This document shows positions 1 to 64,000 of a DNA stretch of 64,000 nucleotides, piece by piece; the stretch's first letter is position 1, and every line of letters begins with the position of its first letter. The stretch lies in the IMG/VR virus record IMGVR_UViG_3300031555_002574; one strand, given 5' to 3'. Under the pieces are notes generated by a model, which was not told where the DNA came from, ran no database searches, and was given only the letters and a program-made list of their open reading frames with translations. The position numbers were made by a program, and so were the translations under genes. The DNA is from an uncultured virus (IMG/VR IMGVR_UViG_3300031555_002574). Taxonomy: Duplodnaviria > Heunggongvirae > Uroviricota > Caudoviricetes.

Positions 1-595
1 TTATATTCCATGCTTTATATTTTTCAGCATTTTTAAATTGATCTATAACATCTCTTAATTTATCTTTTACTTCATGCATACCTACAACATCATCAAATGT
101 TAAACTTGTTCTCTTAGTTTCTTCTTTCTTTTCTTCTTTAGATGATTTTCTAGAACCTAAGAACATATCTAAATCAGGTTGATTAAACATCATACCTGGA
201 ACATCTCCTTTCATACCCATCATAGGCATTGATGGGAATAATTTATGCATATCTACTACTTCAGGTTTATTAAGTTTGGTATGGTTTAATTTAGGAGATA
301 CTGTATCTTCTAAATATTCTAGATAGAACATAAATGGATGAGTTTCTAACATAGCCATAGAAACTCTAACTAATTCTAAATCTTTTTCCACATCCCCTGC
401 TATAAATACATCATTTAAAGCTGAAAGAATTTTATCTAAACTATGTGCAGTTGTATTATGAGCTTTTTCAAATTTTTCATATGCTGGTGTAAATGCTGCT
501 AAACATCCAATTCCTTCTACACAAACAACATTAACTAATTTTGTTTCAGCATCACTATACAGATTAAAAGATAATCTATTTTTATTATTACTCAT
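1..595 (-). CDS. AAA+ ATPase (FtsH/CDC48-like AAA domain), truncated by window start
   Basis: Manual translation from ATG at 595 (GGAGG RBS upstream) gives MSNNKNRLSF...TSLTFDDVVGMHEVKDKLRDVIDQFKNAEKYKAWNI, the typical pre-Walker A segment of classical AAA ATPases. The ORF is open to the window edge. Confidence 0.7.
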   Translation of the reverse strand, partial: MSNNKNRLSFNLYSDAETKLVNVVCVEGIGCLAAFTPAYEKFEKAHNTTAHSLDKILSALNDVFIAGDVEKDLELVRVSMAMLETHPFMFYLEYLEDTVSPKLNHTKLNKPEVVDMHKLFPSMPMMGMKGDVPGMMFNQPDLDMFLGSRKSSKEEKKEETKRTSLTFDDVVGMHEVKDKLRDVIDQFKNAEKYKAWNI

Positions 596-662
596 ATAAC
601 TACCTCCATTAAATAAATATTTTTTTTATTTTTCTGTTACTATTTTGTTATACTAATTATTA

Positions 663-1094
663 TTATTCAATTATTATTTTAACATCTAAACTTTTACATA
701 TATCTTCATACGTGTCAAATAATATTACATTTGTAACACGTAATAAATTTATCACATCGTCTATATTATTATATTTGTCTGTCTCTTTATATAATTCTAT
801 TTCGTTTATTATTTTATATAAAGATGTATGCAATGTATGCATATCAAATTGTAGCACGTCTATAAATGTAGTTGAATGTTTTGTTTCTATTCGCAACATA
901 GCGTTTTTATGATGATGTTTAAATAATAATATAAACTCCTCTAAAGTTAAGTTGTCAAGATTACCTTCTTTCTTAATACGCTTAGATAGTCTTATGAGAT
1001 ACATTCTATCCGCTAATGTGAAACTTGTAAATTTATTAGATTTCTTATTGTTTACTATAACCCTCTTACATTGGATTAAATGTTCATGATTCAT
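663..1094 (-). CDS. hypothetical protein
   Basis: 143 aa ORF with GGAGG RBS; no recognised motif. Confidence 0.6.
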   Translation of the reverse strand: MNHEHLIQCKRVIVNNKKSNKFTSFTLADRMYLIRLSKRIKKEGNLDNLTLEEFILLFKHHHKNAMLRIETKHSTTFIDVLQFDMHTLHTSLYKIINEIELYKETDKYNNIDDVINLLRVTNVILFDTYEDICKSLDVKIIIE

Positions 1095-1147
1095 ATTATT
1101 CCCTCCTGAATATTATAAAAGATTAAATGATAAGAGGATTCCTCTTA

Positions 1148-2809
1148 TCATTCTTTTCTAGTTACTATTGAACAGCCTGTTGTTGTATTATATATATTAT
1201 TTATAACATTATAATATTCATCATATGTCTCTATACCAAATTTTTCTATATAATCATACTCATTCTTAACAGCTTCTTCTATAATTTGCATTAGCTCAAA
1301 TTGTTTTGTTTCAGGTTCTTTCTTATCTGATATATTTAATCCAAATGTTTCTATAAATGGAGTTAATATACCTGTTGATCCTGGATCTGAGTTACCAACA
1401 ACGTTTAGGTCTATACGTCCTACGAATGATGGATCTATACCCCTTTGACATGTTGCTATAGTTTTACCTGAACTTCCCCCTTGACTATTCGGTCCTTTAA
1501 TTGAATACTTTAACTTACTCCAGAAGTCCATATCGTTAACAACGTCGTCAAACTTAAATAATCCAGAGTTATATAAGTTATTGATTAATATATCTCCTCT
1601 AAATGAGAATAATTCTTCTAACGTATTTAAGTTTCTTGATTGAGGTTTTCTTACTTTACTCATTATTCTATATAATGTATTACTTAATTCTCTTGTCATT
1701 AATGCTGCTATATATTCATTATCTCTTAATCTCTTATTAGTTATATCCATTATTCTTTTACTCTTAAGTTCGTTATAATTCATAAACATCCATCTTAATG
1801 CACTATACATACTATCTTTATGGTCTGCTGCAATATTTAATGTTCTTCTAGTTGTCATATCCATCATACGGTCTACAGACAATAGAAGATTTCTTGCTTT
1901 AGCTCTTTTAAAGTTAGGTTGCTGTATATTAGGTTGATGACCTAATTTCTCTAACCAGAAATTTTTATCTTGCATATCTTTAACAGTTGCTCTATTGTTA
2001 ACTGATTCTAATATCATACCTGCAACTGATTTTACTTCTGTAGATTCTTCAAAAGCAAATCTGTTTACTTTAATAAATGCTTCTTGACTTATTTTAAAAT
2101 AAACATATTTATCTAAATCATCATCTAATGAATTTGTAAGTTCAATTACTTTTTCCATACTAAGGTATCTTAATCCCTCTTTAAATCCCATCTTAGCGAA
2201 GAATAATAACATCATATTAATCTCATTCTTAAATATTGCTGTAGAATATATTGGAATTGTAAAAGGATTTCTGTCAACATCATGAATCACTTTTGATTTT
2301 CTTTTTAATACTATAGGCATTATTGATTTAAGAACAACACTATTTGATGTACTATATGTCGTAGAATCAACTAACTGATACATAAGAATATATCTTTTTC
2401 CTTTTAACATATAATATCCATCATCATCTTTTATTGGAATCAATATGTTTTTGGAATATTTCTTACTCATCATTTTAGTTGTTCCATCTTCCTGTTTAAC
2501 ATCAATTGACAATTCATAATGAATTGTCAATTCACCACATCTTGATTCTGACATAAACATTACTTCTACAGGATCATCTTGAACTTTCTTACCTCCCTGC
2601 ATTCTGTTTCTTTGATAATCATTTAGTTTAATTTCATTAGGATTTTCTTTATATTCATAACCTATTATCTTAACTGAATCAAATACTTCTAATGATTTGA
2701 TAGTTTCATATACGTACATATATAAAGGTTTATCTAATTCCCTATTAATTAATGGTAAATTTAATTTGTCGTCAAATGTACGACAATAATCTGATAACAT
2801 TTTATACAT
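1148..2809 (-). CDS. phage multisubunit RNA polymerase beta subunit, N-terminal half (probably non-virion RNAP)
   Basis: Motifs IPIKDDDGYYMLKGKRYILMYQL and RGIDPSFVGRIDL...SDPGSTG resemble RpoB conserved regions; split beta is characteristic of phiKZ/AR9-like phages. Confidence 0.85.
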   Translation of the reverse strand: MYKMLSDYCRTFDDKLNLPLINRELDKPLYMYVYETIKSLEVFDSVKIIGYEYKENPNEIKLNDYQRNRMQGGKKVQDDPVEVMFMSESRCGELTIHYELSIDVKQEDGTTKMMSKKYSKNILIPIKDDDGYYMLKGKRYILMYQLVDSTTYSTSNSVVLKSIMPIVLKRKSKVIHDVDRNPFTIPIYSTAIFKNEINMMLLFFAKMGFKEGLRYLSMEKVIELTNSLDDDLDKYVYFKISQEAFIKVNRFAFEESTEVKSVAGMILESVNNRATVKDMQDKNFWLEKLGHQPNIQQPNFKRAKARNLLLSVDRMMDMTTRRTLNIAADHKDSMYSALRWMFMNYNELKSKRIMDITNKRLRDNEYIAALMTRELSNTLYRIMSKVRKPQSRNLNTLEELFSFRGDILINNLYNSGLFKFDDVVNDMDFWSKLKYSIKGPNSQGGSSGKTIATCQRGIDPSFVGRIDLNVVGNSDPGSTGILTPFIETFGLNISDKKEPETKQFELMQIIEEAVKNEYDYIEKFGIETYDEYYNVINNIYNTTTGCSIVTRKE

Positions 2810-2829
2810 ATAATCAACCTCCTAATATA

Positions 2830-3036
2830 TTAATCTTCAAAATAATTATATGGTTTTCCTGTGTCATTCTCATAATCTCCATACATCAAACATGCTCCTA
2901 TACAATCCATAGCTAAACTTAAATCCAAAAGAATAGCTTCTTTGTCTTCTCCTTCTTCCATTTCCATATTAATTTCCATATATCTTTCTTCTAATATTGC
3001 TAAATCACTTAATAATTCTGATAATTTTCTTTCCAT
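2830..3036 (-). CDS. small acidic hypothetical protein
   Basis: 68 aa ORF with GGAGG RBS within the operon. Confidence 0.6.
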   Translation of the reverse strand: MERKLSELLSDLAILEERYMEINMEMEEGEDKEAILLDLSLAMDCIGACLMYGDYENDTGKPYNYFED

Positions 3037-3049
3037 AAATATCTACCTC

Positions 3050-3808
3050 CTAATTATATCTTAATGGTTTATAATTGTCTTCTTTCTCATTCTTTTCAAA
3101 TTCATTAATAGATTCATTTATTAAGTTTTCCATAGATGCATCGTTCTTAACCATTAGTTTATATTCTGGCATAACATCTGTTCCCCACATATCGTCTTCT
3201 TCTTTATAATTGAAATATAATATATCAAATAATTTATATGCATAATTCTTTTTACCTTTGTTCATTCCTAAATCATAGAATACTTCTTCTAAGAATATTT
3301 CTATAAATATAGATATTAATCTTTTATCGTTTATTATTAAACCCATATTACCGTAACAGTTATTTGTTATATCTTGTAATAAATCATACCACGTTTCATT
3401 ATACTCTCCGGATTTAACATTTAATATTCTACCGTTATATTCTTCTATAGGTACTTGATGTTTATTATATTCTTTAAAATCCATTTTACAATACTCACAA
3501 CCTCTAGGACCTATTCTAAAATCAGGTAATATATTAGTTGCTTTTTCAGTTTCATCAAAGTTTAATTCAACTAATCCAAATGTTACTATATCAAATAAGT
3601 TTATATAAGCAGACATATCTTTTCCATCTCTCAATGAGTTTAAATTACTTATTAAACTTTTAAGACATAAAGAACCTAATGCTGGAATAACATCTCTACG
3701 GATCATACATATTCCATACTCATAACTTAATCTTAAGAATGTTTTGGATGCAATACGGTCCATACTTTCCATGCATGGAACCACGTTTAAGAAATTTAAT
3801 TTACTCAT
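3050..3808 (-). CDS. hypothetical protein (apparent paralog of 4348-5052, two internal repeats)
   Basis: 252 aa ORF with RBS; shares a helix plus (L/V)F(D/E) pattern with its neighbours. Confidence 0.6.
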   Translation of the reverse strand: MSKLNFLNVVPCMESMDRIASKTFLRLSYEYGICMIRRDVIPALGSLCLKSLISNLNSLRDGKDMSAYINLFDIVTFGLVELNFDETEKATNILPDFRIGPRGCEYCKMDFKEYNKHQVPIEEYNGRILNVKSGEYNETWYDLLQDITNNCYGNMGLIINDKRLISIFIEIFLEEVFYDLGMNKGKKNYAYKLFDILYFNYKEEDDMWGTDVMPEYKLMVKNDASMENLINESINEFEKNEKEDNYKPLRYN

Positions 3809-3825
3809 AAATTCCCCTCCAAACT

Positions 3826-4302
3826 TTATTGTATTTCATATACTACATTATTATTACCATTATTTGATACTATACATATATCAAATACATTAACTACATC
3901 TTCTATAAGCTCATCTCTATAAATAAAATATCGTAAAGTTTCTGTAAATGCTAATAATGAAAATCCACATAAATCTTTTGGGTAATCAACTTTAAGTTCT
4001 TTAATTTCTTTAATATAATCATTGTCTATAAATGTTTCTTTAATATTATATCTATCAAGTTGTAATATAATCCTATCATCTATTTCATTTTTATCAACGG
4101 TTCTCCATATGATTTTTTCATCCTCATATCCTATCTCAATATCATTAATAATTAACCTTTCTTCATTTTCTTTTACAAATGGATATATTTTTTTATCTAA
4201 GAATATCTGTAATTCTTCAATCACGTCATTTAAGTTATTAACTAATATTCTTGAATTTTCATATAATTTAAATCTAAAATATTCTTTTATATCATTTATC
4301 AT
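3826..4302 (-). CDS. hypothetical protein
   Basis: 158 aa ORF with GGAGG RBS. Confidence 0.6.
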   Translation of the reverse strand: MINDIKEYFRFKLYENSRILVNNLNDVIEELQIFLDKKIYPFVKENEERLIINDIEIGYEDEKIIWRTVDKNEIDDRIILQLDRYNIKETFIDNDYIKEIKELKVDYPKDLCGFSLLAFTETLRYFIYRDELIEDVVNVFDICIVSNNGNNNVVYEIQ

Positions 4303-4347
4303 ATATCTTACCTCCTAATTTTAAAATCAAAATAAGAGAGAAATCTC

Positions 4348-5052
4348 TTATTTTGATTTGATATTATTAACTGCAAACTCATCATCTTCATCTTTTAATC
4401 TTTTAGCTTCATTTAAAATATCTTCATATACAGCTTCAATTGTTTTCTGTGTAAATTCAGATATTTCTATAGATTCAAATCTTCCTGTATCATCTAATAC
4501 TATTGTGAACTGATCAAATACTACTAATGTATCATCTGTTACTGGGTTTACTTTTATATAAGCTATCATTTCATTAAAGAATACTTCTGATATCTTAAAT
4601 ACTATTTGATAATTAGGAATCGTTAATCCATGTCTATCTTCTAAATATTCTACTGCTCTCATAGATATGCTTTCTAATAATTTTATATCTACATCTGCTA
4701 TAGAGTTCATAGCTTCTTCAACATCTTCTTCTGGTAATTCTAAATCTAATCTTCTCATAGCCATTCTACCTAAACTCATTATTGTCATTAATTCAGGTTT
4801 TTCTTCTCCTGGAATTACTTCATGAATCATTCTAAACATTTCAAATAGATTTAATTCACTTCTAACTTTATCAGCTCCTAATAATTGTAAAGACTCGTAT
4901 ATAGCTGAATCTATAAAGCAATTTACTATTGCAGGTATTACAACTTCTTGATTTATTCTAATTTTATATTCTCTTTCTAAAGTTCCTATTGTAGCTATTA
5001 CTATTTTACTTATTTCCTTTTCAGATCCTAAGAATTCTAAATTTTTAAACAT
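4348..5052 (-). CDS. hypothetical acidic protein, first gene of an early-type operon
   Basis: 234 aa ORF with GGAGG RBS; early-type promoter at 5087-5120. Confidence 0.65.
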   Translation of the reverse strand: MFKNLEFLGSEKEISKIVIATIGTLEREYKIRINQEVVIPAIVNCFIDSAIYESLQLLGADKVRSELNLFEMFRMIHEVIPGEEKPELMTIMSLGRMAMRRLDLELPEEDVEEAMNSIADVDIKLLESISMRAVEYLEDRHGLTIPNYQIVFKISEVFFNEMIAYIKVNPVTDDTLVVFDQFTIVLDDTGRFESIEISEFTQKTIEAVYEDILNEAKRLKDEDDEFAVNNIKSK

Positions 5053-5086
5053 ATAATTACCTCCTAAATTTTATTTTTATTCATAA

Positions 5087-5120
5087 TTATAATATATAAT
5101 CGAAATAACACCTTTTTACA
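5087..5120 (-). promoter_or_regulatory. early-type phage promoter (TGTAA-N20-ATATTATAA)
   Basis: Minus strand TGTAAAAAGGTGTTATTTCGATTATATATTATAA; the motif recurs upstream of about 12 operons. Confidence 0.7.
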
Positions 5121-5173
5121 GTTAGATAAAATAGACATCTATATCTCTATAGATGTCTATTAAAATTTATAAT

Positions 5174-5530
5174 TTACTTTTCAGGTTTGAAAAGTTCATA
5201 ATCATATTTTACTACTATATCATTCAATTTCATAAATCCTATAAATCTTTTATTTTTGTCTTTATAAGGTTTTACTAATGGTACATTTTTACATCTTTTC
5301 TTCATATTTCTTAATAATAACGGTGAAGATTGTGATGTTAATACCATGTCATATTTCTCTACATTATCAGGTACAGCAAAAGCTATAGGTTTATTAATTA
5401 AGTTTATTATTGTGTTTTCATAATCTTCTTTTGCTACACCCATCATTCTTTTTAATATATTCCATTGAAAATCTTTAATTTCAACTTTTCCAACTACTAA
5501 TATATTTTTTGTTATTTTTTGTCCATTCAT
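5174..5530 (-). CDS. hypothetical protein
   Basis: 118 aa ORF with RBS, AACA-N6-TA at 5556-5567 and a downstream hairpin at 5130-5161. Confidence 0.6.
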
Positions 5531-5589
5531 AATATTACCTCCTAAATTTTTTATCTACATATTTGTTATACCGTAATTAAAATTTAATA

Positions 5590-6188
5590 AAGTTGATAAA
5601 TGAAGGGTATTACTCACCCTTTACATATCCTAAGGTACGAATATGTTGATTGCTAATAATGATAACCTTGATGTCAATACTAAGCAATCTCAGGTAAGTA
5701 ATACCAGTTCAACTCTATATATACTGCTCCGACAAGGGAGCTAAAAATCAATCACGGTTGGATTCACATCAAGCGAAAACCTGACTACCCTTCCGTCCAT
5801 CTAAGATCTCAATTATAGAGTCTTTATTTGTCTATCAGTAAATCATATAGCCGCTACTTCGCATCATAGATGATATTTTTCCAATATTACTTTCCTGCAA
5901 AATGCGTACTCGTAAAACGTACTCAATAACATCATGGATCTTTTCGTCAGTCATTTATATGAGAAACAGATAAAAAAATAAAAGACAAATTGAGACTGAA
6001 GAATATAGTTCGCCCCACCAATAAAAAAATAAATCTATTGACCTCTTTTCACATGCATAACCGATGCGTACTAATCCGTATAGCTGGAATTAACAGCTTA
6101 CGTCGTTCTGGTTACGGTTAAGTAATCCTCATGATACTAAGAGCCCCAATAATTTATTTATTGGGGCTAAGATTCTCCAAACATTATT
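5590..6188 (-). ncRNA. candidate large (~600 nt) structured non-coding RNA, family unassigned
   Basis: No ORF of 60 aa or more, raised GC, several local and long-range helices with G-U pairs on the minus strand, and an AACA-N6-TA promoter at 6188-6199. Confidence 0.7.
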
Positions 6189-6199
6189 ACATTATTGTT
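6188..6199 (-). promoter_or_regulatory. late-type promoter AACA-N6-TA upstream of the candidate ncRNA
   Basis: Minus strand AACA-ATAATG-TA immediately after the ligase stop codon. Confidence 0.55.
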
Positions 6200-6202
6200 G
6201 CA

Positions 6203-8296
6203 TTATTTTAAATTTAATTTAGCTTGTTCTAAATTATAAATAGTTATACCATATTTCTTAGCTTTCGTTATCTTACTAGAAGTTACATCTAAACTAGGAA
6301 CTACTAAATAATCTGTAGTTTTAGTTAATGAATCGACTACTTCATAGCCATTAGATATTAATTCAGATTCAAATTTAGGATCTCTTACTTGTGAGAAACA
6401 TACTTTACCTTTTAATTTTCCTGGTGCTACTTTTTCTTTTAATTGTATTTCATCTAATAGGAAATAAATTGTAGATAATTTACTTAATATTCCTTGTTGA
6501 ACTCTAGAAGCAGTTTTCTCTCCAAATCCTGGTAACCCCATTAAGTCTACAGCTAACATTTGATCTTTAGCTAATCTTAATACTGTTTCTAAATCCATAA
6601 CAGATAAAACTTTCTTAAACATTCTAACACCTATTGATTGAATTCCTAATGAACCTAATAGTTCATAATCAAATACAATTCTGCGTTTATTAATTCCTTC
6701 AATCATATTGTCATATGATTTCTCTCCAAATCCTGGTAATGAAATTATTTTTGATTTATGATCTGATAATTTATATAATGACTCTATACCTGTTATTATA
6801 CCTTGATCGAATAATGTTGAAACTGTTTCTATATTAAGATTTTCAATCCTCATTTTATTTATATAGTTTACAACGTTTCCTATTATTCTTGAAGGACAAT
6901 CTTCATTAACACATTTTAATAATGGATCTTCTTCTAACAATCTTCCACAATGTTTACAATGTGTTGGAACATAGAAAGGTTTACCGAATCCATTTACTTT
7001 ACATGTATGATCTATATCCATATAAGGAATTATTTCATATCTTACTATTACTTCACTTCCTGATAATAATTGATGTTGCATACTTCTAAATCTATCTATA
7101 GAACCTATTGATATGGAACTTATAGTCTTACCTAACATTATAACCGGTTCTATTTTAGCTACTGGCGTTATATTACCTCCTAATCCATATGAGAAGTCTA
7201 TATCAAGCAATATTGCTTTTGTAGCTTCTGCTGGGAATTTATATGCAACTTCATATCTATTTATCGCACCATCTCTACCTAATTTAGCTTGTAATTTCTT
7301 ATCTACTAAATGTAATACAACTCCATCTGTAACTCTACCTTCTTCTTTAGCATGTTCATTTATTGATTTGATACATTGTTGTAAATCTCTTAAATCAAAT
7401 AAATTACTAATCATATCAAATTCTTCATTAGGAATTATTTCTGGTTGTTTTCCTACATATTGAATTCTCAATGGTTCTACTGTAAGATATTCAGATAATT
7501 CTGGTTGTAATACTTTTTCATTTAATATAGACGATGTTGCAGATCTTGGTGATTTAAATTCTTTATATTCTATACATATTCTTTCGTATTCTTTTTGATT
7601 CATCAACACTTCCGTTTGAACTGCAAATTTATCTTTAAAGTTTGCAAATTGTTTAAATGAGAAATTATCTTTAAATAATGCTCCAACATCAACTGCTTGA
7701 TTCTTCTCCGTATCACCTCTCATCAACACGTGTTCAATTTCTCCATATTCATCACATTCAAATACTGCTGAACAACCATCCCATTTAGCTTGTAATCTTA
7801 TTTCAAATTCTTTTGTGTTATTTATATTTCTTCCTAATATATTTTCTATACTAGTTATCCAATCTTCTATACTTCTTCTTTTATCCCCTTCTTTATCAAC
7901 ATTGAATATAAAATGAACTTTATTTAAAGTTCCTCTTAAGTCTGGAAATCTATGTTCTCTCACAGGTTTTCCTTGACTATTTACAGAACCAACTATATCT
8001 CCTAATCCAACGTCTAGCATTATCTGATATAATTTATCGTATGTTGCATCTGATACCGGTGGAACTATATCTGTATTATTATAGATGAATTGTAATATTT
8101 CTACTAATTTTCTACATGTGAATAAATCCATATCATCCAAACTCTTTAAATCTGCACTATTAAAATAATCTATTATACCTTCAAAGTTTATTCCTTTTAA
8201 CATCTCAACTATTTCATTTATAGAGTCCTCATTCATTTTTAATAATTCTTTATGAATTATATCTAACTGATGATATATTGATATTTTCTTACTCAT
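6203..8296 (-). CDS. ligA: NAD-dependent DNA ligase
   Basis: KWDG adenylation motif, SDATYD, AYKFPA, C4 zinc finger, HhH repeats (LPGFGEK) and C-terminal BRCT. Confidence 0.95.
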   Translation of the reverse strand: MSKKISIYHQLDIIHKELLKMNEDSINEIVEMLKGINFEGIIDYFNSADLKSLDDMDLFTCRKLVEILQFIYNNTDIVPPVSDATYDKLYQIMLDVGLGDIVGSVNSQGKPVREHRFPDLRGTLNKVHFIFNVDKEGDKRRSIEDWITSIENILGRNINNTKEFEIRLQAKWDGCSAVFECDEYGEIEHVLMRGDTEKNQAVDVGALFKDNFSFKQFANFKDKFAVQTEVLMNQKEYERICIEYKEFKSPRSATSSILNEKVLQPELSEYLTVEPLRIQYVGKQPEIIPNEEFDMISNLFDLRDLQQCIKSINEHAKEEGRVTDGVVLHLVDKKLQAKLGRDGAINRYEVAYKFPAEATKAILLDIDFSYGLGGNITPVAKIEPVIMLGKTISSISIGSIDRFRSMQHQLLSGSEVIVRYEIIPYMDIDHTCKVNGFGKPFYVPTHCKHCGRLLEEDPLLKCVNEDCPSRIIGNVVNYINKMRIENLNIETVSTLFDQGIITGIESLYKLSDHKSKIISLPGFGEKSYDNMIEGINKRRIVFDYELLGSLGIQSIGVRMFKKVLSVMDLETVLRLAKDQMLAVDLMGLPGFGEKTASRVQQGILSKLSTIYFLLDEIQLKEKVAPGKLKGKVCFSQVRDPKFESELISNGYEVVDSLTKTTDYLVVPSLDVTSSKITKAKKYGITIYNLEQAKLNLK

Positions 8297-8360
8297 ATTA
8301 TTACCTCCTAAAAATTTTCATTATAAATAATTGTGTTGTAAAATATAAAAAGATAAGAGC

Positions 8361-9128
8361 TTACGCTCTTATCTGACTTAATAACATTGTATATTTTCTC
8401 ATATCTAACGTACCGTCTTCTCTTCTAGCTTGTTCCATTATAGATATACGTTTATGAGATTTAAATGAATTGTCATATTGTTTTACATTTTGGAATTTTG
8501 GTTGTTCTGTATTTATATCTTTTGGTTTTTCAGTTTCTTTAGCTTTAGCTTCAGTTTCTTTAACTTCAGGTTCTTCTACTTCTGGAATTGTTTGTGTTTC
8601 TGGTTCTTTTTCATCAATTACAAATCCAGGATCATATATTTTTATTTGTCGTGTTACATTATATTTTTCACCTTTTGTTTGTATTTCTGATATTGTTATT
8701 CCTACTGATTCTATTCCTTCTCTTGGTAATTGTGATTTAGCAAATGATAAAGCATCTTCAACTGTATCTGGTAATAATAATCTTCTAACTACATAAGGTC
8801 TTACTGATTCATTTTTAACATTCATACAAGCTACTGTCATAGTTTCTGGATTTAGGTTTAATAAATCATATTCTTTATTTCCTCTGAATGTTAATTCTAT
8901 AACTGCTGAATACTCATTGAATTTATAAACTTTCTCAATTGTTAATCCATCTATTATATCATAGTTTAATAATTTATACACTTTAACCCAATTAGCAAAT
9001 ACTTTAACATCTTCTTCTGATAAATCTTTTATAGCTTCTTTAAACTTAGCTAATTCTGTTTCCATTAAATCATCACAATCAACTATAAGTTCTTCATTTT
9101 CTTTTAAATTTAAATTATATTTTTTCAT
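8361..9128 (-). CDS. hypothetical protein with E/K/P-rich linker
   Basis: 255 aa ORF with RBS and an early-type promoter at 9171-9203. Confidence 0.65.
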   Translation of the reverse strand: MKKYNLNLKENEELIVDCDDLMETELAKFKEAIKDLSEEDVKVFANWVKVYKLLNYDIIDGLTIEKVYKFNEYSAVIELTFRGNKEYDLLNLNPETMTVACMNVKNESVRPYVVRRLLLPDTVEDALSFAKSQLPREGIESVGITISEIQTKGEKYNVTRQIKIYDPGFVIDEKEPETQTIPEVEEPEVKETEAKAKETEKPKDINTEQPKFQNVKQYDNSFKSHKRISIMEQARREDGTLDMRKYTMLLSQIRA

Positions 9129-9240
9129 ATTACTACCTCCAAATTAATATATATTTTATTTACTTCATTGTTATAATATGGTACTCAAATCCTATGAATT
9201 ACACATATGGGAACATAGAAAATGAGATATAGAGTTTTCT

Positions 9241-11526
9241 CTATATCTCATAACTTGTTTCATTAAATTCTTTCTTAAACTTCTCAAATAGTTCTTTTCT
9301 TAGTTCTTCATATTCATCCATAGTTCCTATAAATATTTCTTCTTCGAAATATTTATCAACTTTATATTCAACTAATAATTCTATATATTTCTCATCCGTT
9401 ACTAATACTTTCTCTCCATCAGGTAATTCCCTTTCATGAAGATCGTTATCTATACAATCGAATATTATTTCTTTAATAGTTTCAGATTGTTGTAATTTAT
9501 AACCCATAGTTTTAAGGTATGCATTGAATACCTCAATGTTTCTATTAATTATCTTATCATCATCTCTTAATCTATCAACCATCCCTTGTTTTAATAATTG
9601 TACAGGTAAATCATGAGTTCCTTCAATTGAGTTTCTGTAACTCATACTCATCTTAGCTAAATCATATGGGTCCATTCCTATTAATAAGTTTAGAACTTCA
9701 TCAAGACCTAATCTACATGGAGTTTTACTATATAATATTTTATTTTCTTTAGCTTGAGCATCTTTAACAGGAACACCTATTAAGTTAACACCTCCAACGG
9801 ATCTTGTACTTAAACCTTTAGATGCTGTTTGTTTTAATCTTATAATATACATTTCCCCAACTATAAGATTATTCATTATTGGTCTATATCTTCCATTCTT
9901 TTTAATATATGCTTTGTAAGGAGTTAACCAATCATACTTGTCATATATTTCAGATAAAACATCAAATAATGGTCTCTCATGCCAGAATGGAGGAATGTGT
10001 ACAAATATTCCTCTTTCATAAACATCTTGAATAAATTCTTCTCTACCATCAGCATCTAATTGTGTATACATTTCACCCATTTCTTTTGCTTGTCTTGTAT
10101 TAAAATGACTTATCATTGTGAATATGACTTTAGCTCTCTGATCATTAGTTTCTAATGTTTTAATTCTGTCTATAGTTCTATTCATTATGAAATTTATAGA
10201 CTGTTCAAATAATTGGAATGAGTTAAGTCTGTTGATAACCCCAAGACAGTTAAATAGAACATCTACAACTTTTCCATTTTCTAATACAGGCATTTCATCA
10301 TCCGGAACTATCTTAGATATAACACCTTTGTTACCAAATAACCCTGTTATCTTACTTCCTTCTTTTAATGGAACTTCTCTTTCAACTGTAAATTCTATTA
10401 TGATATTACTGAATGGTTTCTTACCTTGCTGCTCACTCCATTTAACATTTTCATTTAATATATCTTTACTTTTCTTATACATATAATTGAAGTTTCTACT
10501 ATGATCTTTATTATCCATTACTATATCTTCAGTTGCTTCTTTCATTTCTTTATAGAATCTTTGTTCATTTATAAAATACTTATTAACTTGAGCATGATAT
10601 TCGTTCATTTCCATTTCTTCTAATGGTTTATTAGAATATACTCTTATATCTATTATCTTACCTCCATAACCATGTTCTATGCATAAAACATCTTCTCCAA
10701 AGTTTATCTTTCTTAAATTTGTTTCTTTAAAATCATAGAATATTTGTTCATTATTAATTCTTCGAGTTGCACATATAATTGCATCATTTATATATTCTCC
10801 AACATCTGGAAAACATTTATAATTATTTTCATCTCCATATAAGTTTAATAGAACGTCGTTGTCATTTATTGATACTTTAATATTCTCAACTTCAACACAT
10901 CTAAAACTATCTGCAAATGATTCACTTACTAAAATAGCATCTTCTGTAGTTCTTACATCAGATGTATAACAGAATGTTGCATTAACTCCAAATCTATAGT
11001 TATTATATTCATCATACGAAGTTGATTTATATAATACTGAATCTTTTGGAATTAAATCTCCAACTTGAAGTTTATCTAAATCACTTGTATTATATCTAAA
11101 TCCAAATTTTTCTGTTAAATCTTCTACTAATTTCTTTTGTATTACATCATAATAACCAGTTGCTTCATCTTTAACTATTAACGTATAAAGATGATTACCC
11201 TCTTCAAATTTATATATTTTATCAACTATTCTCCATTCTCTTTTAGCTCTTTGGATTCCTGTTGAATTTTTTCCTACCATGTTTTCATATTCTGTAAATA
11301 CTTTTGGGAATTGAGGATTAATAGGTGTCATTGCTTGTTTAAGATGTCCTGTTGTCATTATCCCCCTATTCCCTGATATATATCCTATTCTTGTTAAAGC
11401 TGTCATTCCAAAGATATCATCTCTACCATAAAACTTTTCTTCTAGTTTTTGTAATTCTTCTTTTAAGAATGCATTATCTGCATTAAATTTAACATTTACT
11501 TGTTCTTGTTTTTTCTCTCTAGCCAT
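9241..11526 (-). CDS. phage multisubunit RNA polymerase beta subunit, C-terminal half (probably non-virion RNAP)
   Basis: EDAILVSESFA, GSKITGLFGNKGVISKIVPDDEMP, DVLFNCLGVINRLN and VGEMYIIRL match conserved RpoB C-terminal regions. Confidence 0.92.
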   Translation of the reverse strand: MAREKKQEQVNVKFNADNAFLKEELQKLEEKFYGRDDIFGMTALTRIGYISGNRGIMTTGHLKQAMTPINPQFPKVFTEYENMVGKNSTGIQRAKREWRIVDKIYKFEEGNHLYTLIVKDEATGYYDVIQKKLVEDLTEKFGFRYNTSDLDKLQVGDLIPKDSVLYKSTSYDEYNNYRFGVNATFCYTSDVRTTEDAILVSESFADSFRCVEVENIKVSINDNDVLLNLYGDENNYKCFPDVGEYINDAIICATRRINNEQIFYDFKETNLRKINFGEDVLCIEHGYGGKIIDIRVYSNKPLEEMEMNEYHAQVNKYFINEQRFYKEMKEATEDIVMDNKDHSRNFNYMYKKSKDILNENVKWSEQQGKKPFSNIIIEFTVEREVPLKEGSKITGLFGNKGVISKIVPDDEMPVLENGKVVDVLFNCLGVINRLNSFQLFEQSINFIMNRTIDRIKTLETNDQRAKVIFTMISHFNTRQAKEMGEMYTQLDADGREEFIQDVYERGIFVHIPPFWHERPLFDVLSEIYDKYDWLTPYKAYIKKNGRYRPIMNNLIVGEMYIIRLKQTASKGLSTRSVGGVNLIGVPVKDAQAKENKILYSKTPCRLGLDEVLNLLIGMDPYDLAKMSMSYRNSIEGTHDLPVQLLKQGMVDRLRDDDKIINRNIEVFNAYLKTMGYKLQQSETIKEIIFDCIDNDLHERELPDGEKVLVTDEKYIELLVEYKVDKYFEEEIFIGTMDEYEELRKELFEKFKKEFNETSYEI

Positions 11527-11576
11527 AATATCTACCTCCTAAATTATTATTCATATTTATAATATATAATTAAAAT

Positions 11577-12095
11577 TTATACATTATACGCTTGGAATAA
11601 TGTTACTGCATAATATAGAAATGCTTCTATAGGTATATATCCACAATAGAAACTATCTGGATCTATTGGTATATCTTTTTGCATAAACATTGTATTACTT
11701 CTTCGTTTTAGAAATTCTTTTATAACATAATGTTCAGACGTGCTTATAAATCTTAAAACATAACCTATATAATCAAATTCGTCTATTGTGTATAATAACC
11801 ATGTCATTTTAAGTTCTCTATATAAATCCTTCGCTATTCCTCTAAACGAAGACTGATAAGGTAATACATTGTAACAATATTTATTTCTAATTTCATCAAT
11901 TTGTCTATCAATTTTCATATAATACATAACTGCTCGTTTTTTATCTTCATTGTCCATTGCTTTTTTCATTTCTTTAACCCAATCCTCATTAACTTCATCT
12001 ATTATAAAATGATTGTACTTATAAGATTTCGTACAATATTCATAAAGCATTTCACATCTGTTATATATACTGTCAATTGATATTTTTTGGTTCAT
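11577..12095 (-). CDS. hypothetical protein
   Basis: 172 aa ORF with GGGAG RBS. Confidence 0.55.
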   Translation of the reverse strand: MNQKISIDSIYNRCEMLYEYCTKSYKYNHFIIDEVNEDWVKEMKKAMDNEDKKRAVMYYMKIDRQIDEIRNKYCYNVLPYQSSFRGIAKDLYRELKMTWLLYTIDEFDYIGYVLRFISTSEHYVIKEFLKRRSNTMFMQKDIPIDPDSFYCGYIPIEAFLYYAVTLFQAYNV

Positions 12096-12196
12096 AATAT
12101 TCTCTCCCTATTTATATTATTTTAAACGGTGCTAATAATACTTCTGGTTTAATTTTAGATGGGAACGGATCTGAAAACTCCGCTCCCATCTTTCTC

Positions 12197-12532
12197 CTAA
12201 CATTGTAATTCAAATACTGTAAACATATCATCGTCTGGATCTGGATAAGTTATTGCTCCTAATTCAACCCAATATTCTGGATCACCACAACAGCAGCCTA
12301 TCGGTCCTGCTAAACCTGTTAATTTCTTTCCAGGGAACATAGATTTTAATATATCAACAGCTTCTGCAAAATTTTCGAATTGTTTGTAACCACATTCAAA
12401 TGATAAAACGTCAATCCAAACTTCATCTTCTCCTTCTTCGTATCTAACTGCTCCAACTTCTTCTTTATCTATTAATATTCTATATACACGTCCTAACCAC
12501 GCGTTATAATAACTTTCACCAAATATCATCAT
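12197..12532 (-). CDS. degenerate GNAT-fold protein
   Basis: Aligns with the two adjacent GNATs (VG...W.ELGA...DPDDD) but lacks the RRxG motif A. Confidence 0.55.
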   Translation of the reverse strand: MMIFGESYYNAWLGRVYRILIDKEEVGAVRYEEGEDEVWIDVLSFECGYKQFENFAEAVDILKSMFPGKKLTGLAGPIGCCCGDPEYWVELGAITYPDPDDDMFTVFELQC

Positions 12533-12544
12533 ACATACAACCTC

Positions 12545-12856
12545 CTAATAATTTTTTAATATAAATGGTGTTAATGTTACATCATCATTTTCAAATGGTT
12601 CGTAGAATTGTACATTTAACGACTTCCAAAATTCTAATGCTTCAGGTAAAGAATCACCTGTTATCAAATTAGTTCTACTCTTTAACATATTAACAACCCT
12701 TGTTCCTATTCCCATACGTCTATACTCTTTATGAATCTTTATATATTTTATTTCTATTTCATCACCGTAGTCAACATATTCTAATATGCCGACTACTTCA
12801 TGGTTTATATAGATATAATATCTATCTTTAATGGTGTTCATAGAAACAAATTCCAT
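12545..12856 (-). CDS. GNAT family acetyltransferase
   Basis: Motif A EYRRMGIG; ALEFWKSL. Confidence 0.85.
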   Translation of the reverse strand: MEFVSMNTIKDRYYIYINHEVVGILEYVDYGDEIEIKYIKIHKEYRRMGIGTRVVNMLKSRTNLITGDSLPEALEFWKSLNVQFYEPFENDDVTLTPFILKNY

Positions 12857-12866
12857 ACCATACCTC

Positions 12867-13208
12867 CTAACATTCTATGTGAAATGGTGTTAAATAATCT
12901 TCATCTGGGTCTTCATCAAATTCAGCACCCATACTTTCCCAGAATCTTAATGCATCTGGAACTGCATCACCATACATATACTTACCTTTATGATTGTTCT
13001 TTAATATGTTTATTACTTCTCTTGCTATACCTAATCTTCTATATTCATCACTTACTGTTATATACATAATCTTGATGTAATTATGTCCTGTATAGAAATC
13101 TATTATTCCTACTAATTTATCATTATATGTTATTGCTCTTGAATTAGGAGTTGTTATTCCCATTGTACCTAATATTCTTTCATCTAAATCATTAACTATT
13201 TTTACCAT
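12867..13208 (-). CDS. GNAT family acetyltransferase
   Basis: Motif A EYRRLGIA; ALRFWESMG. Confidence 0.85.
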   Translation of the reverse strand: MVKIVNDLDERILGTMGITTPNSRAITYNDKLVGIIDFYTGHNYIKIMYITVSDEYRRLGIAREVINILKNNHKGKYMYGDAVPDALRFWESMGAEFDEDPDEDYLTPFHIEC

Positions 13209-13240
13209 AAAATCTCCTCCAATTATATTTTATTTCACTG

Positions 13241-13274
13241 TTATAATATATAATTGAAATATTACCTTTTTACA
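13241..13274 (-). promoter_or_regulatory. early-type phage promoter
   Basis: TGTAAAAAGGTAATATTTCAATTATATATTATAA on the minus strand. Confidence 0.7.
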
Positions 13275-13284
13275 ATACGAAATA

Positions 13285-13308
13285 GACGGATGAACTTAAT
13301 CATCCGTC
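13285..13308 (-). terminator. intrinsic terminator after the recombinase gene
   Basis: GACGGATGA-loop-TCATCCGTC inverted repeat followed by a short T-rich tail on the minus strand. Confidence 0.55.
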
Positions 13309-13314
13309 ATATTA

Positions 13315-14607
13315 TTAGTCTTCATCCATTATTCTTTTTAACATATCTTCATTTACACCTTCATTATTTTCCATTTCTTTTTCTTCGTCTTTACCTACTC
13401 TAGATAACATATTTTCTAAATGAGGATAAACCCATTTGTCAAACATCTCTCTAACTTCTTCTCTATTTTGATATTCGTTTACTATATCTTTTTCATTGAA
13501 TTTAACACTATCATCATCCCCAAGATATCTAGCTGCTATTCTTGATCCATTTATTAATCCTAAATCTCTTGCGTATTCTAATAATGTTCTTTCCTTACTA
13601 AATCCATGATCTTGGTCATATATCATTGGAACTTTTGCTCCAGATATATTCGTTCTTGATTTTATTATTTCAGCATTTATTCTAAATCCTGAATATCCAT
13701 CTTCTTCTACCGTACATTTAGAACTTCCTACTGCAACATGTTTTATTAATGTATTAGCAAAATATATTGGAGCGTTTCCTCCAGGTAAGCTTTCATCTTG
13801 TTTTAAATATAAAACTTGTGCTTGTGATTTTGCAAATGGATTTATTTCTATCTTTTGATTTATATGGTTAATACTTATTATAGTTACATTAAATTCTTTT
13901 ATTATTGGTATTAATCTACTAAAGAATTGCTTTAATGCTCTTGCAACCCTCATTGCATATGTTTGACCTTCTATCTCTTGGTCTTCAACATAATAGTCTT
14001 CTTGACCTGAACCTTTCTTAGCTTTAACTTTCTTTTGATCAGGTCTAGTTGCTAATACTGGTATCGAATCTATTATGAACACTGTTGGTTCATATAATGT
14101 TATCGGTTGACCGAATTCATCTTTAAAATCAGTTGTATATTGATACATCTTTTTATTTTTTTGCTTTTCATTTGCTATATCCATAATTGTATCAAATATA
14201 TCTTCGATATATGAACGTGAAGATTTTAATACATAATGATCCATATATTCAGCATTTGATAATCCTGTTACATTCATAACCCTTGTTGGGTTTAATGCTT
14301 GTTCTAAATCATAATGTAAAACGAAACTTGATTTATGATTTCTAACTATTTCTGCTCCCATTTTACATGCTATCGCTGTTTTTGCAGTTCCTGATTTTCC
14401 TATGATAGTTATAAAACTACCACCTACTAATCCTAAACAATCATGTGTTCCTGTAACTGCTCCATATTGATCTTTAGATACTAATGTATATCCTAATTGA
14501 TAATCTAATGTCGGTATTCCTGTTGGATAGCACACCATTGCTGGTGATGCATTAAATAAACCTTCTTTATCATTCTCTCTTAAAGCACTTAATAAAGGAT
14601 TTGCCAT
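13315..14607 (-). CDS. uvsX: UvsX/RecA-like recombinase
   Basis: Walker A-like GKSGTAKT, YDLEQAL, Walker B FIIDSIP, INHINQKI and PGGNAP. Confidence 0.85.
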   Translation of the reverse strand: MANPLLSALRENDKEGLFNASPAMVCYPTGIPTLDYQLGYTLVSKDQYGAVTGTHDCLGLVGGSFITIIGKSGTAKTAIACKMGAEIVRNHKSSFVLHYDLEQALNPTRVMNVTGLSNAEYMDHYVLKSSRSYIEDIFDTIMDIANEKQKNKKMYQYTTDFKDEFGQPITLYEPTVFIIDSIPVLATRPDQKKVKAKKGSGQEDYYVEDQEIEGQTYAMRVARALKQFFSRLIPIIKEFNVTIISINHINQKIEINPFAKSQAQVLYLKQDESLPGGNAPIYFANTLIKHVAVGSSKCTVEEDGYSGFRINAEIIKSRTNISGAKVPMIYDQDHGFSKERTLLEYARDLGLINGSRIAARYLGDDDSVKFNEKDIVNEYQNREEVREMFDKWVYPHLENMLSRVGKDEEKEMENNEGVNEDMLKRIMDED

Positions 14608-14664
14608 AAATAATTACCTCCTATTTATATCATAATAAATATTTGTTATATTCAATATTATTTT

Positions 14665-15081
14665 CTATCTATCTCTAACTGTACAAAATATATAAACTCT
14701 CATAACTTCTAATAAAGTCATTTTATCATTAAGATATGATATTAATTCATACTCATCATTATCATCACACATTCTTGAAGAATCATGAATCATTATAACA
14801 ACTGGATCATAGTAAATCCCTTGTGTATAGAATTCATTGTATATTAAACTAAGTTGTTCTTCTAATTCTTCTAAAGTATAGTTATTATATTCTGAATAGG
14901 TGCTAAAATTTATAGGATATGATAAATCATCAATCGTTATTTTATAATCCCCTGAAAGATTAATATATACTAATACTATACCCTCTTCAGCATCCAATCC
15001 TATTCTATATGCTTTATTAAACATTTCAATTAAAACATCTACTTCATCATCTCTACAAAAATACGATACTGTTGCGTTCAT
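14665..15081 (-). CDS. hypothetical protein
   Basis: 138 aa acidic ORF with GAGGTG RBS. Confidence 0.6.
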   Translation of the reverse strand: MNATVSYFCRDDEVDVLIEMFNKAYRIGLDAEEGIVLVYINLSGDYKITIDDLSYPINFSTYSEYNNYTLEELEEQLSLIYNEFYTQGIYYDPVVIMIHDSSRMCDDNDEYELISYLNDKMTLLEVMRVYIFCTVRDR

Positions 15082-15128
15082 TTAATCACCTCATATAAAA
15101 ATAAAATAAGGAGACTAGTCTCCTTATT

Positions 15129-15305
15129 TTATAGTAATGAAAGTCCGAAACTTATTTCTAAAATTAACAATATCAATGCCAATGTTATCATGAATCTTTC
15201 TTTATCTTTAAAGGCATTGAACAATAACAAAAGCGTTAAACCTATTCCCACAAAATATATAACAACAAATATACCTAACATTATTAATATGTGTGTAGGA
15301 ATCAT
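15129..15305 (-). CDS. small two-TM membrane protein (58 aa, below the ORF track cutoff)
   Basis: MIPTHILIMLGIFVVIYFVGIGLTLLLLF...; AAGGAG RBS; TAATG overlap with the upstream stop. Confidence 0.6.
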   Translation of the reverse strand: MIPTHILIMLGIFVVIYFVGIGLTLLLLFNAFKDKERFMITLALILLILEISFGLSLL

Positions 15306-16034
15306 TATACCATCTCCTTATTTTCAGATTTTTCTAAAGACTTTTTTGTATAACTCTCCACTACAAAATGTTGGAATATTGTTACAAATAAATATCCTAT
15401 AATAACTGCCGCACAACATAAATATGGGGGAATATTTATTCCTATCATCAATAATTGTACGGGCATTCTAGTTGTTGATGTATAATTCGTTCCAAATATA
15501 AAATTAATTATTGTGTTAAATATTAATAATAATGTTGTTATAACACAGCATGTCTTCACATCAGATTTAGTTGAACCTATTTTCTTAACGAATAAATAGT
15601 TGCCTGACATTAATAAGATATAAACATGTAATAATATAGTTGTTATTTGTAATATATGAGGGAAAGGGTATTTAAACATTGTTGGGAATAATAATCCTGC
15701 TATACCTCCATAGAATCCCCAATAACTACCCAATTTCAAACAGAATTTATTATTAAAGAATATCTATTGTAAATAAATATAATACTATTCTACATGTGTA
15801 TAATGGCAACGCCAATCCCCAAAAACTTTCAGGTCCTACTATATACCAACCGTATAAACTTAATTGGAATATCCATAATACAATTGTAGCTACTTTTTCA
15901 ACGGTCTTGTTTTCTAATTGATGTTTAACTATATAATTTAAACATGTAAAACTTACTATCAATAAAAGATGATGCCATGTTGTAAATGTTTGTAATCCTT
16001 CTCCGTTAACAAAACTGAATAAGGTATTAAACAT
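15305..16034 (-). pseudogene. YwaF/TMEM164-like integral membrane protein split by a frameshift
   Basis: N-part LPLYTCRI (15753-16034) and C-part WGFYGGIAGLLFP/FPHI/LLHV (15305-15739) are out of frame by 1 nt near 15755-15766. Confidence 0.65.
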
Positions 16035-16123
16035 TAAGCATTACCTCCCTATTTTTATATTAAATTCTAAATATTTGTTATTGTTGACATGAAAAATGAT
16101 AAGAGGAAAATTCCTCTTATCAA

Positions 16124-16345
16124 TTAATGTCTCCAAACTATTCTTCCTGTTGTTAAGTCATATACCGATATTTCAAAATCTACTTTATCGTTTTCCACTA
16201 AAGTTATTTTATTTTGTCTTAACTTTCCTGATAATGTACATGTTGCTGTAACATCCACCTCATCTGCTTTTACTATAAATTTTGCACCTGGTAAGCATTT
16301 TATTATTGTACCTGTCAATTTCATTAAATCTTTATTCTTTGCCAT
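16124..16345 (-). CDS. infA: translation initiation factor IF-1
   Basis: GTIIKCLPGAKF, LSGKLRQNKI, DKVDFEISVYDLTTGRIVWR. Confidence 0.93.
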   Translation of the reverse strand: MAKNKDLMKLTGTIIKCLPGAKFIVKADEVDVTATCTLSGKLRQNKITLVENDKVDFEISVYDLTTGRIVWRH

Positions 16346-16357
16346 AATTCAACTCCT

Positions 16358-16495
16358 TTAATATTTCTTCACGTATAATTGTTTCTTGCTAAATAACTTT
16401 TTAATTTTATATATAACCTTATCTAAAAAATAAAGCTTACTAGGGTCGTATGTTACCGACCCTGTAGCTATTAAATATTTTCCTAAATTGTTCAT
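16358..16495 (-). CDS. small basic hypothetical protein (45 aa)
   Basis: AAGGAGG RBS; MNNLGKYLIATGSVTYDPSKLYFLDK...; contains an internal hairpin at 16442-16463. Confidence 0.4.
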   Translation of the reverse strand: MNNLGKYLIATGSVTYDPSKLYFLDKVIYKIKKLFSKKQLYVKKY

Positions 16496-16504
16496 ATTTC
16501 CTCC

Positions 16505-17419
16505 TTAGAATAAATGACTGAATTTTTGATTCTTAACTTTGAATTCCGTCATTCTTGTATAAGCTTGTTTCATTAATTCTGGGACTTTTGTATCTTTACT
16601 GTAAACTACAGCTTCTAATAATTTATAGTTTAGATATTTATCTATTAATGTTTCATTACCATGTGTTCTTTCATTAAATCTTACTATTGAATTACAAGCA
16701 GTTTGTAATGCTTTTGTTAATTTTTCTTCTGATAATAATCCTATTACTTTATATAAGAATGATTGTATTCTTGAAGCATATGGTTTAAATCTTGCATCTA
16801 TATCTTTTGCTAAATTTGTTTTACAACATGCAGATACAAATTCTTCAGGTTGTAATCCTGGAACAGCACTTGTTAATATAGCCATTAATACATTTTCATT
16901 AATTGCATTTACTGTATATTCTCTATGATATGCATTATATAATACTTCTGGTAAGTTTTCTAATATATTTTCAATTTCTTTACTTCTAAAGAATGGTGTA
17001 ACATCATAACTTCTAATTGTTTTAACTGCAGATATTAATATTGATATATCTGTTTCTTTATGTCCTGTTATATTCATTCCTAATTCAACTTCTCTTAATT
17101 TATATCCTAACATAAATGCCTCATGTTTTAATTCAGGATCATCTAAATAATGTGTTATCGTATATAATATATAAGCCATATCAAATTTTATTCTAGAATC
17201 ATCTGTTTGTATTAAAGCTGCTAATGTTTTAAAGAATTTATCTGATCTTAATAATTCGCATACTTCATTAAATTCTTTTTTAACTTTAAAGTTATATTGA
17301 TTATTCACAAAATAATCTATTATTACATCTTGATAATCAACTACTAATCTTTCTAATTCTTGCATTGTTAAATCATAACTCATTTCATTTACAAATCCTT
17401 TTATAGTTAAATTATTCAT
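16505..17419 (-). CDS. hypothetical protein
   Basis: 304 aa ORF with GGAGG RBS. Confidence 0.65.
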   Translation of the reverse strand: MNNLTIKGFVNEMSYDLTMQELERLVVDYQDVIIDYFVNNQYNFKVKKEFNEVCELLRSDKFFKTLAALIQTDDSRIKFDMAYILYTITHYLDDPELKHEAFMLGYKLREVELGMNITGHKETDISILISAVKTIRSYDVTPFFRSKEIENILENLPEVLYNAYHREYTVNAINENVLMAILTSAVPGLQPEEFVSACCKTNLAKDIDARFKPYASRIQSFLYKVIGLLSEEKLTKALQTACNSIVRFNERTHGNETLIDKYLNYKLLEAVVYSKDTKVPELMKQAYTRMTEFKVKNQKFSHLF

Positions 17420-17473
17420 ATAACTACCTCCTAATTATTTTATAATTTATTTTAATTTTTATTACTAACTATT

Positions 17474-18016
17474 TTAATGTTCTAATTCAAAATTTATCCA
17501 ATCATTGTCATCCCATGTAGACATATCATAAGGATCATACATATCATAATCGTCGTCATAATCAAATTCTTCATCTTCTTCAGCTTGTATTTTAGCTTCT
17601 TCTGCTTTTATTCTTTGTTCTATTATATATTGCGAGACTTCTTTTATTATTGAATAATCTCCTATATATTTTAACATTTCTTCATAATCTTCTAATTCTT
17701 TTCCATATAATAAGTCTCTCACTTGTTTAATTAATCTTTCACATTCATATTCATCTTCATTTAACATTCTATAACAAGTTTTATTATTTACTACGTTATC
17801 TTCAATATAAAATTCATTTTTTACTTTATCATATTTTACTACATGTTGATATTTATTAATAAGTCTCCATGCTTCTCCTTTTGTTTCACATTCAGGAATT
17901 TTATTAAATCCGTAATAAGCTCTTAATTTCTTAATAATGTTCTTTTGTTTATCTGTAGGTTTGTCACTATGATTTCCTTTAAATTGTTTTCCATATCCAT
18001 TTAAATTCTTTTTCAT
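17474..18016 (-). CDS. hypothetical protein with acidic tail
   Basis: The GGAGG RBS favours the start MKKNLNG at 18016; early-type promoter at about 18054-18087. Confidence 0.6.
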   Translation of the reverse strand: MKKNLNGYGKQFKGNHSDKPTDKQKNIIKKLRAYYGFNKIPECETKGEAWRLINKYQHVVKYDKVKNEFYIEDNVVNNKTCYRMLNEDEYECERLIKQVRDLLYGKELEDYEEMLKYIGDYSIIKEVSQYIIEQRIKAEEAKIQAEEDEEFDYDDDYDMYDPYDMSTWDDNDWINFELEH

Positions 18017-18092
18017 ATTATCAACCTCCAAATATATTTATTATATTTCATCTATATAATATAGCATTGAAATTATGCCTTTTTACAGTTCA

Positions 18093-18761
18093 TTATTCTG
18101 AAATGTAAAATACAATTAATCTACCATTTTTTATACTATAATCGCATGTGTACAAAGCAACTATATGACTATCATTATTATATTCAACACCATTAATGAA
18201 ATAATCACTATTTTGTTTTATCATTGTCACAGCATCAGATGTTTCCATATTGTCAATTTGTTTATAAAAGAAATTGTTATTTGTAACATAATAAGCAAAC
18301 GGCTTGAATGTTTTTGTATTTTCTGCCGTTTCTATAGTTAATACAGACTCTTTAAATCTTTGATGGTCTTTTTGAAAATAATGTAAATTATTAAACATTG
18401 TTCCATTTTTCATGCTATGTCCGTACAACATTGTATACTTACCATCAAAAGGTTCATCACTAGAGCAATAGAATATAGCTCCACTATTGCTTTCATTTCC
18501 TTGATAATCGTGATTGATATAAAAATTATTATCTGTATATGTCATAACAGGATAGTCTATAGCAGTTCCTTCCACTGTTATCCAATCATATCCATGTTCT
18601 TTTAAATAATCACTAGTATCATTTGATCGTGTTTTTTCGTTTTGTACGTCTTCATAAGTCTTCTTAGCTTTATAATATTCCCATTGCTTTTGACCAATTT
18701 CCCATGAACTTATAGATAATACTGCAATTAATATGACATTTATAACATTCTTCAATTTCAT
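18093..18761 (-). CDS. srtB: class B sortase
   Basis: N-terminal membrane anchor, IDYPV, YGHSMKNGTMF, catalytic LYTC and a downstream Arg (NGRLIV). Confidence 0.9.
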   Translation of the reverse strand: MKLKNVINVILIAVLSISSWEIGQKQWEYYKAKKTYEDVQNEKTRSNDTSDYLKEHGYDWITVEGTAIDYPVMTYTDNNFYINHDYQGNESNSGAIFYCSSDEPFDGKYTMLYGHSMKNGTMFNNLHYFQKDHQRFKESVLTIETAENTKTFKPFAYYVTNNNFFYKQIDNMETSDAVTMIKQNSDYFINGVEYNNDSHIVALYTCDYSIKNGRLIVFYISE

Positions 18762-18793
18762 AAATTATACCTCCTATAATAAAAATAAAAAAA

Positions 18794-18820
18794 TAGAGTG
18801 GAGAAAGATTCTCCACTCTA
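18794..18820. terminator. intrinsic terminator between the surface protein and sortase genes
   Basis: TAGAGTGGAGAA-loop-TTCTCCACTCTA flanked by A/T runs. Confidence 0.7.
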
Positions 18821-18826
18821 TTTTAC

Positions 18827-19416
18827 TTATTCTTCATCTTTCTTTTTATTAATTACAAATAATCCTACACTTGCTGCTGCTACTGTTATTACTCCAACCA
18901 TCATACCAGCATCTCCTGTTTCTGGATCATCTATTTCTTCTTCTGGTGGTGTTACTGGTGAACTACTGGTTCATCACCTTTTGTAAGATTTTCAAATGTT
19001 ACTTCGACTTTAACTAATTTTCCTAAAGGACCAGAGAATCCTTCTCCTCCTCCTAAAACTTTACCAAAAACAAATTCTCCTTCTTCTCCTAATGTATTAC
19101 AATGATACAATTCTTCAAAATAATTCGTATGGTCTATCGAACCATTTTCATAATATGATTTAACACCTAATATTTTTATTTTGTCTTCTTTCCATTTTAC
19201 TACTATATCATACTCTCCGTTTTCTTTTTCTGTCATTTCAACTACTATAAGTCCACCTTGAAGCTCTACAACTCTCTTCCCTTCTTCAAATGCTGGATTT
19301 GATATTGTAGATGTAGACACTGCTGGTAATTCACTTTCTTCTGCTGCAAATGCGTTTCCGCCCATTCCAACTACTAATAAACCTGCTACTAATAAACTTT
19401 TAATTTTCTTATTCAT
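18827..19416 (-). pseudogene. secreted cell-wall-anchored protein with DPETG sorting signal, interrupted by a 1-nt frameshift
   Basis: Signal peptide MNKKIKSLLVAGLLVVGMGGNAFA. After a frameshift at about 18960 the other frame reads PVTPPEEEIDDPETGDAGMMVGVITVAAASVGLFVINKKKDEE*. Confidence 0.8.
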
Positions 19417-19492
19417 ATAAACCTCCCCTTTTAAATTATTTTTTTTACCACGTTGCTATTTTATTTACTAATTTGTTATACCATAAATAAAA

Positions 19493-19972
19493 TTATATAA
19501 ACTCGTAATTATTATCTATTATTTCTTCTATTTCAATCATTAGTTCATTCATTCTATCTAATATTAAAGTTATTTCTTCTTCTACTTTAGCTTTTTCTTG
19601 TTCATTTGAAGCTATTGTATATTTTATTCCTAATTCCATTAATTCGTCTAAGCAGTTATCTAATTCTATAGTCAGTTGTTGTGTTGGTTTAATTCTATTT
19701 TTTGTCATATAATCAAATAAATTAATTGCATCGTCCATTGTTAAATCTTCGTCATTTGTTATTGTGAATAATACATTATCTATCAATCTCATTATTGCGA
19801 AATATTCTTGTTCTAAAACAACAACATCAAGTTCTTGTTGAATATCTTCTTTTGATGGTTCAGGTTCATTATTTTGACACCCTGTTAACCCTAAACAACA
19901 TAAAGTTAAAATAAGGGCTAAACCTATAATTACTATGTTTTTTATCAATTTTCCAATTACCATCTTTTTCAT
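19493..19972 (-). CDS. putative lipoprotein
   Basis: Basic N-terminus, hydrophobic stretch and lipobox LTGC. Confidence 0.65.
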   Translation of the reverse strand: MKKMVIGKLIKNIVIIGLALILTLCCLGLTGCQNNEPEPSKEDIQQELDVVVLEQEYFAIMRLIDNVLFTITNDEDLTMDDAINLFDYMTKNRIKPTQQLTIELDNCLDELMELGIKYTIASNEQEKAKVEEEITLILDRMNELMIEIEEIIDNNYEFI

Positions 19973-20045
19973 TTATATCAACCCTCTTTCTATTCTAAAT
20001 ATTTGTTATACATGTTATAAAAAAAAAATAAGATGCTTATGCATC

Positions 20046-20666
20046 TTATTTCCAAGGCATTCCATACATGTCTTCATATATTTTATCATATTTATCTTCA
20101 TCCATAAGTATTTTTCTTGTTTCAGATAATATGATATCAGCATACTTTGTATTAAATCTTGCATAACCTTTAACACCATACTTATCTCTTAAATGATCTG
20201 TTACAGCATGATATAATTCTTCATCACTAAATTCTGGATTATGCTTTTTATTATATTTGTAACTTCTACTTATCATCGTATTAATATCATTTATTCTATC
20301 GGCATCTGAAACTATTTTACTATATATACTTGTATATTCTCCTTTATAACTTGCTCTGTGTTCTTCTACTGCTTTTGCTATTATTTCTATTTGTTCTTCT
20401 GTGAAATATTTTCTTAATTCTTTTTCTTTTCTTACTATTTCTCCTGATTTTATATGATGTGTTTTTCTATCATATGCTAATCCTAAATCATGCATTGCTG
20501 CCACTACTCTTACTATATTCATATCTAATTCTATGTTTTCATCTTTCATTATATTTGTTGCTATATATTCTGAATTACTTATTACCATTCTTGCATGTTC
20601 ATCATCATGTGCTCCATCAAATGATTTGTATTGTTCTATTACTCTTTCTATATAATTATTTAACAT
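20046..20666 (-). CDS. HD-domain phosphohydrolase
   Basis: AHDDEH, AAMHDLG, HH, EHRAS, DADR. Confidence 0.88.
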   Translation of the reverse strand: MLNNYIERVIEQYKSFDGAHDDEHARMVISNSEYIATNIMKDENIELDMNIVRVVAAMHDLGLAYDRKTHHIKSGEIVRKEKELRKYFTEEQIEIIAKAVEEHRASYKGEYTSIYSKIVSDADRINDINTMISRSYKYNKKHNPEFSDEELYHAVTDHLRDKYGVKGYARFNTKYADIILSETRKILMDEDKYDKIYEDMYGMPWK

Positions 20667-20738
20667 AATACTTCCTCCTTAAAATATTTTTACAGTATTT
20701 CAAGATTATAATATGGTCTTGAAATACTGTAAATTACA

Positions 20739-21458
20739 TTATTCATCTAAAGTCTTAGGTAAGAAGTAATCATTCATTACTAAGTCTGTCATTAACCCTG
20801 CACCTATAAAAAATACTGCTGCAGAGTTTAATGTTGTTTTATTCGATAATTTATCTGTTAAATCGTTCATTGCAACATAACCATCTCTAGCTATAGCTTT
20901 ATTCATTTCTGATTTCATAACCATATCGTCAGCTCTCATTGACATAAGTTCTTTTAACGCAACGTTAGCACCAACTGTAAGTAATGCTATAGTCTCCTGG
21001 TCTGAGTTTCTTGAGTTTTTATCATGACCACTAACCTGACCAGTTATCATATTTCTTTCACTTATATCAGTAGATAAACCTAGCTTTTTAAAGTTTATTT
21101 GTTGTAAACGTTTTATATTTAAATATCCAACTAAACATTCATGTTTTGTTATAATTGGATTATTAGGATCTTGACTTGCATATGGTAATACAACTCTTTC
21201 AAATAATGGTACATCTAAAAACTTAGCAGCTTTTTCTATGTTTTCTATTTGAACTGGGTTTTCATAATCTATCATCGTTGCTGTAAGATATGGATCATCT
21301 TGTTCAAATAATAATTTAAAATATTTATCAAATTCACCATCATCCATATTTTTAAATTTATTTCTATAATACTCTGTATTTCTACCAGTTGGATCAAATA
21401 AATCAAAGAAACCGTAAATTAAATTTTCCATTTCTTTTCTTTTCGCTTTATTCATCAT
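20739..21458 (-). CDS. second RNA polymerase beta C-terminal fragment (probably virion RNAP)
   Basis: LVGYLNIKRLQQ...RNMITGQVSG...RNSDQETIALL parallels RpoB VGYMYMLKL...VTQQPLGG...RFGEMEVWAL. Confidence 0.75.
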   Translation of the reverse strand: MMNKAKRKEMENLIYGFFDLFDPTGRNTEYYRNKFKNMDDGEFDKYFKLLFEQDDPYLTATMIDYENPVQIENIEKAAKFLDVPLFERVVLPYASQDPNNPIITKHECLVGYLNIKRLQQINFKKLGLSTDISERNMITGQVSGHDKNSRNSDQETIALLTVGANVALKELMSMRADDMVMKSEMNKAIARDGYVAMNDLTDKLSNKTTLNSAAVFFIGAGLMTDLVMNDYFLPKTLDE

Positions 21459-21470
21459 AATAAAACCTCC

Positions 21471-22676
21471 CTACGCTATTAATGAGTATCTTATATATAC
21501 TACAACATATAACATTAGTGCACGTTTACAATCGTTTTGTGTAGCTTTTCTAGTTACTCTTTTAGTTAATCCTGAACCATCTGCTATATTATCAATTATT
21601 TTTTTCATTTCATTTAAGTTCTTATCGTCTACTGATTGACCTTTATAATGTTTTTTCATAGTAGCTTCAAAATCAAAAGTTTTTAAATCTTCTATTTTCT
21701 TTTTATATTCAAATAAATAAATTTGAATTATAACTCTAACTAATCTTTCAAATTCTTTTTCATGGTCATCATAAACATAATTCAACATATTTCTAAGATT
21801 ATTAGTTGAACAACCTGGTTCTCTTGTACAAACTTGTTCTATTATTTTACCATTAGGATATGTTGTTAATATGAATTTATTCATTACCTTCTGTGTATTC
21901 TTTTCAACCATAAAAGATACATTATCTGATTCTATATATTCGTCTTCATTATCAATATCTTGGTCTACATTTAAATAATTTCCAGCATCTAGATCTACTT
22001 TAAATTCAGAATAGAAGTTTTTAAATAATGTGTCGTATCTACGGTGATTATCGTTTATCATATTACATAAAACCTCATCTGTAACTTTTCCAGTTATCTC
22101 TTTCTTTCTTTCTTCAAACCAGTTAGCTATAAATACATCAGTCTTTTTATTTATAGTTTCTTCTATGTTTTTATATTTCTTTAAGTCACTTTTATATGAT
22201 AATCTATTAATTGTATAGTTCATACAGTTTAACGCATTCTCTCCAGTTTTTCTAGGATTGAAATATTTAGACTTAACATTTTTATACATGTATATTGACC
22301 ATAATTGCATTACCGCTCTAAACATTTGCTCATTCTTTCTATTTTTAAAACATATAGCGACTAATAATAATGACATATACATAGGATTTTTTACAGTAAA
22401 CCAACTGTCTTTAGGTATATGTGGAGAAGTGTTTATTATATGCAATATTTCTTGCCCCGACATATTAATTGCTTCATAATATTTTTGCTCATCCTTATGA
22501 TGTACAAATAAACTCTTATACGGTACAGACATACTTAAAGCCTCGAAATTGACACTATTACCTTTAACATTACTGAAAAATTCTTGTATTTTTCGAACAT
22601 TCGCTGGACTACTAAGTGCCGTATTTATTTTGTTATACATATTATCGTATATATGAGTTGATTGTGGATCAGCCAT
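21471..22676 (-). CDS. hypothetical protein co-transcribed with the RNAP fragment
   Basis: 401 aa ORF with AAGGAG RBS and late-type promoter at 22714-22725. Confidence 0.65.
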   Translation of the reverse strand: MADPQSTHIYDNMYNKINTALSSPANVRKIQEFFSNVKGNSVNFEALSMSVPYKSLFVHHKDEQKYYEAINMSGQEILHIINTSPHIPKDSWFTVKNPMYMSLLLVAICFKNRKNEQMFRAVMQLWSIYMYKNVKSKYFNPRKTGENALNCMNYTINRLSYKSDLKKYKNIEETINKKTDVFIANWFEERKKEITGKVTDEVLCNMINDNHRRYDTLFKNFYSEFKVDLDAGNYLNVDQDIDNEDEYIESDNVSFMVEKNTQKVMNKFILTTYPNGKIIEQVCTREPGCSTNNLRNMLNYVYDDHEKEFERLVRVIIQIYLFEYKKKIEDLKTFDFEATMKKHYKGQSVDDKNLNEMKKIIDNIADGSGLTKRVTRKATQNDCKRALMLYVVVYIRYSLIA

Positions 22677-22756
22677 TTAAATCACTCCTTCATAAAAAAA
22701 ATCATGCTGTTCTTAGAGGATTGTTTCGGAACATAGAAAAAAAGATAACCTGAAGG

Positions 22757-23047
22757 TTATCTTTTATCTTCTTTTTCTTTATCCATCATTTTAGCTACAC
22801 TACCATGACATACTGCTTTACCACCATAATATATAGTTCCTACTACAGCTGTACCTGGAGTTATTGTACCAGCTATTCCTCCTACTACACAAGCCCCAGT
22901 TTTAACTGTATTTTTAACTGAAGATGCTTTACAAACTGTTTTAACAACATTCTTAGGTGTAACTTTCTCTTGAACTTTTTTCTTAGCATTACGAGCTGAA
23001 GCCTCCACTCTTGAATAAGCTATAGAAGATTTCATTTTATTTAACAT
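22757..23047 (-). CDS. small basic protein with Gly-rich hydrophobic segment
   Basis: 96 aa ORF with RBS and early-type promoter at 23091-23123. Confidence 0.6.
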   Translation of the reverse strand: MLNKMKSSIAYSRVEASARNAKKKVQEKVTPKNVVKTVCKASSVKNTVKTGACVVGGIAGTITPGTAVVGTIYYGGKAVCHGSVAKMMDKEKEDKR

Positions 23048-23160
23048 ATAAATACCTCCAAAATTATTATATTATTTTATTACTTCACTATTATAATATG
23101 GTTTTGAAATTCTAAGAATTACACATACGTAGAAAAAATAGATTAAGATACCGAAGTATC

Positions 23161-23847
23161 TTAATCTATTAAAACACAATTTTCGAACTCTACCACCTTG
23201 TTTATATCAGAATCATACCACACATATCCACCATCTCGTACTAGATATACTTTTTCTCTATGAAATTTTTTAAATTTATGCGTTGCATCTAATATATTTA
23301 TAGCCTGATCTACGTCTTCGTCATTATAATGGGGTATAAAAACGAAATTTTTAATCAATTTAATTCCCCTAAAACATTTATATTTAGGGTAATCCGGATC
23401 TTTATATACGAAAAATTTTCTACTCCAAAACATAGATCCTGCAGATTCCCCCACAACTATTTTACTTTGTTTAACTTCGTTTACTATTTTTAAATCTCTT
23501 ACAATTTTAACTATATTTTCAGGAAATCCTCCAGGATAATATATTATTGTATTATCATCAAGAAGTTTATGTTTTATAAGATTTATCGGATCATCAAAAT
23601 GATTTATAACTGATATTCTATCTGGATTTATTCCTATATCTATAAACGGTCTTACAGTTTTCCAAAATATCGATTCTTCATTAAAAGGATTCCTGTCATA
23701 ATGTTTGTACACGTCTTCGGCACATGAAAGATAATCGAAATGATGTGCAAATGGTAAAACTACTAATTTAGTTTCATTGTTAATAATATTTTTTAGATAT
23801 TTAATTGAGCTTATTCCACTTGATACACTTGTCATAAATAATTGCAT
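23161..23847 (-). CDS. peptidase S51 / type 1 glutamine amidotransferase-like protein
   Basis: YPGG, GESAGS nucleophile elbow, IPHY. Confidence 0.85.
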   Translation of the reverse strand: MQLFMTSVSSGISSIKYLKNIINNETKLVVLPFAHHFDYLSCAEDVYKHYDRNPFNEESIFWKTVRPFIDIGINPDRISVINHFDDPINLIKHKLLDDNTIIYYPGGFPENIVKIVRDLKIVNEVKQSKIVVGESAGSMFWSRKFFVYKDPDYPKYKCFRGIKLIKNFVFIPHYNDEDVDQAINILDATHKFKKFHREKVYLVRDGGYVWYDSDINKVVEFENCVLID

Positions 23848-23895
23848 AAGATCACTCCTTTATATATCTATAATATTTAACTGTTGACAACTTTA

Positions 23896-24354
23896 TTACT
23901 TTTTACCATGTTTTGCATTATATTTTTTAATTCCTTCTTCATCACGTTTATTATCTATGTCTTTGCTAGTTTTTAAAAGTACACCAAATAATATAAAGTA
24001 TACTAGTAACCAAATAGGTGCACCAGTTGCGCCTCCCATAGCTGCAGAGAATATCATTCCCACAGCTGATAAGTTTACTTTTTTATTAGCTTTTTTCCAT
24101 TCTTCAAAATCTTTTGCGTATTTTTTAGCTATTTTTTCTCTCTCTTTATCAGTCTTAGCACTTTTTATTTCATAACGAATATCTTCATTATTATATTTAT
24201 ATTCTAAATAATTTAAGAATCCATCTTTACACATTTTTACATGGTGTTTATCTTTTTCTTCTTTATGTGCTTCTAATATAACGCTGTCATATGCTTCATA
24301 AATTCTTTCCATACGTTCTTCTATATATTTTTTATAATCTTCCATTTCATTCAC
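23896..24354 (-). CDS. membrane protein (possibly virion-associated)
   Basis: C-terminal hydrophobic hairpin; late-type promoter at 24383-24394. Confidence 0.55.
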   Translation of the reverse strand: MNEMEDYKKYIEERMERIYEAYDSVILEAHKEEKDKHHVKMCKDGFLNYLEYKYNNEDIRYEIKSAKTDKEREKIAKKYAKDFEEWKKANKKVNLSAVGMIFSAAMGGATGAPIWLLVYFILFGVLLKTSKDIDNKRDEEGIKKYNAKHGKK

Positions 24355-24428
24355 TCCTTTAAAAAATTAGGTTTATTATAGTTATTTATTTGTTTCTTCA
24401 TCAAAAAAAGAATAGATACTCAAGGTAT

Positions 24429-26828
24429 CTATTCTACAACTAATTCTAATACAACATCTTTATTCTTCAATGTTACCATTTTCTTACATGGATGATGTCT
24501 TGTTAATTCTGGTATATCTTTTACTTTGTATTCATTTTCCGAGAATTGTGTATACACCATTACTTTATCACTAGCTTTCACTGATTTTATATTAACTATA
24601 ACTTCATTCTTTTCTAATCTACTTAATTGTAACGTAGCACTTTTTCTTTTCATTGTTTTAAATAACTTTAATTCACATTTTTTCATTTTACCTTTTGATG
24701 TTAATATAACCATATATTTATGATTTTTATTTATTATTGTAGTTCCTACAACTTCATCGTTACCTGCTAAATCTATCGTAGCTATTCCATAAGCTGCTCT
24801 ACCACATTCTCTTATATCATCTGTGCTTATTCTTATACCTCCACCTTCTCTTGTATATATAATTATATCTTTCTTACCATATAAAACATCAACTGAAACC
24901 AACTCATCATCATCTGCTAATTTGATAGCTGTTACAGTTCCTCTTATCTTTTGGAAATTATTATAACTTAATTTCTTACTTAAACCTTTCTTAGTTGTTA
25001 ATACTAAATAAACCTCTTCATCTTTTATCGTTTCAGGTGGTTTAGGGAATGATGTTAACACATTTCCTGCAACTGTTACCATTGTACTTATATCAACCCC
25101 ACCACTATCTACTGGTGTTGAACTTATATCATTCACATCTATATTACTCATATTACCACGTCTATCAAATACTAATATACTACTTCTATTATTTACTGGA
25201 AATAAATCTTTCCCTTTATCTCCCTCATCTAATGCACCTATACCATCTACGTTAGCATCTAATTTCTTTATTCTTCCATTCTTAGTTATAACTATCTTAT
25301 GATTTGAATCCGGTACAAACTTACTGTCACCGAACTCTACTATATCACTACTTCTAGGTTTACTAAATAATTCTATACCCTCTTTCAATTCATCTTTTAT
25401 TATATTATCTATTAATTTAGATGATTTTGTTATTACCAATAATTCATCTAATTCTTTATTTATCTCAGCAAGTTCTTCATTATATTTTCTATGAGATTCT
25501 TTATTAAATGCTGTTACATTCATCTTAGCTATGTTCTTAGCTTGTAAAGTTGATATACCAAAAGTTGATACTAATTTACTTTGGAACTCTACAGCGTCTT
25601 CTGATTGAGTTGCTAATTTGATTGTAGTTTGACCATTCTTAGCATTTGTTATAAATATAAGAACTTCTAAGATATGTTTTCTTTCCATCTTCTTAGTTAT
25701 CTTTTTATTTATCTGTCTTCTCTTAATATCTCTTCTAAAAGATATCCAATCTAATAATAATGTTCTTACTGTATAATGTCTTAATTTATAATCATCTACT
25801 AATGTTAAATCATAACTTGCTGTCATTACCATTGTAGTTTTCTTATATAATAAATCTAAGTTCTTATTTAAATCAGTTCCTGGTTTAAATAATATTTCTA
25901 TACTTAGTTTGCCTTCTTCAGATTTCTTTTTCTTACCTTTACTATTTCTTTTATCGTTCATATTATGAACATCTACAAATCCTATTAACTCACCGGATTT
26001 ACCCATCTCAACTATCTTTTCAGTTATAGATGATAAATCAGTTCCTTGAGGTACTGATAGAACTTCTATTTTATTTTGTTCATAATTTATATTAACTTTA
26101 GATTTCATTCTAAAGTTTCCTTTACCAGTTCTTCTTATTTCATCAAATTGCCCGTCATCTATTATCTCACAATTGTTAGGTATATCAGGATATATTATTT
26201 TATCATAATTAGGATTATCCATTAACTTTAATGTAAATTCAACTAATTCTTTAAAGTTATAGTTGGGGAATTGTGAATACATTCCATAACCTATAGCTTT
26301 TATTGATTTAGTTAATGCTACTGGATATCTTGCTGGTAAATATTCCGGTTCAAATACACCTTCTATATATCCTGCTTTCATATCTACTAAATCTTCACTA
26401 AAATCTTCAAAATAACACTTATACGCAAACTTACTTAATTTAGCTTCTAGATAACGATAAGCTGCTGCATCGTCTCCAACTTCATTACCATAAGAACCTG
26501 AACCATCTATAAACACACAAGCATTCTTCCAATATTGAGCTAATTTAACTGCTGTATTATATATGTTTACTTCCCCATGAGGATGATAAACCATTGTAGC
26601 ACCTATAGTTAAACCTAACTTCTTATAGTTTTGCCAAGGTACTGCTTTAACATCTTTAAACATTGCATATAATACACGTCGTTCACTTGGTAATAATCCA
26701 TCATTCATAAATGGAATATGTCTATAAACGTTCTTATTTGGAGCATATATACTAATAGCATCTTGTGCTTTATCTTTCAATTCCATTGTTGATATGTTTT
26801 CATTAAAATTGAAATCTTCCTTCTTCAT
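24429..26828 (-). CDS. gyrA: type IIA topoisomerase/DNA gyrase subunit A
   Basis: DGLLPSERR, YHPHGE, catalytic AAYRYLE and C-terminal beta-pinwheel repeats; the RBS favours ATG at 26828. Confidence 0.92.
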   Translation of the reverse strand: MKKEDFNFNENISTMELKDKAQDAISIYAPNKNVYRHIPFMNDGLLPSERRVLYAMFKDVKAVPWQNYKKLGLTIGATMVYHPHGEVNIYNTAVKLAQYWKNACVFIDGSGSYGNEVGDDAAAYRYLEAKLSKFAYKCYFEDFSEDLVDMKAGYIEGVFEPEYLPARYPVALTKSIKAIGYGMYSQFPNYNFKELVEFTLKLMDNPNYDKIIYPDIPNNCEIIDDGQFDEIRRTGKGNFRMKSKVNINYEQNKIEVLSVPQGTDLSSITEKIVEMGKSGELIGFVDVHNMNDKRNSKGKKKKSEEGKLSIEILFKPGTDLNKNLDLLYKKTTMVMTASYDLTLVDDYKLRHYTVRTLLLDWISFRRDIKRRQINKKITKKMERKHILEVLIFITNAKNGQTTIKLATQSEDAVEFQSKLVSTFGISTLQAKNIAKMNVTAFNKESHRKYNEELAEINKELDELLVITKSSKLIDNIIKDELKEGIELFSKPRSSDIVEFGDSKFVPDSNHKIVITKNGRIKKLDANVDGIGALDEGDKGKDLFPVNNRSSILVFDRRGNMSNIDVNDISSTPVDSGGVDISTMVTVAGNVLTSFPKPPETIKDEEVYLVLTTKKGLSKKLSYNNFQKIRGTVTAIKLADDDELVSVDVLYGKKDIIIYTREGGGIRISTDDIRECGRAAYGIATIDLAGNDEVVGTTIINKNHKYMVILTSKGKMKKCELKLFKTMKRKSATLQLSRLEKNEVIVNIKSVKASDKVMVYTQFSENEYKVKDIPELTRHHPCKKMVTLKNKDVVLELVVE

Positions 26829-26861
26829 CAAATCAACCTCCTTGAGGAGTGTTTCCACTCC

Positions 26862-29291
26862 TTAGTTATCTAACATATCTTTTCTAATTTCAAATGCTTC
26901 TGTCATTTCTCTTCTATTTTCTGAATTTGACTTTCCTTTTCCGTGCAATGTATCATACATTTTACAAGCTTCTCTTATATCACTCACTGTTAATTGTATT
27001 AAAGTTCTTTTCTCTGGATTCATTACGTTCATCCACATATCGTCACTACTTAATTCCCCTAATCCCTTATAACGTAATTCTATTCCTGGTTGTAACTTAT
27101 TTGTCAATTCTAAAAATTCACCTATACTTAATTTACCCCTAAACTCTTTACTTCCGTCTTTATATTTCTCTATTACCTTGTAATACATACTTGTATTTGC
27201 ATTCATAAGTTCTTTTAAATCTTCTGTCTTTTTATCAAATAAACTATCTATTGTAAATATCTGATAAGCTCCTTCGTATATCCCTTCAATTATTGTATTC
27301 ATCTTATTGTCTTTATCAGATTCAATTTTTATTTCTGGGAACTTCTTAGCCATGTTTTTCTTGAAGTTCTTTTCATCTTTATATTTTATAACATATTCTA
27401 TTAATGTTGGATTTGCACTATAATGATTACTACATCTAGTTAGTTCATCTAGATAATATTGATTTAACTTCATGAATTCTAAGAATTCTTTCTTACTTAA
27501 TTCTTTTCCTCCGTCTTCTTGTATTGTATATTTATCTATAACATTTCTGAAATAAACTACTTGATATTGTTCTTTATCTGTTACGAATGGAGTCTTTTTA
27601 TCTTTTATTTTATATAATGGAGGAACTGATAAATATAATCTTCCATCATATATTAAATCTGTCATATGTTTTAAGAAGAATCCACCTAATAATGAGAATA
27701 TAAAGAACCCATCGACATCGGCATCTGATGTTATTATTACTTTATCAAATCTACATTTACTCACGTCAAAATTATCACCTATGCCAGCATTAATTGCTCT
27801 TGTTAAATTCTTAAATGTTTCATTCTTTGTATATACATCGTTACTGCTCATTGTATATGCTTCCCCTGGAACACCTCTCATTGTATACATTGCTTGATAG
27901 TCTGCATCTCTTGCTTGTGTACCATTTGATTTAACTGACAACCCTTCAAATATAAATAATTCTCTATAATCTTTCTTACCTTTCTTATTTGCAGGGAAAT
28001 AATTTGGTATTGAATGTTCTGCCACTGCTCCTACTTCTCTTTTAATTACTGCCTGTTTTGCTTTTGTAGATTCATATCTAGCTTTAGCATTCGCTTTAAT
28101 TAAGTTTGTATATGATTTAAGTTCTTTAGGATTATTTTCAAAGAACACCGTTAATTGAGATCTTACTATATCTTTTAATGGCTTAATTATTTTATTATTT
28201 TCTATCTTCTCTTTCGTTTGACCTGTAAATCCAGGATCCATACTTGTACTTACTGTTAAAGCTAACACTAAAGAGTTTGTTATGTCATTATATAATATAT
28301 TGAACTTTTCTTTCTCTTTCTCTGTTAAGGTATCTCTTGTTTTTCTACTTAAATATTCACATATAGCTGTAACTACTGCATTTGTATGGTCACCTTCATC
28401 TACTGTATGAACGAAGTTACAGAATGATCTTGTTTGCATTTCTAACATTTCAACATTTAAAGCAAATGCGAATTCTAAATCAACATCCCTTGTTATAGTT
28501 CTATCTTCAACTTTACCTCCTGGTTTAACTATTCTAACATCTTCATCTATTTTTGTAGTTCCAATCCCTTTATAAACAGTTGTATGATTTTTAGGTGATA
28601 ATTCTAATATTAAATCTCCTATACCATTTTTACTTCTACTAAATTCATATCTTTTTATTTTACCTTTCTTTTCAATTTCTAGTTCTATATTTATATTTTT
28701 ATCTAAGAAATGTTTTATATTATTTAACCAAAATAATAAATCGTCACCTTTCATTTGACATTTACCCATATATTTTTCACTAGGTTTAAATGTTACTATC
28801 GTCCCATGTCTTTTCTTGTCTTTACAAGTTTTAACAGTCCCATCTTGTATTTGAACACCATCTTTAAATTCAACTACTGCATATTCACCTAATTTATAAA
28901 CTTCTAATTTAAAATAATCTGATAGAGCATTACAACATTTCATACCTGCCCCATTTTGTCCTGCAGATTTTTGATTAGAAGTTCTATTAAACTTTGTACT
29001 TGATTGTATTTTTGTACACGCATCTAACATTTTATCAAATGGTAATCCTCTACCATCATCTTCTGCTGAAAATGTATTTGTATCTTCATTTAAATATAAA
29101 TAAATATTCTCTCCTGGTGAGTTTATATTTAAGCACTCATCTATACAGTTATTAATACATTCTTTAGATAAATGTGTTGCACCTAATGAACCAACACGAG
29201 ATATATACATAAGAGGTGATGTTCTAATCTTATCTAAATCATTCTCCATGACCTGCATTTCTTCTTCTATAAACTTTTTATTCTTAGCCAT
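26862..29291 (-). CDS. gyrB: type IIA topoisomerase/DNA gyrase subunit B
   Basis: ECINNCIDE, DDGRGLP, GQNGAG, EGLS, DADVDG, PPLY, RYKGLGE. Confidence 0.94.
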   Translation of the reverse strand: MAKNKKFIEEEMQVMENDLDKIRTSPLMYISRVGSLGATHLSKECINNCIDECLNINSPGENIYLYLNEDTNTFSAEDDGRGLPFDKMLDACTKIQSSTKFNRTSNQKSAGQNGAGMKCCNALSDYFKLEVYKLGEYAVVEFKDGVQIQDGTVKTCKDKKRHGTIVTFKPSEKYMGKCQMKGDDLLFWLNNIKHFLDKNINIELEIEKKGKIKRYEFSRSKNGIGDLILELSPKNHTTVYKGIGTTKIDEDVRIVKPGGKVEDRTITRDVDLEFAFALNVEMLEMQTRSFCNFVHTVDEGDHTNAVVTAICEYLSRKTRDTLTEKEKEKFNILYNDITNSLVLALTVSTSMDPGFTGQTKEKIENNKIIKPLKDIVRSQLTVFFENNPKELKSYTNLIKANAKARYESTKAKQAVIKREVGAVAEHSIPNYFPANKKGKKDYRELFIFEGLSVKSNGTQARDADYQAMYTMRGVPGEAYTMSSNDVYTKNETFKNLTRAINAGIGDNFDVSKCRFDKVIITSDADVDGFFIFSLLGGFFLKHMTDLIYDGRLYLSVPPLYKIKDKKTPFVTDKEQYQVVYFRNVIDKYTIQEDGGKELSKKEFLEFMKLNQYYLDELTRCSNHYSANPTLIEYVIKYKDEKNFKKNMAKKFPEIKIESDKDNKMNTIIEGIYEGAYQIFTIDSLFDKKTEDLKELMNANTSMYYKVIEKYKDGSKEFRGKLSIGEFLELTNKLQPGIELRYKGLGELSSDDMWMNVMNPEKRTLIQLTVSDIREACKMYDTLHGKGKSNSENRREMTEAFEIRKDMLDN

Positions 29292-29370
29292 AATTTACCT
29301 CCTATTTAACATGGTATTTACATTTATTTGTTTATATGAATATAAAGATTAATACAGAGTAACCCCTGTA

Positions 29371-30048
29371 TTAATCTATATAATAATCATCATCTATTTC
29401 ACTAGGTTCTTCTTCCCACGTATCCCAGTCATCATAATCCTCATAAGTTAAAAATATTCTATCAACTTTTTCAGCAATATTTTCTAAACACTTATCAAAT
29501 CCGAATCTATAAGGAACCCATAATCTTCTATTTTCTAATATATCTAAAGCAAATACAGATTCACATCCATCAGGTATTTCATGTCTCATGTTTGTATTTA
29601 TACATTCTATATATGATAAATAATCATATATTTCATAATAATCTTTTTCCTCGGTTAACCCTACAAATTCTAATGCTTTTTTAGCATTACTTACATAATC
29701 TTTAACATCGGACTCGTTGATGGAATGAATAGACTTCATAACTTTATCATATGTTTCCTTATCAGATGCCCAATCTTTATAGAATGGTTTTTCATCAATC
29801 CATTGTGTATATCCGAATAGCTCGTTACTCCAATCAACACACTGTTCCAATAAATCGTTATCTAATTTCCATTGATTATATTCTTCATATAACTCATCTT
29901 TTTTCTTTCTAGCTTCATTAACTCGTAATCGTTCTTTCTCCATTTCAGATTCGTCATCTGTACAATGCATAACACATTCTACATCCATTTTTCCGAATAA
30001 ATCATGATATTCTTTATATACTTCTTTTAATAATTCTATTTTTTCCAT
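29371..30048 (-). CDS. hypothetical acidic protein
   Basis: The RBS favours the MEKIELL start; early-type promoter at 30085-30118. Confidence 0.6.
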   Translation of the reverse strand: MEKIELLKEVYKEYHDLFGKMDVECVMHCTDDESEMEKERLRVNEARKKKDELYEEYNQWKLDNDLLEQCVDWSNELFGYTQWIDEKPFYKDWASDKETYDKVMKSIHSINESDVKDYVSNAKKALEFVGLTEEKDYYEIYDYLSYIECINTNMRHEIPDGCESVFALDILENRRLWVPYRFGFDKCLENIAEKVDRIFLTYEDYDDWDTWEEEPSEIDDDYYID

Positions 30049-30145
30049 ATTTAATACCTCCAATAAGTTTTATTTGTTTCGTTATTATAATATATAATTG
30101 ATTTTTTTACTTTTTACAATAGAAAAAAAGATAAGGATTTTCTCC

Positions 30146-30328
30146 TTATCTTTTTTTACCTTGTTTTAATTTATATTCATCAGACACAACTTGATAAAAT
30201 ACCATTGGATCAGCATTATGTTCATTATAATATCTACACCAATGTTTTGCATCATATTCTATAATAAAATCATCTCTTATCAGTTCATCTTCATATATCA
30301 TATAAGCACATCTCTTAACAATTTTCAT
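30146..30328 (-). CDS. small hypothetical protein
   Basis: 60 aa ORF with GGAGG RBS. Confidence 0.55.
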   Translation of the reverse strand: MKIVKRCAYMIYEDELIRDDFIIEYDAKHWCRYYNEHNADPMVFYQVVSDEYKLKQGKKR

Positions 30329-30400
30329 AATTAATACCTCCCTATATTTGTTATTATACTGTTGGGGAACATATAAAAAATAACAGGTTATAACCTGTTA

Positions 30401-30859
30401 TTAACATAAACTTTCTTTACCTATTTCTAATACTTCTGGATATGTTTCTATAAAATCTATAGCCCATAAATCAGCCATACGTTCAATATTTATTTCTCTA
30501 TATGCTTTTTCATATTCATAATCATTTAATCTAAAATCTATTTTATTCATAGCTTGATTATAATTATGATTTATTACATCTGCTGGTATTCCTTCTAATG
30601 TTATATAATGTCCTATTTCATGTAATAATGAGAATACATAATTGTCTTTTTCTGTTAAGAATAAACCATACTCCATTATTAAATATTTCATCATAAATCT
30701 TTTCCACCATGATTGTTGTTCTAATGATCCAATATAATCTTCTGGAACTGTTATATTTCTTGATGATACGCCATATGTGAATTCTTCACCGAATATAATT
30801 TCCGGTTTTTCAAATCCTTCTATTTTACTTTCTACGAAATTTAATATATTATTATACAT
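30401..30859 (-). CDS. HEXXH zinc metallopeptidase-like protein
   Basis: LLHEIGH and ERMADLWA. Confidence 0.75.
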   Translation of the reverse strand: MYNNILNFVESKIEGFEKPEIIFGEEFTYGVSSRNITVPEDYIGSLEQQSWWKRFMMKYLIMEYGLFLTEKDNYVFSLLHEIGHYITLEGIPADVINHNYNQAMNKIDFRLNDYEYEKAYREINIERMADLWAIDFIETYPEVLEIGKESLC

Positions 30860-30975
30860 AAAACTACCTCCATATTATTATATTATTTTGATACTTCACT
30901 TTTATAATATGGTATTGAAATTCTAAGAATTACGGATCATAAAAAAAAAATAACAGGCTGAGCCTGTTATTTATA

Positions 30976-31626
30976 TTACCATCTTCTATTTTTAACTTTA
31001 ACTCTTATTATTCCTCTAGGTTTATCAACATGTTCATGTATTACTAAAGACCACCAGAATTTTATAAAGCCTCCAATTAATACACCAGCTATTAAGAATC
31101 CACCTATATACATTAACGCATTTAATATAAATGATATTACATAAAATCCTACATATCCTATTAAGGCTATTATACCTACTATAACTGCACCTATTCCTAA
31201 GAATGCTAAACCTACACCTATAAGAGTTAATATAGCTTTTCCTATACTCATTTCTTCTTTACTTTCTGGTTGTTTTTCTGTTTTACTTTCTGGTTGTTTT
31301 TCCTCTTTAGGTTCTTCTTTATTCTCTTTTTGTTTAAATTGTATAACATTATTAACAGGTTCTTCTTTAACTATAGGTTTAACTGGCTCTGGTTTTACAA
31401 TTGGTTTAACAGGTTTTTCTTTAACTGGTTTTGGTTCAATTTTTATAGACTTCACAACTTTTCTTAATTTTAAAGTTGGTAATACAAACATTGCTGTAAA
31501 TATAGCCCAGAATATTATTAAATCAAATTGTAAACATGCTATTGATGATATTAAACATAATCCACTTATAAATCCTAATATACCTAATATAACCATTAAT
31601 ATAACTAAACAAGTTTTCTTTAACAT
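30976..31626 (-). CDS. membrane protein with Pro/Lys/Glu-rich linker
   Basis: Two N-terminal and two or more C-terminal hydrophobic segments; KPV/KQPESK repeats. Confidence 0.65.
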   Translation of the reverse strand: MLKKTCLVILMVILGILGFISGLCLISSIACLQFDLIIFWAIFTAMFVLPTLKLRKVVKSIKIEPKPVKEKPVKPIVKPEPVKPIVKEEPVNNVIQFKQKENKEEPKEEKQPESKTEKQPESKEEMSIGKAILTLIGVGLAFLGIGAVIVGIIALIGYVGFYVISFILNALMYIGGFLIAGVLIGGFIKFWWSLVIHEHVDKPRGIIRVKVKNRRW

Positions 31627-31826
31627 AAACTATCAACTCCTTTATAAGATTCTAATTCTTCTATCATTAAATCATATTTAGCTAATAATTCTTCACATCT
31701 TTCTATATATTCATCCATTGTATCTGTGTTATTTTCTTTATTATATCTTCTATATGCTTCTAAATAATCTATTACCATATTTCTTTTAGTTTCCATTTCT
31801 ATTAATTTACCTTCTATATTCATCAT
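31620..31826 (-). CDS. small hypothetical protein
   Basis: ORF with GGAGG RBS (start MMNIEG). Confidence 0.55.
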   Translation of the reverse strand: MMNIEGKLIEMETKRNMVIDYLEAYRRYNKENNTDTMDEYIERCEELLAKYDLMIEELESYKGVDSLC

Positions 31827-31868
31827 ATATAATACCTCCAAATTTATTTTTTATATTATTAATTACAT

Positions 31869-32060
31869 CTATCTTGTTATTATATTCATTATGTTTACTT
31901 TCTTTTCTAATTCCCAATTGTTAGTTAATGCTTCTAAGCATAAATGTCTAATAGTTTCTTCAAATCTATTATCTTCTGCTACAGTACTTAACATTTGGTT
32001 TACTGTATTTTCATACATTTTTCTATATTCTTCATTTAAATTCATAAATTCTTTACTCAT
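31869..32060 (-). CDS. small hypothetical protein
   Basis: 63 aa ORF with GGGGAG RBS. Confidence 0.55.
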   Translation of the reverse strand: MSKEFMNLNEEYRKMYENTVNQMLSTVAEDNRFEETIRHLCLEALTNNWELEKKVNIMNIITR

Positions 32061-32108
32061 AACTTCTCCCCCATTTTTATATTATGAAGGTATAAGAGAT
32101 TTAATCTC

Positions 32109-32363
32109 TTATACCAATTGTACTGAAGACATTGCTACTTCTATTGTAACACCATTACTTAACATAACTTTAACAAATCCCCATTCATCTTCTTCTGAAT
32201 ATTCATCTCTTATAACTGTAATACCATGGGTTTTTAATAACATCGCTCTTCTTGTATGGAACATATTAAATACTTCATCTTTTTCTTTCGATTGTATATT
32301 TGACGTTGTTATTGTTTCTACATCATTTGTTAATAATTCTGTTATTGAATAAAATTCTATCAT
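32109..32363 (-). CDS. hypothetical protein
   Basis: 84 aa ORF with AAGGAG RBS. Confidence 0.55.
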   Translation of the reverse strand: MIEFYSITELLTNDVETITTSNIQSKEKDEVFNMFHTRRAMLLKTHGITVIRDEYSEEDEWGFVKVMLSNGVTIEVAMSSVQLV

Positions 32364-32364
32364 T

Positions 32365-32544
32365 TTACCACTCCTTATATTCTTTTTCTAATTTATCTAA
32401 TTCTTTATCTAATTGGTATATTTTGTATGCGATCATTAGTTGTTCCAAATAATTTATATACGGTTGATTTAAAAGATCTTTTTCTTCTTCTAATAATTGA
32501 TCTCTTTCTAATTTCAAATCGTAATATCTATCTGGTAATCTCAT
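32365..32544 (-). CDS. small coiled-coil hypothetical protein (59 aa, not in ORF track)
   Basis: MRLPDRYYDLKLERDQLLEEEK...EYKEW*; GGAGG RBS. Confidence 0.55.
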   Translation of the reverse strand: MRLPDRYYDLKLERDQLLEEEKDLLNQPYINYLEQLMIAYKIYQLDKELDKLEKEYKEW

Positions 32545-32642
32545 ACAAATACCTCCTAAAAATTGTTATATAGAAGATAGTTTATAAACTATCTTCTATA
32601 TTCACTATTATAATATAGTTCCGAAAATTTGTAAATTACAAT

Positions 32643-33422
32643 TTAATTTTCAGACGTCCATTTATTATATTTATCCATTACATCTGATATTAATATCGCT
32701 GCTTGTTCTGTAGTTGCTTTACATAGCATTTCTTCTAATTTAGGTATTACCTGTTTAGCAACAGCTTCTTCTTCCATTTCATTTATCATATCTGCACATT
32801 CTTCTATATACCACTCAATACTTTCCCAACCTTCTGTAAGAAGATATTTTATCCATTCAACTATGTTTGTATCATCTACAGATATAACACAATATTCATC
32901 TTTACTAAACCATAATTCACCTGCAAATACCATTCCAGGTTCATAGAATTTTAACGTAACTTCCAAATCTAACTCTTTATATTTTTCATACCACTGCATA
33001 AATATTCCTTCAGGTGGTCCCCATGGCGTATCGTAATAACAATGTAACTCTAATTTCATATTACGATTATCGTCTAATTTGTCAACTAATTCCTCTGAAA
33101 ACATTTCATCGTTTTTATTTGTCTGTAAATCATAATATCTTTTTTCTTCACCGTCAATATCAACTTCTAGACTTATTATTTGATCACCACAACAACTCCA
33201 TTTACATCCCCAATGTTCTAATCTCCAATGATACCAATCATCTATAATTTCTCCTGTCTTTTCATCTATTGGTGTTGGATCAAATTGTTCAAAATCTAAT
33301 TCATATAAAACATTATCTTTCTTTTCACCATATACATTACTTCTAAAGTTTTCTTTTATAAATGTTTTAACATCCTTCCCATTTCCTTGAACTATCATTG
33401 AATTAGCGCACCAGTTTGGCAT
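32643..33422 (-). CDS. DUF1281/YubB-like ferredoxin-fold protein
   Basis: MPNWC, LDF..P.P, WYHWRLEHWGCKW, DTPWGPP, FYEPG. Confidence 0.8.
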   Translation of the reverse strand: MPNWCANSMIVQGNGKDVKTFIKENFRSNVYGEKKDNVLYELDFEQFDPTPIDEKTGEIIDDWYHWRLEHWGCKWSCCGDQIISLEVDIDGEEKRYYDLQTNKNDEMFSEELVDKLDDNRNMKLELHCYYDTPWGPPEGIFMQWYEKYKELDLEVTLKFYEPGMVFAGELWFSKDEYCVISVDDTNIVEWIKYLLTEGWESIEWYIEECADMINEMEEEAVAKQVIPKLEEMLCKATTEQAAILISDVMDKYNKWTSEN

Positions 33423-33443
33423 ATAAATTACCTCCTCAAATAA

Positions 33444-34418
33444 TTAATTATTTTTATTCATAAATTTTTTATACATATCAACTAATGAAGCATACATTCT
33501 AGCTAATGTAAATACTTCTGCATTTGCTAAACTATAAACTGTATTTGATATTTTCGAATAAACTGAATTATACTTAAATTTGTTATTCATATGTGCAATT
33601 TTATCTGGGTCTGAATCTTTATATTCTAATTCTATATTTACCGGGAAACTATCTTTCATATCATACAACATTTCACATATATGAGTTATCATCTCATGTA
33701 AATTTACCCATTTATTAACTAACAATGATTGTGTATATCTTTCTAATTCTGTTTCTGCTAATACTTTATTTATATATCTATCTTCTGGTAAGTTATCTTT
33801 TTTATCTTCTATATATCGTGTATATCTTAAGAATTCATTTTCATCTGCCCAATTTGCTACTACTGATAATTCATAATATTCATACCATTTGTTAAGCAAA
33901 TCTAAAGGGAAGCTGTAAACTTCAAATTCAATTTCTAATGAAGCTTCTTGATTCATTTTTTTCTGTAATTCTTTTCTGTCTTGTATTGATGATATATTAG
34001 GTTGTGCAAAATAATCAAAGAATTCACTCATAAATTCTTTTGGTTTTGATACAAATTTATCTTGATAACAAACGCTTTTCTCGAATGTTTTATATATATC
34101 AAAGAATGATCCATGATTTTCAACTCTGAATTCATATATCTTTTTAGGTGCTTCTTCATAATCATACTCATCATCATAATAATGTTTAAATTCATTATTG
34201 TATATTATAATTTTCATATTACAACATTCAGCATATGGTTTTACTCCATAAACATCTTTCATGAATAACTCATCACTTTCCACCATTGTTTTACCAAAGT
34301 TCATAGAAGCTATAAATTTAAGACCATTATCAGTTACTTCTACAAACTCCATATTATCTACCATAAATTTTGTTACCTCTTTAACATTACCATGAAATCT
34401 AACTTTACATTTATTCAT
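33444..34418 (-). CDS. hypothetical protein, possible degenerate paralog of 32643-33422
   Basis: Similar N-terminus (CxxxxxGNxKxVxxF) and C-terminal spacing (KWYE.Y, LL..xW). Confidence 0.55.
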   Translation of the reverse strand: MNKCKVRFHGNVKEVTKFMVDNMEFVEVTDNGLKFIASMNFGKTMVESDELFMKDVYGVKPYAECCNMKIIIYNNEFKHYYDDEYDYEEAPKKIYEFRVENHGSFFDIYKTFEKSVCYQDKFVSKPKEFMSEFFDYFAQPNISSIQDRKELQKKMNQEASLEIEFEVYSFPLDLLNKWYEYYELSVVANWADENEFLRYTRYIEDKKDNLPEDRYINKVLAETELERYTQSLLVNKWVNLHEMITHICEMLYDMKDSFPVNIELEYKDSDPDKIAHMNNKFKYNSVYSKISNTVYSLANAEVFTLARMYASLVDMYKKFMNKNN

Positions 34419-34492
34419 AATTCGTTACCTCCTATAAATTTTATTTTGGAACATAAAAAATAAGAGGATAGAATTTCTATCCTCTTATATTC

Positions 34493-34969
34493 TTAAAGCT
34501 TGCTAGCTCCGTAGCTTGCTCCTCTTCTATTATTATTGTTATTATTGTTATTTTGTTTATTAACATTTCCTTGTTTTAAGATTATTCTTTCATATAATGC
34601 TAATAGACTATCTACACCTTCTTCTATCTTAGCTAAGCTTGGAGTTAAATCTGAATTTGAAGCTATTTTTATAGCCTCAATTATATTGATAACTTCTTGA
34701 AGTTTTCTACTTACTTCTACTTTGTTTTGCATCTTACAATTTATCTTAGCTCCACAAATTCTACAAACTAGAACACCATCTTCTTGACCTTGTTGTACTG
34801 CTGGTCTACCGTGACTATCTTTATGGTCACAGTTAAATCTAATTCTTCTGTCACGTCTTTCTAAATTCTCACGTTCTATTTTCATTTGTCTTAGCTCTTC
34901 GGCAACTTTATTTCCATTTCCTTGTTTTTGGTTTCCATTCATATTATTATTATTATTTAAATTACTCAT
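34493..34969 (-). CDS. putative zinc-binding protein with Asn-rich termini
   Basis: CDH...CRIC motif; preceded by tandem early-type promoters at 35045-35077 and 35112-35145. Confidence 0.6.
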   Translation of the reverse strand: MSNLNNNNNMNGNQKQGNGNKVAEELRQMKIERENLERRDRRIRFNCDHKDSHGRPAVQQGQEDGVLVCRICGAKINCKMQNKVEVSRKLQEVINIIEAIKIASNSDLTPSLAKIEEGVDSLLALYERIILKQGNVNKQNNNNNNNNRRGASYGASKL

Positions 34970-35177
34970 ACTTGTTACCTCCTAGATATTATATATTTTT
35001 TATTTGGATCATAGAAATTAATATATTATTATTTCTATTCACTAATATAATATAGTATCGTTTTTTCACGTTTTACACTTTTATACATTATATTAATTTC
35101 TACTTTCACCTTTATAATATAGCTTTAAAATTCCTGCCTATTACACTTTAGAAAGTTGTTTATATTTGTATAAAATT

Positions 35178-35456
35178 TTAGTCTAAAACATCTCTTATTA
35201 TTATACCTGCTTCTACATCTTTTATTGTATACACATGAACCACTTCATCCATAACTAAATAAGATACAGCTTCTCTATTAGATGTATCTTTATGTTTTAA
35301 TTTAATAAATTCTTGACCTCCTAATACAACTAAATCATCTAAGCTTAAAGCGTATCTACTAAAATAAAATTTAGTCCCGTTTGCCTGTCTGAAACCTATT
35401 ACTCCTTCAGGACCTCCGATTTCGTTAATTATCGCTTTTAACGCATCTATTGTCAT
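35178..35456 (-). CDS. hypothetical protein
   Basis: 92 aa ORF with an ATGA overlap to the upstream gene. Confidence 0.6.
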   Translation of the reverse strand: MTIDALKAIINEIGGPEGVIGFRQANGTKFYFSRYALSLDDLVVLGGQEFIKLKHKDTSNREAVSYLVMDEVVHVYTIKDVEAGIIIRDVLD

Positions 35457-35620
35457 TTTCTTTTACCACCTTTCTTCTTTTTTCTTTTACCTTTACCATG
35501 TTTCTCTATACCTAATTGTTTCATTATCCTTTCAATTCTTTCCTCCTTGGTTTCAGGAGGTTTGTAATTTCCATTACCTCCTGTACCTCTGAATGCTTTT
35601 TGTAAATTCTTAGGTATCAT
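35453..35620 (-). CDS. small highly basic protein (55 aa, not in ORF track)
   Basis: MIPKNLQKAFRGTGG...HGKGKRKKKKGGKRK*; AAGGAG RBS. Confidence 0.55.
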   Translation of the reverse strand: MIPKNLQKAFRGTGGNGNYKPPETKEERIERIMKQLGIEKHGKGKRKKKKGGKRK

Positions 35621-35632
35621 TAAATCATCTCC

Positions 35633-36823
35633 TTAATAAGCATATATTAATCCTTCTCTAGCTCTAGTTATTCCTGTGTAATTCAGTTTATTCTGTATAT
35701 CTCGATCTCCTCTACCAAAAGGTTCTGATATAAACAACACGTTTTCTGCTTGCGAACCTTGCGATAAATGAACGGTTATACAATCACCAAATTCGAACAT
35801 ATCATACATAGAATAACCTTTTTTATAATTTCCGTTATCTGTTTGTATACTATTTATTAAAGTTTTATAATCTATTCTAACATTGTTAAATATCAATTTA
35901 TCATTAAAATCTGGTGTAAATGATATATCAACAGTTCTTGTGTTATATGTTGATTTATCGACATTATTAACATAACCTAACATACCATTTACTAAATAAA
36001 CTCCATCACCAATTATTCTATTTCTATTATTCTTTCTACATATCAACTTCTCTCCAACCACGGGTAAATCTGAATCAATACCTCTTAATTCTTCACGTAT
36101 ATATTTATTAATTCTAGCTCTACTAGCATTAGTTGGTGTTAAAATCATATCTGCATTTAATAGCATATTATCATTAACTTTATCCTTGGGAATAACATAA
36201 CATTTATCGCCATATTTCCCATAAGGAATATGATCTCCTCTAGATGCTAATTGACTTAAATATATAATCGGGTTTCCTTCTGCTTGTCGCATTATTTTAG
36301 TTAAAACGTAATCAGGTCTAATGAGGTATTTAGTACCTCCTATAACAGGAGGTAATTGTTGTAAATCTCCTAAGCATACTATAGGTATATTAAATGACTC
36401 GATATCGATTCCAAATGATTCATTTACCATAGGAGCTTCATCTATTACAATCAGTTTAATATTCCTAGGAATCGATTCTTTTTTAATAAACTCAGGTCGT
36501 GTTACTACTTTACCATTCTTTATAACAGCTTTACCTTCTTCGTCTTTTACAGGTACAAACTCAATGTTATAAAAAGCACTATGAATCGTTCTACCATTTA
36601 CACCACTTCGGGTTAATTGTAAAGCCGCTTTACCTACATAAGCCACAAATAAAACATCTTCCATTTTCAATCCCAGTTCTTGAATTATAGTCTTCACTAT
36701 AGTTGTCTTACCTGAACCAGCAGGACCACTAATCTCAAATGTCTGTTTAGATGAATAATTATTAAACCATTTAACTGCCATTTTAACGCATTCATCTTGC
36801 TGGTCATTTAAAACTATTCCCAT
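35633..36823 (-). CDS. Dda/RecD-like SF1 helicase
   Basis: GPAGSGKT, IDEA, GDLQQLPPV, IMRQ, TVHLSQGS, YTGITRA. Confidence 0.92.
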   Translation of the reverse strand: MGIVLNDQQDECVKMAVKWFNNYSSKQTFEISGPAGSGKTTIVKTIIQELGLKMEDVLFVAYVGKAALQLTRSGVNGRTIHSAFYNIEFVPVKDEEGKAVIKNGKVVTRPEFIKKESIPRNIKLIVIDEAPMVNESFGIDIESFNIPIVCLGDLQQLPPVIGGTKYLIRPDYVLTKIMRQAEGNPIIYLSQLASRGDHIPYGKYGDKCYVIPKDKVNDNMLLNADMILTPTNASRARINKYIREELRGIDSDLPVVGEKLICRKNNRNRIIGDGVYLVNGMLGYVNNVDKSTYNTRTVDISFTPDFNDKLIFNNVRIDYKTLINSIQTDNGNYKKGYSMYDMFEFGDCITVHLSQGSQAENVLFISEPFGRGDRDIQNKLNYTGITRAREGLIYAY

Positions 36824-36911
36824 ATACATTACCTCCTTACAAAACAAATCGATATTTATTTGTCTATAAAAATATACAATATTATAATTATTAAATTTTA
36901 GGAGGCTTAAT

Positions 36912-37358
36912 ATGGATATAACAAATGTAAATGAAATAGAAATAAATCAACTAGAATATTGTACTATTGCTGAAAAAACTTATTTGCCCGCAGATTCGGT
37001 AAAAGTATATATACCTAAACTTACTGTTGATACTAGTAAAGCAACTGTAAGAGCTAATAAATCGATTTTAGTAAATGACGAAGAATGTAAACCTACAATA
37101 GTAAACCCTATAAAATTATCAGATACTATCGTTGTAAAAACATTCTCAGGATTAGAATTGTCTAAATCTGCAGTTGTTAAGAAAAGTCAATGTGGTTGTA
37201 CAGTTGTAAACCATGAATTAGTTAAAAAATGTTTAGGAGCTAATAATAAATTTATAGATGGGCATATAGTCGAAGCTTATCTACCGAAAGGTGCACAAAT
37301 GATAGTATGTTTTATGAACGGAAATATAAATGATGCGTATTTAACAAATTTCATCTAA
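36912..37358 (+). CDS. putative baseplate hub protein (Gp5-type OB-fold-like)
   Basis: VKVYIPKL ... LPKGAQMIVCFMNGNI pattern; adjacent to a wedge-like gene. Confidence 0.45.
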   Translation: MDITNVNEIEINQLEYCTIAEKTYLPADSVKVYIPKLTVDTSKATVRANKSILVNDEECKPTIVNPIKLSDTIVVKTFSGLELSKSAVVKKSQCGCTVVNHELVKKCLGANNKFIDGHIVEAYLPKGAQMIVCFMNGNINDAYLTNFI

Positions 37359-37369
37359 GAGGTGATTGA

Positions 37370-37813
37370 ATGGCTTTAAGACATAGAAATAAATCTACTA
37401 TACAAGATGTTATAGAAAATGGATTAGAATTAAAAATGACGATAAAAGATTTAGCATTTAAAGAAGTTATAACTAATAGTTCTGGAGAAATGTTTGTTGT
37501 CAATATGTATAATTTATATGAAAAATATTATGAACTATTATTAGAACACTCAACTATAGCTGTATTATCTAATGAGGAATATAAAAGATATAGGTTACAA
37601 CCAAAAAGATTAGCTCATGATTTATACGGAAATCAGGATTTATATTACTTACTATTAAGATTAAACCATGTATATTCTATAATTAATTTCGATTTTACAG
37701 AAGTGAGAGTTTTTACATCAGAAATAATCAATTTATTAAATGAAATAATGGTAATGGAATCAGAAGATTTTATTGACAACGAAATGTCAGTATTGAAGAA
37801 GATAAATGAGTAA
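37370..37813 (+). CDS. putative baseplate wedge protein (T4 gp53/LysM-like)
   Basis: YRLQPKRLAHDLYGNQDLYYLLLRLN motif. Confidence 0.65.
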   Translation: MALRHRNKSTIQDVIENGLELKMTIKDLAFKEVITNSSGEMFVVNMYNLYEKYYELLLEHSTIAVLSNEEYKRYRLQPKRLAHDLYGNQDLYYLLLRLNHVYSIINFDFTEVRVFTSEIINLLNEIMVMESEDFIDNEMSVLKKINE

Positions 37814-37833
37814 AAATACTCATTTATCTTCTT
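37796..37833. terminator. bidirectional terminator-like hairpin
   Basis: AAGAAGATAAATGAGTA-AAAA-TACTCATTTATCTTCTT between convergent genes. Confidence 0.6.
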
Positions 37834-37842
37834 CACATGTTG

Positions 37843-37926
37843 TATTGAGACCAAATGATAAACTTCATCATTTGAAAGGATAATAAAATTATCCCCTACT
37901 TACAAACTTCATAAGTAATCTCAATA
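37843..37926 (-). ncRNA. candidate small four-way-junction RNA with two identical GAAGUUU loops
   Basis: A closing stem plus three hairpins; G-U extensions form only on the minus strand. Confidence 0.55.
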
Positions 37927-37965
37927 TAAAAAAATAAAATTGTTAAAAAATAAATTATAAAAAAA

Positions 37966-39900
37966 TTAAGCTATCATACCTGCTAATGCAGGATTTCCAA
38001 ATGTATCTAATGAGTCTAAAACATTACTTTCTTTAGTTAAGTTACATTCTGGTGTTACTGTTGTTTGTTTCTTATTAGCTGTACCAAATATTCCTGTTGA
38101 ATTTACTTGTTTTTTACTTTTCTTTTCTAATTCACTTCTATCACCTTTAAAATCTAATTCTTTTACTGTTAACCATACAGGTTTACCATGTTCATCAAAT
38201 AAGTCATAATCTTTTTGGAATGCTATTTGACTTCCTTCAACATATGGTATAAAACATCTTGCAGCATTATGTCTACCTGCTCTTGATTTTATAACTAAGG
38301 CTTCTAGATGTGTGAATTTTATTGCATCTGATAAAACGTCTCTTTCATATGTGTCTGATGTTTGTGCAAATACTAAAGCAAAGTCTGCACATTCAACAAC
38401 ACCTTTTGATTCAGAGAACACTGTCTCAGGACAGTCTTTTGGTATAACACTTGTTTCCATTTTACCTCTCGCTTTAAATACTTCATTACTCATTTCAACT
38501 TTAACTTGCGAAGCTGTTATAACTGCAACATCGCATTCTATCGCTAAAGCACGTAAGTCTGAAGTTATATTATCTATTCTTATTCTGTTTTCCACATGAT
38601 TTTCTACAGGTTTAAAACCTTTAAGATAATCGGCAATTACTGCTACAACTTGTAATTTCTCAGATTCTCTTAATATTTCTATATCTCTTATTATTTCATT
38701 TTTAGAATAAGAGTTATTTGGTACTTGTATAAATCTTATTTTAGTTGGTGTATGTCTAGATAATATTCTACTAGCTTCAACTAATTCATTTTCTATTTCT
38801 TCATTACTTAATCTCATCTTTTCTCTTGTTAATTCATCTTCCCATGTTATATCTGTTCCAGTTAACATTTTTATATATCTTCCTTTTATATCTTCAACAC
38901 CTGTTTCCGCAGATATATATAATATACAAGGTGTAAGATTTGGTTCATGTTTAACATCTGGATTATATAACGCCATATCTATTGCTGAACTTATCATCAT
39001 TGTAGTTTTACCATTTCCTGATGGAGCACCATAAACCATAAGTTGTTTAGACTCCAATCCTCCACCTGTTATCATATTTAACCAACGATGACCGAACTTA
39101 AATTTATTACAACCATTTAATTGTGTTGCTAAATTTCTTTGGTTCTCATCTCTACATTCTTCTTCGTTTAAGTTAGCTGTAAATCCTGTTTCTAATGCAC
39201 TTTTACCAGCTTTACTTCCTAAATTTAATCTATAAAATTTTTGTCTATTTCTTTCAAGTTTTTTCTTTAAGTTTAAATAATCTTCTTCAACGTCTTTACC
39301 TTCTCTTAATCCATCGATTACTGATTGTAAAGCTTCATAATCTTCACACTGTTCAAATAAGAACTTATTTTTAGATATTCTTGTTATCATGTAATTAAAT
39401 GCTGATTCTGATAAATATTTATACATATCTTCATCAGACATGTTACCAAGATATTCATCTATAGGTAATTCATTTTTAACATGTTTCATTAAATCTAAAT
39501 ATCCTATTTCTTTTTCTATCCCCGTATCACAATAATCTAAAAAAGCATAACCTCCAACGATACCTTTATTTCTAGCATCTATTGCAGTTTTACACCATTG
39601 AATCATGTCATATATTTTAACATCTTTTATATGTTTTAAGTTTAATTGATTAACAAATGTTTCTAACATCCCTGTTATATAACTACTTCTCTTAGGATAG
39701 TCTTCAAATAAAAAATATAAGACCATATCTTTTATTATAAATTCAGGTAAACCCTGTAATAATTGTTCTGTATCAGTTTTTTTCATATTATTATAATTTT
39801 CTAAAAATTTGTTTTTTCCACTAGTTTGTATTAAGCTATTTCCAGATATGTTTCCATCTCCATGGATTGTAACTGGAGCTTGTAAGTTATTATTTTCCAT
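37966..39900 (-). CDS. dnaB: DnaB-like replicative helicase
   Basis: GAPSGNGKT, YISAE, IADYL, LRALA, ITASQ, ADF, KSR. Confidence 0.85.
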   Translation of the reverse strand: MENNNLQAPVTIHGDGNISGNSLIQTSGKNKFLENYNNMKKTDTEQLLQGLPEFIIKDMVLYFLFEDYPKRSSYITGMLETFVNQLNLKHIKDVKIYDMIQWCKTAIDARNKGIVGGYAFLDYCDTGIEKEIGYLDLMKHVKNELPIDEYLGNMSDEDMYKYLSESAFNYMITRISKNKFLFEQCEDYEALQSVIDGLREGKDVEEDYLNLKKKLERNRQKFYRLNLGSKAGKSALETGFTANLNEEECRDENQRNLATQLNGCNKFKFGHRWLNMITGGGLESKQLMVYGAPSGNGKTTMMISSAIDMALYNPDVKHEPNLTPCILYISAETGVEDIKGRYIKMLTGTDITWEDELTREKMRLSNEEIENELVEASRILSRHTPTKIRFIQVPNNSYSKNEIIRDIEILRESEKLQVVAVIADYLKGFKPVENHVENRIRIDNITSDLRALAIECDVAVITASQVKVEMSNEVFKARGKMETSVIPKDCPETVFSESKGVVECADFALVFAQTSDTYERDVLSDAIKFTHLEALVIKSRAGRHNAARCFIPYVEGSQIAFQKDYDLFDEHGKPVWLTVKELDFKGDRSELEKKSKKQVNSTGIFGTANKKQTTVTPECNLTKESNVLDSLDTFGNPALAGMIA

Positions 39901-40051
39901 AAACACATTTCTCCCTTCCGAATTGAAAATTCAAATTTCTTTTTATAATATCAATTTGTTAATGACAAAATACAATTTTATTTACTCATTATAATAATGT
40001 TACGAAATAAAAAATCACTGATTGGAGAGCGTCTACCAGCCTCCAATCAAT

Positions 40052-41200
40052 TTATTTTACAGCATTACCTGAGATCAATGACCTGATCCTTTCTAAACTT
40101 ATTTCTTTTCCTGTTTTAAGTTTTATATATTCTTGTATCTTCTCATCGTAGCCTACAGACTTATCGAAGATAAAATTATACTTATCCATCAATAAATTTA
40201 CCTTTTCTCTAAGTTCTTTGTCTAATTTAACTTTACTGTTTTCTATTATTTGGATTTTTACGTTTTTCATATCGTTAAATACTACATTCATATTATCTAC
40301 AAATGCTGAAGAATTTAACATATCTTCAGGAGTATTTATTTTTATTCTAAGATAATCTTTCTTGTAGGTATTTACTAAATTTTTAAAATAGTTTATTTGT
40401 TCATTTAACATTAACGAAAATACATGATTATCTGGTTGAATCTCTATTGTATCATATTTCATAGTTAATTCATTTTCGATAAATTCAAATTCAGATTCTT
40501 TATTTTCTGTATCAAAATCAACTATATAAAACCCTTTAGCTTCTTCTTCACCAAATCTACTTCTAACTAAACTTCCTGTATATTGAATTCTATTTCTTAT
40601 TCTTTGAGCTGTGTGAATATGACCGAATACTATCGGTCCTTCGCATATCTTTTCCATTTCTTTAGAATTAAATACTGGATATTTCTTCATAGTTTGATAT
40701 TTATTTTTAGAAGAAAAATTAGTCTCTACGAACATTCCATGACCGAATACTAATTGGTATTTCTTATTAAAGTATTCTTTATAATATTCTTTAGAATCTT
40801 CCATATATTCTTCAGGAATATATAACACGTTCATTCCTGGAAATATTTCCTCTTCGTCAACTGTTAAATATAATTTATAATCACATTTACTACTATTAGC
40901 AATTTGTGCTAAATTCTTTAATTGATTTTCAGGATCATGCGAATTAGTCCCTTTAATCTGTCTAACTTTAATTCCTAATTCTTCACATAGTTTAATTAAA
41001 TCAGAAAATGCTTTTACCGAATACACTGCATGTGCACTTGACATTGATAACTTAGTATCGTAATAATCTCCTGCTATAACTACACAATCTATTGCATTTT
41101 CTTCTATCGTATTAAGTATTAATCGAAACTCTTTATATAATAATTCAGGAGGGTAATATCCAAAATGGATATCACCCACAACTAAAAATCTTTTTCTCAT
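40052..41200 (-). CDS. sbcD: SbcD/Mre11-like metallophosphoesterase nuclease
   Basis: GDIHFG, AGDYYD, GTNSHD, GHIH, YTGS. Confidence 0.85.
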   Translation of the reverse strand: MRKRFLVVGDIHFGYYPPELLYKEFRLILNTIEENAIDCVVIAGDYYDTKLSMSSAHAVYSVKAFSDLIKLCEELGIKVRQIKGTNSHDPENQLKNLAQIANSSKCDYKLYLTVDEEEIFPGMNVLYIPEEYMEDSKEYYKEYFNKKYQLVFGHGMFVETNFSSKNKYQTMKKYPVFNSKEMEKICEGPIVFGHIHTAQRIRNRIQYTGSLVRSRFGEEEAKGFYIVDFDTENKESEFEFIENELTMKYDTIEIQPDNHVFSLMLNEQINYFKNLVNTYKKDYLRIKINTPEDMLNSSAFVDNMNVVFNDMKNVKIQIIENSKVKLDKELREKVNLLMDKYNFIFDKSVGYDEKIQEYIKLKTGKEISLERIRSLISGNAVK

Positions 41201-41847
41201 TATAATAAATCACCCCACTCTTTATTTAATTCATAAACCATATAAAACGTATTAGTTAAATTATTAAATAAATCAATATATTCATCCATTTGTTCTATAC
41301 TTTTTAATTTTAAATTAACTTCTCCATCCCTTATTCTACATATCCCAACTTGGTCTACGAATATATCATGCTTTTCTAATAATTGAATATATGCACCTAA
41401 TTGTATAAAATGAGATGAATAAAACTTTTTAGAGGTTTTAAAATCTAAAATAGTTAGTTTACCGTCTAATTCACATAATAAATCTATTGTACCTCCGTAC
41501 AAATCTGTACTATATGATTTCTCTCCCCATATAGGTTTAAGTTCATGTTCTTTAAGGAAATCTTTAAAAGCATTTATATTTTCGTAAATGAAGTTTACTG
41601 TATCAGGATTACTAATATCAAATTCTTTACCTTCTTTAAATAAATATTCATGAAGGAGTTCATGTACAAATGTTCCCTTCTCTGCACTTTCTTCCAATAC
41701 CTTTGTATACGATTGTCTTTTCCAACCTAAACTATTAGCCCATAAAGGTATAAAAGGTTTATTTAAAACTTTCATTATAGTCGTAACTGAAGGTACTTCT
41801 ACCTTCTCATTATTTATATAAGTTGAATGATCTGAATATTTTCCCAT
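41200..41847 (-). CDS. PD-(D/E)XK exonuclease-like protein
   Basis: VPSVTTI, GTFVH, YGGTIDL, LDFKTS, QLGAY; the RBS favours the MGKYSDH start. Confidence 0.85.
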   Translation of the reverse strand: MGKYSDHSTYINNEKVEVPSVTTIMKVLNKPFIPLWANSLGWKRQSYTKVLEESAEKGTFVHELLHEYLFKEGKEFDISNPDTVNFIYENINAFKDFLKEHELKPIWGEKSYSTDLYGGTIDLLCELDGKLTILDFKTSKKFYSSHFIQLGAYIQLLEKHDIFVDQVGICRIRDGEVNLKLKSIEQMDEYIDLFNNLTNTFYMVYELNKEWGDLL

Positions 41848-41863
41848 ATAAATTATTCCTCCT

Positions 41864-42196
41864 TTATATTTGGTCTTCTTTGAATTGATAAAAACTTCCA
41901 TGTATCTGACAGAATTTTGTCATCATATCTCTAAAATACTTTTTACATAAATCATTATTTTCTTTCGTGTATACCATATTCATAGTTATCATTTGATAAC
42001 CTCTTACTATATTTACTATATCCGCTCTTAAATCCTGTTTTAATCTTTCAGGCAAATAAATTCTATTTAATATCTCATCTATATTATCCCCTTCTACTTT
42101 TATATAATAAGTTTGCTCTTCAGGTAATTCTTCTACATATAACATGTTAGTTTTTACTAAATTCTCAAATCTATATAACGTAAATGTTGTTTTCAT
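41864..42196 (-). CDS. hypothetical protein
   Basis: 110 aa ORF with AAGGAGG RBS and late-type promoter at 42224-42235. Confidence 0.6.
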   Translation of the reverse strand: MKTTFTLYRFENLVKTNMLYVEELPEEQTYYIKVEGDNIDEILNRIYLPERLKQDLRADIVNIVRGYQMITMNMVYTKENNDLCKKYFRDMMTKFCQIHGSFYQFKEDQI

Positions 42197-42305
42197 AATA
42201 TTTCCTCCTTAACATAATCAAATTATGTTAATGTTATATGAAGTATAATATTTTATTTTAAAAGAGTATTGTTTATTTATTAAAATTTTATAAAAACATG
42301 CTTAT

Positions 42306-42536
42306 AAAATTTAATACATACAACAACTTATTAATGAAAAACATTAATTTTGGTTGAAGCGACTCCCCTAAAGGAGGAGCGGATAATAAGTTGTTAAAAT
42401 CGAAATATGGAAAGGAAGATACGTTCATTTTCATGAACAATAAAAAACCTTTTCTTTGTTATTGTTGACATTTGTTGATCATTATATATCACTGAATATA
42501 GATAGTTGGTTAAATACCAACTATCTATATTTTTTC
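42306..42536 (+). ncRNA. candidate ~230 nt non-coding RNA
   Basis: AACA-N6-TA at 42295-42306, nested stems, strong terminator at 42496-42536; the next gene has its own promoter. Confidence 0.45.
42496..42536 (+). terminator. intrinsic terminator
   Basis: AATATAGATAGTTGGT-TAAAT-ACCAACTATCTATATT followed by a T-run. Confidence 0.75.
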
Positions 42537-42597
42537 TGTATTTGAACAATTTAGTAAGAGAAATAGATAAATATATGATAAAGGAGTTGAATAAGAT

Positions 42598-43536
42598 ATG
42601 GCAGGATATAAACCAATTACTAGTACATTCTTATTTCAAAATTTAGGAGGAAGTCAATTAACTGGTAAAATAAATGAAGCAGCTACAAAAGGAAAAAGAT
42701 ATGGAGAGCAAGATTTATTAGAACAATTTGTTTATATAAAAAATTACGAAAAATCTTTATTAAAACAAAGAGTAATGACTGAATTCAAAGAAGGTAAAAT
42801 AGAATTAATTTATGCAGAAGATGTTCAAGTATCTAAATTAATGCCTTTTATATTAGTACCTTCACAAATGGGTCATAAAGCTATAATATTCTTAAATCCT
42901 TTCTGTGGAATGAGATCGGATGGATTATTAAATATAAGAGGTAACCTATTATATACATTAATGGAAAGTGCTTATTTAGCTAAAAACTTTGTAGATAATT
43001 ATAATGCTATTAAAAATGATACATTAATGAGACAACAAGGAGCTTTAATGTATGCTAATGTGTTTATAAAACCTATAAATAAAATGTTCAATACTAATCT
43101 AGATAGTACTAGGGAAGGAAAAGTATTATTCTTAGCTTCTAAGTTTTATTTAAAAAATGTATTAGGTGTAGATAACGAAGAATATATATTCAGTGTTGGA
43201 AGTAAAATAGCAAATAGAGTTTCACCTTATACATTAAAAGAAGTTGATAGTTTAGTAGATGAAGAAGCTTATGAAAATTTAGCAACATTCATTCAAGCTT
43301 TAGGTGATGAAAGATTACAATTAGGATTTGAAGGTAAATTGCAGGTAAGAACATATTTATATAACTATATAACTATGTTTGGAGAAGCTGCACCATTCTG
43401 TCTAGAATCTATGATATATTTTATATTCATGGTTAATACTGTAAGAAGAGGTGGAGAAAAAACATTTAATCAAATGCAATTAGAACCAATAGTAGAAAAA
43501 TCTGGAGAAAAAATGCTAAGGAATTTATATAGATAA
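42598..43536 (+). CDS. hypothetical protein (late-type promoter; possibly structural)
   Basis: 312 aa ORF with AAGGAG RBS and AACA-N6-TA at 42545-42556. Confidence 0.65.
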   Translation: MAGYKPITSTFLFQNLGGSQLTGKINEAATKGKRYGEQDLLEQFVYIKNYEKSLLKQRVMTEFKEGKIELIYAEDVQVSKLMPFILVPSQMGHKAIIFLNPFCGMRSDGLLNIRGNLLYTLMESAYLAKNFVDNYNAIKNDTLMRQQGALMYANVFIKPINKMFNTNLDSTREGKVLFLASKFYLKNVLGVDNEEYIFSVGSKIANRVSPYTLKEVDSLVDEEAYENLATFIQALGDERLQLGFEGKLQVRTYLYNYITMFGEAAPFCLESMIYFIFMVNTVRRGGEKTFNQMQLEPIVEKSGEKMLRNLYR

Positions 43537-43571
43537 TAAAAAAAATAGAATACCCTTAAGGGTATTCTATT

Positions 43572-44024
43572 TTATCTTAAACCATATTCATTTATTAGAG
43601 ATATGGCTTCTTCTTCACTTATATTGAAGAAGCTTACTGTGAATTTTATTTTTTCTTTCATTGTATTAAAATCTTTTATTATCTTAGTTACATCTTCAGT
43701 TAATTCTATTCTCGCATCATGCATTGATTTTTTATATTGGTCTATGTTGTATTTCATATAATCAACTTCATCTTTTAAATATGTTTTTCTTCCATGATCA
43801 CTTTTACTATATTCTATTATTGATTGTGTACTACTTTTAAATTCTTTTGCACGATATTCTGTTTCTATAACTGCATGTTCTACTGTACTTCTTATATCTT
43901 CTACCTTATCAAGCATTTTATCTGTTGTGTCTATTAATACATCTGTTGCTTTATCTACTGTGTCTATACCTGCTATTGCAACATCTAATATACCCTCTAC
44001 TATTTTTCCTAATAATCCAAACAT
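43572..44024 (-). CDS. hypothetical coiled-coil protein
   Basis: 150 aa ORF with GGAGG RBS. Confidence 0.6.
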   Translation of the reverse strand: MFGLLGKIVEGILDVAIAGIDTVDKATDVLIDTTDKMLDKVEDIRSTVEHAVIETEYRAKEFKSSTQSIIEYSKSDHGRKTYLKDEVDYMKYNIDQYKKSMHDARIELTEDVTKIIKDFNTMKEKIKFTVSFFNISEEEAISLINEYGLR

Positions 44025-44067
44025 ATCACTACCTCCTATAATATTATATTTTTATTTTTTTGTATAT

Positions 44068-44472
44068 TTATAATAAACATTCTATGCCAAATGCGTCTAT
44101 AAATTGTACTGCCCAATTATCAGCATAACGTTCAGCTGATATTAATCTATATCTTAAATAGTCTCTATTATCTATAGTTTCTACTTCATCCATGTATGCA
44201 TTGTAATCAACATATTGTCTTGTTTCATGATGACCTATTTCATGTAATACGTAGAATATTTTTAATTCTTCTTTAGTCAATTCTAAGTCGAACCATTCTT
44301 TTAAATAATCTATCATGAAGTTATCAAACTCTTCATCTTCTTCTTCTACTTCAGGAACATACAATTTACTATCATTTATATTATATGCTAAACATTCAAA
44401 ATTCTCTACTATTTCTATCGCTTCAAAATCTTCTACCATTTCACATACATAATTCATTATATTTTTATACAT
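44068..44472 (-). CDS. HEXXH zinc metallopeptidase-like protein
   Basis: LHEIGHH and ERYADNWA; the RBS favours the MYKNIM start. Confidence 0.75.
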   Translation of the reverse strand: MYKNIMNYVCEMVEDFEAIEIVENFECLAYNINDSKLYVPEVEEEDEEFDNFMIDYLKEWFDLELTKEELKIFYVLHEIGHHETRQYVDYNAYMDEVETIDNRDYLRYRLISAERYADNWAVQFIDAFGIECLL

Positions 44473-44491
44473 AATATTACCTCCGTATTTA

Positions 44492-44734
44492 TTATAATCT
44501 ACTTTGTATACCAAATATTATTTTAAATTTTCTTTTATCTTTTTTCTTGATTTTAAATCCTTCTTTAGTATCGAATATAAATACTCTTTTTCCACCTAAC
44601 CATAATCTTATATAAAAGCTTTCAAAATATAATCCTCCAACTAATCCTTTTACTTCAAATTCATAATCATCTGTTAATTCTATTTCTGTTCTAACTAACC
44701 AAGTGTTTCCTATACCTATTTCAAAATATTTCAT
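44492..44734 (-). CDS. DUF3977-like small protein
   Basis: MKYFEIGIGNTWLVRTEIE...FYIRLWLG...GFKIKKK pattern. Confidence 0.65.
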   Translation of the reverse strand: MKYFEIGIGNTWLVRTEIELTDDYEFEVKGLVGGLYFESFYIRLWLGGKRVFIFDTKEGFKIKKKDKRKFKIIFGIQSRL

Positions 44735-44751
44735 AATACATTCTCCTAAAT

Positions 44752-45264
44752 TTATTTATTCATTAAATTTTCTATTCTTCTATCTATTTCTTTAAATGAA
44801 TCCATATGTTTACATATACCAAAATTCATAGTCTTTATTATTTCTTTCATTTCTTCTAATGCTTTTATAGCTATTTCTTTACCAACTATTTTCATAGCAA
44901 ATTCATCAGCTTCAAATTCCATTGTATCATTTCTTACTAATTTTACTTCTTTTCCTGATAATAAATCTTGATGTAAATTGAAATGACCTAATTCATGATT
45001 TATAAAGAATGCTTGAGATTCTGTTGATACTTCATTAAATAAACCATCTATAGTTATAAATGGAACTTTTCTATCTCCGAATGATAATATTTGACAACAA
45101 CAGAAACTAGCTTTAAGTTTTATTATGAAATTTGTATTTTGTCTTATTATATAACCTTCTTCATTTATATCTTCTAGATAATAGAATAATCTATTATCAT
45201 CGTTTAATATACTTTTAAAATATCTAACGTTTAATTTTATACCTTCAATTATTCTATTTAACAT
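44752..45264 (-). CDS. HEXXH zinc metallopeptidase-like protein (M48/ImmA-like)
   Basis: INHELGH and EFEADEFA. Confidence 0.75.
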   Translation of the reverse strand: MLNRIIEGIKLNVRYFKSILNDDNRLFYYLEDINEEGYIIRQNTNFIIKLKASFCCCQILSFGDRKVPFITIDGLFNEVSTESQAFFINHELGHFNLHQDLLSGKEVKLVRNDTMEFEADEFAMKIVGKEIAIKALEEMKEIIKTMNFGICKHMDSFKEIDRRIENLMNK

Positions 45265-45280
45265 AACATTATCCTCCTAA

Positions 45281-45703
45281 TTATTTACCAAATATTTTTA
45301 TTATTAATCTTCTAGTTATAAGTTCTTTAGGTTTATGGAACATAGAAATTGTTCTAGTTATTCCTTTTATTGCATTAGCTTTACCTAATCTTTTTACTGC
45401 ATATAAGTCAGCTTGTATTTCTTCTTTTACAACTAATCCTAATTTACTATATATTTTTCTTTTAATATGATAAATATTATTTTTTCTTGTACTGCCATTA
45501 TTATGGTTATAATATATATGTCCTAATTCATGATATAATATCCATTGTTGTGTGTTATAATCAAGTTGCATAAAATCATTATTTACTCTTATTGAATTCA
45601 TATCGTTTACTCTACATAAGCATTTATCATATTTTAATATAGTAACTTCATAACCTTCAAATTCAAAATGATCTAAATTGTACTTATTATATATTTTAAA
45701 CAT
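45281..45703 (-). CDS. HEXXH zinc metallopeptidase-like protein
   Basis: LYHELGH and EIQADLYA. Confidence 0.75.
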   Translation of the reverse strand: MFKIYNKYNLDHFEFEGYEVTILKYDKCLCRVNDMNSIRVNNDFMQLDYNTQQWILYHELGHIYYNHNNGSTRKNNIYHIKRKIYSKLGLVVKEEIQADLYAVKRLGKANAIKGITRTISMFHKPKELITRRLIIKIFGK

Positions 45704-45754
45704 AGTATTACCTCCATATATATTTATTTAGGAACATATAAATGGTAACTTGAA

Positions 45755-46243
45755 TTAACAAGTTACCATTGATTTATTCATTAAGTTTTCTATTCTTCTA
45801 TTTATTTCTTCTACTGTCGCTTCATCATAATCTAATAATTCTTTTATTGAATTTAATCCTTCTAAAGCAACTTCTAATCCTACTTGTCTCATCGCATATT
45901 CATCAGCTTCAAATTCATCTTCTATAGTTCTTTTATAATTACCTTGTTTAAATTTTTCTATTTGACATACTATATGTCCTAGTTCATGAGCTATTATAAA
46001 TCTTTTAGATGTTTTACTCATATCCAAGTAATTATAATCTACTAATATTGATGGTATTTGTTTTTCACCAAAGTCTAATATTCCACCTGCTGCTATCGAA
46101 CATCCAGTCATTGCTACTGTAATACTATCTATTGTTAATATCATACCGTATTCGTTTTCATTTTCCATTATGGCGTTATCATTTATGTCTTTATAATATC
46201 TTTCTTCTAAACTATTCATTAAATTCATTATATTATTATACAT
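45755..46243 (-). CDS. HEXXH zinc metallopeptidase-like protein
   Basis: IAHELGH and EFEADEYA. Confidence 0.75.
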   Translation of the reverse strand: MYNNIMNLMNSLEERYYKDINDNAIMENENEYGMILTIDSITVAMTGCSIAAGGILDFGEKQIPSILVDYNYLDMSKTSKRFIIAHELGHIVCQIEKFKQGNYKRTIEDEFEADEYAMRQVGLEVALEGLNSIKELLDYDEATVEEINRRIENLMNKSMVTC

Positions 46244-46285
46244 AAAACTACCTCCATATTATTATATTATTTTCTATATTCATTT

Positions 46286-46318
46286 TTATAATATGGTATC
46301 GAAATTCTGAAAATTACG
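46286..46318 (-). promoter_or_regulatory. early-type promoter, near copy of 30902-30934
   Basis: CGTAATTTTCAGAATTTCGATACCATATTATAA on the minus strand. Confidence 0.7.
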
Positions 46319-46357
46319 GATCATATAAAGAAGATATATCCCGAAGGATATATCTTC

Positions 46358-46774
46358 TTATTTTTTATCATCTGGAGGTTTATCTTTTTTCTCAATAGAT
46401 TCTGTTAAAGTAGATTTATCTTTAATATCAACTTTTTCTCCACGTTTAATCTGCTGATATGTTTGATAAAATTTAAATAAACCATCGATATTAGACAGCT
46501 TTTCAAATAGTTCAAAACTAAGTAAACCGATAAAAAAAGCAATCACCACTATTTCTTTTAATCCCATATATTTAAGGAGCCAATTTTCCAATCCAACCAT
46601 TATAAAAGCACTAAATGCAGAACCTATTAGAATTCTATATAATCTAAATGACGTGTCAATACCTCTAATACTATTATACATATCTTTAACAAATGAACCG
46701 GCTAATGTGATTAAAAAATACAGAGATAATGGTATAGCTACAGATAAGAATACATCGATATTCATCCCTTGCAT
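46358..46774 (-). CDS. small three-TM membrane protein (holin-like)
   Basis: Three hydrophobic segments and a charged C-tail. Confidence 0.5.
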   Translation of the reverse strand: MQGMNIDVFLSVAIPLSLYFLITLAGSFVKDMYNSIRGIDTSFRLYRILIGSAFSAFIMVGLENWLLKYMGLKEIVVIAFFIGLLSFELFEKLSNIDGLFKFYQTYQQIKRGEKVDIKDKSTLTESIEKKDKPPDDKK

Positions 46775-46791
46775 ATACTAACACCTATTTT

Positions 46792-47787
46792 CTAATTAGG
46801 TTTATTATGTTTATTTTGTTCTATTTGAATAATATCATCATCTAAGCATTTAATCACTATCATTATAATTATTATCGTCACTGTAATTAAAAATATATTA
46901 ATTAATCCATTTCCAAATTCAGTAGAATTCCTATATTGAATTATTTTCGTAGTAACTGATTGGTCACATTGCGTTAATAAATCTTCATAATTTGATAAGA
47001 ATGTGCCGATAGATACAGACTTGAATATGTAAATTTTATTTACATCCGGATTCTTTGATAAAAAGTCATTATCCCTTTCTCCAAATATATCTCCATTATC
47101 AGTTATAACAGCTGAAGTAACTATCATGTATTTATCCATATTCTTCATACCGTTATTATGATATTCCTGAACAATATCTTCTATGGTATAATACGTACCA
47201 TCAGGATAATAATTATCAGTTCTTATTATAACGTAATCTGTTCTATTTAATATTATATCTTCGTATGCTTTCTTCATTACACCGGAGGGGTCTATTTGAT
47301 CATAATATTCAACCCAAGTCATATATTTATCATCTGATTCTATGTATTTATAAATATCTAGATCGATATTTGATTTACTATAGAAAACATAATTTTTTGT
47401 ACCTACTGTTAATATAATATTATCAGATTTACCAGATAAATCAAATACTTCATCTAAAATTTCTATAAAATTATCTCCTAAATTCATACCAACTATGTTA
47501 TTATATATTTCATCCATAGACATAGATTCTATCATTATTCTATGTAATGTAATGGAATCGTTTTTGGTATTTTTTTCAGTCATTTCATAAGCTTCTGTTA
47601 ATATAGCTCTTAATATATTATGAATACTGTCATCTGTGTTTTTTTCTATGATTGCTATTTCTTGTTTATAACTTTTATACGTTTTATATAAATTATATCC
47701 TCTGAATCCACCAGCAATGAATAATATTAAACAAGCCATCATAAGCATATATTTTATAAATACGTTTTTTGTGAATAACGTTTTCAT
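46792..47787 (-). CDS. membrane protein with N- and C-terminal TM helices
   Basis: 331 aa; hydrophobic termini flank a soluble domain. Confidence 0.6.
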   Translation of the reverse strand: MKTLFTKNVFIKYMLMMACLILFIAGGFRGYNLYKTYKSYKQEIAIIEKNTDDSIHNILRAILTEAYEMTEKNTKNDSITLHRIMIESMSMDEIYNNIVGMNLGDNFIEILDEVFDLSGKSDNIILTVGTKNYVFYSKSNIDLDIYKYIESDDKYMTWVEYYDQIDPSGVMKKAYEDIILNRTDYVIIRTDNYYPDGTYYTIEDIVQEYHNNGMKNMDKYMIVTSAVITDNGDIFGERDNDFLSKNPDVNKIYIFKSVSIGTFLSNYEDLLTQCDQSVTTKIIQYRNSTEFGNGLINIFLITVTIIIIMIVIKCLDDDIIQIEQNKHNKPN

Positions 47788-48572
47788 TATATAAACACCA
47801 CCATTAGTTCCGATAGTTTTATTGATGAACCGTTAGGACAATCACCGAATATACGTACATCTAGCGCATACGGTATATCATCTTCTTTTAAAAATTTGTC
47901 ATTAGGTATTTTAAAGAACCCTTCAGATAATAAAGCGTCATTAGCTTTAAACCAATAAGGATTTGAATCTAATGCATTAAATGTTAAATAGCAACCCATA
48001 GTAGGAACACCTATTATTTCTGTAAGGTGTTTTAATTTAAATGAGCGAGGGTGAATAGATAACTCTATAGGAGCATCTAATTTAAAGTCTAATCCCATAC
48101 CAGGAACAGCTCGTATTGATCCTGGAATATGTAACCCATTAGTTATCGATAAATGATCAGCATTCATGAAGTTTTCTCTATATACCGTCTTCATAACTAA
48201 TCTTCTATCTAACATACCAGCTAATTCATAAACTAATGTAGCCATATCGTCACATAAAGCTTCATGAGTATTATGTATTTCCGTATTATTTTGTGTTATG
48301 ATACTACTATCTTTAAATAAATCTATAAATGATATATTTTTAAAGTTATTTTCATTGAAAGGACCAGTAGTCCCATCTTTAGCAACAACAAAAATTTCAG
48401 TCTTACCATTTACATTTACTAAAACTACATCTCCTTTATTGTATGATTTATTCACATCATACATTTCAGGCATTTTACCTCCGAATATTGTATTCAGTAC
48501 TAAGTTAAAACTATTAATAACTTCGTTGTTTACTATTTTCTTTACTAAGTTTAATTTAGCAGCCACTATATT
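47787..48572 (-). CDS. putative virion structural protein
   Basis: YDVNKSYNKGDVV motif resembles a carbohydrate-binding repeat; GGAGG overlaps a GTG start; lies in a late operon. Confidence 0.5.
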   Translation of the reverse strand, partial: NIVAAKLNLVKKIVNNEVINSFNLVLNTIFGGKMPEMYDVNKSYNKGDVVLVNVNGKTEIFVVAKDGTTGPFNENNFKNISFIDLFKDSSIITQNNTEIHNTHEALCDDMATLVYELAGMLDRRLVMKTVYRENFMNADHLSITNGLHIPGSIRAVPGMGLDFKLDAPIELSIHPRSFKLKHLTEIIGVPTMGCYLTFNALDSNPYWFKANDALLSEGFFKIPNDKFLKEDDIPYALDVRIFGDCPNGSSIKLSELMVVFI

Positions 48573-48578
48573 CACCTC

Positions 48579-49217
48579 CTATTGGTTTACAGTTACAAAA
48601 ATATTATGTACTAATACAGTTCTATCTATAGCATCTGGATTTATAACATCAGAACTTCTTTCTATAGATATACTTTGTATGTTAACATTTTTAACTTTTG
48701 TAAATCCACTGATATCTAATATAGAAAAGTTTATATTTCTTAAGCTTTTCTCAACAACTTCAGTTTTACCACCACCTACTAAAGTAATTTTAACTTTAGC
48801 ATCACTATTTACAATTTTAAATTCTCCGTTTTCGACTATATCGTACTCATCTAAATCAAGATTGATTAATATTTCTTTAACATTATCAGGTAATGTTATA
48901 GGTTCGTTACCTAATATATTAACCGAATAATCAACATGATTTGGAAGAACTAAATCATCGAAATCTATTTTATATATATTTCCGGTCATTCCAACTAATT
49001 CTGCTATTCTAACAGCATTATCTGTTGCTGATTTTGCACGATTTAAAATATCTGCAGATAAAACAACACCGTCTTTAGTTTTTATATAAAATTCTCCGCT
49101 ATATTTACCAGCTAAAATTTCTTCATTTATAGCTTCAGATTTTCTTTCTCTAGACAATACTGATATAGCAAATCTTTGGATTAATTCATTTAGCGTATTA
49201 GCGTCTAAATTACTCAT
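48579..49217 (-). CDS. putative virion structural protein
   Basis: AAGGAG RBS (MSNLDAN start); late-type promoter at 49250-49261. Confidence 0.55.
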   Translation of the reverse strand: MSNLDANTLNELIQRFAISVLSRERKSEAINEEILAGKYSGEFYIKTKDGVVLSADILNRAKSATDNAVRIAELVGMTGNIYKIDFDDLVLPNHVDYSVNILGNEPITLPDNVKEILINLDLDEYDIVENGEFKIVNSDAKVKITLVGGGKTEVVEKSLRNINFSILDISGFTKVKNVNIQSISIERSSDVINPDAIDRTVLVHNIFVTVNQ

Positions 49218-49302
49218 TGTTTTTTCTCCTTTCATTTGACAAATTTTATTAAATAATTGTTTTCTGGAGACATTTTTATACCCCCAGAAAACACTTTAAA
49301 TA

Positions 49303-52300
49303 TTATTTCTTATCAGGATTTATTTGAAGTTTATAAGGGCAATGCTTTTTACCTATACTATCAGGATTTAATTCAAAAATATTTTTATTATTTGATAATT
49401 CGCCAAATTTATCAATCATTTCTCTAGTAAGTTGAAGTTCATCGGGATTTATCATTCCAAATAAATTTACCAGATATTCATAGAATTCTTTTAATAAATA
49501 GTTTAATGGTACTACAGGAATTGGAACAACAGGTGGTTCTATATCCTGTAATTTATCATCGTTTTTAACAGCATTATTAAGATTATCCTGATATACTTTA
49601 TCTGATTCATATATTCTATCTAATATGTCGTTTACAGGTTTAACACCAAAATACTCTTCATCTCTAGAATTTTCTATTATTTCCAGCCAGCGTAAAGAAT
49701 CTGATTTTAATATTCTTATTTTATTAGCCGATATTATCTCAACATCTTTTTTAACTAATTTTCTACCATTTAAATAAATATCGTACCAATTAAAATCAAA
49801 TGGTTTATCTATTTTACCAGATAGATCTATAATTTGATCCCTAGGTATTGATTCTAAATAACAAACTTGTCTCATCATATAAGGCATACATTCAGAAACT
49901 AATTTATCACCAGGTTCACTTACGAAACCAGGATAAATTGTCATTTCAGTATATCTATTAGTATATTTATTTGCAAATTCAACCATACCTAAATGTCTAG
50001 GTACTAATAAACCGTTTCTATATAGTCTAAAGTATCTTTGATCACCTTTACTTATACCAAAAGATTGTATAGAGGTCATATTATCTGCAAGATCATCCAT
50101 TGAAAAAGATTTAATATTATGGTTCTTCTTAACCATAAGTGTCAACTCTTTATTAAGTAACGACTGGTCTATTAATCTTATTTTTATATTTTGTGTACAA
50201 GGTAAGAATATTTCACCAAGTTCCAATAAATCTAAACCACCATAACCTACAAAATCATCCTTAGGTATTTGGTCCGCATTTATAACATTAATTTTAACTA
50301 TTCCATTAACGATGTTGAATTCATAAACTAAACTCTTATCTTCTGCAGATCTTAATTTGTTTATTATGTTACCATATTCATTAGTTTTCTTAAATATTAA
50401 CCCATCTTCATCAACATCAAATTGATAGACAGCCCTTTCATTTTCATCTTCCGCTTTTAAATAATAAACATTACTTCCATCTTCAATATTTTCTTGTTTA
50501 ACAAAATCGATTTTATCGTTTTCTAATTCTTTTATATAATAGTAACCGTTATCAGTTTCTGATAAAATATAATCAAGTACAATATTCGTTTCATTATCTT
50601 CAAGATGAATATCTACTGGAAGAATTATTTGATATAAACTTGGATCTATAACTTCACCTGTAGATTCATCTATTATAAATAAATCATTATATAAAGTTTT
50701 ATTTCTAACAGCAAATTCTCCTAAATCTACATTTAATATATCTGATATTCTTTCAGATTTTATTTTATATTCTTTTAATACTGGAGTTAATTTTTCTATT
50801 TCTAATACAGTATCAGGTTTTACTAAATTACATGGTATGTATAAATAATCTAACATATCAGTTTTGAATACTTGTAAATCATGATATCTGATACCATCAA
50901 CATGAATTATTAATTGATCGTACATCCCTCTAAAGTCGTTTCTAAAAACGAACATATACATGTCTTGATCGAATTCATATGATTTTAATTTTGTATCAGC
51001 GTTATTTCTACGTATTCTGTTAGATAAATCTATTTTAGATACATCCACATAATAATAATTATTACATAAACCTAAATTACGTAAATATCTTCTAAAGTTA
51101 TTAACGTCCGCATGAATAAATTCTTTCATTTTATTTATTTTATATCTAAAATGATCTTCGCAACGTATATGATCAAATATAGCTATAATATCATTTTCTG
51201 TTCCGATTTTAATATGAGATTGACTTCCTTTATCATATACATACACAGTGTCATTACTCATTCTATTGTATATTATTTCACTATTTAACTGGTCATTTTC
51301 TATAAATATTTTATGACAGTTAAAATTAACGTCATCATAAATATACCATGCTGTAGGTATACTTTCATCGTATATAGCATCTACTTTTTCAGATTGTAAT
51401 TGATAATTAGAAACGGATATAAGATAAACTTCACCTTTTTCATTTTTAATATATACACCAGGTATATCTTCTGATAGATTTATATTTTTTTGATAATCTT
51501 TAATACTATATTCAACCATTTTAGGATTAAAATTTTTAATTAAATCTGGTATATCGTTATTTTTATATCGTTCTAAATAATCAGGTACATATTTATGATA
51601 TGATGCTAACATGTCTAGGTGTTTTAACTGGTTTAATTTATTTTCATAATAAAATACATATATAAATATATCTTTTTTATTTATTATATCATCAACACCT
51701 TCTATATGATATATATTAGGATAATGATGACGTATTTTCGCTTCATGTAAATAAATACCATCACTATCAACAACTAAACAGTTATCTATGGCTACAGGAT
51801 AGTCTTGCATAGGAATTTCAAACCAAGCATTACCTTTTTCATTATGTAATTTGAATAAAAGATTTCTTAAAGGTATTACTTGTAAATCTACCGCACTATT
51901 ATCAGGATATTTAGTTAATACATAGTCAATTGTACGTTCATTGACGTATAAACCTCCATCTTTCATCACAAATGACGTAGGGATAGATTCTATATTATTA
52001 ACGTGTGTTATATATGCTAGAGCATTATTATAATCAACACCATCATTTAAACCTATTACTCTTTCAGGTATTCCTGTAGTTTTATTTAGTGTTCTTAATC
52101 TGTAAGCATTAGTAGAAATAGATTTTATACCTGTATTAGGTATAATATACAATGTTACATTAACATTCTCCTCAATATAACGTTTCATTTCATCAATCGA
52201 AAATCCTTCATCGGTAGGTACTTCGCAGCAATTTAATATAATGTAAGTTTTATCTTCTTTACATAGTAGCTTTACACCCTTAGTATATAATCTACCTTCA

Positions 52301-52665
52301 ATGAATAATAAAAATGACGAGTCGAATAAATCAGGTCGTTTATTTATTTCGTTAAAACTTAACTCTTTTTCATATAATTTTGAACGTTTATACATTAAAC
52401 GCTTACCGACATTTATAAATTCATGTTCTATAAAGAATACCCAACGTCTAGGTAATAATACGGAATTATGATTAACGTTATTAGTTTTATATATTTCTTG
52501 CATTTTAAAATCAAAACGTTTATAACCCGTAGAATCTAATTGAAATTCTCTTAGATATTTATAAGCTGACATTTTGGATTCTTGTAGCGTATCTTCAACA
52601 ACACGTAAATTAAATGTGTTATTTTTATAGGCGTTGTATCTAAATTTATATCTTTCAGTATCCAT
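49303..52665 (-). CDS. large putative virion structural (baseplate/tail) protein
   Basis: 1120 aa beta-rich ORF with repeated YxNG motifs; late-type promoter at 52699-52710. Confidence 0.6.
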   Translation of the reverse strand: MDTERYKFRYNAYKNNTFNLRVVEDTLQESKMSAYKYLREFQLDSTGYKRFDFKMQEIYKTNNVNHNSVLLPRRWVFFIEHEFINVGKRLMYKRSKLYEKELSFNEINKRPDLFDSSFLLFIEGRLYTKGVKLLCKEDKTYIILNCCEVPTDEGFSIDEMKRYIEENVNVTLYIIPNTGIKSISTNAYRLRTLNKTTGIPERVIGLNDGVDYNNALAYITHVNNIESIPTSFVMKDGGLYVNERTIDYVLTKYPDNSAVDLQVIPLRNLLFKLHNEKGNAWFEIPMQDYPVAIDNCLVVDSDGIYLHEAKIRHHYPNIYHIEGVDDIINKKDIFIYVFYYENKLNQLKHLDMLASYHKYVPDYLERYKNNDIPDLIKNFNPKMVEYSIKDYQKNINLSEDIPGVYIKNEKGEVYLISVSNYQLQSEKVDAIYDESIPTAWYIYDDVNFNCHKIFIENDQLNSEIIYNRMSNDTVYVYDKGSQSHIKIGTENDIIAIFDHIRCEDHFRYKINKMKEFIHADVNNFRRYLRNLGLCNNYYYVDVSKIDLSNRIRRNNADTKLKSYEFDQDMYMFVFRNDFRGMYDQLIIHVDGIRYHDLQVFKTDMLDYLYIPCNLVKPDTVLEIEKLTPVLKEYKIKSERISDILNVDLGEFAVRNKTLYNDLFIIDESTGEVIDPSLYQIILPVDIHLEDNETNIVLDYILSETDNGYYYIKELENDKIDFVKQENIEDGSNVYYLKAEDENERAVYQFDVDEDGLIFKKTNEYGNIINKLRSAEDKSLVYEFNIVNGIVKINVINADQIPKDDFVGYGGLDLLELGEIFLPCTQNIKIRLIDQSLLNKELTLMVKKNHNIKSFSMDDLADNMTSIQSFGISKGDQRYFRLYRNGLLVPRHLGMVEFANKYTNRYTEMTIYPGFVSEPGDKLVSECMPYMMRQVCYLESIPRDQIIDLSGKIDKPFDFNWYDIYLNGRKLVKKDVEIISANKIRILKSDSLRWLEIIENSRDEEYFGVKPVNDILDRIYESDKVYQDNLNNAVKNDDKLQDIEPPVVPIPVVPLNYLLKEFYEYLVNLFGMINPDELQLTREMIDKFGELSNNKNIFELNPDSIGKKHCPYKLQINPDKK

Positions 52666-52781
52666 CGCTTATCCTCCTTTTCAATTTAAATCAATCCTTA
52701 ATAACTTGTTTTCCCTGATCTTATTAAAAAATATATTCAACATAACAAATTGATAGAAATAAAATATAGGAGGTAAATGCA

Positions 52782-53540
52782 ATGAAAAAAGATAAAAAAG
52801 AGGCTTTAAAAAATAAAATAGATGAAGTATTACAAGAGAAATTAGCTAAAATTAGAAATAGATTAGTTGAAGAAGAATTAGAAGAGGAAGAGGAAAAAGT
52901 AATAGAACCTTTTTTAATGTTAGATCCAGATGAAGTTGATTTGGAAGCATTAATTGAATATTGTAAAGAAGAAGGGTTAGAATTACATTTTATGGATGAA
53001 GTTGGTGAATTACATCAATTTGAAGATTTAAATGATGTTTTACATCCAGAAGCTTGCCCTTCAGAAGAACCTTATATAAATGAAGAAGAAATAGAATATA
53101 TACCAATAAATGAAGTCGAATTAAATGAAGAAGAACTACATGAATTGAATGAAGTTACAAAAGACATTGAGGCTATAGATGATTTATTAGCTATACCTTG
53201 TGAAGTAAATGGTAAAGCTGAAGTATTAGTTGATATGGTTAATTGTAATGTAAAACCTATTCCTTTATTAGGAATATATTTAATAGCACCAATTAATATT
53301 AAATTTGTAAAAGTAACATTAGATGCAGATATGCAATCGGACGAAGAGATCGAAATTGAATTCATATTTAAAAGTGGAGATCAACAGGTTATATTAAAAA
53401 TGGATTTACACACATTAGTAAATGCAGGATTAATATCGTTAGCTTGTATTGATGCTGATGAACCATTGAGAGTTTCACCAGCTGAGTTCAGAGGAATGAC
53501 TCTTCCTGCGGATATATCAGAAATAAATAAATTATTTTAA
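52782..53540 (+). CDS. very acidic hypothetical protein
   Basis: 252 aa Glu-rich ORF with GGAGG RBS and late-type promoter at 52744-52755. Confidence 0.65.
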   Translation: MKKDKKEALKNKIDEVLQEKLAKIRNRLVEEELEEEEEKVIEPFLMLDPDEVDLEALIEYCKEEGLELHFMDEVGELHQFEDLNDVLHPEACPSEEPYINEEEIEYIPINEVELNEEELHELNEVTKDIEAIDDLLAIPCEVNGKAEVLVDMVNCNVKPIPLLGIYLIAPINIKFVKVTLDADMQSDEEIEIEFIFKSGDQQVILKMDLHTLVNAGLISLACIDADEPLRVSPAEFRGMTLPADISEINKLF

Positions 53541-53555
53541 AAGGAGTGAATTGAT

Positions 53556-53765
53556 TTGTTTGAATTATTATTAATTGTTGTTTTTGCAGTAATATGGGGA
53601 TGGGCTGGTTATAAATTTGCAATGATGATGAATGAATATAGTCAAGCGAAAGTACATCCTAAAATATCTGCAGCTATAGGTGTTTTCTTAGGTGTTAAAG
53701 GATTAGCATTAGTATTATGTTATTATATCGTAATGGGAGTTATATTTAAATTAAAAAATAAATAA
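53556..53765 (+). CDS. small two-TM membrane protein
   Basis: TTG start with AAGGAG RBS; hydrophobic. Confidence 0.55.
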   Translation: MFELLLIVVFAVIWGWAGYKFAMMMNEYSQAKVHPKISAAIGVFLGVKGLALVLCYYIVMGVIFKLKNK

Positions 53766-53812
53766 TTAAATAATCTATCATATAACCAGTTGGTTATATG
53801 ATAGATTATTTG

Positions 53813-54181
53813 TTAATCTTCGTTATAGTATTCATCTAATCCCTCATTTATTTCTTTTTGAGCATTATTTTCATATTCGCGTATTTGTTTAGATTTCTTA
53901 GTTTCTGGTATAATATTATTCATAATATCATCTCTTAATTTTTTCAATTCACATAAATATTTTTTATTGTTAGTTAATCTTATTAGACTTTCAATAAAAT
54001 ATAGATCATTATTCTTTGGTAATTTATGTTTAGCTGCCAATTTACATAATGCTTTACCAGCCTGAACTGATTTAACATGTGAATGACATTCATAACTAGA
54101 CTTTGTATTAACAACAACAAAACCACCGTCTGTTGTTTTTCTAACTACAAATTGATCGTATCTATAAACATAGTTATTCAT
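53813..54181 (-). CDS. hypothetical protein
   Basis: 122 aa ORF with AAGGAG RBS; HSH motif. Confidence 0.6.
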   Translation of the reverse strand: MNNYVYRYDQFVVRKTTDGGFVVVNTKSSYECHSHVKSVQAGKALCKLAAKHKLPKNNDLYFIESLIRLTNNKKYLCELKKLRDDIMNNIIPETKKSKQIREYENNAQKEINEGLDEYYNED

Positions 54182-54248
54182 ACTAACTCTACTCCTTAAA
54201 ATATTTATGCAGGACGTTCTAGTGAACGTCCTTTATAATTTAATATTT

Positions 54249-55136
54249 TTATACTAATTTTACATAATCTCCAGATATAAATCCTTGTTTTCCGTTAAAA
54301 ATTACTCCAAACCAACCATTTAAACAATAACCTACAGTTACTACTTGGTCTTTTTTAAGTTGACCTAATATCGTATTATATTTAGCATCATTTGGTCTTC
54401 CTGCTCTTACATTTAAACTACTAGCAGTTACTTTAACTTTAGCATTATAAGTTCCATTTTTCCATGGTTTTCCTGTAGATGGAAGATTTACTGGTTGTGT
54501 AACTTCTTGTACAGGTTGTTTAACTGGTGCACTTGGTGCTTTATAAGCCACACCAAAATGTTCACATATTCCTTTTAATGTTGCTTCACATAATAAATCT
54601 CTTTTGTTTTTTAATAGAGCAACACCATCTTTGTTGCTATAGAATTCATATTCAATTAATATTGCAGGTGAATTTGTATTCTTAACAACATAAAAATTAT
54701 TTGATTTATGTCCTCTATTTTTAAATCCTTTATCTATAGCATATACATCTTTATATATAGCATTACAAACTTTTTTAGCTGCATCAGCTGATTTAGATGA
54801 ACATCCAACAGATGTGTAAACTTCTACACCTCTGGCAGTTGACCATCCTCCTGTACCGGCAGCGTTTGCGTGTAAACTAACATAAAGACAATTCTTTTTA
54901 CCTATTTTATTATAATATTTATTAGCTAAACTACATCTAGTTGCTAATGATACTTCAGCACCTTTTTCTGGAGTTGGGTTAACAAGATAAACTGTAAAGC
55001 CTAACTGTTCTAATCTAGCTTTTAGTTTATATTGCATATCATTATTGAATTCCCACTCCTTTAAACTGCTATCAGGTGAACGTTTCCCTGCAGTTACAGA
55101 CGCATGTCCTGCATCTAATATTATATAATTCGCCAT
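54249..55136 (-). CDS. N-acetylmuramoyl-L-alanine amidase endolysin (Amidase_3 plus SH3b)
   Basis: ILDAGH, catalytic E, VSLHANA, PAILIE; C-terminal LNVRAG...GW...GFISGDYV. Confidence 0.93.
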   Translation of the reverse strand: MANYIILDAGHASVTAGKRSPDSSLKEWEFNNDMQYKLKARLEQLGFTVYLVNPTPEKGAEVSLATRCSLANKYYNKIGKKNCLYVSLHANAAGTGGWSTARGVEVYTSVGCSSKSADAAKKVCNAIYKDVYAIDKGFKNRGHKSNNFYVVKNTNSPAILIEYEFYSNKDGVALLKNKRDLLCEATLKGICEHFGVAYKAPSAPVKQPVQEVTQPVNLPSTGKPWKNGTYNAKVKVTASSLNVRAGRPNDAKYNTILGQLKKDQVVTVGYCLNGWFGVIFNGKQGFISGDYVKLV

Positions 55137-55244
55137 TAATATCTACTCCCTTCAAATTTGACAATTGAATTTCTTATTCAATTTAATTAGTTGTTCCACC
55201 TCAACAAATATTTAATAAAACTAAAATAAGGAAGTGAAATTCTA

Positions 55245-55574
55245 ATGTATAAAATACGTTTGATAAGGGACAAACTTAAACGTAAAAAAATGAAATCACA
55301 TAGTAGAACAAGTAAATTCATAATAGTGTTTGTAATATTATCTTTATTTACTTATACTACTGCTGCAATTTGGTTACAATTAAGAATAGGAGTGGAAATA
55401 TCACCAACACTTACTACTTGCTTTTACGCATTTTGTACTGGAGAGCTTTGGTTACTTGCTTCTATTAAGAAGTCTAAAATTGCTAATGGGCAAAAATCTA
55501 GAGCGTATGATACTGAAATAGATAATTACAAAGGCGAGTCTACCGTCAATAATGATGAAGAACCTAAAGGATAA
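55245..55574 (+). CDS. putative holin
   Basis: Two TM segments and a charged tail; divergent from the endolysin. Confidence 0.55.
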   Translation: MYKIRLIRDKLKRKKMKSHSRTSKFIIVFVILSLFTYTTAAIWLQLRIGVEISPTLTTCFYAFCTGELWLLASIKKSKIANGQKSRAYDTEIDNYKGESTVNNDEEPKG

Positions 55575-55719
55575 AAAGAAAAGGACAATGTCCTTTTCTT
55601 TATTTTTTATATTGTAAATTGAATTTCTTTTGTTTTATAGTAAGGAGATTTTTTCAGAAAAAAACAATGTAATAAGTCAATAAATAACAGACTAATAATT
55701 TAATAAAGGAGTTGAATAT

Positions 55720-56733
55720 ATGAGTAAAAAATATAATGAAGAGAACTTATTAGGTATTCATTCATTACTTATTGGTGACGGAATACCTGAAAATAATCGA
55801 TACTATCGTAAAGGTTGTATAATTGTAAATGTAGGGGAAAAAAGAGAAACTGAACCTATATACATGTGTGTAGAAGATGGATACCCTGGTAAATGGATAG
55901 TTGTAGGTGCTGGAGGTGGATCTGGTGAAGGCGGTGTAGGACCTCAGGGACCTAAAGGTGATAAAGGAGAACAAGGTGAAGTTGGACCTAAAGGTGATAA
56001 AGGAGAACAAGGTGAAGTTGGACCTAAAGGTGATAAAGGAGAACAAGGTGAAGTTGGACCACAAGGACCTCAAGGTGAAAAAGGAGAACAAGGACCTAAA
56101 GGTGATAAAGGAGAACAAGGTGAAGTTGGACCTGCTGGTAAAGATGTTGATCCTGAAGTATTATTAGGAATAGAATCAAGATTAACTGAATTAGAACAAC
56201 CTAAACATTCTGTAACAGGATTACCTAAAGGTGCTGTTGTTGAGTATAAAGATAATGAAATAAGAATAATGTGTCCTAATAATGCTGAATTCAAACAACA
56301 AGAAGTTGGTGAAGGAGGAAGTCCTAACATATATTATATGGCTATGACTACTCAAGCTCCAGAAGGTGCTGTTGCTTTCAATGAGGGTGATAGAGGAGTT
56401 ATTGCTGAAAGAAACGTTTCACTAGAAGGTAAAAAATCAAAAACTATATGGTTAGCACTTGCTAGTCTAAGTGGTGGTGTATGGAATTACTATGGAAAAG
56501 GTTCTGCTGGAGCAAACTTAATAGGTTGGGATTATATAATAGAATGGTTAGATGCTGAAGGTAATATTATAGAAACTAACTCTATAAGAATAAATTTAAC
56601 AAATGAAAATTGTCATGGTGTAAGTTTATTTACTGCTGTTAAAGAATTATCTAAGATGTTTAAGTTCAATGCTAATGGTGAACTTGAAGTAACTATAGAT
56701 GGAATAACTAAAATATTTGTACCTAAAGAATAA
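55720..56733 (+). CDS. collagen-like tail/fibre-associated protein
   Basis: About 23 Gly-X-Y triplets (GPKGDKGEQGEV repeats). Confidence 0.75.
   Translation: MSKKYNEENLLGIHSLLIGDGIPENNRYYRKGCIIVNVGEKRETEPIYMCVEDGYPGKWIVVGAGGGSGEGGVGPQGPKGDKGEQGEVGPKGDKGEQGEVGPKGDKGEQGEVGPQGPQGEKGEQGPKGDKGEQGEVGPAGKDVDPEVLLGIESRLTELEQPKHSVTGLPKGAVVEYKDNEIRIMCPNNAEFKQQEVGEGGSPNIYYMAMTTQAPEGAVAFNEGDRGVIAERNVSLEGKKSKTIWLALASLSGGVWNYYGKGSAGANLIGWDYIIEWLDAEGNIIETNSIRINLTNENCHGVSLFTAVKELSKMFKFNANGELEVTIDGITKIFVPKE
55948..56133 (+). repeat. 36-bp tandem repeat encoding collagen triplets
   Basis: GGACCTAAAGGTGATAAAGGAGAACAAGGTGAAGTT three times in tandem, plus one degenerate copy and one further exact copy. Confidence 0.9.
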
Positions 56734-56864
56734 AAAAAACAAGTCAATAACCTTGAATATGAAAGGCGATGAACTTGCAAATAGATAATTGAAAATAATT
56801 ATAAGTAGAGTTACTAAAATATTCTGTCTAAAGAATAGACTAAACATAGAAAGGGAGTGTAAAT

Positions 56865-57173
56865 ATGCATGAGGAAAATATAAATGAATTAATAATAGAA
56901 CTTAAAGACTATATAGATCAAGTATTAGATAGTAATGAAATGGTTATGAATGATTCATTAAAAAATGCTATAGATCATATAAATACGTTAAGTTATACAC
57001 TGAACCAACGTTTAAATGAACTTGAAAACAATAAAGGTTCCGGAGGAAATGAAGAAATAGAAAATGGTATAACTGAAATAAATGTTAATATAGATATTTT
57101 AAACCAACGTTTAAATAATATAATAACAAATGAGGAAATTAATAACATTTTCACAGATATTTTTGAGGAATAA
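56865..57173 (+). CDS. coiled-coil hypothetical protein
   Basis: 102 aa with a duplicated LNQRLN; GGGAG RBS. Confidence 0.6.
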   Translation: MHEENINELIIELKDYIDQVLDSNEMVMNDSLKNAIDHINTLSYTLNQRLNELENNKGSGGNEEIENGITEINVNIDILNQRLNNIITNEEINNIFTDIFEE

Positions 57174-57300
57174 TCACATGTTGTAAGGTTCTTAAATAAA
57201 TTATATTTTAAGAATCTTACAACTTAAAACAATCATTTAAGTATATAAAATATACAATAAATTAATATAATTAATTACTAAAAGGTAGGTGATATTTGAA

Positions 57301-58050
57301 ATGTCTTCTTTAATAAATAAAGAAAAGCTGGAGTATGTAATTAGAAAATTAAAAGAAAAGTTTGTAACTCGTAAAGAGTTTATGAAGGTTACAGACGCTA
57401 TAGATACACCACCAACATATGTAAAACCATCATGTTCAATCACACTAAATGCGAGTCTATTAAAACATAATGTTTCGACAGCATTAACAATTAAACCTAA
57501 TTTTGTAAAAAATGATGCAGGAAATGTTGTGGAGTATATATTAAAAAAAGGAGAAGAAGAATTAGTTTCTTCTGCTACTTTATGTGATTATGTTGACACT
57601 GTTCAAATCGCACATAATAGCACTATAACATACAATATAACTATCAAATATGCTGATGGTGTTATAAAGCAGACATTATTAGGATTAGACTATCCTGAAA
57701 CAAGTATTAAAGCTGGTAGTGTAAATTCTAATAAATCAATAAAAGCTTACGCTAATAGCTATTATGGAGTTATAACAGGTAATTCAATAACTGAGGAAGA
57801 AGTAAAAAATTTAACTAGTAGTACTAATACTAGTAAATCATATACAGCTACATTTAATTTAACAAATCAAAGATCTGTATTTTTATACCCTGCTAGTTTT
57901 GGTATATTAAGTACTATAAAAGATGCTAACAACTTCGATTATATAAACAGTTATACCAGATCAGAAATGGTTATAGATGGCGTAGATTACTATGTTTATA
58001 TATTAACAGATCCTGTTACAATTAGTAATTTTAAACAAATTTTTAATTAA
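57301..58050 (+). CDS. putative tail-fibre-associated beta-rich protein
   Basis: TYVKPS...YYG...FLYPASFG...YYVY pattern typical of phage tail accessory proteins; late-type promoter at 57228-57239. Confidence 0.55.
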   Translation: MSSLINKEKLEYVIRKLKEKFVTRKEFMKVTDAIDTPPTYVKPSCSITLNASLLKHNVSTALTIKPNFVKNDAGNVVEYILKKGEEELVSSATLCDYVDTVQIAHNSTITYNITIKYADGVIKQTLLGLDYPETSIKAGSVNSNKSIKAYANSYYGVITGNSITEEEVKNLTSSTNTSKSYTATFNLTNQRSVFLYPASFGILSTIKDANNFDYINSYTRSEMVIDGVDYYVYILTDPVTISNFKQIFN

Positions 58051-58070
58051 AAAGAAGAGGTGGAAAAATT

Positions 58071-61000
58071 ATGTCAATTAATACAGGTGATAACTTTAAT
58101 TATTTAGGTAAAAAATTCCTAGATTCAAGACAATCATTTGATACGGTAGAACAAATGGTAATGTGTTCAGACGTTCCAGATGGATTTATAACATATTGTA
58201 AATCAGATGGATTAAGATATGAATATTTATCTTCAAATGAAAATGATGAGTTATTAGGTAAATGGCGTATACACAATGGTGGTATGTCAGATGAAGAAAA
58301 AGAATTATTAAATTTAAAATTCGATGACGTTGAAACGAATAATGAAGCCGATGAACTAGGTAACGTGTTCACAGTTATGAGATTTTTATCTAACGGAGAA
58401 GTTGTAAAAACTGTAAAATTCCAAGGTGGTGGAGGAACTGGTATGCTGGGAGGTACATTAAGCACTTCTTTACCAGAATCTTCATCAATAAACGAAAATG
58501 ATAAATTAACTATACCTTTCACATTCACATCTAACAACTGGGGTGAAGGGACTATACATATAACTATAGTTAACGGTGATACATCAAGAGAATTAATATA
58601 TAGTGTTAAAAAACAAGGTACTAGTACTGTAAATATAGGATATTTAGCTAAAGGTACTAACTATATATCTATGTACGTAGTCGATGCATTACAAAAAATG
58701 ACAAATGTTGTAACTATTACAGTAGTTTGTGGAGCTTTAGAGCTTTCATCTACTTTTGATGCTTCTAGAGACTTTGCATCATACGAAACTATAACTATAC
58801 CTTTTAGAGTAAGTGCACTTAATGCTGATGAAGAACTTACATTAAATGTAGTTATAGATGGTGATGTTATATCTCAAGTTGTAGGAAATGGATATGGAAA
58901 TTTCATTATACCTGAAAAATATAAAACAATAGGTGTTCATAAAGTATCAATGCAAATCGTTACAGCTACAACAATGTCAAAAGAATTGAATTATACAGTA
59001 ATAGTAGTTGATAATGCGCATATATTCTTAAGTTCTGAACAAGAAAGATACGAAGTAGAATTAGGATATGACATCCAAATACCTTATAGACTTTCTACTA
59101 CAAGAATAGATTCTTATGTTGCAAAAGTGTTTATAAATGATGAATTACATCTATCAAATGAAGTTGAAGTTGGAGTTAATAAAATTTCTCTATCATATAG
59201 AATGTTCTCAACTGGTACGTATTCAATATTAATAGATGCAGCTAATGGTGACGGAACTATAACAGATCAATTAGAGTTAACATTGGTAATAAAAGCATCA
59301 TCGTTCTCAAGAATAGAACCAGTTGAAATCGGTCTTGAAGCATTCTTTGATATGAGTACAGGAGATAATACTAGTACAACTAGAGATGTATTAGAATCTA
59401 TAGTTCCAAACTCTAAGAAAGAATATTATAAAATGTACTTACATGATTACAACTATGCTACAAATGGTTGGCTAAATGGTAGACTTGTAAGTAACGGTAC
59501 TGCATGGGCAGAAATAGATTATAAACCATTAGAAAACAACGTAAAAGAAGGATTTACATTTGATATCCTATTTAAAAACTATAATGTTGGTTTAAATGAT
59601 GCTAAAGTTGTAAACTGTATAAGTACAGAAGCTAATAGTGTTGGGTTTGCTATAGACTCAGAGAAAGCTATAGCTGCAACAGATGCCAATACATTAAAAA
59701 CATATTATACTGATAGAGAAGATATGAGGGTAACATTTGTTGTCAATAGAGCTAGTGTTTACTACAAAGAATTTATTATAGATGAAAACGGACATTCAGT
59801 TCCAAATCCAAATCCAACATATGAACCAAACCCTATGATACAAACTTATTTAAATGGGGTTTTAACAGATGTTGCGATGTTATCAGATACTGGAAGTGGA
59901 TCTAATAAAGTATACGAAATGTTCCAAAATGGTGAAAAAATACTTATAAATACAGATAAAATTAAATCATGTTTCGGGAACTGTGAAATAAGATCTATAT
60001 TAATATATAGTAGACCATTAGAACATGAAGAAGTATTAAATAACTACATGTCAGGATTTGACGATTTAAATACTCAAAGAGAATTATATAATAAAAACTA
60101 TATAACAATAGATAACGATATGCCTACAGTTTATATAAACGATAGTGAAATAGGCGATTATAATCTAATGACTAAAGATAATAAACAATGGATGATAATT
60201 CAATATGTATCACCAGATAAAGATAGATTCGGTGACAGTTTTGAATTAATGGGTCAAACAACATGGCAAGGTACATCATCACTTGCTTACCCAATTAAAA
60301 ACTATAAATTTAAGTTATATGATTGGGCTAGAGATGAAAATGGTGAAATTATAGAAGCAACTAAATGGGATACTAGTACTTATACTAAGAAAAAAATAGA
60401 TATGTATCCTACTTCAGGCAATGGGTATAAAGAAAACGTATTCTGTTTAAAAGCTGACTATATGGATAGTTCACACTGTAGAAATACAGGTACAGCTAGA
60501 ATATGTAATGACTTCCTATTTGATGGATATCCTAACCCTGCAAAACAAATAGATCCTAAAACAAGGGATACAATCAACGGACATCCATGTCAAGTATATG
60601 TTAACGGAAGATGGATGGGTGTATATAACTTCAACCATGATAAATCATGTACTAAATCATTAGGATTAGAAACTGTAGAACATACTGTTCGTTGGGAAAT
60701 AAAAGCGAACTCAAATACATCTGCAGGGGCATTCTTTAAAACATGGAGTAATATAGAAGAATGTTATGCAGCAATAACTGCTGACTTTGAAATAGTATAC
60801 GATGAAGATGCTTATGAAGGTAAAACTGGTGAGTACGATTTAACTAAATATTATGATGAGTTAGGATTCGCTTATGATGGTGATTCAGTTAAAGGTACTT
60901 ACTATGATTATGCTATATTATCACTTGCTAGATTTGTAAACTTCGTTGCTACAGCAGATGAAGAAACTTGGTTAGCACATAGTGATGAATATTTTAATAA

Positions 61001-64000
61001 AATTCAAGCTTGTCGTTATTACTTAAACGTTATGACATTAGGTATGATAGACAACTTTGCTAAAAACTGTATAATCAACATGTATGGAGATGATATATGG
61101 TGGTTCAGTTTCTATGATATGGACTCCTCTTTAGGATTAGATAATACAGGATATAATAAATTTGATTGTGATATCGAACCTAGATTCGAAGGTATTTATA
61201 ACTGTTCTACTTCTAATATGTGGGTTAAATTAAATGAGTGGAATCAAAATGATTTATTTGATCAATTCAAAACTATACGTGAAGATAAATATACTTATGA
61301 AAACGTATTAAATTATCTTATAAATAATCAAATAGATCTTATACCTGCAAGACTTTATAATAAGGATATGTATAGTAAGTATATAAGTCAAGGTAGACAA
61401 TATCTTCATATGTTACACGGTAATAATAAAGACCACTTAAAACGTTGGTTATATAATCGTTTCTTATATGTAGATAGTTTATTCTTACAACAAAACAGTC
61501 CATATACAAAACAAAATATAACAGTTCGTTCTTGTGCACCAACATGGGCGGCACCAAAATATAATAGTGCAGGTGAGGTTATATCTTCTTATACTGCTAG
61601 ATTCGAAATTCAAACTTATACACCACAATACGTTACTGTATGTTGGAGAAAAAATACATATGAAACAAAACGTGTTGGATGGGGAGAAACTGTAGTATTT
61701 GAACGTGATATGGTTAATGACCAAGATAATGAACTTATCATATACAACGCAACAGGTTTAAAATCATTAGGGGATATGAGTTGTAATAACCCAACATCAA
61801 TAGATATAGGGGCAGCAACAAGACTTATTGAATTTAAATGTGAAAACTGTAATAAACTTGTAAAAACTGATATATCTAAAAATACTTATATGAGAAAAGC
61901 ATCATTTAAAAACTGTTCTATTTTAGGTACAGTATCAGGTGGTTCAAATGTTATAGATATTTCAACTTGTACTAACTTAACAGAAATAGATATTAGGGGT
62001 ACACAACTTACTTCAGTTGTTACAGGAGGATATGGAGGTAACTTAATTAAAATACTATATCCTGAATCTATTCAAAGTATAGTTTTAGAAAATCAAGCTA
62101 ACTTAGAAATTGTCGGTATACCTTATGGGTATGATAACTTATTAGAGGATAATAATTTCTTCAATATGCAAAGAAGTACGACAAATATTAGTATAGACAG
62201 TGATTTTGTATCAGTTATCGCAGGTGAGCCATTAAGATTAGGTTTATATGACGGTTACACTGTAAAAGATTGGTACACTATGAAATCAGAAATTGAAATG
62301 GTATATAGCTTACACGTAGAAGAATATGATTTTTATCATAATTTATTAAATTCTTCTTGCTTAATAGATAAAGCATCAGTAACATATGATGTTGAAAATA
62401 TCGGTTTACATGATTTTTCTCCAAGAAGTAATACATGTTTTGTAAAACTTAAATTTGTTTGTGAAAATTTACCATTAGGAACAACTGCTATAAAAACTGC
62501 TAATGAAATAGCAAGAACGTTTAGATTATTCTATGTGGATAAATGGGAAGATTTATTATTAGCAAATAATTTAATAACTTTCAGTGCTACTGAATGTAAT
62601 AAACTTAAACAAATTAAGTACCCATATAAAGAAACTGATGAATTATCATTACAACCAGTATTAGCAGTACAAAACTTAACAATAGAAGATGCGTTCCCTA
62701 ATTTAACTGAATTTAATATTAGTGGATTTAACAATTTAGGTTACTTAACAATAATTGATATGCCTAATCTAACAAATATCAAATTCAATGACCTTATTCC
62801 TTATGGTGGGGAAAGAAAACTTAAAACTATAACTATAGGTAATACACCTAATATAACACATGTTGAATTTAACGTTTCATCTAGTGATTATGAAGTTTCA
62901 TTTGCAGATGGAGCTGTAATAGATTTAGGTGCCGTTACATCAATACAAAAAATCGAATGTAATACTTTCATAAAAGGACTTTCTAAATTAATAGTTCCTA
63001 CATCAATGAAAAAATTCGATTTCAACGGTACTTATGGTGACGGTATATCTAGTATAACAAATATCTGGAGTTATAATGGTATACATAGTGAGTTAGAAGG
63101 ATTTGAAGGTATAGACTTTAAAGACTTAGAACTAGAATATTTCGATATGAAAGGTATAAGTAATATAACTAATGCTATAAACTTCAATATCAGACCTACA
63201 GATACACATCCTAACTTAAATACTTTAAGGGATGGAAGTATATATAAACCATATTTTAGACCACAAGGTATATTAAATCTAGATGATTATACAGGCGATT
63301 TTGCTTATATGTGTAAAGGACTAGATTTATCTAAAATGCAAATAATATTAACTAAAAACAAACCAGACATTGTTAATTTTACTAGTTTATTTGAAGGTGC
63401 TATTGTACCTGTAGAAAGTAAACTCGACGCTCTTGTAAGAGTGAATAATTTTATCGCAAGATGTCCGAATGTACGTTATTATTCATCTATGTTTAAAGGA
63501 GCAGATATTTCATTTGAACCTGATGAAATAGTATTAAATACTGAGCAATATATAATGATGGATAGCATGTTTGAAAACAGTAGTGTTTCTAGAGATATTG
63601 TTATACCAATAAATGCAACTGATGTTACACACATGTTTAAAGGTTGTAAAAATATGGTTGAATATGTTAACAACTGGGAAAATCCTGAATACGATAAAGT
63701 TCCTCATGAAGACTGTTATGCTGAAACAGGTGGAGATATGCGATTAATCGAACCTGACTGGGGAGGATTAGGATTAACAGCTAAAAACGTGAGTATATTT
63801 ACAATAACTATACCTACAGATAATTATGTTTGTCAATTAGTTCCTGAAAGTTATGAATTTACTACAGATTACGCATATATCGATTGGGGTGATAAATCAA
63901 CATCGAATGGTACTAGAGTACATACATATGCTTATGCAGGAGAATATACAGTTACTGCACAATTATCTATATTAAATCGTACTGATAGAGCTAAATTCTT
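58071..64000 (+). CDS. very large tail-associated protein with Ig-like, LamG-like, CotH-like kinase, LRR/BspA-like and PKD-like segments (truncated by window end)
   Basis: ATG at 58071 with GAGG RBS. The frame was spot-checked rather than read in full. Motifs include WQGTSSLAYPIKNYK, LKADYMDSSH, YNFNHDK, DNFAKN, FYDMDSSLG and DWGD...HTYAYAGEYTV. It is absent from the ORF track, consistent with no stop inside the window. Confidence 0.8.
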   Translation, partial: MSINTGDNFNYLGKKFLDSRQSFDTVEQMVMCSDVPDGFITYCKSDGLRYEYLSSNENDELLGKWRIHNGGMSDEEKELLNLKFDDVETNNEADELGNVFTVMRFLSNGEVVKTVKFQGGGGTGMLGGTLSTSLPESSSINENDKLTIPFTFTSNNWGEGTIHITIVNGDTSRELIYSVKKQGTSTVNIGYLAKGTNYISMYVVDALQKMTNVVTITVVCGALELSSTFDASRDFASYETITIPFRVSALNADEELTLNVVIDGDVISQVVGNGYGNFIIPEKYKTIGVHKVSMQIVTATTMSKELNYTVIVVDNAHIFLSSEQERYEVELGYDIQIPYRLSTTRIDSYVAKVFINDELHLSNEVEVGVNKISLSYRMFSTGTYSILIDAANGDGTITDQLELTLVIKASSFSRIEPVEIGLEAFFDMSTGDNTSTTRDVLESIVPNSKKEYYKMYLHDYNYATNGWLNGRLVSNGTAWAEIDYKPLENNVKEGFTFDILFKNYNVGLNDAKVVNCISTEANSVGFAIDSEKAIAATDANTLKTYYTDREDMRVTFVVNRASVYYKEFIIDENGHSVPNPNPTYEPNPMIQTYLNGVLTDVAMLSDTGSGSNKVYEMFQNGEKILINTDKIKSCFGNCEIRSILIYSRPLEHEEVLNNYMSGFDDLNTQRELYNKNYITIDNDMPTVYINDSEIGDYNLMTKDNKQWMIIQYVSPDKDRFGDSFELMGQTTWQGTSSLAYPIKNYKFKLYDWARDENGEIIEATKWDTSTYTKKKIDMYPTSGNGYKENVFCLKADYMDSSHCRNTGTARICNDFLFDGYPNPAKQIDPKTRDTINGHPCQVYVNGRWMGVYNFNHDKSCTKSLGLETVEHTVRWEIKANSNTSAGAFFKTWSNIEECYAAITADFEIVYDEDAYEGKTGEYDLTKYYDELGFAYDGDSVKGTYYDYAILSLARFVNFVATADEETWLAHSDEYFNKIQACRYYLNVMTLGMIDNFAKNCIINMYGDDIWWFSFYDMDSSLGLDNTGYNKFDCDIEPRFEGIYNCSTSNMWVKLNEWNQNDLFDQFKTIREDKYTYENVLNYLINNQIDLIPARLYNKDMYSKYISQGRQYLHMLHGNNKDHLKRWLYNRFLYVDSLFLQQNSPYTKQNITVRSCAPTWAAPKYNSAGEVISSYTARFEIQTYTPQYVTVCWRKNTYETKRVGWGETVVFERDMVNDQDNELIIYNATGLKSLGDMSCNNPTSIDIGAATRLIEFKCENCNKLVKTDISKNTYMRKASFKNCSILGTVSGGSNVIDISTCTNLTEIDIRGTQLTSVVTGGYGGNLIKILYPESIQSIVLENQANLEIVGIPYGYDNLLEDNNFFNMQRSTTNISIDSDFVSVIAGEPLRLGLYDGYTVKDWYTMKSEIEMVYSLHVEEYDFYHNLLNSSCLIDKASVTYDVENIGLHDFSPRSNTCFVKLKFVCENLPLGTTAIKTANEIARTFRLFYVDKWEDLLLANNLITFSATECNKLKQIKYPYKETDELSLQPVLAVQNLTIEDAFPNLTEFNISGFNNLGYLTIIDMPNLTNIKFNDLIPYGGERKLKTITIGNTPNITHVEFNVSSSDYEVSFADGAVIDLGAVTSIQKIECNTFIKGLSKLIVPTSMKKFDFNGTYGDGISSITNIWSYNGIHSELEGFEGIDFKDLELEYFDMKGISNITNAINFNIRPTDTHPNLNTLRDGSIYKPYFRPQGILNLDDYTGDFAYMCKGLDLSKMQIILTKNKPDIVNFTSLFEGAIVPVESKLDALVRVNNFIARCPNVRYYSSMFKGADISFEPDEIVLNTEQYIMMDSMFENSSVSRDIVIPINATDVTHMFKGCKNMVEYVNNWENPEYDKVPHEDCYAETGGDMRLIEPDWGGLGLTAKNVSIFTITIPTDNYVCQLVPESYEFTTDYAYIDWGDKSTSNGTRVHTYAYAGEYTVTAQLSILNRTDRAKF

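What the first reader, a model, noticed from the sequence alone, without database searches (positions are those of the whole stretch)
5590..6199. ~600-nt, promoter-driven, highly structured non-coding RNA between the ligase and the RNAP operon
Seen in sequence: a 670-bp gap without an ORF of 60 aa or more in an otherwise tightly packed genome, with raised GC. It starts with an AACA-N6-TA promoter (6188-6199, minus strand). Helices (plus coordinates): an 11-bp hairpin at 6142-6168; 6058-6063 with 6115-6120, enclosing an AGCTG/CAGCT hairpin; a long-range helix 5819-5833 with 5983-5997, enclosing ~150 nt; 5712-5719 with 5814-5821; and a GCTCC/GGAGC hairpin at 5726-5741. At the 3' end is a three-way junction closed by a 14-bp helix (5606-5619 with 5692-5705) with inner hairpins at 5623-5646 and 5648-5689. 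Its mismatches are G-U wobbles on the minus strand and A-C on the plus strand, which independently gives the same orientation as the promoter. Established: Firmicutes and their phages carry large ornate ncRNAs of this size class (ROOL, GOLLD, OLE) of largely unknown function. Inference: this is a diverged member of such a class or a new large phage RNA made late in infection.
Basis: partly seen in the sequence, partly recalled or inferred. Interest (0 to 1): 0.88.

Follow-up and report, generated by a model that had tools for sequence, protein, structure and literature searches.

The report
New large structured jumbo-phage RNA
The gap between the DNA ligase gene and a small unknown gene of this uncultivated jumbo phage holds a gene for a roughly 600-base folded RNA that matches no catalogued RNA family and looks far more abundant than its neighbours in cattle-gut RNA data.

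Summary
Window 5531-6202 has no ORF of 60 aa or more, has raised GC, and folds far better on the minus strand (z -6.1) than on the plus strand (z -3.6). The same gap follows the ligase gene in 16 related metagenomic contigs, which with the window give 10 distinct sequences in two phage clades. All 10 start with an AR9-type late-promoter motif. All 10 carry a ~107-nt 5' core of five helices, with compensatory changes in 18 of 25 pairs and near-invariant junctions. Clade 1 adds a 3' three-way junction (19 of 34 pairs compensatory). Clade 2 and one clade 1 variant end in an intrinsic-terminator-like hairpin. No Rfam 15 family matches, including ROOL, GOLLD and OLE. In three cattle-gut metatranscriptome runs from one study, contigs over the RNA have depth 22-460, against 0-9 over the ligase gene and 5-8 over the bin holding most of p118. 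An unlabelled run is flat. The RNA and the downstream 118-aa protein occur together in 6 of 6 RNA-bearing records and in 0 of 26 others. I read it as a new family of abundant, trans-acting phage RNA. Its function is unknown. My best guess is an RNA-protein particle or decoy built around the 5' core.

The parts
6188..6199 (-). AACA-N6-TA promoter motif. If it works as in AR9, the transcription start is the last A (window 6188).
   Evidence: It begins 4 nt after the ligase stop codon. AACA-N6-TA is kept at this place in 10 of 10 distinct homologues. The motif is enriched upstream of genes in the window (26 sites against 5.6 expected). The AR9 consensus comes from PMC5312081.
5597..6188 (-). Predicted extent of the RNA, about 590 nt. 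The 5' end is inferred from the promoter. The 3' end is inferred from the end of the 3' domain plus a U-rich tail.
   Evidence: Contig depth is high in bins 5612-6213 and low in bins 5311-5611 and 6214 onward. The ends were not mapped.
6142..6168 (-). 5' hairpin, 11 bp. A variable accessory element.
   Evidence: I18, 100% complementary. Present in the window, L001, L006 and L012. Replaced or absent in L002, L003, L008 and clade 2.
6040..6146 (-). Conserved 5' core domain. P1 is 6140-6146 with 6040-6046. P2 is 6130-6134 with 6051-6055. P3 is 6115-6119 with 6059-6063. P4 is 6099-6102 with 6077-6080. P5 is 6094-6097 with 6083-6086. The junctions are near-invariant.
   Evidence: RNAalifold on the MAFFT alignment. 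In 7 sequences, 96.0% of cells pair and 9 of 25 pairs are compensatory, with 0 of 500 shuffles as high. In 10 sequences, 96.3% pair and 18 of 25 pairs are compensatory, with 0 of 500 as high (alignment fitted to the model). Model R1 finds clade 2 copies at 59-62 bits.
6135..6138 (-). AGUA of the P1/P2 internal loop. It faces GAA at 6048-6050. This is a candidate bulged-G (loop E, sarcin-ricin type) module.
   Evidence: Both strands are invariant in 10 of 10 sequences. The motif assignment is recalled from memory and was not tested.
6123..6128 (-). Segment of J2/3 that could pair with the P5 loop (6087-6092). A candidate pseudoknot.
   Evidence: A 6-bp complement is found by duplex folding in 8 of 10 sequences (6 clade 1, L054, L066); by eye it also fits the window (one G-U wobble) and L051, where the program chose another pairing. 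Clade 1 has GAAUUA with UAAUUC. Clade 2 has GGAAU(U/C) with GAUUCC. The energy beats shuffles clearly only in clade 2.
5714..6039 (-). Variable middle region. It differs in length and sequence between sub-lineages and holds the motif below.
   Evidence: No consensus fold was obtained.
5892..5910 (-). Conserved small hairpin with the signature AGUAC-(short stem-loop)-GGAA. A second AGUAC lies 13 nt upstream, at 5923.
   Evidence: The signature is present once or twice in all 10 sequences, with different stems. The stems are only 2-5 bp and thermodynamically weak.
5602..5710 (-). 3' three-way-junction domain, specific to clade 1. The closing helix is 5606-5619 with 5692-5705. The arms are 5648-5689 and 5623-5646.
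   Evidence: RNAalifold gives 11 of 27 pairs compensatory. Model R2, built from 3 sequences, finds the 3 others at 57-64 bits. 98% of cells pair and 19 of 34 pairs are compensatory, with 0 of 500 shuffles as high (alignment fitted to the model).
5556..5567 (-). Separate AACA-N6-TA motif of the downstream gene, followed by AGGAGG and the ATG.
   Evidence: Conserved in all clade 1 homologues. A like motif stands before the clade 2 gene. It lies 26 nt upstream of the start codon.
5174..5530 (-). p118, a 118-aa protein of no known family that always follows the RNA.
   Evidence: The profile is found in 6 of 6 RNA-bearing records and 0 of 26 others. There is no Pfam, PHROG, PADLOC or NCBIfam match. 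The AlphaFold model has pLDDT 91.7 and an alpha/beta fold. The best PDB match has Z 5.3, which is not informative.
6203..8296 (-). NAD-dependent DNA ligase gene, the upstream neighbour used as the anchor to find homologous loci.

Best explanation
Window 5597-6188 (minus strand) is an independent gene for a new family of large structured non-coding RNA. The RNA is about 590 nt here and 0.5-0.9 kb in relatives. It belongs to a lineage of uncultivated, AT-rich, AR9/PBS1-like jumbo phages of the cattle gut.

Shown here:
- The locus is conserved in position.
- It starts with the phage's own AACA-N6-TA promoter motif.
- Its helices are kept by compensatory changes.
- It ends in a long terminal helix or, in relatives, in a terminator-like hairpin.
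- In metatranscriptomes it stands far above the flanking genes.

Inferred: it is transcribed by the phage-encoded non-virion RNA polymerase from a late-type promoter and accumulates as a stable RNA that acts in trans.

Mechanism I commit to, at about 0.3 probability. The near-invariant, probably pseudoknotted 5' core is a specific binding surface for a protein. Its junction nucleotides are kept while all five helices change. The co-inherited downstream protein p118 is the first candidate partner. The RNA would then work as an RNA-protein particle or as a titrating decoy late in infection. The variable middle and 3' domains would serve mainly for stability and termination.
For: Conservation:
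- The ORF-free gap follows the ligase gene in 13 IMG/VR contigs and 3 metagenome contigs.
- With the window these give 10 distinct sequences: 7 in clade 1 and 3 in clade 2, where the ligase is 53-54% identical.

Covariation:
- Core: 18 of 25 pairs have changes on both sides, 96.3% of cells pair, and 0 of 500 shuffles reach this. The MAFFT-only subset gives 9 of 25.
- 3' domain: 19 of 34 pairs and 11 of 27 by RNAalifold.
- Models found sequences they were not built from. R2 found 3 of 3 remaining clade 1 loci at E 1e-12 to 1e-14. R1 found 4 clade 2 loci at E about 1e-12.

Transcription unit:
- The promoter motif is present in 10 of 10 sequences.
- Terminator-like hairpins with U tails stand in L051, L054, L066 and L012.
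- The next gene has its own promoter motif.

Expression:
- Contig depth in bins 5612-5912 and 5913-6213 was 26.8/119.8 in X2, 230.7/459.9 in X3 and 22.3/68.1 in X6.
- Depth over the ligase bins was 0-8.5. The bin holding most of the p118 gene gave 5.4-7.5.
- The unlabelled run X10 is flat at 3.8/6.0.
- One 340-nt contig of depth 506.8 covers 5776-6113 with 9 differences.

Strand: fold z of -6.1 against -3.6, and 44 G-U cells.

No conserved small ORF spans both clades.

Link to p118: identical distribution, 6 of 6 against 0 of 26.
Against: - Function is untested. No tool here can show RNA-protein binding.
- The p118 link may only reflect shared ancestry, since both are clade-specific. The p118 fold is a generic alpha/beta domain with no significant match.
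- The expression evidence comes from assembled contigs of one study. The tool warns that contig depth is a poor measure of expression. Strand and RNA ends were not observed.
- Only 10 distinct sequences are available. The 10-row core alignment and the 6-row 3' alignment were fitted to the models, which favours the modelled structure.
- The middle third has no agreed fold.
- The 3' domain of clade 1 is not found in clade 2, so only the core and the AGUAC...GGAA signature are universal.
Confidence: 0.85

Rival explanations
1. RNA-only assembly. Like ROOL and GOLLD, the RNA self-assembles into a homo-oligomeric particle or cage and needs no protein partner.
For: It is phage-encoded, about 0.6 kb and apparently very abundant. 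It has one conserved domain and one variable part. GOLLD has the same split with the ends swapped (PMC12286853 passages). No protein partner is demonstrated.
Against: It shows no similarity to either Rfam model. No tRNA genes are nearby. I saw no conserved self-complementary loop shared by both clades. Nothing here tests oligomerisation.
Confidence: 0.15
2. Ribozyme. The invariant junctions of the 5' core form an active site, for example for self-processing of the transcript or for another reaction.
For: Near-invariant junction nucleotides are flanked by freely covarying helices, with a candidate pseudoknot. This pattern is typical of catalytic and ligand-binding RNAs (general knowledge).
Against: It matches no known ribozyme family. 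There is no evidence of a cleavage site. A contig runs from the middle region into the core without a break (5776-6113).
Confidence: 0.12
3. Decoy for a host factor or a defence system. The abundant RNA titrates a host RNA-binding protein, nuclease or ribosome-directed toxin. The AGUA/GAA modules in the core and in the middle hairpins would serve as mimics.
For: It is highly abundant. The AGUAC...GGAA signature recurs once or twice per RNA in 10 of 10 sequences, beside the AGUA/GAA loop of the core. Sequestering of a ribosomal protein has been proposed for OLE (PMC12286853 passage).
Against: The motif assignment is recalled, not tested. The hairpin stems are very weak. The host is unknown. There are no PADLOC hits nearby.
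Confidence: 0.2
4. Cis-acting leader. The RNA is a long 5' leader or riboswitch-like element that controls p118 through read-through of its 3' terminator.
For: It always lies directly upstream of p118 on the same strand and has the same distribution.
Against: A separate, conserved AACA-N6-TA motif and Shine-Dalgarno sequence stand between the RNA and p118. Depth falls from 22-460 over the RNA to 5-8 in the bin holding most of p118. The conserved core lies 450-600 nt from the terminator, unlike known riboswitches.
Confidence: 0.08
5. No functional RNA. The gap is a decayed gene, a mobile-element remnant or chance structure.
For: The middle region is poorly conserved and varies in length.
Against: Compensatory changes keep the helices across two clades. 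The core is 82-94% identical within clade 1, against 80-87% for ligase DNA. Promoter and terminator motifs are conserved. Metatranscriptome depth is very high.
Confidence: 0.02

Closest known systems
ROOL RNA (Rumen-Originating, Ornate, Large)
   Same: Similar size: ROOL averages 581 nt and this RNA is about 590 nt. Both were found in cattle rumen or gut material, are carried by phages, are reported or appear very abundant, have multi-helix junctions with pseudoknot(s), and have unknown function (PMC5737381 and PMC12286853, passages).
   Different: No match to the Rfam model even at E up to 10. No tRNA genes nearby. Here a 5' core with many invariant nucleotides is followed by a variable remainder, whereas ROOL has few highly conserved nucleotides. 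This RNA sits in a jumbo phage and carries that phage's own polymerase promoter motif.
GOLLD RNA
   Same: A large phage or prophage RNA with one universally conserved half and one variable half. Its expression rises during lysis (PMC12286853 passages).
   Different: No Rfam match. In GOLLD the conserved part is the 3' region, while here it is the 5' region. GOLLD is larger, often above 800 nt, and often lies next to tRNAs.
OLE RNA
   Same: About 600 nt, with ornate structure and stretches of highly conserved nucleotides. It works as an RNA-protein particle with dedicated small proteins (abstracts of PMC12054373 and PMC9723947 seen in the listing).
   Different: OLE is a chromosomal RNA of Bacillota, not a phage RNA. 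There is no Rfam match. Its partner proteins were not looked for here.
Non-coding RNAs of jumbo phage phiKZ and of PA5oct
   Same: Other jumbo phages also express non-coding RNAs (review PMC13282480, one passage read; abstract of PMC7318152 seen in the listing).
   Different: I saw no sequences or structures of those RNAs. The phage collection holds no DNA similar to this region. The core model finds nothing in AR9 or in Staphylococcus phage S6.

Membership tests
ROOL RNA | Scores against the Rfam covariance model of the family | tested here: not met
   No match at the gathering threshold on the whole window. No ROOL match at E up to 10 on the window gap, on 6 clade 1 loci or on 2 clade 2 gaps.
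ROOL RNA | [quoted passage not shown] | tested here: inconclusive
   The size fits, at about 590 nt. Only one three-way junction and one candidate pseudoknot were resolved. The middle third has no agreed fold.
ROOL / GOLLD RNA | Encoded in phages or prophages, often beside tRNA genes | tested here: not met
   The phage context is met. There are 0 tRNA genes in the 64-kb window and 0 in 4 homologous loci of 9-10 kb.
GOLLD RNA | Rfam model match, with a conserved 3' region and a variable 5' region | tested here: not met
   No Rfam match. Here the conserved domain is at the 5' end.
OLE RNA | Rfam model match | tested here: not met
Group I / II introns, RNase P, tmRNA, 6S and other known RNAs | Match to any of the 4227 Rfam 15 models. 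For tmRNA, also detection by ARAGORN. | tested here: not met
   The only hit in 5400-6400 is PYLIS_3 at E 3.5, with 14.2 bits against a gathering score of 38. ARAGORN finds nothing.
Riboswitch or cis-regulatory leader | An aptamer followed directly by an expression platform that gates the downstream ORF within one transcript | tested here: not met
   The core lies 450-600 nt from the 3' helix or terminator. A separate promoter motif and Shine-Dalgarno sequence precede p118. Depth drops before p118.
Retron msr/msd or other RT-associated RNA | A reverse transcriptase gene in the same element | tested here: not met
   RVT_1 (PF00078) is found in 0 of 4 related phage contigs that are 80-100% complete.
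Type III toxin-antitoxin RNA | The antitoxin RNA consists of tandem repeats upstream of the toxin gene | tested here: not met
   No tandem repeat family lies inside the RNA; the only tandem pair found (10 nt, 5503-5522) lies in the p118 gene. p118 has no invariant acidic set of the kind a PIN nuclease would need (PIN residues recalled).
AR9-type late (non-virion RNA polymerase) promoter | AACA-(6N)-T followed by A or G, the last base being the start site (PMC5312081) | tested here: met
   Present at 6188-6199 and in 10 of 10 homologues. Enriched by position upstream of genes in the window (26 against 5.6 expected). Its activity and timing were not tested.

The most novel reading that the evidence does not exclude
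The 5' core is a new RNA fold with its own biochemical activity, either catalytic or sensing a ligand or protein. Together with the co-inherited protein p118 it forms a phage-specific RNA-protein machine made in bulk late in infection. It might, for example, capture a host translation or defence factor through its AGUA/GAA (sarcin-ricin-like) modules. That would make it a functional RNA class with no described counterpart.
Probability: 0.2. Interest if true: 0.92.

Novelty: new variant of a known kind. Interest (0 to 1): 0.8.

Why it matters
Very few large, intricately folded RNAs are known outside ribosomes and introns. Those known from phages (ROOL, GOLLD) turned out to build unprecedented RNA-only cages, and their function is still unknown. 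This is a further, unrelated family with several useful properties:
- a compact, near-invariant core of about 107 nt that suits structural and biochemical work;
- a clear transcription unit driven by a phage-polymerase promoter motif;
- a candidate partner protein;
- apparent very high abundance in rumen RNA.

It also shows that jumbo phages with their own RNA polymerases devote a highly expressed gene to a non-coding RNA. The family is narrow and sharply defined by sequence, so a covariance model can now trace it in rumen and gut data.

Tried and rejected
Searches for homologues that found nothing new:
- DNA similarity to 50,697 phage records: no match.
- The ligase as a single query in viral contigs: nothing. 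An alignment was needed.
- Exact 22-mer of the 3' domain in viral contigs: 0.
- A 17-mer core pattern in viral contigs: 23 loci, of which 14 were chance matches with no further similarity.
- Two core patterns in genomes of 185,579 species: 0 and 0.
- Own whole genome: none is held.
- Earlier notes of this scan: none.

Generic promoter and terminator scan: sigma-70-like sites are at chance level (14 against 13.1) and no terminator-like site lies in 5000-6800. The phage probably does not use sigma-70 promoters.

Structure:
- The middle region gave no consensus from single-sequence folds.
- The MAFFT alignment of both clades (A10) misplaces the 5' strand of P2 and the P5 loop, so I did not use it for counts.
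- Small ORFs: the antisense ORFs of 27-43 aa over the core are similar only because the nucleotides are conserved. They are missing in L001 and clade 2.

p118:
- No family in Pfam, PHROGs, PADLOC or NCBIfam.
- Foldseek best E is 0.013.
- VIA-align best Z is 5.3. Rossmann-like domains, including CARF, PIN and Argonaute MID, are tied at Z 4-5, below the level that means anything.
- The ESM Atlas gave only unnamed clusters.

Other checks:
- No reverse transcriptase in 4 related contigs.
- AR9 and Staphylococcus phage S6 have no comparable gap after their ligase genes and no core match.
- An apparent 2.9-kb ORF-free gap at 58538-61484 was an artefact of my ORF caller. One plus-strand frame is open throughout and the ORF runs off the window.
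- Papers: five searches found no description of this RNA. Supplements were not consulted.
Full report
**What is in the window**

The interval 5531-6202 lies between two minus-strand genes: an NAD-dependent DNA ligase (6203-8296) and a 118-aa gene (5174-5530). Its longest ORFs are 43 and 39 aa. GC in 200-nt windows is 0.31-0.385 inside it, against 0.20-0.30 around it.

The phage is a distant relative of the AR9/PBS1 group of jumbo phages:
- The ligase is 25-28% identical to those of AR9, PBS1 and the Staphylococcus S6-type phages.
- A neighbouring gene encodes a split RNA polymerase beta subunit (PF00562, phrog_3295).
- No whole genome is held for the window.

**Is the structure more than chance?**

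As RNA, the minus strand of 5560-6200 folds to -177.1 kcal/mol, against -140.1 +/- 6.0 for 20 dinucleotide shuffles (z -6.13). The plus strand gives z -3.64. The strongest evidence is comparative, as follows.

**Homologues**

Ligase relatives of 75-98% identity are numerous in metagenomes. An alignment of them recovered 4 metagenome and 9 IMG/VR loci. In every locus that extends past the ligase gene, an ORF-free gap of 525-993 nt follows, and then a homologue of the 118-aa gene.

A second search used ligases of 36-54% identity and gave 46 loci. Four of these, with ligase 53-54% identical, have gaps of 766-843 nt. Most of the more distant ones have gaps of 0-100 nt.

In all there are 10 distinct sequences of the region: 7 in clade 1 (window, L001, L002, L003, L006, L008, L012) and 3 in clade 2 (L051, L054, L066).

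**Anatomy**

1. Promoter motif. An AACA-N6-TA motif begins 4-5 nt after the ligase stop codon in 10 of 10 sequences.
2. 5' hairpin. It is present in 4 of the 7 clade 1 sequences.
3. Core. It spans about 107 nt (window 6040-6146) with helices P1-P5.
4. Middle. It varies in length and sequence and always carries one or two copies of the signature AGUAC-(short stem-loop)-GGAA.
5. 3' part in clade 1. A three-way junction lies at window 5602-5710.
6. 3' part in clade 2 and L012. Other 3' structures end in an intrinsic-terminator-like hairpin with a U tail.
7. Next gene. A second AACA-N6-TA motif and a Shine-Dalgarno sequence precede the 118-aa gene.

**Covariation in the core**

- RNAalifold on a MAFFT alignment of 7 sequences predicted P1-P5, with 9 of 26 pairs compensatory.
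- On the gap-free MAFFT alignment A4, 96.0% of cells pair and 9 of 25 pairs change on both sides. None of 500 shuffles reaches this, and slid controls give 0-1.
- Model R1, built from clade 1 only, finds the clade 2 copies at 59-62 bits, E about 1e-12 to 1e-13, immediately after their ligase genes.
- In clade 2, P1 to P4 keep pairing with other base pairs, and P5 is replaced by a longer hairpin. The junction strands stay the same: UAGUA...GAA, GUAAnCnGAACGAC, GGAUyAGUAmGC and AUGC.
- With 10 sequences, 96.3% of cells pair and 18 of 25 pairs are compensatory (47 cells). None of 500 shuffles reaches this, and slid controls give 2-5. This alignment is fitted to the model, which favours it.

**Covariation in the 3' domain**

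- RNAalifold gives 11 of 27 pairs compensatory.
- Model R2, built from 3 sequences, finds the other 3 standard clade 1 loci at 57-64 bits.
- 98% of cells pair and 19 of 34 pairs are compensatory, with 0 of 500 shuffles as high (also fitted to the model).
- R2 misses L012, which has a 316-nt expanded version with the same closing helix.
- R2 finds nothing in clade 2.

**Candidate pseudoknot and recurring module**

- A pseudoknot may join J2/3 to the P5 loop. A 6-bp complement is found by duplex folding in 8 of 10 sequences, with different letters in the two clades; in the window and L051 it is seen only by eye. Its energy exceeds shuffled controls clearly only in clade 2.
- The P1/P2 internal loop (AGUA facing GAA, invariant) and the AGUAC...GGAA hairpins fit the bulged-G, sarcin-ricin type consensus. 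I recall that consensus from memory and did not test it.

**Strand and coding potential**

- G-U pairs account for 19 of 240 cells in the core and 25 of 201 in the 3' domain. They would be mismatches on the plus strand.
- The promoter motifs and the terminators point the same way.
- No ORF of 25 aa or more is shared by both clades on either strand.

**Promoter**

- The AR9 late promoter is AACA-(6N)-TA/G, with the last base as the start site (PMC5312081, passages read).
- In the window the bare motif is not enriched (94 found, 100.9 expected).
- However, 26 of 132 sites lie within 80 nt upstream of a same-strand gene start, against 5.6 expected. The extended consensus is near ATAACAAATATTTA.
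- The predicted start of the RNA is therefore 6188. The timing, late, is inferred by analogy only.

**Expression**

Eleven public runs hold part of the stretch, and four of them are labelled metatranscriptomic. I laid three RNA runs of one study and one unlabelled run on 2000-11000.

| Run | Depth, bin 5612-5912 | Depth, bin 5913-6213 |
|---|---|---|
| X2 (RNA) | 26.8 | 119.8 |
| X3 (RNA) | 230.7 | 459.9 |
| X6 (RNA) | 22.3 | 68.1 |
| X10 (unlabelled) | 3.8 | 6.0 |

- In the three RNA runs, the seven ligase bins give 0-8.5 and the bin holding most of the p118 gene gives 5.4-7.5.
- X10 is flat across the whole stretch.
- A single 340-nt contig of depth 506.8 covers 5776-6113 with 9 differences.

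Caveats: these are contigs, not reads. They show no strand and no ends. The tool warns that contig depth is a poor measure of expression. All three RNA runs belong to one study.

**Is it a known family?**

- Rfam 15 (4227 models) gives nothing at gathering thresholds on the window.
- Permissive scans of the window gap, six clade 1 loci and two clade 2 gaps give only scattered sub-threshold hits to unrelated families.
- It is therefore not ROOL, GOLLD, OLE, an intron, RNase P, tmRNA or 6S by the tests available.
- Unlike ROOL and GOLLD, it has no tRNA genes nearby.
- There is no reverse transcriptase in 4 related contigs.
- Five literature searches found no description of it.

**Distribution**

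- The core model finds one copy in each of 6 related contigs.
- It finds none in 24 more distant jumbo-phage contigs, of which 12 are at least 90% complete, nor in AR9 or S6.
- A junction-signature pattern finds exactly the 13 known IMG/VR contigs. It finds nothing in genomes of 185,579 prokaryote species.
- The family looks confined to two sister clades of cattle-gut jumbo phages.

**The neighbour p118**

- Its profile occurs in 6 of 6 RNA-bearing records, always just downstream, and in 0 of 26 others.
- It has 78 homologues, none with a family name.
- It has no Pfam, PHROG, PADLOC or NCBIfam match.
- Its model is confident (pLDDT 91.7), but the alpha/beta fold has no significant match.
- Its conserved residues are mostly Lys, Arg, Tyr, Asn and Gln. 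That is compatible with nucleic-acid binding but does not show it.
- Co-occurrence is confounded by ancestry.

**How it most likely works**

Shown: this is a separate, conserved, structured and apparently highly accumulated RNA gene.

Inferred: it is transcribed by the phage's non-virion RNA polymerase, late in infection, and acts in trans.

Best guess at mechanism (about 0.3): the invariant core binds a protein, with p118 as first candidate, and forms a particle or a decoy.

| Rival reading | Probability |
|---|---|
| Host-factor decoy | 0.2 |
| RNA-only assembly like ROOL or GOLLD | 0.15 |
| Ribozyme | 0.12 |
| Cis-acting leader of p118 | 0.08 |
| No function | 0.02 |

**Verdict**

It is a new RNA family of a kind known only from a few examples, namely large ornate phage RNAs.

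Noticed in passing
window 3806-4106: A second, smaller rise in metatranscriptome contig depth: 36.1, 30.5 and 20.3 in X2, X3 and X6, against about 0-8 beside it. The unlabelled run X10 is flat at 4.0. The rise spans the 3' part of the 158-aa gene (3826-4302, minus) and the start of the 252-aa gene (3050-3808, minus).
   Followed up: no
L012 6089-7853: One clade 1 relative has a 993-nt gap. Its 3' domain is expanded to 316 nt between the same closing-helix strands. It has its own intrinsic terminator and an extra 137-aa ORF (7082-7495) inserted before the p118 homologue.
   Followed up: partly
window, 26 sites listed: The gene-proximal AACA-N6-T[AG] sites share an extended consensus near ATAACAAATATTTA, 15-79 nt upstream of start codons. 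This suggests the phage uses AR9-like late promoters throughout the window.
   Followed up: partly
window 58538-64000, plus strand: One plus-strand frame is open for at least 982 codons and the ORF runs off the window end. It is a very large gene that ORF lists without open ends do not show.
   Followed up: partly
L055-L060, L070, L081, L086 (just after the ligase gene): In more distant relatives that lack the RNA, the ligase gene is followed within 30-94 nt by an ORF of 117-121 aa. This is the size of p118, but neither tblastn nor the p118 profile detects it. It could be a very remote homologue or an unrelated gene in the same slot.
   Followed up: partly
IMG/VR contigs behind L008 and L007 (handles G002, G003): IMG/VR classes these contigs of 128-228 kb as 'provirus', although their gene content is that of AR9-like jumbo phages.
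   Followed up: no
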